Part shown: one piece after another, positions 1 to 64,000 of the stretch
Layout of the letters: each line of letters opens with the position of its first letter
Numbering within the stretch: position 1 is the stretch's first letter
NCBI GenBank assembly: GCA_016206805.1
Contig: JACQQX010000016.1
Span: 13,256 to 77,255, forward strand
Origin: Candidatus Omnitrophota bacterium
GTDB lineage: Bacteria > Omnitrophota > Gorgyraeia > 2-02-FULL-51-18
Direction: 5' to 3'
DNA: 64,000 nucleotides
Position numbers and translations under genes: made by a program
Notes under the pieces: model-generated
Seen by the model: the letters and a program-made list of their open reading frames with translations, nothing else
What the model was told of the DNA's origin: nothing
The model's database searches: none

Positions 1-1277
1 ATGATGGATCGGGCTCCCAGCGCCCGCGGACCAAACTCCATGCGCCCCTGAAACCAGCCGATCACCTTTTCCTGCGCGATCAGCTCCGCCACTCGCCTAG
101 TCAAGCTTCCCTCATCCAGCCGCGTATAAGGAATATGACGCTCTTTTAAAAAAGCTTCGATGGTTTCATTGGAAAACTCAGGCCCCAAATAAGAGCCTTT
201 GAGCGAGTCGGCGGCTTTGGACGCCACACGTTTATTGCCCAACACCTCATACCAGGCAAAAAGGGCCGCGCCCAATGCCCCTCCGGCATCTCCGGCGGCC
301 GGCTGAATCCAGATTTTTTCAAAGATATTTTCCTTCAGGATCTTTCCATTGCCGACGCAATTGAGCGCGACACCGCCAGCCAAACACAAATTCTTCTTGC
401 CGGTGACTTTTCGCGCGTGACGAGCCATGCGGCGCATCACCTCTTCAGTGACATCCTGAACAGAGCGCGCCAAATCCATTTCGCGCTGCGTCAGGTGAGA
501 TTCCGGTTTTCGAGGAGGCCCCCCAAAAAGATCATGAAATTTGGCGTTGGTCATCGTTAAACCGGCGCAATAATTAAAATAATCGAGGTTCAGCTTGAAA
601 GAACCGTCAGCCTTTAAATCCATGAGTTTAGAAAGAATAATGTCTTTGTATTTCGGCTGGCCATATGGCGCCAAACCCATCACTTTGTACTCACCGGAAT
701 TCACCCTAAAACCGGTGTAATAAGTAAAAGCGGAGTACAAAAGCCCCAGCGAGTGGGGAAAGCGAATGTCCATGAGCATTTCCAGATGATTTTGATGACC
801 CACCGCGAGACTGGAAGTGGTCCACTCCCCAACACCATCCATCGTGAGAATGGCCGCCTCATCAAAACCGGAAGGATAAAAAGCCGACGCCGCGTGCGCC
901 TGGTGATGCTCGGGGAAAATGACCTTGCCCTTGAAGCCCAGCTCCTCCTGAATGAGGTCTTTGATCCAAAGCTTCTGTTTGATCCATACGGGCATCGCTT
1001 TGATAAACGAGCGGATGCCTAGCGGCGCGTAAGCCAGATGCGTTTCAAGGATTCTTTCAAATTTGAGAAATGGCTTCTCATAAAAAGCAACCAAGTCCAA
1101 ATCCTTGGAAGCAATCCCCGCCTCGCTCAAACAGTACGCGATGGCTTTATGCGGAAAAGCCGCGTCGTGTTTTTTGCGCGTAAAACGCTCTTCCTGCGCG
1201 GCCGCGATAATCTCACCATCCCGCACCAGACACGCCGCGCTGTCATGATAATAAGCGGAAATGCCCAATATATTCAT
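1..1277 (-). CDS. Carbamoyltransferase (NodU/CmcH family), partial; the C-terminal part lies beyond the window start
   Basis: Reverse-strand translation from the ATG at 1277 begins MNILGISAYYHDSAACLVRDGEIIAAAQEERFTRKKHDAAFP. This is the characteristic N-terminus of NodU/CmcH/TobZ-type carbamoyltransferases. The frame stays open to position 1, and the plus-strand ORFs 753..1328 are antisense shadows. Confidence 0.7.
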   Translation of the reverse strand, partial: MNILGISAYYHDSAACLVRDGEIIAAAQEERFTRKKHDAAFPHKAIAYCLSEAGIASKDLDLVAFYEKPFLKFERILETHLAYAPLGIRSFIKAMPVWIKQKLWIKDLIQEELGFKGKVIFPEHHQAHAASAFYPSGFDEAAILTMDGVGEWTTSSLAVGHQNHLEMLMDIRFPHSLGLLYSAFTYYTGFRVNSGEYKVMGLAPYGQPKYKDIILSKLMDLKADGSFKLNLDYFNYCAGLTMTNAKFHDLFGGPPRKPESHLTQREMDLARSVQDVTEEVMRRMARHARKVTGKKNLCLAGGVALNCVGNGKILKENIFEKIWIQPAAGDAGGALGAALFAWYEVLGNKRVASKAADSLKGSYLGPEFSNETIEAFLKERHIPYTRLDEGSLTRRVAELIAQEKVIGWFQGRMEFGPRALGARSI

Positions 1278-1281
1278 CGTG

Positions 1282-2421
1282 CTACCTTACCATCTTCTCA
1301 AGAGCCGTCAATACTTCATTCGGCGTGATCCCGGACATGCAGGGATGGCCACCCACCCGGCAGATTTCTTCATGACAGGGTGAACAGGAAACCGGGTTCC
1401 TCAAAGTGGTCGTATTCTCCTCGAGAGACTTCCACTGCTCAAAAACATTGGTGCCGCTGTAGAGAAAAAGCGTTGGCACACTCATTGCCGCGGCGATATG
1501 CGCGGGACCTGAGTCAGGACCAATAAAAATACTGAATTTTCTCATTAAAAGGCAAAGCTCCCGAAGGGTGGTCTTGCCCAAAAGAGAAATACCGCGCGGG
1601 CAAACATCAAAAACAGCGCGGCCGACTTTTGGACTGCCTGAACCGACAAAAACGATCCGGTGATCCGGAAAGCGGTCCGCGAAGGACAAAAGAAAAGCCG
1701 TCACGTTTTCTTCGGGCCAGGCCTTAGCGGAAGCGCCTGCGCCCAATTGCAGCCCTACGTACTTTTCGCCGTCCGTTAGTCCCAAACGCCGCACAAGCGA
1801 CGGAAAACCTTTTTCTTCTTCCGCCGAAAAATAAAGCGCGGGCCTAAGCGCCTGAACGCCGATCCCGATCGAACGCAGCAAATCCAGCGCGTGACCGCTC
1901 TCATGCGCGCCCCGCCGGTAAAACACTTCACGCGTCAAAAAAAATCCGCCTCCGGTGACCCCGTAACCGACCCTTTCGGGGATGCCGGCGGCCGCCAATA
2001 AAAAATTTTCCCGAAGATCTCCGCGGAGACTGATGGCCAGATCAATCCCCTTTTTCCGCAGCAACCGCATCAACTGAAAAAAAGAAAACCGGTTGCGCGA
2101 CGCGTACCGATTTTTGGAAAACCATGGGGCGTCATAAGTAATGACTTCGTCAATGAACGGGTTATTTTCAAGCAGTGGAGCGCCCCAGCTGGAGGTCAAA
2201 AAAGTCAGGCGGCACTCCGGAAAATTTTCCTTCACCGCTTTCGGAATAGCCGTGGCCCGGAGAACATCCCCCACGTGATCCATCCGGATCACCAAAACAT
2301 GCCGCGGCGGATAAGGAGAATGCGCTTTTTTAAAAAACCGCCGTGCCAGCGGGTAGCCCGCCGCGTCTAAAACGCCGGCAAGAAAACTCTTGGTTTTTTT
2401 TCGGAAAATATATTGTTTCAT
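1282..2421 (-). CDS. Glycosyltransferase family 9 (ADP-heptose:LPS heptosyltransferase-like)
   Basis: N-terminal RHVLVIRMDHVGDVL and C-terminal GPDSGPAHIAAAMSVPTLFLYSGTN motifs are typical of GT9 heptosyltransferases (RfaF/RfaC/RfaQ family). Confidence 0.7.
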   Translation of the reverse strand: MKQYIFRKKTKSFLAGVLDAAGYPLARRFFKKAHSPYPPRHVLVIRMDHVGDVLRATAIPKAVKENFPECRLTFLTSSWGAPLLENNPFIDEVITYDAPWFSKNRYASRNRFSFFQLMRLLRKKGIDLAISLRGDLRENFLLAAAGIPERVGYGVTGGGFFLTREVFYRRGAHESGHALDLLRSIGIGVQALRPALYFSAEEEKGFPSLVRRLGLTDGEKYVGLQLGAGASAKAWPEENVTAFLLSFADRFPDHRIVFVGSGSPKVGRAVFDVCPRGISLLGKTTLRELCLLMRKFSIFIGPDSGPAHIAAAMSVPTLFLYSGTNVFEQWKSLEENTTTLRNPVSCSPCHEEICRVGGHPCMSGITPNEVLTALEKMVR

Positions 2422-2424
2422 CGG

Positions 2425-3156
2425 TCATCTTCCGGGCTTTCTTGCGAAAATCGCCAGCGAACCGGCGATCTCCCTCACCAGAGGCACGGTTTCCATCCAG
2501 GATCCGATCTGCTCGGCGGGACGCACCAAAGCGCCGGGGATCCAGGGATGCAAAAAATCAAAAGGCGTGATTGAAATATCCTGAAAACCTTTTTGCTTTA
2601 AAAACCGTTTCATCGGCCACTTGAAAAATGCGGTTTCATCGGGAGTGTCCCCCATCAAACGTTTGATAAACGGAATATTTTTTTGAATCATGATTTGGGG
2701 GTTGAGCATATTGGGTTCACAAAAAGCGATCACGCCGCCGGGCTTTAGCGTGCGCCAAATCTCGGCAAAAGCGGGCTCAAGGTCCAGATGATGCAGAACG
2801 CGGACTCCAACTACCGCATCGAATGACTCCATTTCATAAGGCAGCGCTTCCACGTCGCAAACACGAAAATCGGCGGCAGCGCCACAGCGCTCCGTTGCTT
2901 TTTGAAGCAAATCAGCCGACAAATCAATCGCGTGCAAACGCGCGCCTGAGCGAAGAAAAACTTGTGAGAAAAAACCGGTGCCGCAACCGATTTCAAGCGC
3001 CTGCTGCCCCGCGCGAAGGCCCGTTCGGCTGACAATCCATTCCGCGCGGCGCATGGAGCCTTTATAACCGGCATCCGTACCGGAATTCCAATAAAACTCC
3101 GGATGATGCAATATTTTTTTAGCGTGCTCGAGTTCCTGAACTTTATTTTGCGGCAT
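2425..3156 (-). CDS. Class I SAM-dependent methyltransferase
   Basis: SAM-binding motif I LEIGCGTGFFS followed by acidic motif II (RLHAIDLS); Methyltransf_11/25-like. Confidence 0.75.
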   Translation of the reverse strand: MPQNKVQELEHAKKILHHPEFYWNSGTDAGYKGSMRRAEWIVSRTGLRAGQQALEIGCGTGFFSQVFLRSGARLHAIDLSADLLQKATERCGAAADFRVCDVEALPYEMESFDAVVGVRVLHHLDLEPAFAEIWRTLKPGGVIAFCEPNMLNPQIMIQKNIPFIKRLMGDTPDETAFFKWPMKRFLKQKGFQDISITPFDFLHPWIPGALVRPAEQIGSWMETVPLVREIAGSLAIFARKPGR

Positions 3157-3159
3157 GCC

Positions 3160-4668
3160 TTAGTCGGTGTCCGTACCGAAATTAAAAGCATGATTGCGGA
3201 TCAGGCGAAGTCCCGAGCGGACATAATTCAAAAAAATCCGGGGAGAACGGATATCTTTCAGGGTATTGATGATGTAGGAAGGGCGAAGATAAAAACCCAG
3301 AAGTGCTTTTTTTCGGTAACCGATAAGCTCCTCGGTACTCATGGACAAGGTGCGGACAATCGGACGGGCATAATCCCCTTTGGATAGGTTCTTGTCGTCG
3401 AAAAGATTCATTTCCTTGGCCAGACGGTAATATTCAGTTCCGGGCAGCGGATAAGCAATATTAAAATCCAGGAAACTGGGATTGAGTTTTTTGGCAAAAT
3501 CAATGGTCTGCTCCACCGTCTGCCGGGTTTCCCAGGGAAGCCCAATCAGAAAAAGACCATAGGTTTTAATGCCATATTTTTTGCATAACGCTATCGCGCG
3601 CTCGGCGTCCTCCAGCTTGGCGCGCTTTTTCATCTTGTCGAGCATTTCCTGGTTGCCGCTTTCGATACCGAAACCGATAACCCAGCAGCCGGCTTTCTTC
3701 ATCCACTCCAACCGCTTTTCGCTGATGGTGTCCACACGGCTGTTGCACCCCCAGCGGATCGAAAGATTGCGCTCGATAATCATCCGGCACAAATCCATCA
3801 CCCATTTTTCATCCCAGGTAAACGTGTCCGCGCGGAAAAAGAAGTTACGGATGTTGTGACGCTCAACGCATTCGGAAATTTCATCCACAATATTTTTGGG
3901 AGAACGGACTTTAAGCTTATAGCCGGAGGCGATGGTGACCGCGCAATAGATACACTGATGAGGACAGCCGCGGCCCGTATTGATCATCGTGATCGGCTCT
4001 CCGGTGTCGGGCGCCAGATACAAACTATTATTTAAAAGATGACGCGCCGGAAAGGGAAGCGTATCCAAATGCTCCACTTCGATATAAGGCCGGTCCGCAT
4101 TTCGAGCCGGCCGGCCATCCGCGCGATACGCCAAACCCAGAATCTCTGAAAAATCTTTTTTCTCGGCAATCTCGACAATCGCATGCTCCGACTCACCGCG
4201 GATCACCAGGTCCAGCTCCGGGTTCTGCAGGATAATCTCATCGTCTTTTGAAGAAAAATGGGCGCCCTTGGCGACTGTCACGATCGAGGAGTTGATTTTT
4301 TTGGCGATGCGGCAGGCAGCCAAATCATTTTGCACGGTAGGCGTGGTTACACTGACCAAAAGAATGTCCGGCATAAAAAGGGCAATGTCCCGCTCCACCT
4401 GCTCCCATTCGGCCTTGGACGCCGCGTAGTCGGCTATTTTGCATTGGATCTGGAGCTGCTCCAGCATCGCGGCCATGTAAGCCAGATCCAGTGGCGCGCG
4501 ATTCGGCTGGGCCGTCATCCCCTCCACGGGAGCTTGGCAGCGGTCATCCCGCATATAAACTCCCGTCGGCGGATAAATCAGGAAAACTTTTGAAGCGCGC
4601 TTGGCGATGGAGGAAGGGCTAGTCGACAAAACGGTATTTGATGAGGGTACAAACGGCTTCAAGTCCAT
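3160..4668 (-). CDS. B12-binding domain-containing radical SAM protein (class B radical SAM, putative C-methyltransferase or related)
   Basis: N-terminal cobalamin-binding-like segment (DILLVSVTTPTVQ...VTVAKGAHFS) followed by a CxxxCxxC radical SAM cluster motif (GRGCPHQCIYCAV). 502 aa. The true start may be downstream of M1, which overlaps the next gene by 50 nt. Confidence 0.75.
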   Translation of the reverse strand: MDLKPFVPSSNTVLSTSPSSIAKRASKVFLIYPPTGVYMRDDRCQAPVEGMTAQPNRAPLDLAYMAAMLEQLQIQCKIADYAASKAEWEQVERDIALFMPDILLVSVTTPTVQNDLAACRIAKKINSSIVTVAKGAHFSSKDDEIILQNPELDLVIRGESEHAIVEIAEKKDFSEILGLAYRADGRPARNADRPYIEVEHLDTLPFPARHLLNNSLYLAPDTGEPITMINTGRGCPHQCIYCAVTIASGYKLKVRSPKNIVDEISECVERHNIRNFFFRADTFTWDEKWVMDLCRMIIERNLSIRWGCNSRVDTISEKRLEWMKKAGCWVIGFGIESGNQEMLDKMKKRAKLEDAERAIALCKKYGIKTYGLFLIGLPWETRQTVEQTIDFAKKLNPSFLDFNIAYPLPGTEYYRLAKEMNLFDDKNLSKGDYARPIVRTLSMSTEELIGYRKKALLGFYLRPSYIINTLKDIRSPRIFLNYVRSGLRLIRNHAFNFGTDTD

Positions 4669-5356
4669 GTCTCCAGTTTATCTTTTTCCCCTGCTCATGG
4701 GTGCGGGGAGTATAAGTGATGGCTACTTCCTGAATTGCGTAACCCGCTTTTCTGACTTTTGCGGTGAATTCAGGACAAAACTCAAAACCCCGGCATCGAA
4801 GCCGGAATTTCTCTAATACCTTTCTTCTAAATGCTTTATAACAAGTCGCTTCGTCCGTTATGTTAGCAGAGTAGAGGCGGTTTGCCAAGCCGTTTAAAAG
4901 CAGAACGCCTAAAAAGTGGTGCAGATAAACGACTTCTTCATGGCCTCCCAAAAAGCGGTTTTTAAACCAATGTTGGATAAACGTCCATGGATTCAAATCT
5001 TTGTAACGTGAGCCATAAACCACGTCTATCGCGGGATTTTCAAAAAACCGGAGGATCTTCAGATAATCATTCGGATCATATTCCAGATCGGCGTCCTGGA
5101 TAATGAGAATATCCCCGGCGGCATGAGGCAGTGCTGTCCGGATAGCGCTCCCCTTTCCCAGATTGCGCTCATGATAAATGACTTTTAAATTTTTATATTT
5201 CCCATCGATCTCTTGGCGAAGATATTGGCGGGCGTCTTCGGAAGAACCGTCATCGACGAGTATTACTTCTTTCTCGACCGGCACGGCCATCACGCGGCGC
5301 AGCGATTCGGCGACCAGCGTTTTCTCATTGTAATGGGGAATAATGACGCTTAGCAT
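4619..5356 (-). CDS. Glycosyltransferase family 2 (DPM1-like polyprenyl-phosphate sugar synthase type, soluble)
   Basis: LSVIIPHYNE...ILVDDGSSED...IQDADLEYDP (DxD) motifs; 245 aa without C-terminal TM helices. Confidence 0.7.
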   Translation of the reverse strand: MLSVIIPHYNEKTLVAESLRRVMAVPVEKEVILVDDGSSEDARQYLRQEIDGKYKNLKVIYHERNLGKGSAIRTALPHAAGDILIIQDADLEYDPNDYLKILRFFENPAIDVVYGSRYKDLNPWTFIQHWFKNRFLGGHEEVVYLHHFLGVLLLNGLANRLYSANITDEATCYKAFRRKVLEKFRLRCRGFEFCPEFTAKVRKAGYAIQEVAITYTPRTHEQGKKINWRHGLEAVCTLIKYRFVD

Positions 5357-5367
5357 GTTCGCTGATT

Positions 5368-6417
5368 CTAAAGGCTTTGGCGGAATATCTCAATCATCAT
5401 TCTTGCCGTCTTCTGCCAGGTAAAGGCTTGAGAACGGCGCCAGGCGGCATCAGCCAGTTCGCGCCTTAAACCGGCATTGGAATAAAATAAAGACATTTGG
5501 CCGGCAATACTTTCGGGATTCAGCGGGTCGGCATACAAAGCGGTGTGCCCCGCCACCTCCGGCAATGAAGAAGAATCGGAAACAATGCCGCTCAAACCAC
5601 AACGCATGGCCTCCAGAACCGGCAAACCAAACCCTTCATAGATAGACAAAAAAACATAGCCCACCGCCTGATTGTACAATTGATTTAAATCCGGATCGGC
5701 CACATACCCCAAAAGACGCACTTCTTTTTCCAAATCAAGCTCTCGGATCAAACGCCTGATGTCGTTTTCAGCGCCACCGGCTTTGCCGGCTAAAATAAGC
5801 ATCACATCCGAAGGGGTTTCTTTTTTGAATAGGCTAAAAGCGCGCAACAGATTGGGGATATTTTTTCTGGGCTCAAGCGTTCCCACATGCAGAAAAAAGG
5901 GCCGTTCGGATACGCGGGCACCCAATGTATTTTCTTTGGAAAACGCGCGGTTGGGCGCCAAAGGGACCACATGGATAGAATCCGCGGGCCTTTTCAAAAG
6001 ACGGATGATGTCCCGCCGCGTGGATTCGGAGCTGGCCACGACGACCTTCGCGCGTTTGACGCAGTGGGGCAACCACCAGGACCAATAAAAACGCGCGGCA
6101 GGCGGAAGATTGCGCGGATAAAGAACGCCGATGAGATCGTGCACGGTCACGACTTGAGGAATAGTGGAAAAAAAGGCCGGCGCAAAACCCGGACTAAAAA
6201 GAAGGTCTGCCCCACGTGACCCTAGCCTCAGAGGAATTTCCACACTTTCCCAAAGAATACGCGCGGCAGCGCTTAAATCACGGGCACGAGCGGTGGTTAA
6301 ACAATTGAGCTCAATGGAGGGGTCTTCCTGTCCGAGAGCTTCAACGAGGTTTTCGGCATAAACGCCTATCCCCGTTTTATTTCCCTGAGCGGACTGAAAA
6401 TCAACCGCGATTCTCAT
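5368..6417 (-). CDS. Glycosyltransferase family 4 (GT-B, retaining)
   Basis: C-terminal EGFGLPVLEAMRCG (E-x7-E-like GT4 signature) and GTLEPRKN motif. Confidence 0.75.
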   Translation of the reverse strand: MRIAVDFQSAQGNKTGIGVYAENLVEALGQEDPSIELNCLTTARARDLSAAARILWESVEIPLRLGSRGADLLFSPGFAPAFFSTIPQVVTVHDLIGVLYPRNLPPAARFYWSWWLPHCVKRAKVVVASSESTRRDIIRLLKRPADSIHVVPLAPNRAFSKENTLGARVSERPFFLHVGTLEPRKNIPNLLRAFSLFKKETPSDVMLILAGKAGGAENDIRRLIRELDLEKEVRLLGYVADPDLNQLYNQAVGYVFLSIYEGFGLPVLEAMRCGLSGIVSDSSSLPEVAGHTALYADPLNPESIAGQMSLFYSNAGLRRELADAAWRRSQAFTWQKTARMMIEIFRQSL

Positions 6418-7532
6418 TCAATTACCGACAAAATTTTTTTCGCGCTGTGACCGTCTCCGAAGGGATTTTTCCAGCTTCTATGTTTACGCACCATTCGTCT
6501 GGCTAGTCCAGCGATCCGCGAAGGATTGTAACCCGCCAACATATTTGCGCCAACTTTTAACGTCTCCGGCCGCTCGGTTGTTGTCCGTAGCGTGACGCAA
6601 GGGACCCCCAAAATACAGGCCTCCTCCTGAACGCCTCCCGAATCCGTGAGAATCAACGACGCGTTTTTTTCAAGAAGCAGAAACTCCAGAAACCCGACCG
6701 GTTTTATCGGATAAATCTGTTGCGGAATTTTCAACCCAAAGCGTTCCAACTGTTTCAATGTTCTGGGATGAACGGGGAAAATAACCGGCATTTTTGATTC
6801 GATAGCCACCCGACCGATTCCTTCTAAAACCGCCGCGAGCCGCTGGGCATCATCAACGCTTTCCTGGCGATGCAAAGTCATCAGACAAAAACCTTTTTCC
6901 AGCGGCAACTTTAAATCCCTTAAATCAATATCCCGTTTGGCGATTTTCAAGTTTTCCTGCACGGCATCCACGATAGTATTGCCGGTTAACGTAATGTTGT
7001 GCGCTGGGATCCCTTCTTTCAAAAGAATGCGCTTGGCCAAAGGTGTCGGCGCGAATAGGTAATGAGACATGTGGTCCGTGAGAATGCGATTCACCTCTTC
7101 GGGCATATTGCGGTCATAGCTTCTGAGACCGGCCTCCACATGGCCTAATTGGATGGCGGGCAGTTTGGCGGTCGCCAGAGCGCCGGCCAAAACGCTGTTG
7201 GTGTCTCCCTGAACCAGCACGGTAGAAGGTTTTTCGGCGGTAAGGATTTTTTCAATCTCGGTCATCATAAAAGCGGTCGGACCGGTGAGACTTCCCTGCG
7301 CGGAAACATTGGTCGGTATTTTTAATTGAAATTGCGGCTGAGGAAGCTCCAGCTGCTCAAAAAAGAGGCTGTCCATCTCAAAAGAATAATGCTGTCCGGT
7401 ATGAATCATAAAATAGGGTTTACGCGAATGTTCCAAGAGACGAATCACCGGGCTAAGCTTGATAATTTCAGGCCGAGTACCGAATACTAACGCAATCCGT
7501 TTTTTCACGAAACACCCTTCCCCTTTTCCCAC
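6414..7532 (-). CDS. wecB: UDP-N-acetylglucosamine 2-epimerase (non-hydrolysing, WecB/MnaA type)
   Basis: RIALVFGTRPEIIKLSPV, HTGQHYS, GHVEAGLRSYD and NTIVDAV motifs match Epimerase_2 family non-hydrolysing enzymes. Confidence 0.8.
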   Translation of the reverse strand: MGKGEGCFVKKRIALVFGTRPEIIKLSPVIRLLEHSRKPYFMIHTGQHYSFEMDSLFFEQLELPQPQFQLKIPTNVSAQGSLTGPTAFMMTEIEKILTAEKPSTVLVQGDTNSVLAGALATAKLPAIQLGHVEAGLRSYDRNMPEEVNRILTDHMSHYLFAPTPLAKRILLKEGIPAHNITLTGNTIVDAVQENLKIAKRDIDLRDLKLPLEKGFCLMTLHRQESVDDAQRLAAVLEGIGRVAIESKMPVIFPVHPRTLKQLERFGLKIPQQIYPIKPVGFLEFLLLEKNASLILTDSGGVQEEACILGVPCVTLRTTTERPETLKVGANMLAGYNPSRIAGLARRMVRKHRSWKNPFGDGHSAKKILSVIE

Positions 7533-8266
7533 CGCTTGGCTAATTTCACAAATTCATAATAAGCGCTCAGAAAGCTAAAGAAAAAACCTTCCATCCCGTC
7601 CAGAATCCCCGCGCGCCAAAAAACCCTGTCTAAAAAAACTGCCGGCGGCCGCCAAAAAAGCTGCCGCTTTGAAAATGGCCTTCCCTGCTCCATCCATAAA
7701 GCCGCTTCCAGAGCCGTATACTGATTAAGCTTTTTCATATAATCCGTCATCCGTTCGGTGGAGTGATGCCATAACACTCCGGATAGACAAGGCGTTTTTT
7801 CCGGCCAGGCAATGGCCTCATGCACCAAACCTGAAAAAATCGCCTTCTCTTTTTGAACCAGCCTGAGCGGCCTGTCATTCCCGCTCACGCCATGCTTCAT
7901 CCATCGGCCAAAAATCCTATTTTTACGGTGAACGCGATAAGCGCTGGAGGCCGCGCGCGCAATGGTCTGGCGGATGGACTGGGCAAGCTCAGGGCTTACC
8001 CGCTCATCCGCGTCGACGAATAAAAGCCATTGGTTGGAGGCTTTTTGGGCCGCAAAATTCTTTTGAGACGCGTAGTCCGTAAACGTCCGGCTATAAACCG
8101 CCGCGCCTAAACGCCGCGCGATTTCAAGCGTGGCGTCCCGGCTTCCTCCATCCACTATCACTTTTTCATCACAAAAATCAAGCGCCTTGAGACAGGTTTC
8201 AAGATTGCGCTCTTCGTTGAGTGTAATAATAACCGCTGAAAGACCCATACCGCTAGACCACTCCAA
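7505..8266 (-). CDS. Glycosyltransferase family 2 (LPS-core WaaE/KdtX-like)
   Basis: LSAVIITLNEERNL...VDGGSRDAT...FVDADE motifs. The likely start is M7 (8248). Confidence 0.7.
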   Translation of the reverse strand: MEWSSGMGLSAVIITLNEERNLETCLKALDFCDEKVIVDGGSRDATLEIARRLGAAVYSRTFTDYASQKNFAAQKASNQWLLFVDADERVSPELAQSIRQTIARAASSAYRVHRKNRIFGRWMKHGVSGNDRPLRLVQKEKAIFSGLVHEAIAWPEKTPCLSGVLWHHSTERMTDYMKKLNQYTALEAALWMEQGRPFSKRQLFWRPPAVFLDRVFWRAGILDGMEGFFFSFLSAYYEFVKLAKRWEKGKGVS

Positions 8267-9185
8267 AAATTTGACGATCAGGCCGGCTTGTCAATAAACC
8301 GGATTTCTTTAAACCCTGCCGGCGCCGGTACACGCGAGGCAAATGCGGCAGTGCCTGCCAAAACCCCAGAAACAATTCCGGCTTTCCGCTGAAAAGGGAA
8401 TAAGCCAGTCTAAACGGCAGCCAGAAAAAAAACCTTAAAAAAGAGTCCCTGTCCCCCAGGTTCTTCCACATGAATAAAAATGTATTCCGCGCGTTGATCA
8501 CTAGCGTCCGATGGACCCCAAAAGCGCGATGAAAGCTGGTTCCCCCCTCATGCCACGCGCGGCTGGCCGGCTCATAAAGACAAACCCAGCCTTTTTTCTG
8601 GGCGCGAAAACAAATATCGGCATCCTCCAGCCGGCCCGGAAGATAAAGATCGTCATAGCCGCCCAACTCCAGAAACTTTTTCCGGTCAAAAGCCCCAAAC
8701 CCTCCCTGGAATGTGAGCCCGGGACTGTCTTTTTCTTTTTCATACCCCGGATATAACGCATACGCCCAAAAAATACCAAAACGCAGCCGGCCACGGGTTT
8801 TATTTCCTTCGTAATCGCCGGTTTTCAAGGAAAGGCATTGCGGTGTCACAAAAAAGACATCTTTCGAGTTTAAAAACGGCTGGACCAGCGGATCGACAAA
8901 ACCCGCATCGACACGGATGTCGTTATTCATCAAAATGAGAATCTCGTCGGGGAGACCCGTGGCGGCTTCATTGTAGGCGCAAAGCACACGGTTTTGCGCC
9001 ATCGGCATCCATCCCACCGAATTAAAACCGGCGACCACCGACTGACTGGCGTCGGTACTGGCATTGTCCACTACGCTGACGCGGCAATCATGCCGGGAAT
9101 TTTTAACAGCCTGGCAATAAGACGGCAGATACTTTCTCAACAGCTCCTCGCCGTTAAAATTCAATATCAGAATATGGACTTTCAC
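8253..9185 (-). CDS. Glycosyltransferase family 2
   Basis: KVHILILNFNGEELL...VVDNASTDAS...NNDIRV motifs of GT2 (GT-A fold). Confidence 0.7.
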   Translation of the reverse strand: MKVHILILNFNGEELLRKYLPSYCQAVKNSRHDCRVSVVDNASTDASQSVVAGFNSVGWMPMAQNRVLCAYNEAATGLPDEILILMNNDIRVDAGFVDPLVQPFLNSKDVFFVTPQCLSLKTGDYEGNKTRGRLRFGIFWAYALYPGYEKEKDSPGLTFQGGFGAFDRKKFLELGGYDDLYLPGRLEDADICFRAQKKGWVCLYEPASRAWHEGGTSFHRAFGVHRTLVINARNTFLFMWKNLGDRDSFLRFFFWLPFRLAYSLFSGKPELFLGFWQALPHLPRVYRRRQGLKKSGLLTSRPDRQIFGVV

Positions 9186-9937
9186 GGACGAACCTCAGGG
9201 TAAAACCGGTCGATTTTTTGAGTGACCACCGCGTGAGCGATAATGAGAATCCATACCGCCGTTGAAGAAGCCGCGTAATAAATCAATAGGGGCTCCAATA
9301 GTCTTTCCTGAAATAAAAAAATGCCTAATGTCAAAACCGGCAGAAAAACGGGAAACGTCACAGTTTCATGCCAGATGGAAAAAAACTTTTTTAAAAAAGG
9401 CCGTGAAGCGGCCTTATTCTCCTGCGATTTTTGCCCATAGGTATCCGGTGCTGTGATCCGTATCCTTCCCTGACGCACGCGCTGCAATATCACCATGGAT
9501 TCGCAAAAAGGAATTACCGAAAGCATCAGCGACCCATAAAAAGCCGTAAAACCCGCCGCCACCCACCCCAAACCCACTCCCAGCCCTAAAAAAGTAAATG
9601 GTGGGACAATGGCATTGGCTATCGTGTCAAAAAAAAGTCCGCTGGCGCAGGTAATGCCTTGAGCCCGGGCCACTTCGCCGTCCACATGATCCAGCAAATA
9701 CCAGCCGTTCACAAAAATAATCCCCAAAAACCATTGCCCTTGGGACAAAAACCATGCCCCCGCTAGACCGGAAACGATTGAGGCAAAGTTCACCCAAAAC
9801 GGCGAAACTGAAAACGGGACCAGAGTGGCCGTGATGTAAATAGAAATGCGCCGCATCACATGACGCCCATAAAAAGAATCCTTATTCCGTCGGGGTCCTT
9901 GCAGCTTTTCTCTCGAGAGTGCGGCCTGCTTCAGCAC
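9182..9937 (-). CDS. CDP-alcohol phosphatidyltransferase family membrane protein
   Basis: DHVDGEVARAQGITCASGLFFDTIAN matches the CDP-OH P-transferase signature D-G-x2-A-R-x7-8-G-x3-D-x3-D; multiple hydrophobic helices. Alternative start M28 (9856). Confidence 0.6.
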   Translation of the reverse strand: MLKQAALSREKLQGPRRNKDSFYGRHVMRRISIYITATLVPFSVSPFWVNFASIVSGLAGAWFLSQGQWFLGIIFVNGWYLLDHVDGEVARAQGITCASGLFFDTIANAIVPPFTFLGLGVGLGWVAAGFTAFYGSLMLSVIPFCESMVILQRVRQGRIRITAPDTYGQKSQENKAASRPFLKKFFSIWHETVTFPVFLPVLTLGIFLFQERLLEPLLIYYAASSTAVWILIIAHAVVTQKIDRFYPEVRP

Positions 9938-11469
9938 GAATCATTCTCCTTCATCTTTGAACAAACAAAACGATAAAACGCTTTGATAGATTCGCCGGCC
10001 GTTTGGCTGCCGGTTTTTATCACAAAATCAGGTTTCTGTGGCGGCTCATAAGGGCTTGCCGGCGAAAAACCGATAAGATCCGGCAATTCATTCCGCTTGG
10101 CCTTGGCATACAATCCTTTCACGTCGCGGCCCATCACGCATTCCAGATTGGCGTCAAAAAAGACCTCATAAAACGAGCCCGGTAAAAGCTCCCGGGCCGC
10201 TTGCCGCGAAACCCGGTAAGGCGAAATGATGGGGACCAGAATAACATCGAACTCCGCGCGCCTGGACGCGCAAAGTGAAGCGATGCGTTCATTGTTTTCC
10301 AGAATTTCTTCCCGGGCAAAGCCCAGATCCTTATGAAAATACTTTCTAATCTCATCTCCGTCCAGCACCAACACGGAACGGCCGCTTTTCTCTAGCAGAG
10401 CCTGGATGCCGGCGGCCACGGTTGTTTTACCCGAACCCGAAAGACCGGTAAACCAAAAAACAGGGGCGTGCCGGTAAATGCGTGAAAAATCAAAACCTTT
10501 TTCAAACTCGCGGATCAGCCTCACCATCATCTCCGCGCATCCGACCGGATCTTTTCCGATGGCCGTTTCCGCGGCCAGCACCAGTCCATCCGCGCCATCA
10601 ATCAAAGTATTGATGACGTCATTGACCTCGGCCCGCGTGGGGCCGGGAGACACCGTCATGGATTCCAGGAGATTGGTGGCCACATAAACTTTTTTCCGGG
10701 CTTTTTTGGCCTGGCGGATAATGTATTTTTGAAGCCAAGGGATCCGCTCGATAGGCTCTTCGCGCGACAAATCCCCACGGTCAATCAAAAGCGCGTCGGC
10801 CTTGGCGGAGATGTCATCCAAATGCACCAATCCATTGCGGCATTCTATCTTGGCGATCACAAAAGTATCGGGATCGCAATGCTTTCGGACTTCATCCACA
10901 TCGGAGGCGTGATTGGCAAAAGAAAGCGCCACATGACGCACGCCCATTTTCCGCCCGATCGCTAGCGCTTGAAGGTCCTTCGGCGTCATCACCGGCAGGT
11001 CAATCGGCCGCTCCACCGTCACGGCTTTATTCCGCCCGATTTTGCCGCCGTTGATCACTTTTAAAATCAGCTTGCCGCCTTCGCGCCTCACCACCTGAAC
11101 CAGCACGGCATTAAAATCAATGCTGATCCTGTCTCCCGCTCTCAACTGCGGGCCAATGCCCTCCGGATAAAAATTAAACTGACGGGCATCTCCCGGCACC
11201 GGTTCTTCGGGAATAGTCACGAGACTGTCTTTTTCTAATACCACTTCCGCCGCGGCAAAATTTCCAGTACGGATCTGGGCGCCTTCGGTGTCCAGACAAA
11301 TAGGCTTGGAGGTATGGCTTCGGATCTGCCGGATCACTTTTTCAACATCCTCGGCTTTAGTATGCGATAAATTGATGCGAAAGAGCCCGACGCCCAACTC
11401 ATCCAAACGCCGGATGACCTCCGGACCCATCGAAGAAGGGCCTAGCGTGCAAAGAATTTCTTTATTCAT
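9931..11469 (-). CDS. Fusion protein: pyruvate-kinase-like barrel domain + adenylyl-sulfate (APS) kinase-like P-loop domain
   Basis: N-terminal half is PK-like (NKEILCTLGPSS...LFRINLSHT...ICLDTEGAQIRTG...MTVSPGPTRAEVNDVINTLIDGADGLVLAAETAIGKDP). C-terminal half is CysC-like (FWFTGLSGSGKTT...LDGDEIR...ISPYRVSRQAARE...EVFFDANLECVMGRDVKGLYAKA). The start is set at MNKEIL, forming an ATGA-type overlap with the upstream flippase; the ORF could extend to 11580. Confidence 0.7.
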   Translation of the reverse strand: MNKEILCTLGPSSMGPEVIRRLDELGVGLFRINLSHTKAEDVEKVIRQIRSHTSKPICLDTEGAQIRTGNFAAAEVVLEKDSLVTIPEEPVPGDARQFNFYPEGIGPQLRAGDRISIDFNAVLVQVVRREGGKLILKVINGGKIGRNKAVTVERPIDLPVMTPKDLQALAIGRKMGVRHVALSFANHASDVDEVRKHCDPDTFVIAKIECRNGLVHLDDISAKADALLIDRGDLSREEPIERIPWLQKYIIRQAKKARKKVYVATNLLESMTVSPGPTRAEVNDVINTLIDGADGLVLAAETAIGKDPVGCAEMMVRLIREFEKGFDFSRIYRHAPVFWFTGLSGSGKTTVAAGIQALLEKSGRSVLVLDGDEIRKYFHKDLGFAREEILENNERIASLCASRRAEFDVILVPIISPYRVSRQAARELLPGSFYEVFFDANLECVMGRDVKGLYAKAKRNELPDLIGFSPASPYEPPQKPDFVIKTGSQTAGESIKAFYRFVCSKMKENDSC

Positions 11470-12959
11470 ACGATTTCCTTTCGTGCTCCCCAAAAACGTC
11501 TGCGCACCGCTCCAAAAAAATCTGTCTGCCGGTTTAATCTCCAAAGAAAAGGAGCATAAATGGCCGCGAAAATCAGCCATTGCAAAAGCGACTGCCCAAA
11601 TGACCGCTCCGCATCCGGAAAAAACGCTTTAACAATAAAGAGACAAGCCGTCATGAATAAAAACTTTCCGAGCTTGATGCCGTAATCCCGGAGACATTCT
11701 CCCAACGGAGTGATCACGCGGCAAGCGATGAAATAAGTCGCCGTGAAACGGACAAAAACCACAAAAGTCGTGGCCATGCCCACTCCAACCAGGCCCCAGC
11801 CATTCTGAAGAACCAAAAAATTGGATACAAAAGCCAGAAAGCAGACTCCGGCCATGATGGGCACCAAAATCATTTGTTTGCGCATCACCGTGATGAAATA
11901 ACTATACGGATGCGCCAAGGCCAGAAAATAGGCGCTAACGATCAAAAACCGCATCGGCTCAATGCTTCCCATGTAATCCGGCAGCACGATGCGCGCGAAA
12001 TAAGGCACCAAAAACCAACCCCCGGCGATCAAAAGCGGCATGATGGCGCTGAAAGCATCCGATGATTTGGATAGATAGCCTTTTAAATCCCGCAGATTTT
12101 CTGTTTCACCAAAGCGCTGATGAAAATTGGGGATCAAGACAACGCCGATTGAATTGGGAACCGTGCCCAGATAAGTGTAAGTCAAAATGGCGACGCTATA
12201 AATACCCAGCGCCTCCAAACCCAGCATTTTGGCGATCATGAGTTTATCAATGGTCAAAAAAAGAGCGCCCGTCAACCCTACCAGCAGCAACGGAGAACCG
12301 TAACGGATGAGTGAAATAATTTTTTCACGTTCCAAGCGCCACGCAAAAACAAAGCGGTGATGCGCGAGAATATAGACGATATTGAATAGAAAGCTGAAAC
12401 ACATGGCCCACATAAACCCATAAATTTGAAAACGATAAGACAAGACTGCCACCAACACCGCGTTGATGATAGAGGAGTAAATCATCTGCCGGGACGCCAA
12501 ACCAAAAAGCTTGTATCCCCTCAGAAAAGAAATATATAAATTATTCAACCGCTGCAGGATGACCAATGCCGACATAAAAATCAAACCATAGAAAACGACT
12601 TCCGATAAATGCGCGCGGCTCCAGAAAGCATAAACCAGAAGAGCCGCCGCCGAAATAACCGCCGTCAGGGCTGAGAAACTAAAAATCGTATCCGCGGTTT
12701 CCGTGATTTTGTCATCGTCTCCCTTCCCCTGATAATAGGGAATTTCCCGGGAAATCGCCTCCGCCACTCCAAAGGTGGTGTACGCCGAATAAACCAGGAT
12801 GATTTGCAGAAGCGACCATAAACCCATCTGGGTTGGCCCCAAAAAACGCCGGCTTAAAATTGCCGCAACCAGCGTAACCAGCTGAGTGATGATAGAAGCG
12901 GCTGAGTATAGCCCGGCGTCCAGAATAACTTTTTCTCTTTCGACCTGACGGGCATTCAT
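11466..12959 (-). CDS. Polysaccharide biosynthesis protein / Wzx-like oligosaccharide flippase (MOP superfamily)
   Basis: 497 aa with about 12 predicted hydrophobic helices throughout, and a topology and size typical of Wzx/RfbX flippases in glycan loci. Confidence 0.6.
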   Translation of the reverse strand: MNARQVEREKVILDAGLYSAASIITQLVTLVAAILSRRFLGPTQMGLWSLLQIILVYSAYTTFGVAEAISREIPYYQGKGDDDKITETADTIFSFSALTAVISAAALLVYAFWSRAHLSEVVFYGLIFMSALVILQRLNNLYISFLRGYKLFGLASRQMIYSSIINAVLVAVLSYRFQIYGFMWAMCFSFLFNIVYILAHHRFVFAWRLEREKIISLIRYGSPLLLVGLTGALFLTIDKLMIAKMLGLEALGIYSVAILTYTYLGTVPNSIGVVLIPNFHQRFGETENLRDLKGYLSKSSDAFSAIMPLLIAGGWFLVPYFARIVLPDYMGSIEPMRFLIVSAYFLALAHPYSYFITVMRKQMILVPIMAGVCFLAFVSNFLVLQNGWGLVGVGMATTFVVFVRFTATYFIACRVITPLGECLRDYGIKLGKFLFMTACLFIVKAFFPDAERSFGQSLLQWLIFAAIYAPFLWRLNRQTDFFGAVRRRFWGARKEIV

Positions 12960-14818
12960 ACGGAGACCTCGAAAGCTTTTTCAACAAATCGCACCGCGCG
13001 GTCGGAGGCCTTTCCATCGTTAAGGCCCAAATAATATCCGGGATTTCTGCGGGAAAAGCGGCTTTGATACTGATCTCTACCCTCACGCGCGAGCCATGTT
13101 AATTCTGACCGTAAGCTTTCGGCGCTGGAAACAACTTTACAATAACCATCCTGAGCATAACGGTTGAGAATATCGCTTTGAAAAGGTGGCAGCGCGACAA
13201 AAAAAGTCGGCACCTTGCCAATCGCCGATTCAATCATAGCGGTAGACCAGTAAGCCACCAGCATCGCGTCCGACTCCAAAAGGATTTTAAAAAAATCATC
13301 GGAGTGCTTGGCTAGCGTCACATGTTTTCCCGGAGATTCTTTTTCAAGAAAACTTTTCCATAGCGGAATGGATTCATAGCTATGCGGTTTGATGATTAAA
13401 TCTACCGGTAAACCCTCGATGGCTTGAAAAATCGCCCGAATCACCGGGATTTGTATTCCCCCAAAACAGATGTTGTGGTTTCCCAGATAACCCTGCTGGT
13501 CCGGCGAATGGAGCCATAATCCTGTCGCGCAAAATAAAAGCTGAAGTCTTTCATTTTTTGGAGGGGGGTTGCCGCTTTTTTCTTCCAGCATCCGGATCAA
13601 ACGGTCGTACCGGGGCGTTCCCGTAACCTGGATGCCCTCGGGATTCCATCCTCTGGCGGCGTACATATCTTTTTCAAAATCCGAATGGACTAGTGTCGTG
13701 GAATGATTGAACGTCATACCTTCCGCAGGAACCGCAAAGCTCACCGCCAGGTTCGCGTGGGAAACACAAAAAATAGGCACGCCTTTTTTTCTCATGAAAG
13801 CTGCCAGAAAAGACCCCCGAAGCGCGTAATCCTCATCCAGCACCACCGCTCCTATGAAAAAATCCTTCAATAGCCTTTCATAGAACATTTGCTCACCTTC
13901 CAGACGACCCCAATAGGTCCTTGTTGTTGGCAGGATTTCATCCCTCACAAAATCTGAAAAATCATACCCCTGATACACAAAAAGACTTTCTGCGCGCGCC
14001 GCCTCAAAAGCGGCCGCCAGCTGATTTTCAACTGTCTTTGAAAAATTTCCTGAGGATGGCAAAAGATAAGGCATGCCTTTTCGCGCTGCGAATAAAAACT
14101 GTTCCCGGTGAAATGCAAAATCATAAATCGCCGCGGGCACCCTCCGGGACTTGAGTCCTTCCAATACGGGAGCCAAATGCCTCAACGAGCCATGCACCAG
14201 AACCAATGGACGTCTGCCTGGCTTCATGCAAAACCTACAAAAGACTTCCATCGCTTTTTTGACCCATTTGGCGATACGGGACTTGAATGACTTGTCCTGA
14301 AAAGGCATAACATGCTCCCCTGCCCCCTCCTCTTCAGCGATAATCTCCTGAAAAGGGATACCCGCAGAAACACACCGCGCTTTAAGAAAAGTGTTCAAAT
14401 GCGCGTTCCCTGAGAAAAAAGGATAATCCCTTTTAGCGCTGGAAATAAAAATAAGAACTTCCTCCGGCCGCTCCTTTTCCACGATTCTTTGGGCATAATA
14501 ATAATTTTTAACAGCAGGGATGAGTGTGTAAGAGAAAAAAAGCCGGATAACGGAGATCAAATTCACATCGGGGAAAATACGTCTTTCCTGGGACAAACGT
14601 ACCCATCGTCCTGTAACCAAACATCCCCAAGTGTTGATGTCGGCCCAAAGATCTTTCAAACTAAATTCATCCAAAACCTCAAAAGCAATGCCCTTGGCCT
14701 TAAAAAAACCATAAAACCGCTCATTGTCGCAATAAATTTTCCAGGCATCTAAACGGCCTAAGGTGGCTTGCTCAAATTTTCGGTACTGGGACTGGTTGGA
14801 TAAGACAACGGCTTTCAT
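12956..14818 (-). CDS. Uncharacterised 620-aa protein; possible GT-B-fold glycosyl/glycerophosphotransferase or capsule-synthesis (KpsC/KpsS/TagF-like) domain
   Basis: No clear signature. The C-terminal half (LLFCATGLWLHSP...IKPHSYESIP...VTGTPRYDRL...) resembles GT-B C-terminal Rossmann domains. Function uncertain. Confidence 0.3.
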   Translation of the reverse strand: MKAVVLSNQSQYRKFEQATLGRLDAWKIYCDNERFYGFFKAKGIAFEVLDEFSLKDLWADINTWGCLVTGRWVRLSQERRIFPDVNLISVIRLFFSYTLIPAVKNYYYAQRIVEKERPEEVLIFISSAKRDYPFFSGNAHLNTFLKARCVSAGIPFQEIIAEEEGAGEHVMPFQDKSFKSRIAKWVKKAMEVFCRFCMKPGRRPLVLVHGSLRHLAPVLEGLKSRRVPAAIYDFAFHREQFLFAARKGMPYLLPSSGNFSKTVENQLAAAFEAARAESLFVYQGYDFSDFVRDEILPTTRTYWGRLEGEQMFYERLLKDFFIGAVVLDEDYALRGSFLAAFMRKKGVPIFCVSHANLAVSFAVPAEGMTFNHSTTLVHSDFEKDMYAARGWNPEGIQVTGTPRYDRLIRMLEEKSGNPPPKNERLQLLFCATGLWLHSPDQQGYLGNHNICFGGIQIPVIRAIFQAIEGLPVDLIIKPHSYESIPLWKSFLEKESPGKHVTLAKHSDDFFKILLESDAMLVAYWSTAMIESAIGKVPTFFVALPPFQSDILNRYAQDGYCKVVSSAESLRSELTWLAREGRDQYQSRFSRRNPGYYLGLNDGKASDRAVRFVEKAFEVSV

Positions 14819-15477
14819 GAAAGCTCGAGGTAACGGGCGAGGGCTTCATAATCGGGCAGAAGCTTGGCCTGGGGAATCGAGAGACCCTTTCCCGGAGAAA
14901 GGGCCACAAAATCCACTCCCGCTAGATGGGCACCTTCCCAGTCAGCCATGGAGTCCCCAATCATCAGCACACGACCGGCAGAATAACCATTTTCCCTTAA
15001 AATACGCGAGATGATTTCATGTTTTTTCGCCGGCACTCCATAAACGGAATGAAAATATTTATCCATGCCTCTTTTGGAAATAATGCGTCGTAGCTCCCCT
15101 TCCGGCGTGCCCGAAGCCACATGAAGCGGTAAAAGCTGGTGATGGCCGGCTAAAAAAGCATCGGCGCCCGCCATCCACGGCGCACGAGCCACCTCATCCT
15201 CGACGAGCCTTGAAAAACGGCTACCCATCGCGGACTCTTCCGAAGGCGTTAGCTCTTTATTCAAAAAAACTTTATGGCAGTGCTGAAATTTCAAAAAACG
15301 TGATACGCCAAAATTTTGCAAATGATACTCAACGGCTTTTTGGGTGATGTCCCGCCCATAAGGCGCGTAAAGCTCTTCAAAAGCCTTCACTTTGATAGCC
15401 TCGGAGTCCACTAATACGCCGTCAAAATCAAAAATCAGCGCGTCATACTTCAAAGCGGTCATGCGGTTTTGAGCCAT
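14815..15477 (-). CDS. HAD-IA family hydrolase (beta-phosphoglucomutase/phosphatase-like)
   Basis: Motif I LIFDFDGVLVDSE (DxDG), a downstream MIGDSMADWEGAHLAG motif III/IV equivalent, and a cap helical domain. Confidence 0.75.
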   Translation of the reverse strand: MAQNRMTALKYDALIFDFDGVLVDSEAIKVKAFEELYAPYGRDITQKAVEYHLQNFGVSRFLKFQHCHKVFLNKELTPSEESAMGSRFSRLVEDEVARAPWMAGADAFLAGHHQLLPLHVASGTPEGELRRIISKRGMDKYFHSVYGVPAKKHEIISRILRENGYSAGRVLMIGDSMADWEGAHLAGVDFVALSPGKGLSIPQAKLLPDYEALARYLELS

Positions 15478-16478
15478 TTTTCATTCACACAATGAAAAGG
15501 TTTTTTGCCTTCCAAAACACGCTTGGCTTCCAGCGCCGCCTTGGAACGCAGCTCGGCGTCCGCTTCCACAGAAACAAATGCCGCGTGCGGCGTAATCACC
15601 AAGCGATGCGCTATCCACGCCTCACGCTTGCGCCATGCTTTAATCAACGGGTGTTTGTTATCGGCTGGTTCTATTGGCAGAACGTCCAGTCCCGCACCGC
15701 GTAAACACCCGGACTTGAGTGCCGCATGCAGCGCATCCAAATCCATCAGCGCACCGCGCGAAGTATTGATAAAAAGAGCGTCTTTTTTCATCTTAAAAAA
15801 AAAGGAAGCGTCTGCCATCCCCTTGGTTTCAGGAGTCAGCGGCACATGCATCGACACGGCATCCGCGGCAGACAATAACTCATCCAGTGATCGGCAGCGT
15901 TTGATCCCCAACGCTTTTTCCTGTCCGGGGCCGATATAAGGATCATAAAAAAGAACCTGCATGCCAAAAGCCTTGGCCCTCATTGCCACAGCCGTCCCGA
16001 TGGGCCCCAAACCAATAATCCCCAGTACTGAACCAGTAATCCGGTGCAATGTGCCAGCCGAATGCCAATTCCAATGGCTATTGGAAGCGCGAACATTTTC
16101 ACTGAACGCGTAAATCCCCCGCGCCAATGTCAGAAAAAGCGCCAGTGCGTGATCGGCCACGTCTTCGGTTCCATAATCCGGCACATTGCACACCCGGATA
16201 CCGCGCTTGCCGGCGGCGGCCAGATCAACACTATCGACACCGACACCCATCCGGACGATCACGCGGCAACGGTCCAGCTTTTCAATAACATCCGCCCTCA
16301 TGGGCATCCAATGCCACACCAGGATCGCATCCGCGCTTTTCCAAACCTTGTCTGAAATTTCCTCTGGCCGATGCGCGCAGGGCGTCATAATCCGGGCCTT
16401 TTTCCCAAAAATCCCCTGCTCGAGGCGGGCCGGCGCCTTTAAAAGATCAGGAATGAGAATGAACGGGTGTTTTGTCAT
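15459..16478 (-). CDS. D-isomer-specific 2-hydroxyacid dehydrogenase (NAD-binding; phosphoglycerate/glycerate dehydrogenase-like)
   Basis: NAD-binding GIIGLGPIGTAVAMRAKAFGMQVLFYDPY plus a catalytic domain with the R/E/H arrangement typical of the family. The start is placed at MTKHPFILI; the ORF could extend to 16556, overlapping the upstream gene. Confidence 0.7.
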   Translation of the reverse strand: MTKHPFILIPDLLKAPARLEQGIFGKKARIMTPCAHRPEEISDKVWKSADAILVWHWMPMRADVIEKLDRCRVIVRMGVGVDSVDLAAAGKRGIRVCNVPDYGTEDVADHALALFLTLARGIYAFSENVRASNSHWNWHSAGTLHRITGSVLGIIGLGPIGTAVAMRAKAFGMQVLFYDPYIGPGQEKALGIKRCRSLDELLSAADAVSMHVPLTPETKGMADASFFFKMKKDALFINTSRGALMDLDALHAALKSGCLRGAGLDVLPIEPADNKHPLIKAWRKREAWIAHRLVITPHAAFVSVEADAELRSKAALEAKRVLEGKKPFHCVNEKWLKTA

Positions 16479-17208
16479 AAGGCGTCTGTGTTTCGGTAAA
16501 ACCATTTTTTCTAAGCCAAAACTCCACTTGCGGCATCTGCCATTCATAATCCACATCTAAACCACCCCATTGCTCCAGCGGATGCACTTTGCGGCCAATC
16601 CACGGAAAAGGCGGCACACCATAATCAAAATCAAAACATTTCGGGCGCACTACGAAAGCGGAGCAGTCCGGGAAAAAAGTATCCCCCTGCGAATCGCGAT
16701 CGCAGGTTGCTGAGCTAAAGGACTCATGGGAAATAAAAGGCTGGAGCCTTCCATTCACGATTTGATGGGCACGCAGCGGGCTCCACATGTTGTAGCGGCT
16801 TACGGTCACGGCCGAGTCCAGATCCGGATTGGCGCGAAGCGCCTCTATTCCCTTATCGATAATCCCCGGCGTCACCGTCGCGCCATTGCAAAACAAAAGA
16901 ACCATCATCTCCACTTTTTCAGGCTTGTTGCGGTCAATAATGATGTCATAACCGTTCTTAAACGCGTCTTGAGAAAGCGCTTTGTTGGTGGCCAAATTCG
17001 GATCGCGCATGATGATCTCCGCGCCGTATTCCTTGCCGATGGCCGCAATCTCAGGCGAATCCGTCGATACATACACTTTGTCCACGAGCTTTGAATGTTT
17101 GGCGGCCTGGATGCAATACGACGAAAGCGGCCTGCCGACGATTTTGGTCAGGTTTTTATTTTTGAAACCGGTGCTCCCGGCCCTTCCGATAGTGAGCGCT
17201 GCTATCAT
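16447..17208 (-). CDS. Acylneuraminate cytidylyltransferase-family protein (CMP-NulO/CMP-sugar-acid synthetase-like) with C-terminal extension
   Basis: MIAALTIGRAGSTGFKNKNLTKIVGRPL...YVSTDSPEIAAIGKEYGAEII matches CTP_transf_3 (NeuA/KdsB-like). The C-terminal ~90 residues are extra. Confidence 0.7.
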   Translation of the reverse strand: MIAALTIGRAGSTGFKNKNLTKIVGRPLSSYCIQAAKHSKLVDKVYVSTDSPEIAAIGKEYGAEIIMRDPNLATNKALSQDAFKNGYDIIIDRNKPEKVEMMVLLFCNGATVTPGIIDKGIEALRANPDLDSAVTVSRYNMWSPLRAHQIVNGRLQPFISHESFSSATCDRDSQGDTFFPDCSAFVVRPKCFDFDYGVPPFPWIGRKVHPLEQWGGLDVDYEWQMPQVEFWLRKNGFTETQTPYDKTPVHSHS

Positions 17209-17843
17209 TTTTTTATCCTTTCTCGTTGAATGGAGCTGGAAAGCTCTCCAAGGCCTTCGATCGTCATGCGGACTTCATCTCCGGGTTTCACCAACGACTG
17301 ACGAGCGCCGGCCGGAGTTCCGGTAAGGACCAAGTCCCCCGGTTCGAGCGTAAAAAATCGAGTGATCAGGCTCAACGCCTGACTATCATTGAGAATACGG
17401 TTGGCCGTCGTGCTTTTTTGAGTGATGCGCTCATTGATGCGGGTCGATAGCGCGAGGTCTCGCGTGTCCAAATCCGTCGCTAAAAAGGGTCCGACCGGGC
17501 AAAATGTCTCAAGCCCTTTGGAGCGCGCCAAATGCCAGTCGCGGCCATGAATATTTTCAGCTGTCACGTCATTGGCAATCGTGTAGCCTAAAATATAATC
17601 CCGCGCGCGCGAAACCGGCACATGTCGGGCTCTTTTTTTAATCACGAATGCCAGCTCCACCTCCACCCAAACGGTGTCGATGCCCTGCGGAATACGAATC
17701 GGCTGACCCGACAGGATCACTCCGCGCGGAGATTTGAAAAAAATAAGCGGTTCATCAAATTTCTTTTTAGGACCGACCAGGTCTTTGTAATTATAGGCCA
17801 GCGCGATAACGTTCTTGGGTTGACGGAGTTTTAAGCGTTTCAT
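17205..17843 (-). CDS. Fumarylacetoacetate hydrolase (FAH) family protein (hydratase/decarboxylase/isomerase-type)
   Basis: Matches the FAH fold consensus (NVIALAYNYKDL...PLIFFKSPRGV...WVEVELAFVIKKRA...ILGYTIANDVTAENI...GLETFCPVGPFLAT) with metal-binding acidic residues. Confidence 0.7.
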   Translation of the reverse strand: MKRLKLRQPKNVIALAYNYKDLVGPKKKFDEPLIFFKSPRGVILSGQPIRIPQGIDTVWVEVELAFVIKKRARHVPVSRARDYILGYTIANDVTAENIHGRDWHLARSKGLETFCPVGPFLATDLDTRDLALSTRINERITQKSTTANRILNDSQALSLITRFFTLEPGDLVLTGTPAGARQSLVKPGDEVRMTIEGLGELSSSIQRERIKK

Positions 17844-18871
17844 AGGAATGCGATCAAATCCGCCACGCGACGGCTATAGCCCCATTCGTTGTCATACCAT
17901 AGAACTAGCTTTACATTATTTTTTGAATTGGCACGGGTCCAGCGCCCATCCACCACCAGCGATTGGTCTATTCCCAGAAAATCCACCGAAACCAGACTTT
18001 CTTCCTGGTAACCGATAATGCGACGATTCGTGCGCGCATGCCGCTTAAAAAGCTCGTTGATGCGTTTAGCGGTGACCGGCTTGGCCAGCGTCAGCGTCAG
18101 GTCAGAAGCCGAAACAGCGCCTGTCGGCACGCGGAAGGAAATGACATTTAATTTCTCATTTAAATTGGGGAGCACGCGTCCCAAAGCCTGTCCAACGGTG
18201 GTCTCTTTGGGAATTAAGCTATAGCTGCTGGCCCGTCCAAGCGCGAAGTCTTGCCAAAAATGCCCTGGGCTCGAAACAGAACGAACAGAGCCATCCAACA
18301 GATTTTGATAAGAAAGCCAGGGATGAAGCGTTGTGATATACCCGTGGTCAATGCCATAGGCCTCATCCAGGATTTTTAGGACAGGTGCCGCCGCATTCAC
18401 ATCACAAATGCTGGCGCTGACCACGTGGTGCTTGGCCGAGTTATACTGTTTTTCGTTCACACCAAAGATAAGCGTAAAATCCACGCCGTTTTTTGGAGAA
18501 TGCGTGATGATCACTTTACGCGCCGCCTGGTCTTTCAGAAGTTTGCGGCCGGAAAGCACATTTTGATAAACGCCGCTGGCATCCACAACAACATCGACGC
18601 CATATTTTTTCCAAGGCACTCTCGCGATATCCTGCTCAGAATGAAATGAAACCTTTTGACCATCCACCGTCATGGCCATATTGCCATTGGCCGCGGCTAC
18701 TTTTCCTTTAAAGCGGCCATGGATGGAGTCGTATTTTAAAAGATAGGCGTGGTTTTCCACATTGGGGTCCAGGTCATTGACCGCGACGATGCGGAAACTT
18801 TTTTCTTTTTGATTGATCCTGAAAAGGACCCGGCCGATGCGGCCAAATCCATTGAGTCCTACGCGTATCAT
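17840..18871 (-). CDS. Glyceraldehyde-3-phosphate dehydrogenase-family paralog
   Basis: N-terminal Rossmann IRVGLNGFGRIGRVLFR...IVAVND and the catalytic Cys in VVSASICDVNAAAPVLKIL (equivalent to the S-C-T-T-N-C region). Start at MIRVGL forms an ATGA overlap with the upstream gene. Confidence 0.7.
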   Translation of the reverse strand: MIRVGLNGFGRIGRVLFRINQKEKSFRIVAVNDLDPNVENHAYLLKYDSIHGRFKGKVAAANGNMAMTVDGQKVSFHSEQDIARVPWKKYGVDVVVDASGVYQNVLSGRKLLKDQAARKVIITHSPKNGVDFTLIFGVNEKQYNSAKHHVVSASICDVNAAAPVLKILDEAYGIDHGYITTLHPWLSYQNLLDGSVRSVSSPGHFWQDFALGRASSYSLIPKETTVGQALGRVLPNLNEKLNVISFRVPTGAVSASDLTLTLAKPVTAKRINELFKRHARTNRRIIGYQEESLVSVDFLGIDQSLVVDGRWTRANSKNNVKLVLWYDNEWGYSRRVADLIAFL

Positions 18872-19848
18872 AATCTCTCCTTGGCGTATTGATCGCAAAG
18901 TCTATCCAGCATTTTGCGGTATTGAGGCCTGACTTTTTCTTTTTTGAGAATAGCTTCCATACGCTTGGCTTGTTCTTCCAGAAAAGTACTGGGAAAAACG
19001 CGTGGCACATTGGCTTCGCTCATGATTTGACGGGTGCGCGCCGTTGGCAGGGTTTTCAGGAGTTTTTGGATACGGTTTAAAAATAGCGCCGGGCCTTGGG
19101 CAAACCGCTCGAACGGAACCCGTAGGAATTTCTTTTTATCGGCATTGGAAAGCCGTCGGTAACGAGCCTGAAAACTTTTGTCAAAATGGTCCATCACGCG
19201 GATGGCCTGTTCCATGCGTCCCAAGGACGCGTATTCTTTAGCCCAACCCGCCGCAAACCACGGCACCACCTTGCCGCCCGACTGGCAGCATAGCTGAAAT
19301 TCACGCGGATCATTTCCAATGCGTTTATCCCATTGACCTTCATACCAGCTTTCGACAAGCCACAACGGATGGCGCTCCATGAGAATATAAAGCTTAAGAC
19401 GGTCCTTAAAAGCCCCGAACAAAATATCCGAAGCCCCAAAAATATAATGCGTCATGAGAAATAGAATTGATTTTTTCTTTTGGATCTGTCGGACAGTGGC
19501 ATCTCCGGCCGGAGAAGCGGCTTTGAGCCTGTAAACTTCTTCTAAACCGTTTTTAGCTGCGCCACTGTCATCGTCTTTTCTAAAATTGGTGTTGCGGCCG
19601 ATCGACTGATGATAAAGGTCAATGTCGGAAAAAAGCTGAAGCATCATCGCGCAGGCTTTTTTATCGATTTTTCCAAGCAGATGAAGCGTTGAAAGCGACT
19701 CAAAAAGATAATCCAGACACCAGAGCTCCGCCCGCTCCATCGAGGAAAGAACCGGCGCCAGAAGCGTTTTGCCGGAACGGGAAAATCCATCGATGATGAC
19801 GATATTCTTGGCCAGCCGCTGGGGCCGTATCATCTCAAGAGACGACAT
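18868..19848 (-). CDS. Putative sulfotransferase-family protein (P-loop PAPS-binding-like)
   Basis: IVIIDGFSRSGKTLLAP resembles the 5'-PSB loop (G-x-PRSGTTLL) of Sulfotransfer_3-type bacterial sulfotransferases. 326 aa. No other family motif recognised, so the call is tentative. Confidence 0.4.
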   Translation of the reverse strand: MSSLEMIRPQRLAKNIVIIDGFSRSGKTLLAPVLSSMERAELWCLDYLFESLSTLHLLGKIDKKACAMMLQLFSDIDLYHQSIGRNTNFRKDDDSGAAKNGLEEVYRLKAASPAGDATVRQIQKKKSILFLMTHYIFGASDILFGAFKDRLKLYILMERHPLWLVESWYEGQWDKRIGNDPREFQLCCQSGGKVVPWFAAGWAKEYASLGRMEQAIRVMDHFDKSFQARYRRLSNADKKKFLRVPFERFAQGPALFLNRIQKLLKTLPTARTRQIMSEANVPRVFPSTFLEEQAKRMEAILKKEKVRPQYRKMLDRLCDQYAKERL

Positions 19849-21037
19849 GTTTCAGTACCCATTGGTTTTCGGTTTTCTCCCAAACATTGGAGATCGCGCG
19901 GTAACGGTCCATCACTTCCCAGAAAAAAGGCTCTTCGATATCCATGTAATCCAAAAACCATTGAAAGTATTTTTGTGGGAACTCGCCGTCATAACGGCGC
20001 GTGAGACGCACACCCTCTTCTCGCGTCAGATGATGCCGGCGGATATCCTGCTGGGCGTCGCGTGAGGCGCGACACATGCCAAATTTCATATAACTCAAAT
20101 ACCAGTGAAAACCATCAGCCTTGTCGTCCAGGCTGACATATTTATTGTAAGTGCCTTCCGAGCGGCCATCGTCATTGCACTCGAACCCGCAATATTGGAC
20201 CGCGTAATAAAAATTCTCCTGCGGCGTCCACTTTTGATAATAAGAATACCAGTGGCCTTCCACTCCCAGCTTCCGGATTTCTTCGACGGGAGGCGCTTTG
20301 TACCATTCGAGTGCCTTGCCCACTTCACTTTCTTTGAGAATCCCCCTCTTCAATCCCACGGCCGCGATATCATCCACCGTGGCGCCCTTAAACTGCTCCA
20401 CAATCCAGTCTTCCGGACCCTGTTTGGGCAGATTTTTAAATTTTTCCTGTCCGCCGTATTCCAACTCCCCATTTTCACCGTAAAAAATGAGGCTCAAACC
20501 AAACCGCCGGGCCATGTGATAAGCCCATGATTTTTGGCCGTAAGTGAATGGCTCCCAAGCGTCACCCTTGAGCTCAAACGCCAGCTTGGTCAGCTTGCGG
20601 TGAATGGAGCCATCCGGCTGACCCAAGAGATTGCTGAATCCTGAGTTGATAAAGTTCTGGAGATTTTTATAGCCGATGTCGGTGTATTCAAACGGCGTCC
20701 ATGTCACGCATAAAGGGTGCATGCCCCAGCGGACCTTGAGCTGATGCGCTACAAAAACGCTGTCCTTGCCGCCGGAGCCCGGCACGATGCAGTCAAAACT
20801 GCCGTCTTTAGAACGATGTTTCTCCAGAAGTTGCTCAAGCTCCGATTCCCGTTTTTTCCAATTCACCGCATGGTCTTTTTCGTAAGCCCATAAACAGGCC
20901 GAGCAAATCCCGTCTTCCGTGAAGCGCGTACGCGGCCGCTGATTAGAAACTACACAGTTGCGGCAAAAACGCACCTCTTTGGGAAGCGAGTCCAATTGCT
21001 TATCGAGGATGAGTGTGGGTTTCTGCGCTGGGTTCAT
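19835..21037 (-). CDS. N-acetyl sugar amidotransferase (WbuX/PseA/PtmG family, PP-loop ATP pyrophosphatase)
   Basis: N-terminal Zn-ribbon CRNCVVSNQRP...CSAC, PP-loop SGGKDS (CIVPGSGGKDSVF), and the conserved C-terminal region of LPS-biosynthesis amidotransferases. Confidence 0.8.
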   Translation of the reverse strand: MNPAQKPTLILDKQLDSLPKEVRFCRNCVVSNQRPRTRFTEDGICSACLWAYEKDHAVNWKKRESELEQLLEKHRSKDGSFDCIVPGSGGKDSVFVAHQLKVRWGMHPLCVTWTPFEYTDIGYKNLQNFINSGFSNLLGQPDGSIHRKLTKLAFELKGDAWEPFTYGQKSWAYHMARRFGLSLIFYGENGELEYGGQEKFKNLPKQGPEDWIVEQFKGATVDDIAAVGLKRGILKESEVGKALEWYKAPPVEEIRKLGVEGHWYSYYQKWTPQENFYYAVQYCGFECNDDGRSEGTYNKYVSLDDKADGFHWYLSYMKFGMCRASRDAQQDIRRHHLTREEGVRLTRRYDGEFPQKYFQWFLDYMDIEEPFFWEVMDRYRAISNVWEKTENQWVLKHVVS

Positions 21038-21690
21038 TTTTTAGAAATAAAATTTTTAAGGATGCGTAAACCCATTTCCCCGCTGCGTTCCGGATGAAAT
21101 TGGCAACCCTGAATATTATCTTGTAACAACACCGAGCAAAAACGGTCCTGCCCATATTCGGTTTGAGCCAACCAGGCCTGAGCGCTCTCCGGATAAACGC
21201 AATAGGAGTGAACAAAATACATGCAAGGTGCTTCATCCAGCCCATTCAAAAGCGTATCGCGCCAATTCCCGCCCTTGGAAGCGAGGGTCAGCCGATTCCA
21301 GCCGATTTGCGGGATTTTATAAGACTGCCCATTGTTGGGCGCCTGGAAACGACGCACTTTTCCGGCAATCAAATTTAAACCATCGTGAGAACCGCCCTCT
21401 TCGGAATGCGTCATCAAAAGCTGCATGCCCAGGCAAATCCCAAGAACGGGACAGCCCTCAGCCGCACGCTTGCGGATCGCGCTCACCAAGCCGCGCTCAT
21501 TCAAATACCGCATGCCCGCCTCAAAAGCACCCACGCCGGGCAGAATCAGTTTTTTAGCGGATAAAATATCTTCCGGTTTTCCGGAGATCACCGAAGACGC
21601 TCCTAAAAGATCAAGGGCCCGCTGGACATTAAAAAGATTGCCCACGCCGTAATCGATGATCACCGCGTCCGGGCTTTTAGCGTTTGGCAT
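21034..21690 (-). CDS. Imidazole glycerol phosphate synthase HisH-like glutamine amidotransferase (WbuY-type)
   Basis: AVIIDYGVGNLFNVQRAL...ILPGVGAF and a class I GATase Cys-His-Glu context (GICLGMQLL, H..E). The ORF may start at 21723. Confidence 0.8.
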   Translation of the reverse strand: MPNAKSPDAVIIDYGVGNLFNVQRALDLLGASSVISGKPEDILSAKKLILPGVGAFEAGMRYLNERGLVSAIRKRAAEGCPVLGICLGMQLLMTHSEEGGSHDGLNLIAGKVRRFQAPNNGQSYKIPQIGWNRLTLASKGGNWRDTLLNGLDEAPCMYFVHSYCVYPESAQAWLAQTEYGQDRFCSVLLQDNIQGCQFHPERSGEMGLRILKNFISKK

Positions 21691-22582
21691 AAGCCAGTCC
21701 CCGCACCGGAACGCCGCATTCATCCAGATAATTTTTAAGCTCAGGCAAACCCACGTGATTCACCATAATATTTTTGTAACCGCCGTAACCGTCTTTCAAA
21801 AAATCAATATTGCCGGAGTCGATATCTTCCCCCATCCGCAGCCGAGACTCATCAAAAGACATCCATCGCCGGTTGTCGCCAGGTGCAGTCGCATAATAAT
21901 AATGAAAAACCGACGCCGCGCTGACCGCGTCAGCCGCGCCCTGTGCAATGACTGAAAGAAAATCTTCCTTCTTTCCGGCTCCGCCTCCGGCAATCACCGG
22001 CACCGGCACCGCCTTCGCAACTTTAGACGTAAAGTCGACATCAAACCCATTGCCCATGCCATCGCGACGGATAGAGGTCAAAAGAATTTCTCCGGCGCCC
22101 AGGTCTACCGCGCGCCGCGCCCAGTCAAAAGCATCAATACCGGTCGGTTGACGGCCATAGTCGGTCCACACTTCATAACCGCCATGCGTTGTTTGATAAA
22201 ACTCAATGCTGGCAACGATACATTGCGAACCAAAAATCTGAGCGGCTTCTTTTAAAAGATTGGGATTTTCGATGGCGGCGGTATTGATCGCGACTTTGTC
22301 GGCGCCCGCGCGAAGGATTTCCCGGATATCTTCAACACTGCGGATGCCGCCGGCGACTGTCATCGGGATAAAAATCTTGGCGGCGGTTTTACGGATGTAT
22401 TCCAAAAGCGAATTGCGCCGGTAAAGACTGGCCACCGTATCATAAAAAATAAGTTCGTCCGCCCCTTCGCGGTAATAAATCTCGGCCAGCGCGTCCGGAG
22501 TCCCCAAAACACGATTGCCGTCAAACTGTATTCCTTTGACGACATTAGGCCCTTTAATGTCCAGGCGCGGGATGATTCTTAC
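21677..22582 (-). CDS. HisF-like cyclase subunit (WbuZ-type) with C-terminal extension
   Basis: MVRIIPRLDIKGPNVVKGIQFDG...PDALAEIYYREGADELIFYD...VAGGIRS are HisF (beta/alpha)8 barrel motifs. The ORF could extend to 22615. Confidence 0.8.
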   Translation of the reverse strand, partial: VRIIPRLDIKGPNVVKGIQFDGNRVLGTPDALAEIYYREGADELIFYDTVASLYRRNSLLEYIRKTAAKIFIPMTVAGGIRSVEDIREILRAGADKVAINTAAIENPNLLKEAAQIFGSQCIVASIEFYQTTHGGYEVWTDYGRQPTGIDAFDWARRAVDLGAGEILLTSIRRDGMGNGFDVDFTSKVAKAVPVPVIAGGGAGKKEDFLSVIAQGAADAVSAASVFHYYYATAPGDNRRWMSFDESRLRMGEDIDSGNIDFLKDGYGGYKNIMVNHVGLPELKNYLDECGVPVRGLAYAKR

Positions 22583-23379
22583 CATACGCTCAAACCCCCA
22601 TCGACCACCAGGCACTGGCCCGTCACGTAACTGGAAGCGTCCGATGCCAAGAAAATAAGCGCGCCGGTCATTTCATTGGGCTTAGCCATTCTCCCCATCG
22701 GCACGCGTCGCGAATAATTTTGAATAAACGTTTTATCCTGCCCGTTTTCCACGCCACCCGGGACAATGGCATTGACACGAATATTTTTGGACGCCCAATC
22801 GGCGGCAAGATGCTTGGTCAGGCCAATCACACCGGCTTTGGACGCCGTATACACCGCCGGCGCGCTTAACTCCCGGGGTTTAGGATAAATACGCTGGTCG
22901 GGCGCCATGAGACCATAAATCGAAGCGGTTTGGATGATGCTGCCGCCTTGATGCCTTGCCATCCGGCCGCCCACGGTTTGCGCGACCAAAAACATGCCGT
23001 CCAAATTAACAGCCATGACTTCCCGCCAGGACGAAAGATCCATGCCCGCCGCGTTTTTGTAAAAATCGGAAGAATGCTTAAGTTTTGTAGCGGCGTTATT
23101 ATGCAAAATAGAAATGGGCCCTAGCGTCTTCTCCGCCAGGGAAACCATTCGCCGGACGCTTTGGGGATCGGAAACGTCACAACCGATGCCGACGGCTTTT
23201 ACCTCGTATTTTCCGGCAATTTCCAGCGCGAATTTTTTACAAACAGCCTCATCAACGTCCACGATGGCCACATTCGCCCCGTAATCCGCCAACGCCCGGC
23301 AAAAATAACGCCCTAAAAACCCCGAGCCGCCGGTCACCACGGCGTTCTTTTTTGAAAGGTCAAACAGACTGGGTTTCAT
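22579..23379 (-). CDS. SDR-family oxidoreductase (PtmA-like)
   Basis: NAVVTGGSGFLGRYF (TGxxxGxG), NNAA, and Y-x3-K in ASKAGVIGLTK. Start at MKPSLFDL. Confidence 0.75.
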   Translation of the reverse strand: MKPSLFDLSKKNAVVTGGSGFLGRYFCRALADYGANVAIVDVDEAVCKKFALEIAGKYEVKAVGIGCDVSDPQSVRRMVSLAEKTLGPISILHNNAATKLKHSSDFYKNAAGMDLSSWREVMAVNLDGMFLVAQTVGGRMARHQGGSIIQTASIYGLMAPDQRIYPKPRELSAPAVYTASKAGVIGLTKHLAADWASKNIRVNAIVPGGVENGQDKTFIQNYSRRVPMGRMAKPNEMTGALIFLASDASSYVTGQCLVVDGGLSVW

Positions 23380-23647
23380 GTTTATCCACCTTAAAATAAA
23401 CGCGCAAGTACATGGCGATACACGCCGCCAGGAAAATGAGAGCAAGGACGTACTTTACCTGGAGCGGCCGCTGGTCGATCAAAAGAGCATACCAGAGCGC
23501 AATAATGTTTCCGATAAAAGAAATCAGGAGCAGCCGGAAACTCAGCCCGGCCACCGTTTTTGTCTTAATCGTTTTCATGATTTGAGGCCAGTAGCAGGCG
23601 GTGAAAAGAACGGTGGCCGTCCAACCCAAAATGTCGGCGAGGGTCAT
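23360..23647 (-). CDS. Small PQ-loop (SemiSWEET/MtN3-like) membrane protein
   Basis: 95 aa with three hydrophobic helices and a PQ motif in helix 1 (FTACYWPQIMKTIKTKTVAGLS). Confidence 0.45.
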   Translation of the reverse strand: MTLADILGWTATVLFTACYWPQIMKTIKTKTVAGLSFRLLLISFIGNIIALWYALLIDQRPLQVKYVLALIFLAACIAMYLRVYFKVDKHETQSV

Positions 23648-24351
23648 GATTTTTTTTCTCCTTTTCTCGTCATCAAAAAGCCAACGATTTCAAAATCCAG
23701 CTCACTATCGATGTCCAAAGACCGCTCGGGCGGCATTTCATAAAACCGGGTGGCCTTGTTGAAAAGCGGGTCTTCGCGGAAAAGATTTTTCCGGTTCCAC
23801 ACGTAAATCGAGGCGTTCATGTCATAACACCGGGGGGAATCCTGCCTTCGCAAAACCGGCGCCGCCGGCGGTTTTGAAAGTTTCGGCGCGCCATTCTTGC
23901 CCAGCTCGACAAGGTTAAAATAAGGGGAACGCCGCGACGCGGCGCCAGTGATCACGTTGGCCGCGTCGCTTTTTTCGAGAAGGCTTACAGCTTTCAAGAT
24001 ATCGTCGACATGCCGCAAAGGAGAGGTGGGGTCCAGGTCGCATACTGTTTCAAAAATAAAACCCGTACTTTTCTCGACCGCTGACACGCAATGACGGATG
24101 GCCGGCAGCTTGGGAGCGTGGTCCGTGGCAAGTTTGGCCGGCCGCCGGATCAGAAAATCAGCCCCCCATTTCCTGCCGGCTTCGAGGATGGCAGCCGAGT
24201 CACTGGTGACCGCGATAGCGGTAAAAAGTCCCGAGGCTTTTGCCTGGGAAATCGTATGGGCGATCAGGGGTTTACCGGCCAGTGGACGGATATTTTTATT
24301 TTTTACGCCTTTGGATCCGCCGCGCGCGCAAATCACGCAAAGCCTTTTCAT
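23644..24351 (-). CDS. Acylneuraminate cytidylyltransferase (CMP-nonulosonic acid synthetase, NeuA/LegF/PseF-like)
   Basis: MKRLCVICARGGSKGVKNKNIRPLAGKPLIAHTI...IAVTSDSAAILEAGRKWGADFLIRRP matches CTP_transf_3. Confidence 0.75.
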   Translation of the reverse strand: MKRLCVICARGGSKGVKNKNIRPLAGKPLIAHTISQAKASGLFTAIAVTSDSAAILEAGRKWGADFLIRRPAKLATDHAPKLPAIRHCVSAVEKSTGFIFETVCDLDPTSPLRHVDDILKAVSLLEKSDAANVITGAASRRSPYFNLVELGKNGAPKLSKPPAAPVLRRQDSPRCYDMNASIYVWNRKNLFREDPLFNKATRFYEMPPERSLDIDSELDFEIVGFLMTRKGEKKS

Positions 24352-25256
24352 CGCTTCACCCAGCTTTTCTTTTTAGCCGCTTTTTCCGCGGCAGCAATGA
24401 GGCTCATGACTTCCATCCCCTCACTGAGCCTGGCCACATCGTGGAATTTTCCTTTGAGCGCCGATTCATGCTGCCACCGGTAAGTGGCGTCGCGATCGAT
24501 TTCAAAACTTTCAATCTCTCCATCCACCCGAAGCGTTCCGCCGATCAAATCCACCTTATAACTGTGCCGGTCCGTGTTGATAAAAACTTCACGGCGCGGA
24601 TTTCTATCGATATAATTGATCTGAAGTGAAACTGCCCGGCAGCGGCGCGTGGTCATCAAAAGACAAAACACATCGTCGCTAGTGATTTTGAGCTTGCTGA
24701 AATGTCCGCCAATAGCCGCCACCGAAGTCCAGCCACCCAATAACCAGTTCAGATAATCCAGCTCATGACTCAAATCCCTCAATACCCCGCCGCCGGCTTT
24801 TTTATCCGCCGAATAACCGCGGCGATAATCCGCTTGCCGCCAGGACGGCAGGAAACTGCCGGCATATACCTGCGTGGAAATAATAGTTTCCTTCTTCAGT
24901 AAGACGCTCAGTTTCTGCAGCGCCGGATGAAAACGCAAATTATAAGCCACGCCGATATATTTAAAATGATTCACGGGGAATGAGGCTGCCTGCGCGAAAA
25001 CCGGCTTCTCAATCAAAAGCGCGCCTTTAAAACCGCTCTGTTTTAATTCCAGCACCGTCTTTCGATGGTCACTTGTCTTATTGGCAATCACCACATAATC
25101 CGGTTTTTCTTTTGAAAGTGCCGCCGCCAGCGTTTTGTAGCTGGGTTTAAAATCAATATTCCGCTTGGACACCACCGCTATCGGACATCCCAATGCCTTT
25201 AAAATCCTCGCGTGCCGCGAACCAATGGAACCATAACCGATGACAAGGGTCTTCAT
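24348..25256 (-). CDS. Gfo/Idh/MocA-family NAD(P)-dependent oxidoreductase (PtmF-like)
   Basis: MKTLVIGYGSIGSRHARIL Rossmann N-terminus and the EKP motif (LLIEKPV) characteristic of Gfo/Idh/MocA. Confidence 0.75.
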   Translation of the reverse strand: MKTLVIGYGSIGSRHARILKALGCPIAVVSKRNIDFKPSYKTLAAALSKEKPDYVVIANKTSDHRKTVLELKQSGFKGALLIEKPVFAQAASFPVNHFKYIGVAYNLRFHPALQKLSVLLKKETIISTQVYAGSFLPSWRQADYRRGYSADKKAGGGVLRDLSHELDYLNWLLGGWTSVAAIGGHFSKLKITSDDVFCLLMTTRRCRAVSLQINYIDRNPRREVFINTDRHSYKVDLIGGTLRVDGEIESFEIDRDATYRWQHESALKGKFHDVARLSEGMEVMSLIAAAEKAAKKKSWVKR

Positions 25257-26728
25257 TTGACCGTGGCCTTTAACGCGCGATTCATCACGCGATGGTGTTC
25301 GATTTTTTCATGGATATCCTTGCAAACCCGCTCAATAGCCCCCGGCTTAATGCCATTGGAAGATGGCAAACTGATTCCGCGCGCGGAAAGCGCTTCGGTC
25401 ACTGGAAATGGGTCTGAGGAACGATAGGGCGGCTGGTGATGCAGCGGATAAAAGAAGGTACGCGTCTCAATCCCTTCCCTTTCCAGCCCGCGAACCAGCT
25501 CATCACGCGTGATGCCCGTCTTTTTTTCATCAATGAGAATCGAATACAACCAGTAAATGTTTTTGGCCCAGGGCATCTCGGGCGGCAATGTAATCCCAGG
25601 CAGGCCTTTGAAACCAGCCGTGTAATGCTGAGCAATTTTCCGGCGGCTGGCCAGGAAACGGTCGATCTGCTCTAGCTGCGCCAGACCAATCGCGGCCTGG
25701 AGATTGGTCATGCGGTAATTGAATCCGGCCACCTCATGCCAATAACGCCGGCCACGCCGCATGCCATGATCGCGCAAAACCATCATCTTGTCGTATAACG
25801 AAGCGTCCGCGCAGGTCACCATCCCGCCTTCTCCTGTCGTAATCACTTTGTTTGAAAAAAAACTAAAACAGGCGGCGTCCCCAAATGTCCCAACCTTCTT
25901 GCCTTTGTATTCAGCGCCCAGCGCCTCAGCGCAATCTTCAACAACAAAAAGTTTTCTTTTCTCGGCCAAGGCCATGATTGGGTCCATATCGCAAGGATGT
26001 CCATACAAATGAACCGGCATAATGACTTTTGTCCGTGGGGTCAGAACCGATTCAAGCTTAGCCGGATCCATATTCCAATAATTTTTAGTCACATCCACGA
26101 GAATGGGTTTGGCGCCGCTATGAATCACCGCATTGGCGCTGGCCGCGAACGTTAGATTGGGAACAATCACTTCATCGCCCGGCCCCACACCCAGCGCGGT
26201 TAATGCCAGGTGAAGCGCGGCCGTGCCATTGCAGGTGGCCGTCGCGTAAGACATGTCATGGTATTTGGCAAAAGCGACTTCAAAAGACTTCACATAAGGC
26301 CCTTGGGATGAAATCCAATTGGTCGCGATGCAATCCATCACGTATTTCATTTCATTGCCCGCCAACACCGGCTCCATAATGGGCATGCGCCACATTTCAG
26401 CCCATGAAAGCACGTCAACCAGGCGCCCTTTCGCGTCCAAAATAGGCAAATGGCGAATTTCATCGGTCAACAACCGCACATTTTCTTCATGGGAAGCATT
26501 CGCGCGGCCGCTGGTGAATTTCTGTCTCAAAAAACGGGTAGCCGGCATATCCAGCGTAGCGTCTTTCAAAAAGGCGCGGCGCACGTCCCCATCCGTCATC
26601 ACGCCAACCATGCGCTTATCAGTCCCTACAAAAAAAACAGCTCCCAACGCTCCCTGATTGAGCCTATCCAAAACATCCTTTAAGGTCGCCTTTTCAGAAA
26701 CAACGTTATTGAGGAAATCTTTAGGCAT
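25253..26728 (-). CDS. Fusion: tandem CBS domains + DegT/DnrJ/EryC1/StrS-family PLP-dependent sugar aminotransferase (LegC/PseC-like)
   Basis: The N-terminal ~120 aa form a CBS pair (FFVGTDKRMVGVMTDGDVRRAF...). The remainder has NGTAALHLAL, the VIVPNLTFAASANAV PLP region, and FSFFSNKVITTGEGG with the Lys of the DegT family. Confidence 0.8.
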   Translation of the reverse strand: MPKDFLNNVVSEKATLKDVLDRLNQGALGAVFFVGTDKRMVGVMTDGDVRRAFLKDATLDMPATRFLRQKFTSGRANASHEENVRLLTDEIRHLPILDAKGRLVDVLSWAEMWRMPIMEPVLAGNEMKYVMDCIATNWISSQGPYVKSFEVAFAKYHDMSYATATCNGTAALHLALTALGVGPGDEVIVPNLTFAASANAVIHSGAKPILVDVTKNYWNMDPAKLESVLTPRTKVIMPVHLYGHPCDMDPIMALAEKRKLFVVEDCAEALGAEYKGKKVGTFGDAACFSFFSNKVITTGEGGMVTCADASLYDKMMVLRDHGMRRGRRYWHEVAGFNYRMTNLQAAIGLAQLEQIDRFLASRRKIAQHYTAGFKGLPGITLPPEMPWAKNIYWLYSILIDEKKTGITRDELVRGLEREGIETRTFFYPLHHQPPYRSSDPFPVTEALSARGISLPSSNGIKPGAIERVCKDIHEKIEHHRVMNRALKATVK

Positions 26729-27596
26729 TCAAAGGCTCCTTGAGTCGGGAGTTAATGAGTTTGATTTGAGCGGCAATGGTTTCCGGCGAAAGACGGTAGG
26801 ACTCTAGCACCCAAGGAACCCGCGGTGGAATGTGATTGGCCAACGGTTTCCAAAACCAGGAGTCCTCACTCAACGGTTCATTGGTGTCGGCGGAACCGTC
26901 ATTGTCACTCAAATGAACCGCGCGAATCGCCTCGGAAAGCTCGTGTACCGCCCGTACGGCATTAAATCCTAGCGCGATGGCCGATACTTTCAAATGCGCG
27001 ACATCCAAAAGAAGTCCCAGGTTTTTTCTTCCCACCGCTTTCAAGACAGCCAAAACTTCGTCGGCGGTAACCGCCAGCAACAATTCGTTCTTTCCATCGA
27101 TTCGGTTAAACGGCGCGAACACATTATTCTCAAAAAGGAACCCCGTGCCACGATTGGCCGCATAATCGGCCAACATTCCTAAACTTTCGTGAAAAATCGC
27201 AAGGGCGGTGTCCTTAGAGATACGTCCCAATCCCGTTTGTTTCCGGCCCAAATGCTCGGGAGCCGCATGAAAACAAAATCCCGAATGCACGCTATAAAAC
27301 GGTGACTCCAAAAGCACGCATAAATCAATGGCAGCTTTGCAATGCTGACGGCTTTTTTCAAGTGTGTCTGCATCATCAGAAGCAAGATTTAAAACAAAAG
27401 GTTTGGCGGGCGTTGGAAAATAATTATGGACCAAAAACTGAAGATGGGACTTGGCTTTTAAAACCACCGGCAGCATGCTCTCGTCATAAAGCGCGGCGGA
27501 GCTGAGCTCAACGCGCTTCCATCCGCGGCTTTGGCAAAGCGCGATGATCTCAAGAACCGATTTTTTTCCGAAAGCGCCTGTAGAAAGATAAATCAA
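26721..27596 (-). CDS. Sugar phosphate isomerase/epimerase (xylose-isomerase-like TIM barrel)
   Basis: AP_endonuc_2/xylose isomerase-like barrel pattern (MIYLSTGAF...VELSS...HNYFP...SVHSGF...LFENN...HLSDN). Confidence 0.6.
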   Translation of the reverse strand: MIYLSTGAFGKKSVLEIIALCQSRGWKRVELSSAALYDESMLPVVLKAKSHLQFLVHNYFPTPAKPFVLNLASDDADTLEKSRQHCKAAIDLCVLLESPFYSVHSGFCFHAAPEHLGRKQTGLGRISKDTALAIFHESLGMLADYAANRGTGFLFENNVFAPFNRIDGKNELLLAVTADEVLAVLKAVGRKNLGLLLDVAHLKVSAIALGFNAVRAVHELSEAIRAVHLSDNDGSADTNEPLSEDSWFWKPLANHIPPRVPWVLESYRLSPETIAAQIKLINSRLKEPLNA

Positions 27597-28207
27597 TGGT
27601 AAACTCCGAGGATTTTTTTCTTGGCCGGAACGTCCCGCAAAACCACCGACCCCGCGCCCACCGTCACTTCTGGGCCGATAGTCAGCCGGTCCGCGATCGA
27701 AGCATTCACGCCGATAAAAGAAAGCGCGCCAATAGACGTGCGCCCGGCAACAACCGCCTGGGGCGCCAAATGCGAAAAATCCCCAAGGCTCGACTCATGG
27801 TCCAGCGAAGCGCCGGTATTGACGATACAGCCTTTTCCCACGATGGCTTCCGCGCCAAGGGTAGCTCCCAAACAAACGACACTACCCTCCCCTATTTCGG
27901 CGCTTTTTTCAACCAGCGCGCTGGGATGCACAAGGCTGGGCGTCCTAAAACCATGCCGCTTCAAAAACTCAAACGCTTTTTGACGCTTGGCATTATCTCC
28001 CAGGGCCAGGTAAACGTTTCCCGCTTTATTTTTAAATTTCAGAATAGATTCAAACCGGCCAAGCACGGGCGATCCGGCGATTTTCTCCGCTTTATGCGGA
28101 TCGTAAGAATCGTCAAAGAACCCTAATACCGTAATTTTTTGAGCCTTCAAAATCGAGGCGAGAACGCGCGCATGCCCTCCGGCCCCAAACACCACGGCTT
28201 TTTTCAT
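27593..28207 (-). CDS. NeuD/PglD/LegH-family sugar N-acetyltransferase (N-terminal Rossmann-like + left-handed beta-helix)
   Basis: MKKAVVFGAGGHARVLASIL N-terminus followed by hexapeptide repeats (IGEGSVV, GKGCIVNTGASL, SIGALSFIGVNASI). Confidence 0.75.
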   Translation of the reverse strand: MKKAVVFGAGGHARVLASILKAQKITVLGFFDDSYDPHKAEKIAGSPVLGRFESILKFKNKAGNVYLALGDNAKRQKAFEFLKRHGFRTPSLVHPSALVEKSAEIGEGSVVCLGATLGAEAIVGKGCIVNTGASLDHESSLGDFSHLAPQAVVAGRTSIGALSFIGVNASIADRLTIGPEVTVGAGSVVLRDVPAKKKILGVYH

Positions 28208-29223
28208 TGGACCACATCCGGCGTGATGAGCTCATCCGCCTGAATATTTTTACGGGTCTTACGGCCAAGCACCAGATGCAGCTGATTCCCCAAGAGTCCT
28301 TTAGCCGGTCTCTTAAAAAGAATGTGTTCGGCGGTCAATACCGTTCCGGCTGAAATGTCCTGGGCCGCGACAGCGCTTCGCCGCATTCCCGTCATATTCG
28401 CGCGCTCAGCGACGGTCGGTGTTTTTTCGGCGGAGCCTAGACACTTTTCCGCGTCACGGACTAAGCGCGCCCATTTTGAAAAATCATCCGGATTTAAAGA
28501 AGTCGATTGGTCGGGGCCGGGCATATTTTTGTCCAAAGTAAAATGTTTTTCGACCACACAAGCGCCGAGAGCCACAGCGGCAATCACCGCGGTGTTGCCC
28601 GGAGTGTGATCCGAATAACCGACAGGAATTTGAAATGTTTCCGACAGGGTTTTTAAAGCGCGCAGGTGAGTGTCTTCCAGTGAGGACGGGTAATTGGTGG
28701 TGCATTGCAAAAGAATGAGGGGCGCCTTACTTTCGGCGCGGATCACTTGCACCGCCTGACCCACCTCTTCCAAAGTCGCCATTCCGGTTGAAAGATAAAT
28801 CGTTTTGCCTTTACGGGCAACATGACGAAGAAAGGGATGCTCCACCACATGGATTGAGGCCAGTTTAAAAGCCCCGGCACCCAGACTCTCCAGAAAATCG
28901 GCGTCCAGCGCGTCGTAAGGCGTGGAAAGGAATTGGATGCTTTCTTTCCGGCATAAATTGATCAGCGCGGGATAGCTGTCGCGCGAAAGCTCGAGCTTCT
29001 TGAGCATGTCCAGTTGAGATTCGGCCCGCGGCGTGGTTTTGAGCTGATACTCGGCTTTAGGCGCATTGGCCAAAGCGACTCTTTGGGCTGAAAAAGTCTG
29101 GAATTTAACACAGTCAGCCCCCGCCCTCTTGGCTTCAATCACCAAGCGCTTGGCCAGCTCCGGATCACCATTATGATTGACGCCGGCCTCGGCGATAATC
29201 AAAACAGGATCAGTCTTCTTCAT
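28204..29223 (-). CDS. neuB: N-acetylneuraminate/legionaminate/pseudaminate synthase (NeuB family, PEP-condensing) with C-terminal SAF domain
   Basis: VLIIAEAGVNHNGDPELAKRLVIEAKRAGADCVKFQTF and GYSDHTPGNTAVIAAVALGACVVEKHFTLD are NeuB motifs; the C-terminal antifreeze-like domain is present. Confidence 0.8.
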   Translation of the reverse strand: MKKTDPVLIIAEAGVNHNGDPELAKRLVIEAKRAGADCVKFQTFSAQRVALANAPKAEYQLKTTPRAESQLDMLKKLELSRDSYPALINLCRKESIQFLSTPYDALDADFLESLGAGAFKLASIHVVEHPFLRHVARKGKTIYLSTGMATLEEVGQAVQVIRAESKAPLILLQCTTNYPSSLEDTHLRALKTLSETFQIPVGYSDHTPGNTAVIAAVALGACVVEKHFTLDKNMPGPDQSTSLNPDDFSKWARLVRDAEKCLGSAEKTPTVAERANMTGMRRSAVAAQDISAGTVLTAEHILFKRPAKGLLGNQLHLVLGRKTRKNIQADELITPDVVQ

Positions 29224-29443
29224 GCGCCCAATTTCTGGCTTTATTGTAGGCTTTCCCGACCTGGTCTTCGAGCTGGGGCGACAACACCCGCAAAAGCTCC
29301 TTACCCATGATGCGGTATTGCTTCCCCACCTTCGCCGTACGAATCAACCCCTTCTTAATCATGCGCGTAACGGTACTGGCGCTAACCTTCAGCAGCACCT
29401 GGGTCTCTTCATGCGTATAAACCTCATTTTCCTTAATTTCCAT
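29210..29443 (-). CDS. Excisionase-family helix-turn-helix DNA-binding protein (77 aa)
   Basis: YTHEETQVLLKVSASTVTRMIKKGLIRTAKVGKQYRIMGKELLRVL fits the HTH_17/excisionase DNA-binding domain pattern. The gene overlaps the neuB start by 14 nt and is preceded by the only large intergenic region. Confidence 0.55.
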   Translation of the reverse strand: MEIKENEVYTHEETQVLLKVSASTVTRMIKKGLIRTAKVGKQYRIMGKELLRVLSPQLEDQVGKAYNKARNWAHEED

Positions 29444-29566
29444 AGGTCCCCCGTAAGGTCAAATCATATCAATAGCAGTCACCAGTAGTCAACAGTAACG
29501 TTTATCCCCTGGGGACGGCTTTTTGGACTAAAAGTGCCAGGCTTTGCCCCTGGGGTAAGCCTAGAC
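29444..29566 (-). promoter_or_regulatory. Only substantial intergenic region in the minus-strand gene array; candidate internal promoter/operator region
   Basis: 123 bp non-coding spacer between the SGNH-like gene and the HTH gene. It contains the tandem 10-bp direct repeat GTCACCAGTA/GTCAACAGTA (29478..29497) and two copies of CCCCTGGGG. Confidence 0.3.
29478..29497. repeat. Tandem 10-bp direct repeat (GTCACCAGTA GTCAACAGTA), candidate operator for the adjacent HTH protein
   Basis: Read directly from the sequence; the repeat lies 35-55 bp upstream of the HTH start codon on the minus strand. Confidence 0.3.
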
Positions 29567-30991
29567 TTAGTTAGTAGAGCTCGCTGACTTTTTTAGGTAT
29601 GGGAGAATTTCTTGGGCTACTAGTTTGTTGCCGAGAGTGTTCATGTGGCCGTCTACTTCGAAGTATGGGAGGTCCGAGAGGTCTTTTCCCTGATCCGGCA
29701 GTCCATTCACATAGTTTAGGAATGTGGATCTTAGGTCCAGGAAGTCGATGTCGTTTTGCTGACACAGGCTCTTGATGGCTTCGGCAACCTGGTTCTCGTA
29801 ATGGCTGGGTGGAGCGGGTTGGCCCAGCACTTTTTGGTGATAGACGAACGCTTTAGATGGAAAGAAAATGATGGCCATGGCCCTGCCCCGTTCGGAAGCG
29901 GTTTGTTTGGCTCTGAGAATGGCTTCCTGGGTGAGGCGAAATTGCAATGCTTCGGCATCAAAGGGAATTTTGGCGCCCGTTAAAACAACTCCGCGATAAG
30001 GAAGAAAACGGGACTGGGCCTGCTGGCGGCGTTTGATCAAACGGTCAAATAAATCCGAAACCTGCTCTTTCAGAGCCTGCTTGGAAAAATGAATGGTTGA
30101 GTTGATGACTTTAAAGAATTTATAGCGGGCTCTTTCCTCATGCATGTAGTCATTAATGATACCAATGCCACCCGTAAATACTTTTCCTTCAAGTGCCTTG
30201 GTTTTATTCACATAGTTGAGCTCGCGCGTTTCAAATCCAGGCGTATACCCAAAAAAAACAATATCCGTTTTGAATCGCCCTCCAAACCGCTCCAAACTTC
30301 CCTTGATCTGAATAGGCGCGTATCCCTGCACCCCCAAATTGTAAACCGGAAAACCCCTCCGCGTTAAAAGCGTTGTCCACATCAATTCAACGGGAAGCCC
30401 CATTGCCTCAACAAAAGAATCGCCGGCGGCAATAGCGACCACCCTCTCTTGCCTAGCCAAATCAGGAATATTCTTGAAACCCAGCTCATCCGTCTGCCAC
30501 AAGTTGACAAAGTCCTCTCCCCTGGCGCCATGGCTTCGTATCGTCGTATTGGGCCGGAACTTTACCCAAGGACTGTCTTCTAAATATTCAATCATCTGAG
30601 CTTTCTTATGATGGGAATATAAAAGTGAGGGGTTGGTATTAATAATGGCCTGTGGCAGCGTCTGAGGAAACGTCGAGAAAAAAACTTCCAGAAGAAGCAG
30701 AATCCCAACCATAAAAAAGTGGGATGTATTCCATAAAAGCATGGCGGATTGGAATCGCTCCGATTTTTTCAAGCTCCACAGGCTGCCGATAACTAGCGCC
30801 GTAAAATAAGCGGCTACCCCAACCGTTTCAAAATCCAATAGTTCAATATTTCCCCGTAAAGCTATCCACCGGAGCGTAAAAAAAAGCGCGCCAAAACACG
30901 CGTTTATCCCCAACAAAACCGGAATCAGCATCCTATACAGCATACAAAGGTCCTTTTGATTGCTGAAGCCGGATTCCCATGGCGTCAGCAT
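29567..30991 (-). CDS. Membrane-anchored SGNH/GDSL-like protein (AlgX/AlgJ/PatB-like O-acyltransferase accessory)
   Basis: Several N-terminal hydrophobic helices, then an extracytoplasmic domain with a GDS motif (VVAIAAGDSFVEAMG). The start may be M17, which reduces the 59-nt overlap with the upstream gene. Confidence 0.5.
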   Translation of the reverse strand: MLTPWESGFSNQKDLCMLYRMLIPVLLGINACFGALFFTLRWIALRGNIELLDFETVGVAAYFTALVIGSLWSLKKSERFQSAMLLWNTSHFFMVGILLLLEVFFSTFPQTLPQAIINTNPSLLYSHHKKAQMIEYLEDSPWVKFRPNTTIRSHGARGEDFVNLWQTDELGFKNIPDLARQERVVAIAAGDSFVEAMGLPVELMWTTLLTRRGFPVYNLGVQGYAPIQIKGSLERFGGRFKTDIVFFGYTPGFETRELNYVNKTKALEGKVFTGGIGIINDYMHEERARYKFFKVINSTIHFSKQALKEQVSDLFDRLIKRRQQAQSRFLPYRGVVLTGAKIPFDAEALQFRLTQEAILRAKQTASERGRAMAIIFFPSKAFVYHQKVLGQPAPPSHYENQVAEAIKSLCQQNDIDFLDLRSTFLNYVNGLPDQGKDLSDLPYFEVDGHMNTLGNKLVAQEILPYLKKSASSTN

Positions 30992-32081
30992 CCATAACCC
31001 TTTCCAAAACCGGACTTTCCTGGGCGATTCGCGCTAAAAGACGTGCATAAGCCTTTTCGGAAGCATGAAAATCATTAAACGCCTCGTAGTCCGTGGCACC
31101 GGTCGACTGAAGATCCGAAAAATCATAAAACTCGTAACCTTGCGCTTGGAACGCGGCCGAAAGCGCGATGGGCAGACCATGCAGATAATCCCGAGATCGA
31201 GAAATCGCATCAAGCTTTTCCATCACCACATGTCTCATGGGTGTTGTAAAACCGATGACGTGAATATTCTTTTCCCGGCAAAGTTTCAAAAAAGCTTCTA
31301 ACTCCATCAACCCATCCTGTTTAAAAGTTTCAGCCTCCACCACATAAGCATAATCAATTTTTTCCTTATCTTCATAAGGCTTTCCCGATTCAAAGTCTTT
31401 TAAATGCTCGGCCGTGATCCGATTTACTCCTTGGCCATAATCGTAACTGCCATCCTTCCGAAATCCGCTATTCTCAATAACAGCTTTCAAGCCAATCTTT
31501 TCGGCGCCGTTCTCAAAAAGAGTTTTCAAGGTATACTTTCCAGAAAAATAGTCGGCATAAACCTTGGTCCAATTTCCAAAAAGCGTGGTCACTGGTTCAA
31601 AACGCGATGATGTCCCATCCCCCGCCAGATCACGAGCAAGAGGATTTTCCCAGGGCCAGCGTGGCATATAAAAATAAGCGTCCAACCCCAGAAGCACCAT
31701 CTCCGGCTCCTGGCCTTGCGGGATGCGTCTCAAAAAATCTCCGGCATCCGGCAGCCTGAAATTGCCGGCGCTGGCATTAAAAAACTGAGGCTCAGTGAAA
31801 AATTCCTTCCGAATCGGCATCGTGTGCGAATTCCCCAAAACCAAGATCTTGGGCCGGACCTGTAAAGCCGCGAGCTGTTTAAAATGCCCGCCGGTGTTCC
31901 GGTAAGCCAATCCCACCAAGACATCTTCTGAGGAAGATTGGTATTCCGATACAATCCGTTCCATCGGCCGGATTTCATGGGTCCGGTATAGAACCACTGC
32001 CGGGAATAAAAATAAAACCGCCAGTGGCAGCAAAAACAAAGGCAAGCGGACCAAAAATAAAGACAGAAGATGCCGGTTCAT
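30933..32081 (-). CDS. DltD/AlgJ-like membrane-anchored protein (putative acyl-transfer accessory)
   Basis: N-terminal TM anchor (LFLVRLPLFLLPLAVLFLFPAVVLY), then a soluble domain with ILVLGNSHT, a candidate nucleophile-Ser block. Size and topology match DltD/AlgJ. Confidence 0.4.
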   Translation of the reverse strand: MNRHLLSLFLVRLPLFLLPLAVLFLFPAVVLYRTHEIRPMERIVSEYQSSSEDVLVGLAYRNTGGHFKQLAALQVRPKILVLGNSHTMPIRKEFFTEPQFFNASAGNFRLPDAGDFLRRIPQGQEPEMVLLGLDAYFYMPRWPWENPLARDLAGDGTSSRFEPVTTLFGNWTKVYADYFSGKYTLKTLFENGAEKIGLKAVIENSGFRKDGSYDYGQGVNRITAEHLKDFESGKPYEDKEKIDYAYVVEAETFKQDGLMELEAFLKLCREKNIHVIGFTTPMRHVVMEKLDAISRSRDYLHGLPIALSAAFQAQGYEFYDFSDLQSTGATDYEAFNDFHASEKAYARLLARIAQESPVLERVMDADAMGIRLQQSKGPLYAV

Positions 32082-32087
32082 AGGCTC

Positions 32088-33464
32088 CTAGAACTTGAAA
32101 TAAATAAAATCTTTGGGCAACAATTGTCCAAAGCAGACAATAGAAAGCAGCGCCGCGTAATACACGCTATACCGCACCACTCTGGGCCTCCATAATCCCC
32201 GCCAGGCCGGTGAGGCTTGGGTCCAATGAACTAGCTCCATCAAGACGATGAATAAAATGACCATCATCAAATGGGCCTGGCTGATGCCCAAACCCAATTG
32301 CCAAAACGACCAATCCCCCTGAAACATGCGGCGGAATATTTCCGCGGCCTGTTCCGCGGAACGGGCCCGGATAAAAACAAAAGAGAAGACAACCAGATGA
32401 AAAGTGATCATGGGCGTGACAAAGCTTCTCACGCGTCCCAGCCGGACGGATTTTTTTGCGATTTTATTTCTCCATGGCAGCGTGATCGCTGAAACGCTCA
32501 TATAAATACTTTGAATCACGCCAAAAACGATAAAGTTAGTCGTCGCGCCATGCCAAATCCCGATGGCCATCATGCTGGCGCATAAGGACACTACCAGCCC
32601 CATCCGCCCCCAATAACGGGTGGCCATTTGCAAAGGCTTAAAAACATAATCCAAGATCCAGGAGGTGAGCGTCATATGCCAGCGGCGCCAGAACTCCTGG
32701 ATATTGGGCGCGTAAAAAGGCCGGTTAAAATTGGGGGGCGACTGGATGCCGAATACACGCGCGACACCGATGGCGATATCTGTTAAGCCAGAAAAATCAG
32801 CGAAAAGCTGAAGCGTGAAACAATAAACCGCTATCCAGACCGCCGCCGCGTTAAAATCAGCTGGGTGCCCAAAAACCTGATTGACGGGAATCGCCAAGGT
32901 ATCCGCGATCACAAGCTTTTTGAAAAAACCAAAGAGCATCAGCTTTAATCCGCTGGTAACCGTCTCCTCCGGAAGAGACGGCTGGCTTTCGACTTTCTGG
33001 ATTTCCGCAAAGAAATCGTCCGAACGCTGAATGGGCCCGCAAAGGATTTGCGGAAAAAAAGAAAAATACAGCGCCAACTTCCAAAAATCCCTCTGGGCCT
33101 TCATCTTCTCCCAGTAAACATCCAAAACATAACTGATCATTTTGAACGTGTAATAAGAAATGCCTAGCGGCATGAGAACGCGCGACCATAAACCTTCCCC
33201 ATGCGGCGCGTACTTGAAAAAAATAAGATTCAGCAGAATAACCGATAGGATGAACATCAACGCTTTTTTTCCGCCTTTACCGGCGGCGGCATAGACCAAA
33301 CCCGTCAAAACCACGAGCCAAATTAAAAACCAAACACTCCAAAACGCGTAGAAAAGACAGGATAAGAATAAAAGCCAGCGCCCTCTGGCGGCCCCAGGTA
33401 TTACAAAATAAGTCAGGGCGGCCGCGAGAAAAAAAAGCAGGAATTCAATCGAATTGAAAAGCAC
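32088..33464 (-). CDS. MBOAT-family membrane-bound O-acyltransferase (DltB/AlgI/PatA-like)
   Basis: Multi-pass membrane protein with the MBOAT signature EFWRRWHMTLTSWILDYVF containing the invariant His. Confidence 0.8.
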   Translation of the reverse strand: MLFNSIEFLLFFLAAALTYFVIPGAARGRWLLFLSCLFYAFWSVWFLIWLVVLTGLVYAAAGKGGKKALMFILSVILLNLIFFKYAPHGEGLWSRVLMPLGISYYTFKMISYVLDVYWEKMKAQRDFWKLALYFSFFPQILCGPIQRSDDFFAEIQKVESQPSLPEETVTSGLKLMLFGFFKKLVIADTLAIPVNQVFGHPADFNAAAVWIAVYCFTLQLFADFSGLTDIAIGVARVFGIQSPPNFNRPFYAPNIQEFWRRWHMTLTSWILDYVFKPLQMATRYWGRMGLVVSLCASMMAIGIWHGATTNFIVFGVIQSIYMSVSAITLPWRNKIAKKSVRLGRVRSFVTPMITFHLVVFSFVFIRARSAEQAAEIFRRMFQGDWSFWQLGLGISQAHLMMVILFIVLMELVHWTQASPAWRGLWRPRVVRYSVYYAALLSIVCFGQLLPKDFIYFKF

Positions 33465-33707
33465 TTAAGGCAGGCTCTTTTGGATAAGCTGAATAAAATC
33501 GCCGACATTTTTCAGCCGGACAATGTCTTTTGTGGAAAAAGATACGCCGAACTTCTTTTCCGAGGCGACAATCAGATTGATATGAGTCAACGAATCCCAG
33601 TTATCGACATCTCTGGCTGTCATCTGATCATGCACCTGTATCGAGTCATCATCAAACACATCCCTAAAAATCAAGTTGAGTTGGGTTCGGATCTGGTCAG
33701 CGTTCAT
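33465..33707 (-). CDS. Acyl/D-alanyl carrier protein-like (DltC-type, 80 aa)
   Basis: Four-helix carrier-protein size with a phosphopantetheine attachment Ser in DNWDSLTHINLIVASE, closely resembling the DltC pattern LDSxGxVELL. Confidence 0.7.
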   Translation of the reverse strand: MNADQIRTQLNLIFRDVFDDDSIQVHDQMTARDVDNWDSLTHINLIVASEKKFGVSFSTKDIVRLKNVGDFIQLIQKSLP

Positions 33708-35463
33708 TTTTCATATACGTCGCTTTAGAAACATAGGAAGTGACTTCTTTTTCCCAAACCACAGCGCCGTCTGGCGCCGGAGCGCTGGGCGTAAACGCGT
33801 ATCGGCCATAAAAATGCTCAACCATTCTATTTTTGGCGGTTGGGTGATACTGTCCGACAACTTTCGTGCAGCCATGCTCACTCGCATACCGGAATACCGC
33901 ATTCATCATCTGATCCTCGACGCCGCGATACAACACTCGGCAGCTCATAATCCATTCTTCAACAAAAGCCACCCGGCCTTCCCAGCGCATCACAACAACC
34001 GATATCAGGCCGCTGTCACTGAACTTGTCCTTCAAGGTGGCATACAACGGCAAATAGGCGTGATCACTGGCCATCTGTTCGCATTGGGCTTCGGAAAAAC
34101 GCCGCGTCATGAGATTGAACTGGTTGCTTCTTTGGATAAGCTGGGCGATCCGCGGCAGGTAAAACGAGTCAAAGCGGGCTATCTTCATCGTCATGTCCAG
34201 CGACTTCAAATAATCGTCGATGCTGGCATGCTGTTCGCGCAAAGACTGGCGCTGGGATTCCGCCTGATAAAACTCCGTCCGGCCGGCGTCTTCCTTCGCG
34301 ACTGCATTGGATTCAAAAAGATTCATTTCGGACAAGAGCCGCAACAAGCTCACCGGGTCCGCGGGAAATTCCGGAACGACCACCTCGGGCAAATGCTGCC
34401 TCACAAGATTTCTCTCGAAAGGGTCGTCATCGATGAATACCATCGAATCAAAACCGATGTTCAACGTTTGTTGGATGGTTTTGATATTTTCCACTTTGTT
34501 ATTCCAATTGGCGACAAAAACCGCAAAGTCTTTTTCATTCAAAACCATGTCCGGATGTTTTTGAAAAGGCAAAAGCGCGTTGTGCGCGTCATTTTTGCTG
34601 CAAGCGGCCAGCACAATCCCCCGCCGCTTAAGCGCCCGGAAGTACTGCTGGATTTTCGTGTAAATCTCCCCTTCATCCAAGTCGCCAATCTTAATCCCTT
34701 CCAGGCCATCTTCGCCGATAACACCACCCCACAGCGTATTGTCCAGGTCCAGCACCACGCATTTGATGCAACGGCCTCGAAAAGACAGCGAGATATCTAC
34801 CAGGTTTTGAGCGACCCGCGGCAAATGCTCCAGCGCGCATAAGGACTTGGACAAAAGCCAAAGCTTTTCATCATGCCACTCCTTGAGGCCCGCATAGGAG
34901 GCCAAATACTGGACGTCATGGATGAAAACATTTTTATGAGCCAGGGCTTTTTCCATGATCAAATGATTGATGGTCAAAACGGAGCGGTAAAACGTGGCTT
35001 TCACTTTCTGGTCGAAATTTCCGTAAAGTCTTTCATGGGGCAGCGAATAATTTCCCTGGATAATAATGGCATCCGGCAAATTTTTTGTGACCAAGTCCCA
35101 GACATGAAATATTTTTTCGGAGGTGATTGAAGCGAAGGAGTCCGTGGGATCTTCCTGTTCGTGGAACTCCTGCCGCAGCTTCATCACCGAATGCATGATA
35201 ATGACTTGTTCCGGCTTGAAGGCGTAAAGGCCGGACTGCGCATCCAAAACCTCATGCGTAATGGAGTCATACTCGGCTTCGTAAAGCTCGAGATTCACTC
35301 CTTTAGAGTGAAATAGGGTTTTCAGCAAAATCGCCAGCTGCTGCGTGGCAAAATCGGCGAGAATCGCCGCGCGCACAACAGGAAAGCCTTCCGAAGAAGA
35401 AAGCTTGCGGCTTTTTTTCATCAAATCAAAATAGTCTAATTCCGCGGAATGACCGTTCTGCAT
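33697..35463 (-). CDS. FkbH-like domain protein (HAD-superfamily subfamily IIIC; putative 1,3-bisphosphoglycerate-dependent glyceryl-carrier-protein loading enzyme)
   Basis: Central HAD motif I CVVLDLDNTLWGG (DxDxT), further HAD motifs (ACSKND, FIDDDPFE), an N-terminal FkbH-like region, and a C-terminal domain with Cys residues. 588 aa. Architecture is like FkbH/OzmB. Confidence 0.6.
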   Translation of the reverse strand: MQNGHSAELDYFDLMKKSRKLSSSEGFPVVRAAILADFATQQLAILLKTLFHSKGVNLELYEAEYDSITHEVLDAQSGLYAFKPEQVIIMHSVMKLRQEFHEQEDPTDSFASITSEKIFHVWDLVTKNLPDAIIIQGNYSLPHERLYGNFDQKVKATFYRSVLTINHLIMEKALAHKNVFIHDVQYLASYAGLKEWHDEKLWLLSKSLCALEHLPRVAQNLVDISLSFRGRCIKCVVLDLDNTLWGGVIGEDGLEGIKIGDLDEGEIYTKIQQYFRALKRRGIVLAACSKNDAHNALLPFQKHPDMVLNEKDFAVFVANWNNKVENIKTIQQTLNIGFDSMVFIDDDPFERNLVRQHLPEVVVPEFPADPVSLLRLLSEMNLFESNAVAKEDAGRTEFYQAESQRQSLREQHASIDDYLKSLDMTMKIARFDSFYLPRIAQLIQRSNQFNLMTRRFSEAQCEQMASDHAYLPLYATLKDKFSDSGLISVVVMRWEGRVAFVEEWIMSCRVLYRGVEDQMMNAVFRYASEHGCTKVVGQYHPTAKNRMVEHFYGRYAFTPSAPAPDGAVVWEKEVTSYVSKATYMKNER

Positions 35464-35466
35464 GGA

Positions 35467-36174
35467 TTAGCCGCCCGTAACGGGCAAATTGACATCGTTC
35501 ATGTAGGAGGATTCCGGTGACAGCAGAAATTGAATGGCGGCGGCGACCTCATCCGGCTCGGCGATGCGGCCCATCGGTAAACCATATTCCACAGTTTCAA
35601 TGAATCGGGCCGGCAGGTCCGCGTTAAAATCCGTCCGCGTCATCCCGGGTGACACGGCGTTCACGCGAATACCATATTTGGAAAACTCCGCGGCCTGAGA
35701 CCGGGCCAAACCCCAATGCAAATATTTTAAAGCCACATAAGCGCCCTGCTTTTCCGGCGCCGCGGCCAATACCACAGAAGACAAAAGATGGACGATGGAG
35801 CCACGGGCTTTTCTTTTTTGAATGCCGGAAGCGAACGCGCGGGAGACCTCAAAAACGCCACGGATCCCCGTTGTGACATATTCCATGAAAACGGCTGTTT
35901 CCATTTTGAGCAGCGCTTCACGGGCATAAAGCTGCGCGGCGCAATACACAAAACCATCAAAACCACCGTCTTCGGCCACCCTCGCCAATTTCTGTATGGA
36001 TTCAGCCGAATGAAAATCATAAAGCACGCGCTCAGCGCCTGTCGAGGAGGCCAGCTGCCCCGCCTCTTTTTCATGACGGCAATAAGTGAATGTGACGGAA
36101 TGGTTGCCCGCTCTCAAACGCCGCACAAGGCTGGCGCCAATTCCCTGACTGCCCCCGACAACGAGAACTTTCAC
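35467..36174 (-). CDS. SDR-family oxidoreductase (FabG-like, possibly acting on the carrier-protein-bound acyl group)
   Basis: MKVLVVGGSQGIGASL (GxxxGxG), a catalytic Y-x3-K (YVALKYLHWGLARSQAAE), and VNAVSPG. Confidence 0.7.
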   Translation of the reverse strand: MKVLVVGGSQGIGASLVRRLRAGNHSVTFTYCRHEKEAGQLASSTGAERVLYDFHSAESIQKLARVAEDGGFDGFVYCAAQLYAREALLKMETAVFMEYVTTGIRGVFEVSRAFASGIQKRKARGSIVHLLSSVVLAAAPEKQGAYVALKYLHWGLARSQAAEFSKYGIRVNAVSPGMTRTDFNADLPARFIETVEYGLPMGRIAEPDEVAAAIQFLLSPESSYMNDVNLPVTGG

Positions 36175-36584
36175 GACATCATCCCTATCTGCGTTTTTGC
36201 TGACGCGCTTAAATGCGACCGCGTTTTATTGAATAAATCCATTTTAACCACAACCACCTTCACCGACGGCACTATTTGCGCCACCCGGGCTTTGAGAATA
36301 ATTTCATCGTTAAGATAATTTGGGTTTTTGAACTCGATATGAACGGATTGCAGCAACGAACGCCCTGCCGGAAAAACCATGCCGACAAAATGCGATATGA
36401 AGCCATTCAAGATACCCCCATGCATGACACGGCCTTCAAAACCGGCTTTCCGGGCAAACTGATCATCGATATGGATAGGATTTTGATCTTTGAAAAACTC
36501 GACATACTGACGGTAAACGTCTTCCGTTATCCGGTAAACGCTTTCATGGCTGTCATCGACACGGATGTCGTCAAAAAGCTTCAA
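36171..36584 (-). CDS. MaoC-like (R)-specific hydratase/dehydratase, hot-dog fold
   Basis: FFKDQNPIHIDDQFARKAGFEGRVMHGGILNGFISHFVG matches the MaoC dehydratase active-site region (D-x4-H...G-x-HG). Confidence 0.7.
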   Translation of the reverse strand: MKLFDDIRVDDSHESVYRITEDVYRQYVEFFKDQNPIHIDDQFARKAGFEGRVMHGGILNGFISHFVGMVFPAGRSLLQSVHIEFKNPNYLNDEIILKARVAQIVPSVKVVVVKMDLFNKTRSHLSASAKTQIGMMS

Positions 36585-36608
36585 CCCGTTGGTCTCCTTG
36601 ATGTTGCA

Positions 36609-38396
36609 TTATATCGCATAGCGATAAATGCTGTACACATACTTTGCTTTACCCTCACTATGCGCATACTCAAAAACCTTTTCATACGGATGCGTCTGGA
36701 CATATTTCCGTATTTCCGGATCAGAGCCTTCTTCCACCCATATAAACGTAAAATGTTCGCGATCCAGATACTCTGCCCAAGCGATGCCCTGTCTCTCCAG
36801 CCTATTTTTCAAAGCCGCCGTATAAAATACGGCTTTATCCGGCCGCTGGCGATAAAACCGGCGGGGCTGGGCGGAAAGAAAAATACTCTCTTTTGGATCG
36901 GCGTGGCGGTTCAGATAATCAAACCCGCGAAAAGAGCGCTCATTTTTCAAAAGATAATCGCGGGCGTTTTCCGCTCCCAGCGCTACCGGCCAGGCATTCC
37001 ACGTTTGACACACAAATATCGCGCCATGAAGAACTAAAGCGCTGTAGAAAAGAAGCTGCGTTGTTTTCCATAGCGCCGCCCCATAACTCCTAGCTTTCGC
37101 AAAAGCAAAGCCGGCTCCGACAGCCGCGTAAGGCGCCAGCATAAAAAGAAAACGCGCGGCCTGCTGGGTGAATACAAGAAGATATATCGAAAACGTATAA
37201 AAAAGGAATGCTCTTTGTGTTTTTGTATTGCGCACACTAAGCGCCATAAGCGGGAGCAGCATCAAATAAAGAGGGCCTATTAATTCTCCCAGAGGAAACG
37301 CGTCCGGATGCAAGGTAAAATTCCAGGGCAGCTTAATAAAAGCCGGGAAATCCTGCCCCATGCCGGTCAGCCGGTCAACGGAGTCCTTAAAACCATTCCC
37401 TCCGAATAGGCCTGATAAAAAAGGATAAATAGGATTCCCCGCCAGGATCCAACTGCGCGCATACCAAATCCCTCCGGTCAACGCGCAAGCCGCCATAAAA
37501 TAAAAAAGAAGTGACGCCTTTTTTAAATTCCAGCTTTGGATAATCCATAAAACAACCAGCGGTATCAGCGCCCCAAAGGCGAGATACTTCGTCCCTAAAG
37601 CACCCCCGCACAGCAGGCCGGACAAAACCGCGTTATTTTTTTTATGAGAGAATGGGACGAGAAACGCGTAAATCGCCGCGAAAGTAAAAAAAACGATGCC
37701 CAGCTCCACATAAGCTTTTGAAGACTGAAAAAAAGCCAGCGGCGTGAATAAAAATACGAGCATCGCCCATTCCGCTTCTTTTTTCCCGCCCTGAAAACGC
37801 AGCACAAACGCGTAAATGGCGTAAGCGGTTAAAACATAAAATGCCCAATGAAAAAGATGGGCCAGTATCGTGCCCTGAAGCAGCAGCCCCAGCGTAAAAA
37901 ACATTTCCATTTGATACGGCCACAAGGATTCACGGGAATCTGGGATCGCAAAAATCTTGCCGCTTTCGATAAACTCGCGAGGATGCGCCAGATGATACAC
38001 CAGCGCGTCATGCCCAGTCGGAGGGGCCAGCGCCTGAAGCCAGGAGAGAAAAAGAGCTAATGCAATCCACATCCACGTCGTTTTGGAGAATTCGGGCCAG
38101 CCCTCCGCTTTTTCTTTTTGGCCGGTCAGTGAAAAAATAAACAATAAACCGGCCAAGCCAATGGCGACTTCTCGTCGCAGCATTCCCAAAAGGCCGATGG
38201 CTAAAACACCCAACGCCAAAAGCGCCATTCCCATAGCCGTAAAAAAGATGCGCTTTTCATGGACGGAGAACTCCGCGGCGGAGCCTCCGGATAAACCCCA
38301 AATCCTGGCGCCCACACGATAAGCCGACCACACCAGCAGGGCTAAAAGTGAGCTGGCCCAAAGGGCGGGCCCTATTCCCTGCGTCACAAAAGACAT
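36609..38396 (-). CDS. GT-C-fold integral membrane glycosyltransferase (ArnT/PMT family 39/83-like)
   Basis: More than 10 hydrophobic helices with an acidic/His-containing first extracytoplasmic loop (PPTGHDALVYHLAHPREF). Start set at MSFVTQG, forming a 1-nt overlap with the upstream gene; the ORF could extend to 38507. Confidence 0.5.
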   Translation of the reverse strand: MSFVTQGIGPALWASSLLALLVWSAYRVGARIWGLSGGSAAEFSVHEKRIFFTAMGMALLALGVLAIGLLGMLRREVAIGLAGLLFIFSLTGQKEKAEGWPEFSKTTWMWIALALFLSWLQALAPPTGHDALVYHLAHPREFIESGKIFAIPDSRESLWPYQMEMFFTLGLLLQGTILAHLFHWAFYVLTAYAIYAFVLRFQGGKKEAEWAMLVFLFTPLAFFQSSKAYVELGIVFFTFAAIYAFLVPFSHKKNNAVLSGLLCGGALGTKYLAFGALIPLVVLWIIQSWNLKKASLLFYFMAACALTGGIWYARSWILAGNPIYPFLSGLFGGNGFKDSVDRLTGMGQDFPAFIKLPWNFTLHPDAFPLGELIGPLYLMLLPLMALSVRNTKTQRAFLFYTFSIYLLVFTQQAARFLFMLAPYAAVGAGFAFAKARSYGAALWKTTQLLFYSALVLHGAIFVCQTWNAWPVALGAENARDYLLKNERSFRGFDYLNRHADPKESIFLSAQPRRFYRQRPDKAVFYTAALKNRLERQGIAWAEYLDREHFTFIWVEEGSDPEIRKYVQTHPYEKVFEYAHSEGKAKYVYSIYRYAI

Positions 38397-40855
38397 TATC
38401 CGCCCCACGCTTTCGGAACAATAACCCATAAAAGATAAAGGGAGAAAACAATTCCCATCCAAATCGCGATCAGCAGCGGAGCTTTCCGTTTTTTCCAATA
38501 GAGCCACAAAAACAAGCTTCCCAACAAGACCCAGGCCGCGTTCGAAATGAGTTCAAGAAAATCATGAAACCGGTAGTCATAAAAAAACTCAACTTGATGG
38601 CGGCCTGGCGTTTCAAGCCGTATTCCGCACAACGCGTGATTCACCGGCATCAGCCGGGTCTCCACTCCATCCACCGCGGCCTTCCATCGGGGATAAAACA
38701 CTCCTGAAAAAACAACAACCGTCGGCCGGTCAATATCCAGCGCTGCTCTTGCATGATCCTGGCTATCTTTTTCAATAACAACAGGGATATCCGCGCCGGA
38801 GGAGCCGATGGACGAATCGGCTTCTCCTTCCAAGACAGCTTCGCGGCGTGGATTAAAAGCGGGGCTTTTTAAATAGGCCAGCCTCTCCTCTTTGGCATCC
38901 AAGGATTTCCATTGGGCCACGGCATAAATCCTGGGCAACGCATCGGCGTTCCGGTAAATCCAATGCCGGCCCAATTGTTCCAAAAATACAAGGCCTTCCA
39001 AAACCAATTCTTTGTCCGCCACGACAACCGTAACGCCCAGCATATCCAAAAGCGGTTTTTGATTCCTCCACACGTGAACCGATGTCGGCCGGCGGCCTGT
39101 AGAGCTATCCACAAAACCTAAATCTCCAAAAAGCTCCTCATATCTTTTGATCGTTAGCGGCGAATAAATACCCGCATGCCGTATGCCGTAAAGCATATTG
39201 GAAGAAGCCTGCAGAGGCTCTCCGCCCGGATGATCGGATAACTCGGCGACCACTCCGCCCCACTCTTTTTGGAGGCCTTGCACGCGCTGGATAAGCGCGG
39301 TTTCTGTGAAAGGTATTTTTCCGGCATTCCCAATAAACCCAACGCCCGCCGGACCGCCCCACACCGCGGCGCCAAAACCATACAAATCCACGATCAAAAG
39401 CGCAAAAGCCCAATGCGCCAAACGCCGTCTTTTAGCCGGGGTTGCATCTGCCCGAAGCGCCGCGTAAACAATAAAAACGGAAAGGCTTGCGAAAACAGCG
39501 GTCAAAATATTCTGAATGGCCAAAGGGTTCAAATGCTCCTGCAAAACCGAGAATAAAAAGCGCATTTTATCCTGGTAATATTCAGGCGCTTTGGCCAAAG
39601 CGCCTTTTTGGAGGGCTATTTTTTCAGCGAAGGCATGGCCTTTTTGAAGCCAAAAATCCTGCGAGGCCCTGAAAAGAAAGGACGCGGCCAGAGGGAACAA
39701 GGCGATCAGGCTTCCCATAAGGGTCAGCGCCGGCAACGCCTTTTTCCAAACTGTTTCTTTTAAAAAAATCTTATCAAAACCAAAACCGGCCGCGAACGAT
39801 AACGCCATCGCCGAGAAAAAAAGAAACTTGGAGGGATTGCGAAAAGCGGTTAGCGAAAACTTTTCGACGACAAAAGCATACAAAGGATTATATTTTCCCA
39901 AAGCCAGCAAGGCGAAGATGAGTGCCAGCCATAAAAGTTTTTTTTCTTTCGCGGTTTTTGGTAAAACCAGCGATGCCGCCAAACAAAAAAGAGGAAAAAT
40001 TCCAATATAAAAACTGACGCTTAAAAAACGGCTGATACTGGGAAAAATAATCGAGGCTAAGGCCGGAGGCATCACCGATCCCCATAAAGCGAACTCCGGC
40101 GTTTGGCCCTGCCGGGTGGAGGCCGACGCCAGCTCTGCCGTAGCTCCGATTTGCGGCAAAGCCAGTAAAACAGAAAAAGCGAAACAAATTCCAAAAAAAG
40201 CAAAAAGATTCGGGCGTTTTTCACGGACCAGCGCCATGTCCAAAGCCAAATACCCAACCGCATAAACAGCCAACTGAGGAAAACCGGCTGTTTCCATTTG
40301 TGAAAATAAAAAGGCAAGCCACGCTCCCCAAAAACTTTTTTCCAGCCATCCCTCTCTTTCACGGACATGTTCTAAAATCCATAGACACCAGGGAAGCCAT
40401 GTCAAAACGCGTAAAGTGCCCGTCGTATAAAAACAACCGCCGTACGTGGTGGAAAATGAAAAAAGAATGGCCGAGAAAACCGCGGCTTTACCGCTTTGTC
40501 CGATTTTACCGGCGTAAAGATAGGCCCCTATCCCTCCGGCAAGCACATGAAGCACGATGCCCCAAGTATAGGCCGCCTCAAACGGCAGCAACCGGTACAA
40601 CCATTGATGCAGCCAATAATAAGCGGCCACTTGGCCCTCCGCCACCAGCGGAAAACCCAAAGCGACTAGATTCGTCCAATAAGGAAGGCTTCCCCCCTCC
40701 AACGCAGAGGCGTAATGAAAACTCCAGGGATAAAACTGCACCCAATAATCTCCGCCGATGAAAGTCTGCTTCAGAAATACCAGCGGCCATAAAAACAGCA
40801 GAAAAATCAGGCCATAATAAAAAATAAAATGGGAATGGCGTTTAGCGAAGCTCAT
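38396..40855 (-). CDS. YfhO-family membrane protein (large GT-C-like glycosyltransferase, 819 aa)
   Basis: N-terminal pattern FIFYYGLIFLLFLWPLVFLKQTFIGGDYWVQFYPWSFHYASALEGGSLPYW and overall topology (~12 TM plus a large C-terminal extracytoplasmic domain) are typical of YfhO. Confidence 0.55.
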   Translation of the reverse strand: MSFAKRHSHFIFYYGLIFLLFLWPLVFLKQTFIGGDYWVQFYPWSFHYASALEGGSLPYWTNLVALGFPLVAEGQVAAYYWLHQWLYRLLPFEAAYTWGIVLHVLAGGIGAYLYAGKIGQSGKAAVFSAILFSFSTTYGGCFYTTGTLRVLTWLPWCLWILEHVREREGWLEKSFWGAWLAFLFSQMETAGFPQLAVYAVGYLALDMALVREKRPNLFAFFGICFAFSVLLALPQIGATAELASASTRQGQTPEFALWGSVMPPALASIIFPSISRFLSVSFYIGIFPLFCLAASLVLPKTAKEKKLLWLALIFALLALGKYNPLYAFVVEKFSLTAFRNPSKFLFFSAMALSFAAGFGFDKIFLKETVWKKALPALTLMGSLIALFPLAASFLFRASQDFWLQKGHAFAEKIALQKGALAKAPEYYQDKMRFLFSVLQEHLNPLAIQNILTAVFASLSVFIVYAALRADATPAKRRRLAHWAFALLIVDLYGFGAAVWGGPAGVGFIGNAGKIPFTETALIQRVQGLQKEWGGVVAELSDHPGGEPLQASSNMLYGIRHAGIYSPLTIKRYEELFGDLGFVDSSTGRRPTSVHVWRNQKPLLDMLGVTVVVADKELVLEGLVFLEQLGRHWIYRNADALPRIYAVAQWKSLDAKEERLAYLKSPAFNPRREAVLEGEADSSIGSSGADIPVVIEKDSQDHARAALDIDRPTVVVFSGVFYPRWKAAVDGVETRLMPVNHALCGIRLETPGRHQVEFFYDYRFHDFLELISNAAWVLLGSLFLWLYWKKRKAPLLIAIWMGIVFSLYLLWVIVPKAWGG

Positions 40856-42591
40856 GCGGGATCGAAAGCGTATAGCTCGAGATAGGGGCCGGGACGGTTC
40901 CGGGAAAAAAGCTCTCCGGCATCAAAAGGCAGCGCCACATGGGCCCACCGGTCTTCAGTCATGATCTTGCGGCTGTCCTTGTAGGGCGAAAATACTTTGA
41001 GAAGCCGCATGCTCGGCTTTAACTGGCGGTCAAAAATCTCTGTTTCTCCCGGATAACGGTAACGGACAAAATAAGCCACGTTCTTTTCTCTGAACTCATT
41101 CACGTCCGCGCCAATCAGCGGCGGCCATAATAGAAAGGGGGTTTCCTCCAAACCTTCGGCGTTCAAATAAAAAATACGATGGGTCTTTTTGTCTTTCTGC
41201 GCTTCCAGCATCCATTGGATTTTTTTGGCCTTCAGCTGTCCATGCGGGTCTTCCGCGTTGATTTTTCCTGATTTTTTTAAGATTTCTTCCGGCACTTGAA
41301 CCAGTGGCGGAGAAAAGAAAGGGTGATCCACTACGATGGAGGCGCCCGCCGGCACTTCTTTTTGAATCCATTCATTCACTAAAACCCGTGTATCCGAAAC
41401 CGGCAGAAGACGCGACAACTGCACATCTTTGACCAGCGATGGAAGTGAAATAGCCAATACCACGGCCAGCCAGAATGGGCCGCGGACCCTGGACACCATC
41501 CAAGCCGCGCCCAAACATAGAAATGGAATAATGGGCATCGCGTAACGCTCGTAATGCTGGCTGAATAAAGCGATCATCACGTAATAAACAAAAGGAAAGG
41601 CCGTCAGCCATCGTTTTTCTGGAAATTTAATCCAGAAGGTCACAAGCCCCGCCACACCCACCGCCAAAAGCGGCCAGCCTACTCCCCCACCCAAAGAATA
41701 CCGCAGATGATGGAAAAAGGGCATGGCCGACTCCGACACCGCCTGCTGCCGTATCTCGGAGATGAAAAAAGGAAAGTCCAAAAAGCTGAAAGGGTTGAGT
41801 GTCGCGTAAGTAACCCCCGTCAAAACTGCGGCGCTCAAAAGCCGTTTTCTAAAAAATAAAAAAGGCAGGGCCACGGGAGCGGCGATGTATTTGAGCGCGA
41901 CGGCGATTCCCGCCGCTACGGCCGCCATATTCCAATAAAACACCTTTCCGCTTTTTTGATATTCCGCCAATAAATCAAAAGTCACCAGCATCGCCAGAAT
42001 CATGGGGATGTCCGCATACAGATAATGCGAGTCCCGAACGGGCATATAAGCCAGCGCCATGAAAAAAGCCGCCGCTACTGCCGTTTTTTCATCCCACAGT
42101 TTCCGCGCCAAACGGTAAAGAATGATAACCGAAGCCGCGCCCGCCAAAGCTCCAAAAATCAAGCGGCCAGCCAGATAAAAAACGGTTGGGTCCTTAAAAA
42201 ATAAAATCGCGAAATCCTGGACACTCCAGCGGTAAATCAGCGCCGCGGCCAGATAGAGGATGCCGTAAACGCCGGCCAAAAGATAAGACAAGAGCGGCGG
42301 GATTTTAAAAAAATGGGGATTCAGGTTCCCTGAAGCAAAAGCCAACGCATGATTGACGATGATAGGCTCATCCTGATGGAAAAGATGCGGCAATCCAAAA
42401 TCAATACCGATACAGCGTATCGCCAGCGCCCCCAAAAAAACGAGCCCAATCGCTTTTCCCTTCACCGGGCCACGGCCTTTACGATAAAAAGCAGCGCGAA
42501 ACGGTCCGGCCAAATACGCGCCATGCGATAACGGATGCCAAACGGCAAGAGACTCAACGTCAGGTTGACGCATTGAATGGCTTTGCGCCAA
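40852..42591 (-). CDS. GT-C-fold membrane glycosyltransferase (PMT_2/ArnT-like, polyprenyl-phosphate-sugar dependent)
   Basis: About 11 TM helices with conserved acidic residues in loop 1 (LFHQDEPIIVNHALAF) and a C-terminal soluble domain. A possible GTG start at 42465 would avoid the 130-nt overlap with the methyltransferase gene. Confidence 0.55.
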   Translation of the reverse strand: MAQSHSMRQPDVESLAVWHPLSHGAYLAGPFRAAFYRKGRGPVKGKAIGLVFLGALAIRCIGIDFGLPHLFHQDEPIIVNHALAFASGNLNPHFFKIPPLLSYLLAGVYGILYLAAALIYRWSVQDFAILFFKDPTVFYLAGRLIFGALAGAASVIILYRLARKLWDEKTAVAAAFFMALAYMPVRDSHYLYADIPMILAMLVTFDLLAEYQKSGKVFYWNMAAVAAGIAVALKYIAAPVALPFLFFRKRLLSAAVLTGVTYATLNPFSFLDFPFFISEIRQQAVSESAMPFFHHLRYSLGGGVGWPLLAVGVAGLVTFWIKFPEKRWLTAFPFVYYVMIALFSQHYERYAMPIIPFLCLGAAWMVSRVRGPFWLAVVLAISLPSLVKDVQLSRLLPVSDTRVLVNEWIQKEVPAGASIVVDHPFFSPPLVQVPEEILKKSGKINAEDPHGQLKAKKIQWMLEAQKDKKTHRIFYLNAEGLEETPFLLWPPLIGADVNEFREKNVAYFVRYRYPGETEIFDRQLKPSMRLLKVFSPYKDSRKIMTEDRWAHVALPFDAGELFSRNRPGPYLELYAFDPA

Positions 42592-43217
42592 TAAGAAGGG
42601 TTGCGGCGGATATCACTCACAATCGAGTCCCGCATCGAATAAGCCGGGACATAATCGGTCCATTCAATCGCAAAGCCGGCTTTCTTAAGATCATCAATGA
42701 GTTCATTCAGACGATAACGTCTCACATGATGCACGCCATCGGCGCGCATATTGGGCTGACCCACATATAAAACGCCGCCAGCCTTAAGAACATCATGAAC
42801 TCCACAAAGTGTTTTATTGGGATAATGCAAATGCTCCAGCACTTCAAAACAAAATGCGACGTCATAACTGGCCGCTTCCATCGGAAAACGCTTGCCAATA
42901 TCCCCAAAGATCGCATGAAACCCGGCCTGGCGGGCCGCCTCAAGCCCCGACTGACTGATATCCAGGATGTGCGCGCCTTTAAACCCTAAATACTGCATCA
43001 GTTGGCCATTTCCTCCGGCCACATCTAAAATCTTGTCGCCACTGCGAACCTGGAGGCGCGAACGAACCCGGTCATAAAGCTTTTGATAATAAGCCCGTCG
43101 CGTGCGCTGGAGAGCCTCATCTTTCCAATAATCTTTGTAATACTCCTGGGCATGCACGGAGGGGGATTCCATTAAACGGCCTTCTTTCGCAGCGGCAGCC
43201 ACCGGATATTGTCCCAA
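42462..43217 (-). CDS. Class I SAM-dependent methyltransferase
   Basis: ILDVAGGNGQLMQYL motif I, AHILDIS motif II, and VLYVGQPN post-II. Alternative start MESPS (43172). Confidence 0.7.
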   Translation of the reverse strand: MGQYPVAAAAKEGRLMESPSVHAQEYYKDYWKDEALQRTRRAYYQKLYDRVRSRLQVRSGDKILDVAGGNGQLMQYLGFKGAHILDISQSGLEAARQAGFHAIFGDIGKRFPMEAASYDVAFCFEVLEHLHYPNKTLCGVHDVLKAGGVLYVGQPNMRADGVHHVRRYRLNELIDDLKKAGFAIEWTDYVPAYSMRDSIVSDIRRNPSYWRKAIQCVNLTLSLLPFGIRYRMARIWPDRFALLFIVKAVAR

Positions 43218-44632
43218 CGGAAATCAAAAAGAACGTGTTTCAAGAAAAAAGCGGCAATCATCGCCATCAATATTTCCACTGGAAATCGGTATTTCCGGTC
43301 CGGGAAAATAATCATATGCTCAGCCATCCAGAAAAAAATGCAGCTGGCTACGACAAGCAGTCCGCGCCTGGAGGGCTCAGAAAATACTTTCCATCGCCGC
43401 CCGATCAAAATCATGGAAAAAATAAAACAAAAAAGAAGGCTGTAATAAAACGAAAATGCCGTCTCTTCCAGAAGATCCTTGGTGTGTTGCGCGATAGGCC
43501 GCGCCGGATCATAAGAACCCTCGTAATACTGGTACCATATCGGCCAAATCCCTCCGCTGCGGTCCCAGCCCATAAACACCAAAAGCCGCTTGCTTCCAAA
43601 ATTTAAAAACTCCAGCGGGTGACTGGCGATCCACCGGGTCATTAAACGGCTGCCCAGCACATGGCGCACGCCAATATTGTCGGTTTTCTGGGCCGCCTCC
43701 AGCTCTTCTGAAAAACCCGGCTCTCCCCGCTCAGGAAAACGGCCGGACCCCTCCGGAGTCGCGTATGAATTGACGACCTTGTAGAGACCGTCCCCGGTAT
43801 AGGTGTAAGTGATCACCTGCCCCCAGATTTTGTAATTGCGGATCACCCAAGGAAGATTGACCAGCTGCATCACCAGAAAAACCGATACGACCCCCAACAG
43901 AACCGAGCGCCAGGATTTCCGCATCAGAAAATAAGCCCAACCCACAACCAGCGGCATAAACACCGCATTCGTCCGGGTCATCGTGGCGTACCCGAAAATC
44001 AGGCCGTACCATAGACAGGCGAAGGGAATTTTTTTACCGGCAACCTCCGCCAGAAGCAGCAGCAAACCGCCGTACCAAAGCGGTAAAAATAGATGCTCGT
44101 CCGTAGCCATGTTGACACTGTAAACAGCGATGGGGTGAATCGCGTATAACAGTCCGGCGATTAGGGCCGCTTTCTGATCAAACACCCTTTTGGTGATGCC
44201 ATACACGAGAAAAAATGTCACCGCAAAAAGAAAAAGACTGGAAAGAACGATCACTTCAAAATGAACTCCAAAAATCTTATACAAAAGCCCTAAAAACATC
44301 GGGTAACCGATGGGCCGGCGCGCAACCGCTTCGCCCATGCCATCATGAAACCAGATGCCCTTGGTCAGTTCGATCGCATGCATGTTGGTATTGTCGCTCT
44401 CAATCATGTGGAACTGATTCCATTCCGTGCGAGGGGCATAGCTAGAAAAAGCGGCCCACCCCAGCCGAAGACCCAATCCCAGCAAGAGGAATAAAATCAA
44501 AAGGACGCGCGGAGAAATACGCAAAGACAGGCGGAGATATTTCCATAGCGATAAACCCGTCAGCAGAATGACCAGATGCAGCGTGAAGTGATTGGTCTCG
44601 AAATATTCGCCGAGATAAGACAGCAGGCTCAT
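43172..44632 (-). CDS. GT-C-fold membrane glycosyltransferase (ArnT/PMT_2-like)
   Basis: RPIGYPMFLGLLYKIFG and multiple TM helices, similar to 4-amino-4-deoxy-L-arabinose transferase-like proteins. Confidence 0.55.
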   Translation of the reverse strand: MSLLSYLGEYFETNHFTLHLVILLTGLSLWKYLRLSLRISPRVLLILFLLLGLGLRLGWAAFSSYAPRTEWNQFHMIESDNTNMHAIELTKGIWFHDGMGEAVARRPIGYPMFLGLLYKIFGVHFEVIVLSSLFLFAVTFFLVYGITKRVFDQKAALIAGLLYAIHPIAVYSVNMATDEHLFLPLWYGGLLLLLAEVAGKKIPFACLWYGLIFGYATMTRTNAVFMPLVVGWAYFLMRKSWRSVLLGVVSVFLVMQLVNLPWVIRNYKIWGQVITYTYTGDGLYKVVNSYATPEGSGRFPERGEPGFSEELEAAQKTDNIGVRHVLGSRLMTRWIASHPLEFLNFGSKRLLVFMGWDRSGGIWPIWYQYYEGSYDPARPIAQHTKDLLEETAFSFYYSLLFCFIFSMILIGRRWKVFSEPSRRGLLVVASCIFFWMAEHMIIFPDRKYRFPVEILMAMIAAFFLKHVLFDFRWDNIRWLPLRKKAV

Positions 44633-45615
44633 CGGGGCTGAATATCGATATTGACCGCCTCATGGACGATAAAAAGCGGCCGGCGTTTTACTTCCGAATA
44701 AGTCCGGCCGACATATTCACCGAGTATTCCAATGCCCAGACTGTTCAAACCGATGGCCGCCAGGATCAAAAGAATCACTGTCGGAATACCGGGAGGCGGC
44801 GTGCCTTGAATGGTCAACCAAAGATAAAAGATGAACGCCAGCGACGTTACACCCAGAAGAATAAACCCCATCATGGTAAAAATCCTCAGAGGTTTGAGTG
44901 AGAAACTCGTCACCGCGTTAAAAACAAAAACCAAAAGATACCAGAACGGCGCTTTGCTTTTACCGGCCTTACGGGGCTTGCGCTCATAAGGAACACCGGC
45001 CTGCTTGAAACCCAGCCAGGAAATCAGCCCTCTCAGATAACGGTTCACTTCCCCACATTCTAAAAACGCGTCGCGAACCTGCCGAGTGATCAACCGAAAA
45101 TCACCGGCATTAACGGGAATGGAAACATCTGAAGCCCATTGAATAAGGCGGTAAGCGATCTTCACGGCAAAATTCCGCCACGCCGGTTCGCCGGGCCTTG
45201 TAGTGCGAACCCCATAAACAACATCATACCCTTCACGCCATTTCTCAAGCAGCAGCGGAATGGCTGACGGCGGATCCTGCAAATCCGAATACAGCACAAT
45301 GATGGCGTCCCCAGAAGCGTAGCGGTAACCGGCCGTCATCGACATTTCAGCGGTAAAGTTACGACTCAGACGCAGGTATTTCCAGCGATTATCACGACCG
45401 CATATTTCTTTGACCAATTGGCCGGTGCGATCGGTGCTGCAATTATCGATGATAAGGAATTCAAAACGATACGGCAGGCCGTTCAGGGCCTCGTTGATTT
45501 CTTTTTCCAGAAAAGGAATATTTTCTTCTTCGTTGTAGGCCGGTATCACCACTGAAACCAGATTCATCGCTTGGATTCCCCCGCTTTCGTGAGTTTTTGC
45601 TGGGCCTGATTCCAC
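44629..45615 (-). CDS. GT2 polyprenyl-phosphate sugar synthase (GtrB/ArnC/DPM1-like, with two C-terminal TM helices)
   Basis: LVSVVIPAYNEEENIP...LIIDNCSTDRTGQL...DLQDPP plus C-terminal membrane helices (FTMMGFILLGVTSLAFIFYLW). Confidence 0.75.
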   Translation of the reverse strand: MESGPAKTHESGGIQAMNLVSVVIPAYNEEENIPFLEKEINEALNGLPYRFEFLIIDNCSTDRTGQLVKEICGRDNRWKYLRLSRNFTAEMSMTAGYRYASGDAIIVLYSDLQDPPSAIPLLLEKWREGYDVVYGVRTTRPGEPAWRNFAVKIAYRLIQWASDVSIPVNAGDFRLITRQVRDAFLECGEVNRYLRGLISWLGFKQAGVPYERKPRKAGKSKAPFWYLLVFVFNAVTSFSLKPLRIFTMMGFILLGVTSLAFIFYLWLTIQGTPPPGIPTVILLILAAIGLNSLGIGILGEYVGRTYSEVKRRPLFIVHEAVNIDIQPR

Positions 45616-46649
45616 AGAATCGTCCTTTTGATCGCCGTATCCAGGTCTACTGTGATTTCCAAACCCAAAGAATTTTGCGCCAGTGAAATATCCGGCACTA
45701 AACGCGAGCGCTGGGCCTTGCCGGGCGGCAAAAGGTGGGAGGCGATGCGCGGCTTATCGGGAAAAAGATCCGCGATTTTTTCAGCCAGCGCCAAAAGCGT
45801 CACCCCTTCCGGGCTGCCCACATTGTAATTTTGCCCAGGAACGCCATCAGTGAGAATGCGCAACAGCCAGAACGCCATGTCGCTGGGATACATATAACTC
45901 CGCACTGTTTGTCCGTCGCCGAGAATCCTGATGGCTCCCCCTAAAAGCGCGTCGCGCATGAAGTTATTGACCGCCCATGGCCTGTCCAGCATCTGATAGG
46001 GTCCGATAAAAGCAAAAGGCCGTGCGCACACCAGCGGCAAACGGTGCTGGCTACGGTAAACCGTGCAAAGGGTCTCCGCAAAACGCTTGGCTTCGGCGTA
46101 AGAGGACATCACAGAAGCGCAGTCAAGATTTCCAAAAAATCCTTCAGAAATTTTTTCAAGGTTATCCGGTTGATTCCCATAGATACTGGCAGAGCTGACA
46201 TTCAGCATCTTTTTGAGATTGGGCAAGCGTGTGGCGCAATCCAAAACAGCGGCAGTGCCGCGAGTGATCACTTCTATTCCCCTCAAAGGCTCAGAAGCAT
46301 AAACACGATTATCCGGATTACCGGCGGCATGGATAATCCAGGAAACTTCCTGCGGGATTTCCATCAAACCCCGGATATCACGCTCGATCAGCGTCACATC
46401 AGGCCGGACAGCGATATGCGGCGCGCGGGCGCTGAGATTATTGGCCCGACCAGACAAAAGAAAAAGTTTCGTGCCGAAACCGAAGTGGTCATTGAGAGTC
46501 GCGATCATTTCCGCCAGCCATGTCCCCATAAATCCGGTGCCGCCGGTGATGAGAACGGTTTCACCTTTCAGGGCGCCTAGCACCTCCGGGCGCTTTAACG
46601 CGTTCCGGCAATCTTCCTGCACAATATCCATCACGTAAGATGATTTCAT
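45564..46649 (-). CDS. NAD-dependent epimerase/dehydratase (extended SDR) acting on a nucleotide sugar
   Basis: VLITGGTGFMGTWLAEM Rossmann motif and an SxnYxxxK-type catalytic region (SSASIYG). Paralogous to 50335..51306. Confidence 0.65.
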   Translation of the reverse strand: MKSSYVMDIVQEDCRNALKRPEVLGALKGETVLITGGTGFMGTWLAEMIATLNDHFGFGTKLFLLSGRANNLSARAPHIAVRPDVTLIERDIRGLMEIPQEVSWIIHAAGNPDNRVYASEPLRGIEVITRGTAAVLDCATRLPNLKKMLNVSSASIYGNQPDNLEKISEGFFGNLDCASVMSSYAEAKRFAETLCTVYRSQHRLPLVCARPFAFIGPYQMLDRPWAVNNFMRDALLGGAIRILGDGQTVRSYMYPSDMAFWLLRILTDGVPGQNYNVGSPEGVTLLALAEKIADLFPDKPRIASHLLPPGKAQRSRLVPDISLAQNSLGLEITVDLDTAIKRTILWNQAQQKLTKAGESKR

Positions 46650-47662
46650 CGGCTAACCTTTTTACCGGCAAGGTCCATCGCCACTTCAATAATCAAGTCT
46701 TCTTGCCCAGCCACAACCTTACGACGGCCCAATTCAAAAAAAAGATCCCGGGGATCCACGCCATACTCCTTGGACGCGCGCTCAACATGTTTGGAAAACC
46801 CGGAAAATACTCCGGCCAGGCCGCTGACGATGCTAATGGATTGAATAGCGGGAATAACTTTCATGATCTCCCGCTCAGCGATCTCGGCGGCATCCAAAAG
46901 TTTATAAAAATCAATCCCTGTCGAGTAGCCCATTTTATCCAGAACCGCGATGAGCACTTCCAGCTGCGTATTTCCGGCGCCCGCCCCGAAACCGCGCACC
47001 GTGCCGTCCAGTATCGTCGCGCCCGCTTCAGCGGCCGCCACGGAATTAGCCACAGCCATACCCAGGTTATTATGCCCATGAAAACCCACCGGAATATTGA
47101 GTGCTTTGACGAGCTCCGCGATCCGTTCCGTCACATCCGACGGGAGATAAGCGCCGGCCGAGTCCATGATAATAATGCCTTCGGCGCCATAGGACTCCAT
47201 CTTGAGCGACTCTTCAGCCAAAGTTTCCTTGGAAACCATATGCGACATCATCAAAACGCCATATACTTCTTTTCCACGTTCGCGCACGTAACCAATGTGA
47301 CGGCGCGTGACGTCCGCTTCGGTGCAATGCGCGCCGACTCGAAACACATCCACGCCCACTTCGACCGCTTTTTCAATATCTTTGCGTATCGTCGCGAAAC
47401 CCGGCATCACATGGACACCCAATTTCGAACGCACCAGCTTCCTTCGCGCGGCCTTGAGCATTTCCATGTCACCGACGGCGCTCTCGCCCACCTGAAGAGA
47501 AGACGCGCCCAGCCCATTCCCATGCCCCACCTCGACAATGGGGATTTGAGCGGCTTCCGCGGCTTCGGCGTACCGCGCGATTTGTTCGGCGGTCAGCTGA
47601 TGCTTGACGGCGTGGTTACCGTCGCGGAGCGTGGGATCGCTGATCAGTATCTTTTTTTTCAT
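46646..47662 (-). CDS. 4-hydroxy-2-oxovalerate aldolase-like (DmpG/MhpE/BphI family, HMGL-like class II pyruvate aldolase)
   Basis: MKKKILISDPTLRDGNHAVKH, VEVGHGNGLGASS and GFHGHNNLGMAVANSVAA match DmpG. The start was verified as the ATG at 47660..47662. Confidence 0.8.
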   Translation of the reverse strand: MKKKILISDPTLRDGNHAVKHQLTAEQIARYAEAAEAAQIPIVEVGHGNGLGASSLQVGESAVGDMEMLKAARRKLVRSKLGVHVMPGFATIRKDIEKAVEVGVDVFRVGAHCTEADVTRRHIGYVRERGKEVYGVLMMSHMVSKETLAEESLKMESYGAEGIIIMDSAGAYLPSDVTERIAELVKALNIPVGFHGHNNLGMAVANSVAAAEAGATILDGTVRGFGAGAGNTQLEVLIAVLDKMGYSTGIDFYKLLDAAEIAEREIMKVIPAIQSISIVSGLAGVFSGFSKHVERASKEYGVDPRDLFFELGRRKVVAGQEDLIIEVAMDLAGKKVSR

Positions 47663-48521
47663 TTTTATTCGCGAAAGCTTCGGCGGTCGCGATGGCCGCG
47701 CAGTTGATGATATCCAGATTTCCCGCGTAACGCGGCAAATAATCGCCAAGCCCCTGAACTTTGACCATGATGACAATGCGGTTATTTTCATAAACAGGGC
47801 CGGCGAGAAGCCGGTAGCCCGGAACATAGGCTTGGATCTTGGCGACTATCGCTTTGACTTCGCGGTCAAGCGCCTCAAGATTCGGCTGTTTTACTTTTGC
47901 GAAAAGCGTGGTTTGCATGTCAATGCAAGGCACGGCGGGATTTTGAATCAGAATGGTTTTAGTTTTCGCGCAGCCTGAAAAAAATGCCAACGCGTCTTCG
48001 GTAGTTTCAACATATTCATCGATATTCAACCGTGTGGCGGGACCGGAGCTGCGAGAAGCGATGCTCGAAACCACTTCCACATAATCCACCTCATGCGTTC
48101 TACCCAAAGCGTGCGCCAGCGGGATCGAAGCCTGGCCGCCACAAGTGACCATGTTGACATTGCGCTGGTCCAAACATGGGTCAAGATTGATCGCCGGGAT
48201 GCACATGGTGCCGATTTTGGACGGCGTCATATCGATCACGATTTTTCCAAGGCTTTGTAGAACAGACCAATGATGGCGATGATCGATGGCGGATGTAGCG
48301 TCGAAGACCAGATCACAAGAGTCTGGCTCGCTGCGAATGGCTTCTATGCCCCGGTCCGAGATTTTTACCCCTAAGCTATTGGCTCGAGTCATGCCGGGCG
48401 AGGAAAGATTGCGGCCGATGAAAGCAGCGCATTCCAAGACCGGGGAACGCAGGGTCTTGATTAAAAGATCAGTGCCGATATTGCCGCTACCCAGAATCGC
48501 AACTTTGAGCTTTTTCATCAT
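47616..48521 (-). CDS. Acetaldehyde dehydrogenase (acetylating) (DmpF/MhpF/BphJ family)
   Basis: MKKLKVAILGSGNIGTDLLIK N-terminus and MVTCGGQASIP with the catalytic Cys are typical of DmpF. Confidence 0.8.
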   Translation of the reverse strand: MMKKLKVAILGSGNIGTDLLIKTLRSPVLECAAFIGRNLSSPGMTRANSLGVKISDRGIEAIRSEPDSCDLVFDATSAIDHRHHWSVLQSLGKIVIDMTPSKIGTMCIPAINLDPCLDQRNVNMVTCGGQASIPLAHALGRTHEVDYVEVVSSIASRSSGPATRLNIDEYVETTEDALAFFSGCAKTKTILIQNPAVPCIDMQTTLFAKVKQPNLEALDREVKAIVAKIQAYVPGYRLLAGPVYENNRIVIMVKVQGLGDYLPRYAGNLDIINCAAIATAEAFANKNEKKDTDQRSHAPRR

Positions 48522-50338
48522 TCCACCTTGATTTGCGCTGATTTTGGATGAAGGCCAATCAACATATTATCTTTAAGCTCTTGTCTGGGCAATAGCGGCG
48601 ACAGATCTTCCAGCGGAGGCGAAACAAGCGTCCCATCCGCCTGGGGAGCCAGCGAGAGCTTGGGCACAAAAGGCTGCTCCGGATGCATGAACACTTCGCA
48701 AATCAGAGGTCCTTTTTCTTTTTGAATTCCCGGAATCACACGCTCAAAATCCGGCCACGTGCGGATTTGAAAAGCCGTCATGTCGAATGCCTTGGCTAAT
48801 TTAGTAAAGTCGGGACATGAAATGCCGGATTTTTGGTCCGTCCCGGCATAATGACCTTTAAAAAGGGCTTTCTGCGTGTGCTTGATCATCAAATAACCAT
48901 CATTATTGAAAATAATGATTTTGATAGGAAGCTTATGATGAGCGATGGTTTGCAGCTCCTGCAAATTCATCATCATCCCGCCGTCGCAGTTCAGACAAAG
49001 CACTTCGCTTTTATTTTTGGCAAAGGACGCTCCGATAGCGCCGGGCAGACCAAAACCCATTTCCCCCAGCCCTGTCGAAGTAATGAGGCGCTGCCCCTCT
49101 TTTATCTTGAGCGCCTGATGCCCGGACAAAAGCGCGGTCCCCATATCCGTGACGACGATTTGATCCGGTTTCAAATGATTCGACAGCTTGTCCATGAAGG
49201 GGTAGGAATTTAAAAACCCGTTCTCATCGCGATGTTCCGACCCGACCCAGGGATATTTTGTTCGATAGCGGTTGCACGTTTTGATCCATTCATCAAAAAC
49301 TGGCGGCGAACGCTTACTCGCCTGATCCAGCAGCGAATCCAGAAATACATCCGCGGAAGCGCAAATCGGCAGATCCACCCGATTGCCCAGTTTCCGGGTT
49401 TCGGACTCCTCCACATCCACCATCACTATTTTGGCGGCGCGGGCAAACTCACTTAAGTCATAGCCTACTTGAGGAATGGCCAGGCGCGTGCCGATAGTCA
49501 AAAGAAAATCGCAATTCTGCAAAATAAAATTGGCCGATCGCTGCCCATAAACACCGGCACGCCCAAACACCAACGGATGGCCTGAGTCCACGATATCGAT
49601 ACCCGCCCAAGACACCAGCGTCGGCACACGCAAATTTTCTAAAAGCGTTTTAACTCGCGAAACAGCGTTGGCATGGCGGATACCAATCCCGAGCCAAAGC
49701 AACGGGCGTTTGGCTTGAGATAAAAGATCCAGCGTCTGACGGACCTGCTCCTCCAAATCGGTATTTTGGGAAGGCGAGGACGAGACTTTCCACTGTTCAT
49801 AATCTTTTTCTTCGACGGCCATAGACTGGATATTCATGGGAATATCAATCCAACAAGGACCGGGGCGGCCGGAACGCGCGATCGCATAAGCTTTTTCCAG
49901 CTCCGCGTCCACCTGCCGAGGATCCATAACACGATGGGCGTATTTGGTGACCTTGCGCACCATTTCCACGCTGTCATAGCCCTGGACGCCCCAAACGCGC
50001 AACGGATTTTCCGGTGTCGTGTATTTGGAGTTTTCATTTCCTGAAATGATAAGGCCCGGCATCGAATCCATCCAGGCGCCGACGACGCCCGTGACTCCGT
50101 TGGAGGAACCGCCGCCCGTGGTCAGAATAGCGGCCGTGACTTTGCCTGAAATACGGTAATAAGACTGCATCGCCATCGTCGCGGCCTGTTCATGATGGAC
50201 GCAAATGATTTCTGTGAAACCCAACCGCGCGATCGAATCAAAAATATGGGCATTGCCCGCGCCCACGATGCCGAATACGTGGCGGATGCCATGTCTTTTT
50301 AAAAACTTAGCGATGCGGTCGCTTGCCTTAACACTCAT
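48518..50338 (-). CDS. Thiamine-diphosphate-dependent enzyme, acetolactate-synthase-large-subunit-like (YerE-like candidate)
   Basis: Three-domain ThDP enzyme: N-terminal Pyr domain (HVFGIVGAGNAHIFDSI...VHHEQAATMAMQSY...GVVGAWMDSMPGLIISG), a middle domain, and a C-terminal PP domain with a GDG-x24-NN-type ThDP motif (NCDGGMMMNLQELQT...IIIFNNDGY). Confidence 0.8.
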   Translation of the reverse strand: MSVKASDRIAKFLKRHGIRHVFGIVGAGNAHIFDSIARLGFTEIICVHHEQAATMAMQSYYRISGKVTAAILTTGGGSSNGVTGVVGAWMDSMPGLIISGNENSKYTTPENPLRVWGVQGYDSVEMVRKVTKYAHRVMDPRQVDAELEKAYAIARSGRPGPCWIDIPMNIQSMAVEEKDYEQWKVSSSPSQNTDLEEQVRQTLDLLSQAKRPLLWLGIGIRHANAVSRVKTLLENLRVPTLVSWAGIDIVDSGHPLVFGRAGVYGQRSANFILQNCDFLLTIGTRLAIPQVGYDLSEFARAAKIVMVDVEESETRKLGNRVDLPICASADVFLDSLLDQASKRSPPVFDEWIKTCNRYRTKYPWVGSEHRDENGFLNSYPFMDKLSNHLKPDQIVVTDMGTALLSGHQALKIKEGQRLITSTGLGEMGFGLPGAIGASFAKNKSEVLCLNCDGGMMMNLQELQTIAHHKLPIKIIIFNNDGYLMIKHTQKALFKGHYAGTDQKSGISCPDFTKLAKAFDMTAFQIRTWPDFERVIPGIQKEKGPLICEVFMHPEQPFVPKLSLAPQADGTLVSPPLEDLSPLLPRQELKDNMLIGLHPKSAQIKVE

Positions 50339-51306
50339 GGTCTATGCCAATCCACTGTTTTTCGCACAGCCTCTTCCAAATTAACCGTTTGTTTAAGATT
50401 GAATTGATTTTGCGCGACCCCGATATCCGGCAAATAACGCTTCCCGCCCATGCCCGTCATATTTTGATTTTCCATTTCAATCTTGGGCCGCGGATTGAAT
50501 GCGCCAGCCACCGCCCGCGCGGCCTCAAAAATCGTAGTTGGCTGAGCGGAGCCCACATCCACCGCCTGCCCCGTCTTCGCTTTCAAAAGCACCGTCCAAA
50601 GCCATGCCGCCATATCGGAAGCATACAAATAAGAACGCACCGGCGTTCCATCCCCCTTCACTCGGATCGGACCGCCACTCAACGCGTCGGCGATAAAATT
50701 GCCTATCGCGTAATGCGCATCCAGCGGCAATCGCGGTCCGACAAAGGAAAAGCACCGCGCGATTTTCGCTTGAACGCCTTTGGCGGACGCGTCCTGACAC
50801 ATCCACTCGGCTTCTTTTTTGGCTTCAGCGTAAAGCGAGAGCGGCCCATACACAGCGCCCGAACTCAAAAAAAGAAATCGGACGTTCTCCTGCAGGGCCG
50901 CAAACTCCAAAACCTGGCGGGTTCCCTCAACCATCGTATCCGCCTGATCCGGTTGAGCGGCCGCGTGAATCACATGCGAAAAGCGGCCCTGGGGAAATTT
51001 AAAATCACGCACATCGCCCACAATCCACTCAACAACACTGGAAGAAACTTTCCCGGGGCCTCGTGTCAAACAAACCGCGTGAGCGCCCAAATGCATCGCA
51101 TGGTTGGCATGCAAAAAACTTTCCAGAAGCCATGAGCCGATAAAACCGCCGGCGCCCGTAAAAAAAACTGTTTTACCGCGAAGCTCATCCCACAAATCCT
51201 TCGTCGAATCTAAAACCGCGTCCAGGTCTTTAACGGGCAGAGACAAACTCATGGAAAGAACCGATAATAAAATCCAGCATGGGCCGGGTGAGTCCCGGAT
51301 AAACAC
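50335..51306 (-). CDS. NAD(P)-dependent epimerase/dehydratase-family reductase (candidate 4-keto/branch reductase of the dideoxyhexose pathway)
   Basis: [20 protein letters not shown] Rossmann motif, with SSGAVYGP and a YAEAK catalytic Y-x3-K. Alternative start M19 (51252). Confidence 0.65.
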
Positions 51307-52546
51307 CTATCCAGAACGACCGGTTCATCACAAAGTCGGACCGGTTCAAATCACTGGCTTGACGGTAACGGACATCCGCGTACGCGGGCTGTTTGGTGAG
51401 GTTTCCCCCAAAAACAAGACGGGCGTGAATGGCGTTTTTTTCCAAATGGGCGATGATTTCATTGCGTGAAAAAGGAGCTTTTTCTCGGACAGAAATAGGA
51501 AAACCAAACCAACTGGGCTCACTGCCGGCAGTGGCTTCCGGCAAAATAAAAAAATCTTCCAGGTCCTTCAGGCCCTGGTAAAGGATTTTGAAATTCTCTT
51601 TCCTTTTTTCGACAAAAGACGGAAGTTTTTTGAGTTGGGAAACGCCCACCGCGGCCTGCATGTCGGTGGCTTTCAAGTTATAGCCCACATGGGAATACGT
51701 GTACTTATGATCGAAACCCTTCGGAAGCTGCCCCAACTGCCAGTTAAAACGCCTGCCGCAGGTATTGTCCTTGCCCGGATCGCACCAACAGTCCCTGCCC
51801 CAATCCCGGAAAGACTCGACGATCACTTTAAGTTTCCCGTCCGATGTGAGCACAGCGCCCCCCTCTCCCATCGTGATGTGATGCGCCGGATAAAAACTCG
51901 TTGTCGCCAGATCCCCAAAAGACCCGACTTTTTTTCCTTTATAAAGCGACCCTACCGCGTCACAACAGTCTTCAATCAGCCAAAAGCCGTAACGCTTGGC
52001 AAAATCCGTCACCGCGTCCAAATCAAACGGATTGCCCAGCGTATGCGAAACGATAATGGCCCGCGTGCGCGGCGAAAGCGCGGCGTCTAACCACGAAGGA
52101 TCCAGGTTATAAGTCGGCAAGGAAATATCGATAAAAACCGGCACAAGATTATTTTGGATGATGGGATTGACTGTCGTTGGAAAGCCGGCGGCGACGGTGA
52201 TCACTTCGTCACCCGGCTTAACCTGCCGGGCGCCAAGCTTGGGCGAAGTGATCGCGGAAACAGCCAAAAGATTGGCCGAAGAACCGGAATTGGTCAAAAG
52301 CGCATGACGCACCCCGATAAAATCCGCAAATTCTTTTTCGAATTGTTTGGCAAACCGGCCCGTCGTCAGCCAAAAATCCAGTGACGCGTCGACCAATGAA
52401 TTTAAATCTTCGGAATCAAATACCTTCCCGGAAGCGGGAATCGGGGTTTTGCCGGGAACAAAAGACGGCGGGGAAAAAGAAAGCGCGTGATACTTTTCCA
52501 CCAGCCCAAAAATTTCCTTACGCAGCTGAGCGCCGGGCAAGGTCAT
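51230..52546 (-). CDS. ddhC: CDP-4-keto-6-deoxy-D-glucose-3-dehydrase (E1; DdhC/RfbH/AscC)
   Basis: A near full-length match to the RfbH pattern ([20 protein letters not shown]...[34 protein letters not shown]...[27 protein letters not shown]...HTLGNPFD); the [2Fe-2S]-ligating Cys residues [15 protein letters not shown] are present. Confidence 0.85.
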
Positions 52547-53559
52547 GAATTAAAAAAATCGCGGTACCAGCCGATGGTGCGCTCAAGACCCGCGTCCAAC
52601 GTGAAAAGCGGCGCCCACCCGAGGATTTTCCTGGCTTTGGCCGCGCTCAAATACTGGTGACGGATTTCATGTTTGGCCTCATTGCGGATATCCGGCTTGA
52701 GCTTCGAATCCATCAGCTTCAAGATACGCTCGACAATTTCCCGGACGGTGGTCTGCTCTTCATTGGAAAAATTAAACGCATGCCCCCTAAGGTCGGGATT
52801 TTTGGCCAGGCGCTCGGCCAACAGCATGTAAGCCGCCGCGCCGTCTTCAATATAAAAATAATCACGGATGAACTTTCCATCAGAACGGATCACAGGCCTT
52901 TCTCCGCGCAACACCGAGCGAACGGACCCTGGCACGATCCGATTCCAGTTCAAGTCCCCGCCGCCATAAAAATTCCCGCAGCGCGTAATCACAACGGGCA
53001 AATCAAAAGTTTCCGCGTAGGACTGCGCGAGAATATCCGTGCAAGCTTTGCTGGCATCGTACGGATGGCGGCCGCCAAGCGGCGTTTCCTCACTGTAGGG
53101 CAATTTTTTCTGCTCGCCATAAGCTTTGTCGGAGGAAGCCACGATCACCTGTTTCACGCGTGGGCTGCGACGGCAGGCTTCAAAGAGGCTCCAGGTGCCG
53201 CCGATATTGGTTTCAAAGGTGGAAACAGGGTTGGCGCTGGCAATACCCACGATGGTCTGAGCGGCCAGATGAAAAACCGTTTCGATTTCATATTCTCCGA
53301 GCACGCGCTCCAAAACCGCCTGATCTCTCACGTCTCCGCGCACAATGGTTGTTTTGTCATTCAGCTTGTCGCGGACAAAAAGACTTTGAGGAACCCAATC
53401 CCTGACCAGAGACACCACATCAGCGCCTTCTTCCACTAAACGCTTGGTCAGCCATCCGCCCGCAAGTCCGGTAGCGCCAGTGATCAAAGTCCGCCGGTCA
53501 CGCCAAAATCCGCTCGGTTTCAATTCCATATCCTCCAAGGCGCTTTTCCGCCCGTCCAA
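52543..53559 (-). CDS. ddhB: CDP-glucose 4,6-dehydratase (DdhB/RfbG)
   Basis: [31 protein letters not shown] and [15 protein letters not shown] (Y-x3-K) match RfbG. Alternative start M11 (53529). Confidence 0.85.
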
Positions 53560-54320
53560 AGCTCATTCAGATAATTGTATTCGCGGTAAGTGTCCATCGC
53601 GTAAAAGAACCCTTCATGCCGATAGGCCATCAACTCCCCCTCACGCGCCAGACGCTCCAGTGGGTCGCGCTCCAAAACACAATCGTCCCCGCCCAGATAT
53701 TTGAAAAAATTCTTATTGAACACCATAAAACCGGCGCTGGCCCAGCCATCCAGCTGCGGCTTTTCGGCAAAGTGTTTAATCCGGCCCTTGCTATCCAGAT
53801 CAACTACTCCAAAACGGGAGACAGGCTTCACGATAGTCACCGTCGCCATTTTTCCATGCGAACGGTGAAACCGAACCAGGTCCTGCACATCCACATCCGA
53901 TACCCCATCCCCATAAGTCACGATAAAAAGATCCGTATCGATATAAGGCTCGCTGCGCTTCACTCTCCCACCCGTCATGGTTTCAAGCCCCGTCTCCACC
54001 AACGTTACCCGGAAATCCTGCTCGGGATGGGCATCGTGATAGGTCACGCGGCTTTGGCGGCCCAGAGAAATTGTAAAATTATTGTTCATGGCCTCGTAAT
54101 TTAAGAAATATTCTTTAATCATATTGCCGCGATAACCCAGGCAAAGCACAAAATCATCTAACCCAAAGTGGGCAAAAGACTTCATGATATGCCACAAAAT
54201 AGGTTTTCCGCCTATTTCAACCAGCGGTTTGGGGCGATATTCGGTTTCTTCCCGCATGCGGGTTCCCTGTCCCCCGCAGAGGATCAGAACCTTGGAGCGA
54301 TTTTTAACTTTTTTAGGCAT
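53520..54320 (-). CDS. ddhA: Glucose-1-phosphate cytidylyltransferase (DdhA/RfbF)
   Basis: [38 protein letters not shown] matches the RfbF signature G-G-x-G-T-R...KP. Confidence 0.85.
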
Positions 54321-54335
54321 AAGAGTTGAATTTTA

Positions 54336-55949
54336 TCATAGTTTTTCCCTTAAATCATAGACAAAAACCGAGTGCCCAAGGACATGCGTGGGCCTAGCCC
54401 CGCGAGTCCATTCGAACCCCTCTAGGAAATGGGCGCCAAGCGCGTAAACTGTCTTTTTGGGATTATTAAACTCATCGGGTGTGGCGGAACGGCTAGGAAT
54501 GCCATAATAGGCCGGATCGGCAGATTGATGAAAAGCCAGGACCACTTCCGGGTATTTTTCTTTCTGAACCAGTTCACCCAATAGCTTCATGTCCTGCCCC
54601 CAATCCAGATTAGAGTCCCGAAGCACTTTATAACCATTTTGCGGACCGCCGGCCAGCTGATTGAAATAAGCCAGATGATGAGGAAAGATCCGCAAAGCCT
54701 CAGCCGCATGCCAAACCATGAAAACCACAACCACCGCCTTAAAAAACGCTTTCTTTTTCCATAAATAAGCGCTCACCCCTCCGCCCAAAATAAAAATCAG
54801 CGGGTAAATCGGCAGAAAATAACGAATACCGGCCTGAGCCTTATCCCGGAAAGTGACTAAAAAGAAAAATAGGATGGGGAGAATAAGAATAACTTTGCCA
54901 AGCTTGTCCAAGCCCAACCGCGAAAGAAAAGCCAGGGAAAGAATAAACAGCAAAAGAAGCGGAATGGTATTTTTCACCGCGAAAGCGACTGGATAATAAT
55001 ACCACCATCCCTGCCTTGACCATTCTCCCATCAAAAAAGCACGGGTTCCTTCACCGCGCGTATGCGTCATACCCGCCACCGCCGAAAAAAAGGTCGCCAG
55101 CGGAACGGGCGTCTTCCGCGCAAACTCTACCATGGACTCGCCACCCAACTCCCTGACAAATTCTGTTTTGGCTTCCACGTGGGTGACATGCGACAAAACC
55201 GGCTTCATTTCAAAAAAATAACCGGCCCAAACGGTGAACAAACACACCGATGAAAAAATAATGATGTTTCGGATGGAAAAAAACCGGCCGCGTCCCGTGA
55301 TAATCCCGGCAACCAAAAAAATCGGGAAAAGCAGGATCGCGCTAAATTTGGACAGAAGCGCCAAGCCCGTCAAAACTCCCGTTCGGTAAACCCCCGGAAG
55401 GCCAGGCGTTCGCAGCCACGACGCAAAACTCATCAAAGCCAGAAAAAAGAAAAACGCCACGGCCAGGTCCGCGGTCGCCAGTCCCGAATGGGCCACGATA
55501 TCCGGACAAAAAACATATAACGCTAGGCTCGCCACAGCCGCCCATTCCCCGAAAAATATTTTCGCGAAATAAAAAACAGCCCAGGCGAAAAAAAGCGACA
55601 GGAGGACTATCGGCATACGGGACCAAAAAAGAAAATGCTCCATCCCTTGATTGGAGCGGTAAAAAAGATCCTGCGCGAAAGCGGGACTATCGGCCGCCTC
55701 CCAAGCGGGGCCGGTCGGGAAATTTAATTTCATTATCACCAGCGGCAACGACGATAAAAGCCGCGGGAGAGGTGGCGAAGCCGGGTTCATCCGGAAATCC
55801 CGCCTCATCCAATACGAGTAACCGCTGGAAACGTGATGCGTCAGCTCATCCGCGGTCGGAGACTTGAATCGCATGGCAAAAACCGTTTGCAGAAAAAGAA
55901 CCGTCAGGAGCCCAATGACGGTGAGTCGAATAGACCATTTCGCTTTCAT
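54336..55949 (-). CDS. GT-C-fold membrane glycosyltransferase (ArnT/PMT-like)
   Basis: The first extracytoplasmic loop carries a DE motif (PTADELTHHVSSGYSYW). About 12 hydrophobic helices and a C-terminal soluble domain. Confidence 0.55.
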   Translation of the reverse strand: MKAKWSIRLTVIGLLTVLFLQTVFAMRFKSPTADELTHHVSSGYSYWMRRDFRMNPASPPLPRLLSSLPLVIMKLNFPTGPAWEAADSPAFAQDLFYRSNQGMEHFLFWSRMPIVLLSLFFAWAVFYFAKIFFGEWAAVASLALYVFCPDIVAHSGLATADLAVAFFFFLALMSFASWLRTPGLPGVYRTGVLTGLALLSKFSAILLFPIFLVAGIITGRGRFFSIRNIIIFSSVCLFTVWAGYFFEMKPVLSHVTHVEAKTEFVRELGGESMVEFARKTPVPLATFFSAVAGMTHTRGEGTRAFLMGEWSRQGWWYYYPVAFAVKNTIPLLLLFILSLAFLSRLGLDKLGKVILILPILFFFLVTFRDKAQAGIRYFLPIYPLIFILGGGVSAYLWKKKAFFKAVVVVFMVWHAAEALRIFPHHLAYFNQLAGGPQNGYKVLRDSNLDWGQDMKLLGELVQKEKYPEVVLAFHQSADPAYYGIPSRSATPDEFNNPKKTVYALGAHFLEGFEWTRGARPTHVLGHSVFVYDLREKL

Positions 55950-57469
55950 GGATTCCCCGCCTCATTCAGCCGGAATATCAGATACCGCTCCGCTTCCCGA
56001 TGTACCGAAAAATGCGTCCGCAGATAATCCTCAAAACCTTTTTCCGCTACGGCCAGGTTTTGCCGCGTCGTGACAAAATAATCCGCTCCTTTTTTCCTCA
56101 TTTCCTCCAACTGCGGGATGGATTTTTCGAGCGGGTGCGAAATCGTAATGCTCCATCCTTTCCGGTGGCAATAATAAAGAAGCGAGTGAGTGGACCCATA
56201 GGAGCTGACGATCAGCGAATCAGGCGCCGTCGTTTTCCGGACTTCCTCTCCCGCCTCAATCACATGAAGATGTTCCTTCGGAATAAAATAAAGCCCCCGA
56301 TAATAATAATAAAGTGTGGCAACCGTCATCAGCGTCATAATCCCCAGAACTATCGGCTTAAGCGCCCATTGACGTGTTTTCGGATCATCCAAAACCCGCT
56401 TGGTTCCCACACCCACAAAAACAGCGCACACCGGAAGCATGGCCAACAGATAATAATGATTCATGATGAAAATCGGCCATACCGCGGCCAAGAAAAGAAC
56501 GATGCCAAAAAACCAGACATAAAAAATCAGGCTTTCCTTTTCCGGTTTCCGGTTTAAAAAACCCAGCAGAAAAAGAATTGAGGCAACGGGTGTGAGCACG
56601 TGAATGAAAAATATTTTGAAAATCGTCACAAAGTGTCCGAGGGACAAAAGATATCCCCAGCTCAAAGGTACGACTCCCCGGTCATAGGCCAGTGTCCGGT
56701 AATTCTGGTTCATGGTAAGGGACAGCTCGTACATATTCCAGTACCAAAAAAGCGATAGGGCCGCCACCGCCAGATAAAAATAATATTTTGGGTCACGAAA
56801 AATACTCTTCCCTTGGGCGTTCCAAGCCATCACAAAAATAACCGGAAGCAAATAAAGCGTGTAAGGTTTGGTCCACAGCGCCAGCATCAAAAAAATGAGC
56901 GAGATGAAAAAATGCTTCAGGCCTCGCGTCCGACAGTACTCATAAAAAAAATAAAGGCAGGAAGCGCTGGCCAGCAACATAAACATGTCCGGCTGCACCG
57001 AACGGCTGAAGGCCACGCTAATGGGAGAAAACGCCAGAAAACATAAAGCCGCATTGGCCGCGACAATACCGTAGATCCGCTTCACGAACAAAAACATCAC
57101 CAGCATGAAAAGAAGGGAAAATAGAACCGAAACCATGCGACCGGCCCATTCCCGCACTCCGCCTGCCGCCTTGTAACTCAAAGCGATCAGATACGGCACT
57201 ACCGGCACTTCGGCGGTTTCATAATAAGGGCCTGGACCGTTCAGATCGATCTCGGGATAAAAAAAGTTGAAACCATGTTCGTAAAAATTCCGCGCGATCG
57301 TAGCGGTAGTCATCTGACGGCTGACGCTATTGTAAGGTTCCATGTAAGGCAGATCCAGATGATAGAAACGCACGGCCACCGCGGCAAAAATAATCAGCCA
57401 GAACGCGGCCTTTGCCTTACCCTTCACTTGACACCTCCCCGGCTCACTTGTAAAATCCTCGAATGCCAT
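55946..57469 (-). CDS. GT-C-fold membrane glycosyltransferase (ArnT/PMT_2-like)
   Basis: An ArnT-like N-terminal region (LDLPYMEPYNSVSRQMTTATIARNFYEHGFNFFYP) and about 12 TM helices. Confidence 0.55.
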   Translation of the reverse strand: MAFEDFTSEPGRCQVKGKAKAAFWLIIFAAVAVRFYHLDLPYMEPYNSVSRQMTTATIARNFYEHGFNFFYPEIDLNGPGPYYETAEVPVVPYLIALSYKAAGGVREWAGRMVSVLFSLLFMLVMFLFVKRIYGIVAANAALCFLAFSPISVAFSRSVQPDMFMLLASASCLYFFYEYCRTRGLKHFFISLIFLMLALWTKPYTLYLLPVIFVMAWNAQGKSIFRDPKYYFYLAVAALSLFWYWNMYELSLTMNQNYRTLAYDRGVVPLSWGYLLSLGHFVTIFKIFFIHVLTPVASILFLLGFLNRKPEKESLIFYVWFFGIVLFLAAVWPIFIMNHYYLLAMLPVCAVFVGVGTKRVLDDPKTRQWALKPIVLGIMTLMTVATLYYYYRGLYFIPKEHLHVIEAGEEVRKTTAPDSLIVSSYGSTHSLLYYCHRKGWSITISHPLEKSIPQLEEMRKKGADYFVTTRQNLAVAEKGFEDYLRTHFSVHREAERYLIFRLNEAGNP

Positions 57470-58203
57470 CCATAGCCGTCATACCCACTTACAATGAAAA
57501 ACAAAATATCGAAGAATTAATTTCTCAAATCCTGGAAACCGATCCCAACATTCACATCCTCATCGTCGACGACAAGTCTCCTGACGGCACGGATCAACTC
57601 GTCCGGGAAGCCGCCAAACGCTCCGCGCGCGTGCACCTTCTGTCCCGGGAGGGAAAACGGGGACGCGGCCTGGCCGGCATCACTGGGTTTCAATACGCCG
57701 TGCGCGAAGGATTCGATCCCATCCTGGAGATGGATGCTGACTTTTCGCACGACCCCAAAGAAATCCCCCACTTTTTGGAAGCGATCCGTTCCAGCGACGT
57801 AGTCATCGGATCGCGGTTTGTCGCCGGCGGCGGAGAGTCAGGAAGAGGCATGCACCGCCGCCTGCTATCACGGGCGGCCAACAAATTCACACGCACCGTT
57901 CTAGGCCTGGCCATCAAAGACTGCACATCCGGTTTCCGCTGCTTTCGCAGACGAGTCTTGGAGTCGCTTCCACTTCAGGATATGTTCTCTGAAGGACCCT
58001 CGATCATCGCCGAAGTCCTATGCGCCTGCAAAGCGCGCGGCTACTCCATCCGCGAAATACCGATTTGGTTTAAAAATAGAGGCCGCGGGAAATCGAAATT
58101 AAATGCCTGGAAAGTACTGATCGTCCTTTGGAATGTCGTGCGGGTTTCCCTCCACCCGCAACCGACCGTTCACGCGCGCGCCAGCGGATCGATTTCAAAA
58201 TAG
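57463..58203 (+). CDS. Polyprenyl-phosphate mannose/sugar synthase (DPM1/Ppm1-like GT2, soluble)
   Basis: IAVIPTYNEKQNIEEL...ILIVDDKSPDGTDQLV...LEMDADFSHDP...VVIGSRF are canonical DPM1-like motifs. This is one of only two plus-strand genes. Confidence 0.8.
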   Translation: MPSIAVIPTYNEKQNIEELISQILETDPNIHILIVDDKSPDGTDQLVREAAKRSARVHLLSREGKRGRGLAGITGFQYAVREGFDPILEMDADFSHDPKEIPHFLEAIRSSDVVIGSRFVAGGGESGRGMHRRLLSRAANKFTRTVLGLAIKDCTSGFRCFRRRVLESLPLQDMFSEGPSIIAEVLCACKARGYSIREIPIWFKNRGRGKSKLNAWKVLIVLWNVVRVSLHPQPTVHARASGSISK

Positions 58204-58766
58204 CAAACATTTCCAAAAAAAACGCCTCTTTGGCGGAACTCCCGAACGCTCAGCCCCTTCAGCGTTTCACGCCACTGATCTTTTCGAAGATAAGCTTTTC
58301 CGCCATCAAATAAATCCCAATATTTTTTTTGAAGCCATCCACGAAACCGCCCATCATGCCGGATATGGTCCAGGACCAGTACCCTCTCCTTGGCCACACG
58401 CTGGGCTTCGCTCAAAACCTTCGCCCATTTCTCGAAGTCGATGTGATGCAAAACAAAAAAAATGGTGACCAGGTCAAAACTTTTGTCCTTGAAAGGAAGC
58501 GCATCGGCGGAGGCCACAAGACATTGGGAGCGCGGATATTTTTGCTTACAAGCCTCAACCATTTCAGGCGAATTGTCGACAGCGGCATGTTGACGGGTCC
58601 GCTCAGGCGAATAATATAACTGCAGCGGCCCGCAGCCGATGTCCAGAACGCTCTTGCCTCCGGTCAAAGCATCCACCGAAAAACCGCCCAAACCATTCAC
58701 CGCGCTAAGCGCCCTATTTTTGTATTCATACAACGATGGAAAACGGAAAATATTTTCAGGGTTCAT
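58170..58766 (-). CDS. Class I SAM-dependent methyltransferase
   Basis: VLDIGCGPLQLYYS motif I, AVDNSPEM motif II, and FDLVTIFFVLHHI. Its 3' end overlaps the convergent plus-strand GT2 gene by 34 nt. Confidence 0.7.
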   Translation of the reverse strand: MNPENIFRFPSLYEYKNRALSAVNGLGGFSVDALTGGKSVLDIGCGPLQLYYSPERTRQHAAVDNSPEMVEACKQKYPRSQCLVASADALPFKDKSFDLVTIFFVLHHIDFEKWAKVLSEAQRVAKERVLVLDHIRHDGRFRGWLQKKYWDLFDGGKAYLRKDQWRETLKGLSVREFRQRGVFFGNVCYFEIDPLARA

Positions 58767-58769
58767 CGT

Positions 58770-59711
58770 TTAAAGGTTGACCGCTTCATCGATAATGGTC
58801 ATCGGCTGGTTTTTAACCTGCCGGTAAACCCGGCCCAGGTATTCCCCGATAATCCCTAAAAAAATGGCGTTCAGAGTGATCGAAATCAAAATTAAAACGG
58901 AGAGCGTGATAAAACCGGCGGGCCATTCCTGATGAAACAGGAATTTAATGGCCAGAAGAATGCCCAGGTAAATGACCAGACCCCCCGCGATGAGAAAACC
59001 GGTGAAAGACGCCAGGCGCAAAGGGACCAGCGAGTGGTTCAAAATACCGTCCATGGCCAAGGCCATCAATGAACCGAGACGAAACTTGCTTTCTCCATGC
59101 TGGCGGGCCAAACGATCGTATTCGATGCCGGTTTGATTGAATCCGAAAGCGGCGATAGTCCCGCGGATATAAGGGCTGGCATCGTAAAGTTTTCTCAACT
59201 GGTCCACAACCTTGCGGCTGACCAGCCTGAAATCCCCGGCATCATGCGGGAGGCCGTCATCCGATAAAAAGTCGATCAGTCGGTAAAAAATCCTCCTGAT
59301 CCGTCCCAATAACCAGCCTTCGCGCCTTGTCCGGCGAATGCCGTACACCACTTCATAGCCCTGTTTCCACTTTTTGACAAAATCCAAAATCAGCTCCGGA
59401 GGGTCCTGCAAGTCACAATCCATCTGGATGACAGCATCTCCCGAAGCCAGGCAATAGGCGGTAAAAATAGATTTTTGGTATCCAAAATTTCTTGAAAACC
59501 GGGCCACTTTCACGCGGGAATCACGCGCGGCCAGTTGTTTTAAAAGAAGAAAGCTGCCGTCCGTGCTCCGGTTATCGGTAAAAACAAATTCATAATCAAA
59601 CTCGGGGAGGCTGCTGAGAACGGCTTTTGTTTTTTCATAAAAAAGCGGGATATTCTGCTCTACGTTATAAACCGGGATGACAATGGATAGCATTTCTTTT
59701 TTATCGCTCAT
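58770..59711 (-). CDS. GT2 polyprenyl-phosphate glycosyltransferase (GtrB/ArnC-like, C-terminal TM helices)
   Basis: LSIVIPVYNVEQNIPLF...FVFTDNRSTDGSF...DCDLQDPP plus C-terminal membrane helices. Confidence 0.75.
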   Translation of the reverse strand: MSDKKEMLSIVIPVYNVEQNIPLFYEKTKAVLSSLPEFDYEFVFTDNRSTDGSFLLLKQLAARDSRVKVARFSRNFGYQKSIFTAYCLASGDAVIQMDCDLQDPPELILDFVKKWKQGYEVVYGIRRTRREGWLLGRIRRIFYRLIDFLSDDGLPHDAGDFRLVSRKVVDQLRKLYDASPYIRGTIAAFGFNQTGIEYDRLARQHGESKFRLGSLMALAMDGILNHSLVPLRLASFTGFLIAGGLVIYLGILLAIKFLFHQEWPAGFITLSVLILISITLNAIFLGIIGEYLGRVYRQVKNQPMTIIDEAVNL

Positions 59712-60594
59712 AGACGCGCCTGATCCCCTCTTTTAGAGAAACTTTCGCCTTCCAACCGGGCAAAAACCGGACATTCCCCGGATCCATGATTTCGCGTGGA
59801 CGATAGGGCCGCCCTCCCCAGTTCACCTTCAGCTTTTCGCCGGAAACATCCTCATAAATCCGGACGACTTCCCTCAAGCTGTGTTTGGCGCCAGTCCCAA
59901 CCGCATAGCTGGAATGCAGAGCGTCTTTTCTTTTTTTACACAACAGCTCCGCGGCATAAATAAAAGCGTCTACGACATCCGTGATATAAACATGGTCCAG
60001 TTTTTGGCGCCCCGGACTCAAATCCAATGTTTTTTTATTTTTGATCGATTGCGCGATGTGATGAAAGAGTTTGGGGCGAGTGTCATTGGGACAATACACA
60101 TTATAAAGCTTTAAAGTCAGGCTGGTGATCGGTGTTGTTTCGGTGTAATAACGGATGATGTCTTCAAAAGCCTGCTTGGTCGCGGCGTATAAATTGACCG
60201 GATTATACGCTTCATTGGCGTAATGCTGCCAATAAGTGCCGGCATTCACCAAATACCGGCAATCCGTCTGCCGCATGGCTTCCAGAATCTGAGTCCCCAA
60301 GAGAACATTGGACTGGATAAGGGGTTCAATGTCGGAAGGTTCATGCTCGATCAAAGTCGACGCCGCCAAATGAAAAACCACCTGAGGCTTTTTCTTCTGA
60401 AATACGCGCATAACCGACTGGGTGGACCCATCATAACTACAGATGGATCCTGAAGAAAGGGATTTGGCGGGGCTTTTTTTTAGGGAGCCGGGCCGCACCA
60501 AAAAACAGAGCTCCCATCCTCTGGCCAGAAGCTCCTGGGATAAGTGACGGCCAATGATCCCGGTCACGCCGGTAATTAACGCTGATGGACGCAT
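59701..60594 (-). CDS. NAD-dependent epimerase/dehydratase (extended SDR)
   Basis: ALITGVTGIIGRHLSQELLARGWEL Rossmann motif and a YAATKQAFE catalytic Y-x3-K. Confidence 0.7.
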   Translation of the reverse strand: MRPSALITGVTGIIGRHLSQELLARGWELCFLVRPGSLKKSPAKSLSSGSICSYDGSTQSVMRVFQKKKPQVVFHLAASTLIEHEPSDIEPLIQSNVLLGTQILEAMRQTDCRYLVNAGTYWQHYANEAYNPVNLYAATKQAFEDIIRYYTETTPITSLTLKLYNVYCPNDTRPKLFHHIAQSIKNKKTLDLSPGRQKLDHVYITDVVDAFIYAAELLCKKRKDALHSSYAVGTGAKHSLREVVRIYEDVSGEKLKVNWGGRPYRPREIMDPGNVRFLPGWKAKVSLKEGIRRVYER

Positions 60595-60660
60595 CTGACT
60601 CCCCTAAAAAGACTTAGGATAACGGATGAGATTATCGAATGCAATCGTTTTATGTCCGTC

Positions 60661-60690
60661 TTGGAAAAAGAGCCCTCTTTGTGCTAGAAT
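60661..60690 (+). promoter_or_regulatory. Candidate sigma70-like promoter for the plus-strand membrane-protein gene (TTGGAA -35, 18-bp spacer, TGnTAGAAT extended -10)
   Basis: Read from the sequence: ttggaa(60661..60666)-18 nt-TGcTAGAAT(60682..60690), only 5 nt before the ATG at 60696. This implies a leaderless or near-leaderless transcript. Sequence match only. Confidence 0.2.
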
Positions 60691-60695
60691 CCGGC

Positions 60696-62378
60696 ATGTC
60701 AAAAAAATGGATTATCGGGATCCTTTTGGCCCTCATCGGTTTTTCCTGGGCTGCCTTCCTCACCGAAAATCTTCCCTTTAACACGATGGACGACATGAAT
60801 TACCTGTACCAGGCAAAGGCCAATTCATTCCCCGCCGTTCTCAAGCGCATCGCCAATCCGCTGACGCCTACTTGGACCTATCAGTTTGGGAGCATTGTTG
60901 GAGACCAGCGGCTAATGGGCCTCAGGCCGGTAGAGCTTCTATCCTGGAAAGTGCTATTGGCCCTGTTTCATTATGATCCGGCGCCTTATTATCTTTTTAA
61001 GGCATTATGGCTGGGCATTATCGGCGTCTTTATCTTTGGCTTTATCTTATTTTTAACCCGCAACACGCTCATTTCTTTCTTGGCGGGGATTTTTTACTGC
61101 ACCACATTGCCCAACTTCATGACACTGTTTTATTTGTCCGATTTTGGATTGCTCGCCCAAATTTTTCAAGCGGCGGCAATCACTTTCTTTTTATTGATTT
61201 ACTTTCGGATTGAAGAAGGACGATTCACCGCCCGCCAAACTCTTTTATCTTGCCTGGGGCTTTTAGCCATCACGCTCTTGGGGATCAAAACCTATGAAAC
61301 GATTAAAATCCTGCCCCCTCTCTTTCTAGGCTTTTTATTCCTGAAAAATGTGCGCAATATTCCGCGATGGCTGGGCAACAGCCGGCAAATTATTTTACTC
61401 AGCGCCGTACTTCTCGGTTTTCTCATGGTCGTCCCGATAACCACAAGCTTTCAGGCTGTTGATACCAGTGGGAATGTTGCCAAAAACACTCCTCTGGTCT
61501 ATCACTGGGACACGGTGTACCGCTTTCTCATTCAAAATACCCGCAACGCCTGGGAAACCGAAGGGGACATCGCGTTTTTTTCGCTGAAATCCTATCTCCC
61601 CTTTTCCATCGCCAGAACGTTTGGGTTTTTTCTCTGCTGGCTCACTTTATTTTCAGCGCTTTGGATGGCCTTCAAACGCAACACGGGAAAGCTTGAGGCG
61701 CGGCAACGCCATACCGTTCATTTTCTGGCCCTCTGGGCGCTGGCTAATCTTGTGGCCCTGGGGCTGCCGCAAGAATCCGACGGCCGCCATCTCATGGCGC
61801 CGCTTATCCCTTTCACAATAGGCGCCGCGTTTTTAATCACGCAAACTTATCGCGGCCTCTCCAAAACCATAGCGAAGATTTTTGTCACTTTCGGCCTGGT
61901 GGGATGGGTTTTCGCTACCCTCACGAACATGAACCATGATATGTACTTCCGGAAGTTTCTGGGTGGCGTCTCAATCGCCCAGGAGAAATACATGCCTTTC
62001 ATCTATAAGGACGATCGTGGCAGCGAGTCTTACAATTTTGAAAACCTGATGGCGTACATGCGCGTGCCCGAGGGGTTATGCATATGGAACATGCGCTTTA
62101 TCGTGGACGATCTTTACGGAGACTTCAGCCAGCTGTCAAAACCGGAGAAACTTTTATCACTCCATCGCGAGTTTGGGAAAGCGTATCTGGTCACGCAGGA
62201 TGAAGGCTTGATACCGGCCCAGGACAAACGTTATGTGAAGCTGGGAAGCTTCGACCAGGTCAACAAAAGCTTATACAGCCGGTGGGTGCTCCGCTTCAAA
62301 AAAAAGAAGGCCGGAATCCATCACGTTTACAAATTTATTCCGATACAAGATTCTGCCGGGACAACCATTGCGCGATAA
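60696..62378 (+). CDS. Polytopic integral membrane protein, probable GT-C-like glycosyltransferase or polymerase (uncharacterised)
   Basis: About 12 hydrophobic helices, acidic residues in the first loop (NTMDDMNYLYQ), and a C-terminal soluble domain. Start chosen at MSKKWIIG; the ORF opens at 60639. No family signature recognised. Confidence 0.4.
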   Translation: MSKKWIIGILLALIGFSWAAFLTENLPFNTMDDMNYLYQAKANSFPAVLKRIANPLTPTWTYQFGSIVGDQRLMGLRPVELLSWKVLLALFHYDPAPYYLFKALWLGIIGVFIFGFILFLTRNTLISFLAGIFYCTTLPNFMTLFYLSDFGLLAQIFQAAAITFFLLIYFRIEEGRFTARQTLLSCLGLLAITLLGIKTYETIKILPPLFLGFLFLKNVRNIPRWLGNSRQIILLSAVLLGFLMVVPITTSFQAVDTSGNVAKNTPLVYHWDTVYRFLIQNTRNAWETEGDIAFFSLKSYLPFSIARTFGFFLCWLTLFSALWMAFKRNTGKLEARQRHTVHFLALWALANLVALGLPQESDGRHLMAPLIPFTIGAAFLITQTYRGLSKTIAKIFVTFGLVGWVFATLTNMNHDMYFRKFLGGVSIAQEKYMPFIYKDDRGSESYNFENLMAYMRVPEGLCIWNMRFIVDDLYGDFSQLSKPEKLLSLHREFGKAYLVTQDEGLIPAQDKRYVKLGSFDQVNKSLYSRWVLRFKKKKAGIHHVYKFIPIQDSAGTTIAR

Positions 62379-63588
62379 GCGCTTCGGCAAAAACATTTCC
62401 TTCGGCGGTCCAATGATGATCCAGCCGGTAATGCAGCCTGCCGGCAAAACCCTCCAAAGCCGCTTGACGGAAGGATGGCGTCAAATCCAAATAAGGAACT
62501 TCTTGGGCATCGGACCAAAACATCAGCTCTTTTTCTAAAACAGTGGTCCGGCGGACCCATTCTGGATTGATAACCATCCCTGCCTGCGACCAAACCGCTC
62601 CATACGAAGGATCATATTGAAATGGGGCGGGGGCCAATATCACACCAACCCAAATTTGCCGCGAACGGCACTCCTGAACCATGTCATTCAAGACGCCTTT
62701 CATAATGTCCCATTTCTTTTGGGATCTCTCCGAAGCGATATCCAAAGAATTGGCCCAATAATCCGGATCCAGGAGTCCAAGCGCCAATACCCAACCATCC
62801 ATCCTTCCGCGGTTGGCGGTTTCTACCCAATCGGGGTTCAAGGCCTCCCTCCATTGGTTGATTCTTGCTTCAGAAATCCCTCTGCTTTTAGCCAGATCCA
62901 CCGTGCTGTCTATCCATTTTTTGGGAATATTCTCGGACAAACCGCCAGTCTGCGCGCCAGCCTTCAAGCGCACACGCTGCAGCAACGTATACAACCGCGG
63001 AAAAAATCGATGAACCAACGGCTTGATACCCATTCCATAGCGGCCAAAAGACAACAAAGATCTGCCGGAAGCAACCTCATCCGGCGTATCGGAAACGTCA
63101 TTGGCATACAGCATGATTAAAACAGCGTCGGGATCGTATTTTAACCCTATATATTTCAAAACGCGGGCATAATCCAACGGACCTGTTCCCGCCAATCCTC
63201 CATTGATCACCCTGGTCGGACCGGATCGAGACAAGCGTGTCTCCAGAAGAGACGCCATCGATTGGCCTTCTGATACACCTACGCCCTGCGCGAATGAATC
63301 CCCTAAAAGAAGAAGACGACGTTCTTGTGGAGATTTTTTGAATGGAATTTCAGGATAACGCAATCCCTGGCTATTGGTAGTGAATTCATACGAATATTCC
63401 TCAAAATCAACACGGGAATGAAAGTGAGGCACGCAGGCTATCTGCATTTTTAAATTATCTTTGAAGCCCATGAAGGCCAAAAGCCCTTCCGCCGCAAAAA
63501 GGGACAGAAGGGATCCTCCAATCAACAAAATTCCTGCAAAAAAAAATTTTTTCACGGCGTCTTCAAGGCTCTTCGAAATCGCATCCAC
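62335..63588 (-). CDS. Secreted/membrane-anchored SGNH (GDSL-like) hydrolase/acyltransferase-family protein
   Basis: N-terminal signal/anchor, GDS block I (RLLLLGDSFAQGVGVS) and a DHHW block V (LDHHWTAEGN) as in AlgX/AlgJ-type SGNH proteins. Convergent 44-nt overlap with the plus-strand gene. Confidence 0.6.
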   Translation of the reverse strand: MDAISKSLEDAVKKFFFAGILLIGGSLLSLFAAEGLLAFMGFKDNLKMQIACVPHFHSRVDFEEYSYEFTTNSQGLRYPEIPFKKSPQERRLLLLGDSFAQGVGVSEGQSMASLLETRLSRSGPTRVINGGLAGTGPLDYARVLKYIGLKYDPDAVLIMLYANDVSDTPDEVASGRSLLSFGRYGMGIKPLVHRFFPRLYTLLQRVRLKAGAQTGGLSENIPKKWIDSTVDLAKSRGISEARINQWREALNPDWVETANRGRMDGWVLALGLLDPDYWANSLDIASERSQKKWDIMKGVLNDMVQECRSRQIWVGVILAPAPFQYDPSYGAVWSQAGMVINPEWVRRTTVLEKELMFWSDAQEVPYLDLTPSFRQAALEGFAGRLHYRLDHHWTAEGNVFAEALIAQWLSRQNLVSE

Positions 63589-64000
63589 AGAAGAATGTAA
63601 GATGCCACCCCGGCCAACAGCAGAAAGTTGATTCTTTTATAAAAGGACAAAACACCGGCCAGCGAATAAATCAATATAAGCTCAATATCCAACGGCCAAC
63701 GGGAAAGCACAATCCAGGGCAGTGCCCAAAATAAGTAGTTGTAAATGAAGGGGCTGGTTAACGAAACGTAAAAAAGAAGAAAAACCAATGCCAGAGTCCT
63801 AAAAAAGGATTCAGCCGAAATAAAAGGTTTCAAGGCCAGCCGAACCCATAACACCCCATATGCCACTATATAAGACGCCAGAAAAACTTTTCGCGCCAAG
63901 TTTTCGCTAACCGTTAAACCCGCCTTTCCCAGCGCCATCACAACAGCATAAGGAATCGTATTGGTATAAAACCGGTCTTGAAGCGCCGTCAACGCTCCAA
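63552..64000 (-). CDS. Hydrophobic membrane protein, probably N-terminally truncated by the window end
   Basis: The ORF begins with a TTG at 63992, and the frame is open to the window edge. The sequence is highly hydrophobic (LVFLLFYVSLTSPFIYNYLFWALPWIVL). No family assignment. Confidence 0.3.
   Translation of the reverse strand, partial: GALTALQDRFYTNTIPYAVVMALGKAGLTVSENLARKVFLASYIVAYGVLWVRLALKPFISAESFFRTLALVFLLFYVSLTSPFIYNYLFWALPWIVLSRWPLDIELILIYSLAGVLSFYKRINFLLLAGVASYILLWMRFRRALKTP

Follow-up and report, generated by a model that had tools for sequence, protein, structure and literature searches.

Described routes to branched 3,6-dideoxyhexoses

The erwiniose cluster of Pectobacterium atrosepticum SCRI1043 encodes ErwE, ErwF, ErwJ and ErwI together with the enzymes for CDP-4-keto-3,6-dideoxyglucose, which is the acceptor of ErwE (Steitz et al. 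2022, PMC9306805). Acetyl-CoA is converted to acetaldehyde, which with pyruvate yields (R)-4-hydroxy-2-oxopentanoate, the donor for ErwE; ErwI and ErwJ are BphI/BphJ-like, and ErwE takes 4-hydroxy-2-oxopentanoate and refuses pyruvate (PMC9306805). The yersiniose pathway takes pyruvate directly, without an aldolase or dehydrogenase step (PMC9306805). JanthE from Janthinobacterium sp. HH01, a CDG-motif ThDP lyase (PDB codes: 8rph, 8rpi, 8rpj; Lanza et al. 2024; PMC12188165), makes tertiary alcohols out of 2-oxo acids and ketones; its accepted substrates include 4-hydroxy-2-oxovalerate, but also pyruvate and other 2-oxo acids (PMC12188165).

We analysed a 64,000-nt window of contig JACQQX010000016.1 of a Candidatus Omnitrophota bacterium (coordinates are window positions). 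From the identities of the genes, their fusion into one operon, their conserved synteny and the residues of their active sites, combined with donor chemistry taken from published homologues, we propose with good confidence that the locus encodes a pathway of the erwiniose type. Its product would be an acyl-branched 3,6-dideoxyhexose that carries a four-carbon branch and belongs to the cell surface. It is most likely a new example of the published erwiniose scheme, the mechanism being already known and the host new. The published description of the erwiniose cluster is matched by the ThDP carboligase, the SDR reductase, the BphJ-like dehydrogenase, the BphI-like aldolase and the CDP-dideoxyhexose genes, as well as by the proposed in situ supply of 4-hydroxy-2-oxopentanoate to the ThDP enzyme. 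Unlike that cluster, the Omnitrophota locus has a CDG-type ThDP enzyme (ErwE is presumably GDG-type, since the literature calls the CDG motif of JanthE unique among YerE-like enzymes), a second SDR fixed 3' of the aldolase, a GtrB/ArnC-like GT2 and a GT-C protein as the adjoining transferases, and an uncultured host.

Gene order and the CDP-dideoxyhexose genes

The genes form a translationally coupled block on the minus strand, in the order ddhA, ddhB-like, ddhC (E1), a first SDR (SDRa), the ThDP enzyme (606 aa), acylating acetaldehyde dehydrogenase, DmpG-like aldolase, a second SDR (SDRb), GT2 and GT-C transferase (Table 1). Most junctions from 57469 down to ~36609 are overlaps of 1-4 nt, the exceptions being a 15-nt gap upstream of ddhA and a 47-nt overlap between the aldolase and dehydrogenase genes; the ddhB-like and SDRa genes may have longer overlaps, depending on their start codons. 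All seven genes named in a sequence-only reading of this DNA were found on the minus strand where it had placed them, but the unit it delimited (46646-54320) is too short, as SDRb, GT2 and GT-C continue it with 4-nt overlaps.

Table 1 Genes of the minus-strand block, in order of transcription
Gene	Assignment	Position	Strand	Domain, family or motif evidence
ddhA	Glucose-1-phosphate cytidylyltransferase (product CDP-glucose)	53520..54320	-	TIGR02623 equivalog, 321.6 bits (cut-off 300.25)
ddhB-like	NDP-hexose 4,6-dehydratase, variant subfamily	52543..53559	-	Best NCBIfam match TIGR02622, 230 bits (below cut-off 278)
ddhC/RfbH (E1)	PMP- and [2Fe-2S]-dependent CDP-6-deoxy-4-keto-glucose 3-dehydrase	51230..52546	-	NF011936, 729.8 bits (cut-off 423)
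SDRa	Extended SDR adjoining the ThDP gene	50335..51306	-	Pfam Epimerase, 96.6 bits; GxxGxxG and YAEAK motifs
ThDP enzyme	ThDP-dependent carboligase, CDG-motif JanthE family (YerE-like group), 606 aa	48518..50338	-	All three TPP domains
Dehydrogenase	Acylating acetaldehyde dehydrogenase, DmpF/BphJ/ErwJ-like	47616..48521	-	TIGR03215, 383.9 bits (cut-off 282)
Aldolase	Class II pyruvate aldolase, DmpG/BphI/ErwI-like, His/Phe subfamily	46646..47662	-	TIGR03217, 397.4 bits (cut-off 286); DmpG_comm, 99 bits
SDRb	Extended SDR	45564..46649	-	Pfam Epimerase, 114 bits
GT2	Polyprenyl-phosphate glycosyltransferase-like, GtrB/ArnC/PgfS type	44629..45615	-	Glycos_transf_2, 98 bits
GT-C	Polytopic glycosyltransferase, PMT_2/ArnT-like	43172..44632	-	PMT_2, 55.7 bits
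Methyltransferase	Class I SAM methyltransferase, co-transcribed	42462..43217	-	Methyltransf_11, 49 bits

A ddhA homologue is present in 59 of the 80 related loci. The ddhB-like gene, with a likely start at ATG 53529, overlaps ddhA by 4 or 10 nt and ddhC by 4 nt, and its translation carries SDKAYG and YDASK motifs. The sequence-only reading had called ddhB clearly recognisable; a dehydratase is indeed present, but it scores below the TIGR02622 cut-off and belongs to a variant subfamily, which was found in only eight sources (the window and seven of the 80 genome loci, 66-71% identity), while canonical RfbG occurs in 49 of the 80. DdhC has the iron-sulfur motif C195-X57-C253-X-C255-X7-C263, and in its translation SFYPAH puts a His at the aminotransferase Lys position. 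A search of the 64-kb window found no ddhD/E3, as had been noted before. The same reading had named an absent E3 activity, with no 3,6-dideoxy sugar in the glycan, as grounds against its proposal; however, just 13 of the 80 related loci carry an E3-like gene, and since E3 is missing from most of them too, the absence is not counted against an erwiniose-type pathway. DdhA, the DdhB-like dehydratase and DdhC would convert glucose-1-phosphate to CDP-4-keto-3,6-dideoxy-D-glucose, the E1 being reduced by a reductase encoded outside the locus. Formation of this CDP-4-keto acceptor is a step that we infer, because the window holds no E3/ddhD and the ddhB-like protein falls below its family cut-off.

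The ThDP enzyme and its linked dehydrogenase-aldolase pair

The closest solved relative of the ThDP enzyme is JanthE (PDB code: 8rph), with 824.7 bits by phmmer and 59% identity over 602 residues. The CDG motif common to both lies in NCDGGMMMN, and C451, M399, Y293 and K560, the equivalents of JanthE C458, M406, Y297 and K567, are invariant in the family alignment. The earlier assignment as YerE-like thus stands for the group but not for a close YerE homologue: identity to PpYerE (PDB code: 5ahk) is 31%, and its 265 bits barely exceed the 242 bits to AHAS. We propose that the enzyme adds a decarboxylated 2-oxo acid to C4 of a CDP-4-keto sugar. YerE/YerF of Yersinia pseudotuberculosis (yersiniose A) likewise combine ThDP-dependent acyl-anion addition at C4 of CDP-4-keto-3,6-dideoxyglucose with subsequent SDR reduction, but YerE uses pyruvate and generates a C2 branch. 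JanthE was studied as a biocatalyst, whereas the genomic context seen here points to 4-hydroxy-2-oxopentanoate and CDP-4-keto-3,6-dideoxyhexose as the substrates of most family members.

The dehydrogenase gene overlaps the ThDP gene by 4 nt and SDRb overlaps the aldolase gene by 4 nt, which places the pair within a single operon with glycan genes at either end. The catalytic Cys of the dehydrogenase is kept in NMVTCGGQA (aligned to DmpF), and we propose that the enzyme runs reductively, from acetyl-CoA to acetaldehyde. The start of the aldolase, previously put at 47827, was corrected to ATG 47662, which gives the conserved N-terminus MKKKILISDPTLRDG. Compared with the DmpFG/BphIJ/HsaFG complexes of aromatic and steroid catabolism (PDB codes: 1nvm, 4jn6, 8ih7, 4lrs; ~265-275 bits for the aldolase, 229-241 for the dehydrogenase), the pair shares the folds, the communication domain, the catalytic Arg/His, the metal ligands and the catalytic Cys; the aldolase Arg, Asp and His and two metal-binding His residues are conserved. 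The active-site comparison with DmpG/BphI that the sequence-only reading had suggested also revealed a difference. BphI Leu87 and Tyr290 are replaced by His and Phe in 73/73 genome-locus aldolases and in 69/80 metagenome aldolases (none of which has the Tyr), while Leu and Tyr occupy these positions in each of the four catabolic aldolases of known structure. His/Phe is an active-site signature unlike that of catabolic aldolases. These two positions set the stereochemistry of BphI, of which the L87N/Y290F variant is 4R-specific (PMC3962088). The His/Phe pair resembles such engineered 4R-specific variants; together with the preference of ErwE for the R donor, this suggests that the aldolase probably makes (R)-4-hydroxy-2-oxopentanoate from pyruvate and acetaldehyde.

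Both proteins exceed the NCBIfam equivalog cut-offs for catabolic enzymes, and AHAS is the best NCBIfam match of the ThDP enzyme, as would be expected of a meta-cleavage DmpFG/MhpEF pair that lies in a glycan locus by chance, or of a housekeeping acetolactate synthase. Such a reading is highly improbable. It is contradicted by the overlaps with glycan genes on either side, by the missing Leu87/Tyr290 signature and by a gene context in which hydratase, hydrolase and dioxygenase were not found nearby, the sole FAA_hydrolase gene being 29 kb off in another sub-cluster; nor is there a separately transcribed catabolic operon, an arrangement the sequence-only reading had considered. The AHAS score (TIGR00118, 360.8 bits) falls short of the cut-off of 538, the identity to JanthE is that given above, and the locus contains no ilvN, with no room for the gene.

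The sequence-only reading had regarded a dmpFG-like pair as unusual in a glycan locus. It is instead the rule for this ThDP family and has been published since 2022: of the 80 genome loci, which come from over a dozen major lineages, 74 have dehydrogenase and aldolase next to the ThDP gene. Cultured organisms with the cassette include Mucilaginibacter pedocola, Flavobacterium aquidurense and Leptospira ilyithenensis. Contigs shorter than 4.4 kb account for three of the six exceptions, which leaves 74/77 adequately sized loci (96%). Reciprocally, the ThDP gene was found in 37/38 adequately flanked aldolase-anchored metagenome loci. Given this recurrence, the arrangement is far beyond chance.

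The pair is missing from three loci with a JanthE-type enzyme (L015, L025, L062), among them one whose ThDP enzyme is among the closest to JanthE (L062, 75%), so the family is not strictly tied to the 4-hydroxy-2-oxopentanoate donor. As JanthE also accepts pyruvate (PMC12188165), the ThDP enzyme might build a yersiniose-type C2 branch from pyruvate while the pair merely clears acetaldehyde, for example from hydroxyethyl-ThDP. We consider this improbable. Neither the reciprocal linkage, nor translational coupling with a conserved communication domain, nor a substitution running through the whole family at precisely the two residues that determine stereochemistry is expected of a detoxifying accessory, and in the only system with the pair that has been assayed, ErwE refuses pyruvate (PMC9306805). 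Acetaldehyde scavenging, put forward earlier, hence finds no support, while the accompanying suggestion that the pair works biosynthetically, to supply a longer 2-oxo acid, is backed by operon fusion, linkage, His/Phe and the erwiniose precedent.

A donor longer still is somewhat less improbable, though unlikely: another acyl-CoA such as propionyl-CoA would lead to a longer 4-hydroxy-2-oxo acid (e.g. 4-hydroxy-2-oxohexanoate) and a five-carbon or other branch. ErwE gave 76% conversion in vitro with 4-hydroxy-2-oxohexanoate versus 49% with the pentanoate (PMC9306805), BphI handles acetaldehyde and propionaldehyde similarly (PMC3962088), and the presence of SDRb and a methyltransferase implies that the product is something other than plain erwiniose. 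However, the position of BphI Leu89, which controls access of longer aldehydes, stays bulky (Ile in 63, Met in 10 of 73), and dehydrogenase and aldolase both pass acetaldehyde-specific equivalog models.

Proposed branch transfer, reduction and export

In the erwiniose-type pathway that we favour, acetyl-CoA would be reduced to acetaldehyde by the acylating dehydrogenase, and the partner aldolase would join it to pyruvate, giving 4-hydroxy-2-oxopentanoate, probably 4R. The CDG-motif ThDP enzyme would decarboxylate this acid and place the 3-hydroxybutanoyl unit on C4 of the keto sugar, forming a tertiary alcohol. The branch ketone may then be reduced by SDRa, a putative YerF/ErwF-like ketoreductase with a likely start at ATG 51252. 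As a second SDR, at least 60 loci have one of the types SDRa, SDR7 and f18, and it is the sole SDR kept in loci without the aldolase. SDRb has UDP-glucuronate decarboxylases as its best solved relatives (~100 bits); it lies directly 3' of the aldolase in 65/71 loci and is missing where the aldolase is missing. Because of this second SDR, the end product may not be erwiniose itself; SDRb and the methyltransferase would tailor it.

The GT2 (likely start ATG 45567, 4-nt overlaps on either side, homologue in 27/80 loci) scores short of the cut-offs of NCBIfam PgfS (241.7 bits) and ArnC (160.2 bits), and would probably move the sugar from CDP to polyprenyl phosphate. The GT-C protein, with ~8 hydrophobic segments, has a syntenic homologue of 52% identity in the other Omnitrophota locus (L001). 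We propose it as the periplasmic transferase for the lipid-linked sugar, which after flipping would be passed to a surface glycan. The methyltransferase gene starts at ATG 43172, with a 1-nt overlap with the GT-C stop, and its product is possibly a tailoring enzyme; an FkbM-type methyltransferase is found instead, inside the cassette, in 18 related loci.

Gene run and the ThDP enzyme

Almost all genes from 1282 to 57469 are carried by the minus strand. The block that a sequence-only reading of this DNA had described, a CDP-3,6-dideoxyhexose pathway coupled to a YerE-like ThDP enzyme and an acetaldehyde dehydrogenase-aldolase pair, was confirmed, with small corrections to the start of the aldolase, the assignment of ddhB and the extent of the unit. 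From 57469 down to about 36609 neighbouring genes mostly overlap by 1-4 nt, and for this reason the whole run has the look of a single translationally coupled operon. Departing from this pattern, a 15-nt gap precedes ddhA, and the dehydrogenase and aldolase genes overlap by 47 nt at the aldolase start; longer overlaps are possible at the starts of the ddhB-like gene and of SDRa, the extended SDR gene adjoining the ThDP gene. In a promoter and terminator scan all sites fell within coding sequence, and the excess of terminator-like sites over shuffled sequences singles out no intergenic site.

Genes of the cassette and its neighbours, with family or domain evidence
Feature	Position	Strand	Evidence
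ddhA	53520-54320	-	TIGR02623 322 bits, cut-off 300
ddhB-like 4,6-dehydratase	52543-53559	-	TIGR02622 230 bits, below the 278 cut-off
ddhC/RfbH (E1)	51230-52546	-	NF011936 730 bits, cut-off 423
SDRa, extended SDR	50335-51306	-	Pfam Epimerase 97 bits
ThDP enzyme, 606 aa	48518-50338	-	three TPP domains
Acylating acetaldehyde dehydrogenase	47616-48521	-	TIGR03215 384 bits, cut-off 282
DmpG-like aldolase	46646-47662	-	TIGR03217 397 bits, cut-off 286; DmpG_comm domain
SDRb, second extended SDR	45564-46649	-	Pfam Epimerase 114 bits
GtrB/ArnC/PgfS-like GT2	44629-45615	-	Glycos_transf_2 98 bits
GT-C protein	43172-44632	-	PMT_2 56 bits
Class I methyltransferase	42462-43217	-	Methyltransf_11 49 bits

The top solved relative of the ThDP enzyme (825 bits) is PDB 8rph, JanthE from Janthinobacterium sp. 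HH01, a lyase described as "YerE-like" that, unusually, has CDG in place of GDG (2025 paper, PMC12188165). Over 602 residues, blastp gives the window enzyme 59% identity with JanthE; with PpYerE (PDB code: 5ahk) the identity is 31%. Its motif LNCDGGMMMN has a Cys where the ThDP motif GDG(X)24-27N has its first Gly, and residues C451, M399, Y293 and K560, which are invariant across 22 homologues, align with JanthE C458, M406, Y297 and K567. With the JanthE family of CDG-motif ThDP lyases the enzyme shares the motif, similarity over the full length and the equivalents of Met406, Tyr297 and Lys567. JanthE accepts 4-hydroxy-2-oxovalerate, and the JanthE papers call its physiological substrates still unidentified (PMC12188165).

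That the protein is a housekeeping acetolactate synthase (AHAS) was rejected: it scores 360.8 bits with TIGR00118, for which the cut-off is 538.35, and lies far below the cut-offs of the other AHAS models. No gene for an ilvN/ilvH small subunit stands beside the ThDP gene, as both its neighbours, the SDR and the aldehyde dehydrogenase genes, overlap it by 4 nt. An antisense ORF within the ThDP gene (family f21) was discarded.

The erwiniose precedent and the distribution of the cassette

The aldolase-dehydrogenase pair had at first seemed unexpected in a glycan locus; the same enzyme set has, however, already been published for erwiniose (PMC9306805). In the erwiniose cluster of Pectobacterium atrosepticum, ErwE (a ThDP enzyme) and ErwF (a reductase) adjoin ErwI, a BphI-like aldolase, and ErwJ, a BphJ-like dehydrogenase (PMC9306805). 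In the scheme of Steitz et al. 2022, ErwJ converts acetyl-CoA to acetaldehyde, ErwI forms (R)-4-hydroxy-2-oxopentanoate from acetaldehyde and pyruvate, and ErwE joins this compound to CDP-4-keto-3,6-dideoxyglucose. ErwE prefers the R donor; when assayed in vitro it took the hydroxy-acid but rejected pyruvate (PMC9306805). The window likewise encodes a YerE-like ThDP carboligase (JanthE-like, with three TPP domains) and, beside it, a BphI-like aldolase and a BphJ-like dehydrogenase. The erwiniose scheme includes an NAD(P)H-dependent SDR for the branch ketone. In the window, two extended SDRs with GxxGxxG and YxxxK intact flank the cassette. The first possibility raised by the sequence-only reading, a biosynthetic pair that makes 4-hydroxy-2-oxovalerate as donor for the ThDP enzyme, is the scheme of Steitz et al. 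2022, and this mechanism, the one it preferred, is very likely right. The mechanism itself is already in print; the host, an Omnitrophota bacterium, is new. No relatives of the Erw proteins or of YpYerE/YerF were found by distant blastn against E. coli genomes or by tblastn against plasmids, and a combined literature query for the aldolase/dehydrogenase with O-antigen and CDP returned no paper. According to a 2025 review, an in-silico survey (Krug et al. 2024) lists more than 200 YerE-like clusters; a branched-sugar structure is lacking for the vast majority of predicted clusters (PMC12247030).

A catabolic meta-cleavage operon was considered and rejected: the neighbours of the pair are glycan genes, and no gene for a 2-oxopent-4-enoate hydratase, a hydrolase or a dioxygenase stands near it. 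The sole FAA_hydrolase gene (17205-17843) lies 29 kb from the pair.

One genome per species was scanned for relatives of the ThDP enzyme and 80 loci were kept. The dehydrogenase and aldolase genes adjoin the ThDP gene in 74 of them (56-81% identity, tblastn); this tblastn count was used because tblastn finds the pair in L021, L024 and L068, where ORF clustering had missed the aldolase or the dehydrogenase. Three of the six loci without the pair are contigs of 2.8-4.3 kb, and three (L015, L025 and L062) are genuinely without it. An SDRb-like gene was found in 76/80 (tblastn) and ddhA/B/C in 56-68/80, the order dehydrogenase-aldolase-SDRb being nearly constant. The hosts belong to Omnitrophota, Chloroflexota, Armatimonadota, Bacteroidota, Spirochaetota (Leptospira), Verrucomicrobiota, Acidobacteriota, Gemmatimonadota, Bdellovibrionota, Elusimicrobiota, Hydrogenedentota and several proteobacterial classes, and cultured carriers of the cassette include Flavobacterium, Mucilaginibacter, Leptospira, Sphingomonas and Terriglobus. 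Among the carriers in culture are Mucilaginibacter pedocola TBZ30, Flavobacterium aquidurense DSM 18293, F. hercynium DSM 18292, Leptospira ilyithenensis, Aquirufa rosea and Sphingomonas sp. OK281.

A CDG JanthE-type enzyme accompanied by ddh genes and one SDR, without aldolase and dehydrogenase, occurs in L015, L025, L062 and L070; the last is a 4.3-kb contig, beyond whose end the pair may sit. The ThDP enzyme of L062 shares 75% identity with JanthE. Another donor, e.g. pyruvate, may serve some members of the JanthE-type family.

As the genome survey was anchored on the ThDP gene, a reverse test was run on metagenome contigs anchored on the aldolase, 38 of which had enough flanking DNA. A ThDP gene was present in 37 of the 38, of CDG type in 21 and of GDG type in 16; two ThDP clades hence share one aldolase module. 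The GDG-type clade is just ~35% identical to the window enzyme, JanthE and PpYerE alike, and may be the ErwE-like one. Among the aldolase-anchored loci L081-L160, a GDG-motif ThDP enzyme together with a His/Phe aldolase, dehydrogenase and SDRb was seen in 24 (e.g. L082:5283-7073). In L082, ddhA, the ddhB variant and ddhC are 62-70% identical to those of the window, and since this locus otherwise matches the window in these genes, it looks as if one ThDP clade had replaced the other inside a single cluster architecture.

The aldolase signature

Alignment of the aldolase with DmpG (PDB code: 1nvm) shows that Arg17, Asp18, His21, His200 and His202 are kept; the catalytic Cys of the dehydrogenase is kept as well (NMVTCGGQA). 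The pair shares fold, communication domain, catalytic Arg/His, metal ligands and Cys with DmpFG, BphIJ and MhpEF. The 4S-enforcing Leu87/Tyr290 (BphI numbering) are not shared: the window aldolase has His at DmpG Leu88 (BphI Leu87) and Phe at Tyr291 (BphI Tyr290), with Met at Leu90 (BphI Leu89). His/Phe and the catalytic residues are invariant in 73/73 aldolases of the genome loci, while the catabolic enzymes of solved structure have Leu and Tyr in four of four cases. Of the 80 metagenome aldolases, 69 carry His/Phe, nine Phe/Phe, one Leu/Phe and one Phe/Val; Tyr occurs in none. Representatives of clusters at 50% identity comprise 14 full-length proteins with His/Phe, mostly among the closest to the query, and 16 of the Leu/Tyr type at 34-46% identity.

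In wild-type BphI, which has strict 4S specificity, the chiral C4 of the substrate lies between Leu87 and Tyr290; stereocontrol is lost in Y290F, and the L87N/Y290F and L87W/Y290F variants take the 4R enantiomer only (PMC3962088). Because His and Phe occupy these stereocontrol positions and ErwE prefers the R donor, we infer from the alignment that the His/Phe aldolase lineage would be naturally 4R-selective.

The same 50%-identity search returned many aldolase relatives of 606-842 aa (most 656-708 aa) with Tyr at the position of the catalytic His21 and the signature RDYFIHHH; these seem to form a large clade of their own, apparently of fused proteins.

Acceptor sugar, transfer and other gene groups

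Of the genes expected for the acceptor sugar of the erwiniose scheme, CDP-4-keto-3,6-dideoxy-D-glucose, ddhA and ddhC score above their cut-offs and the ddhB-like gene below its own. The last belongs to a variant group common to the window and only 7/80 genome loci, hosted by Omnitrophota, Anaerolineaceae, Capsulimonadaceae/Armatimonadales and Bryobacteraceae; canonical RfbG is found in 49 loci. E1, the ddhC 3-dehydrase, carries the diagnostic [2Fe-2S] motif C-X57-C-X-C-X7-C, and in its translation the stretch SFYPAH places a His at the position of the aminotransferase PLP Lys. As the sequence-only reading had stated, ddhD is not found in the window: no gene of the 64 kb combines ferredoxin-NADP reductase and ferredoxin domains, as would be looked for in E3 (ddhD/ascD). 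This absence is normal for the cassette, as an E3-like gene lies beside ddhA in just 13 of the 80 related loci, every one from Bacteroidota. SpnQ, a homologue of E1, runs on generic ferredoxin or flavodoxin reductase pairs (PMC8987622), and it is therefore plausible, by analogy, that the reductant of E1 would be supplied from elsewhere in the genome.

The Bacteroidota loci with the E3-like gene are L012, L026, L028, L035, L037, L041, L046, L050, L054, L061, L065, L066 and L069. The gene lies directly upstream of ddhA, at about 6000-7090 in most of the 13, and encodes a PaaE-like protein of 346 aa with FNR-type and C-terminal ferredoxin domains. This reductase is likely an E3 substitute, with a domain order unlike that of AscD.

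Most loci have two SDRs. The one adjoining the ThDP gene is of type SDRa, SDR7 or f18 (ORF families) and is kept in loci without the aldolase; going by synteny, we take it to be the putative YerF/ErwF-like ketoreductase. SDRb directly follows the aldolase in 65/71 loci and is missing wherever the aldolase is missing. An FkbM methyltransferase gene is inserted in 18 loci, and for this reason the final sugar may be a derivative of erwiniose and not erwiniose itself.

The GT2 encoded after SDRb resembles polyprenyl-phosphate glycosyltransferases (NCBIfam PgfS 242 bits, ArnC 160 bits, both below cut-off). It is directly followed by the polytopic GT-C protein, which has a PMT_2 domain and ~8 hydrophobic segments, and such a GT2 occurs in 27/80 loci. 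From these protein families it is reasonable to infer a putative lipid-carrier route with periplasmic attachment, for which a GT2 of this class would have to use a CDP-sugar donor.

We tentatively propose, at somewhat less than even confidence, a reading in two parts. Firstly, the His/Phe aldolases would be a natural biosynthetic, 4R-selective lineage of DmpG/BphI, spread over more than a dozen major lineages and serving two ThDP clades (CDG and GDG). Secondly, in this locus and roughly one third of its relatives, no cytoplasmic Leloir transferase would use the branched CDP-sugar; it would pass to polyprenyl phosphate, a GT-C enzyme would carry out the attachment in the periplasm, and SDRb would make a product other than erwiniose. 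Both parts go beyond the literature found. If the first is true, the His/Phe aldolases are the natural counterpart of engineered BphI L87N/Y290F and would offer ready-made 4R-selective pyruvate aldolases for biocatalysis. Possibly new are the His/Phe signature, the use of one aldolase module by two ThDP clades, SDRb and the coupling of GT2 and GT-C, although the 2024 JanthE and survey papers may cover them already.

The mechanism being already published, the main value of the analysis lies in correct annotation. Pipelines will label the ThDP, aldolase and dehydrogenase genes as 'acetolactate synthase', '4-hydroxy-2-oxovalerate aldolase' and 'acetaldehyde dehydrogenase', names that imply amino-acid synthesis and aromatic catabolism within a surface-glycan operon, and the ThDP/dehydrogenase/aldolase/SDR cassette is widespread, cultured genera included. 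The His/Phe signature provides a simple sequence rule to tell biosynthetic from catabolic aldolases, and the loci offer a genomic answer to the question posed in the JanthE papers as to the physiological substrates of CDG-motif enzymes.

The window holds further gene groups. Polytopic GT-C/PMT-like proteins are unusually dense at 36609-44632 and 54336-62378; five have Pfam matches, and two more large proteins have none (38396-40855, membrane-protein-like, and 60639-62378). GtrB/ArnC-like GT2 genes lie at 44629-45615 and 58770-59711, with a further GT2 at 57463-58203 on the plus strand. At 29567-36174, MBOAT (AlgI-like) and AlgX/SGNH-like proteins suggest O-acetylation of the glycan; an FkbH_N-domain protein and a classical SDR come next. 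A nonulosonic-acid module at 24348-29223 comprises a NeuB synthase, a PglD-like acetyltransferase, a DegT aminotransferase with an N-terminal CBS domain, a sugar-phosphate isomerase/epimerase-like TIM-barrel protein (AP_endonuc_2) and a GFO/IDH oxidoreductase. An odd sub-cluster at 9931-18898 encodes a pyruvate-kinase barrel fused to an APS-kinase domain (9931-11580), a Wzx-like flippase, a HAD phosphatase, a D-2-hydroxyacid dehydrogenase, a CMP-sugar-synthetase-like cytidylyltransferase, a GAPDH-like protein and a 212-aa protein of the FAA_hydrolase fold, unconnected to the aldolase pair. Amid glycosyltransferase genes, a B12-binding radical SAM enzyme is encoded at 3160-4668, adjoining a methyltransferase gene (2425-3156) and a GT9 heptosyltransferase-like gene (1282-2421).
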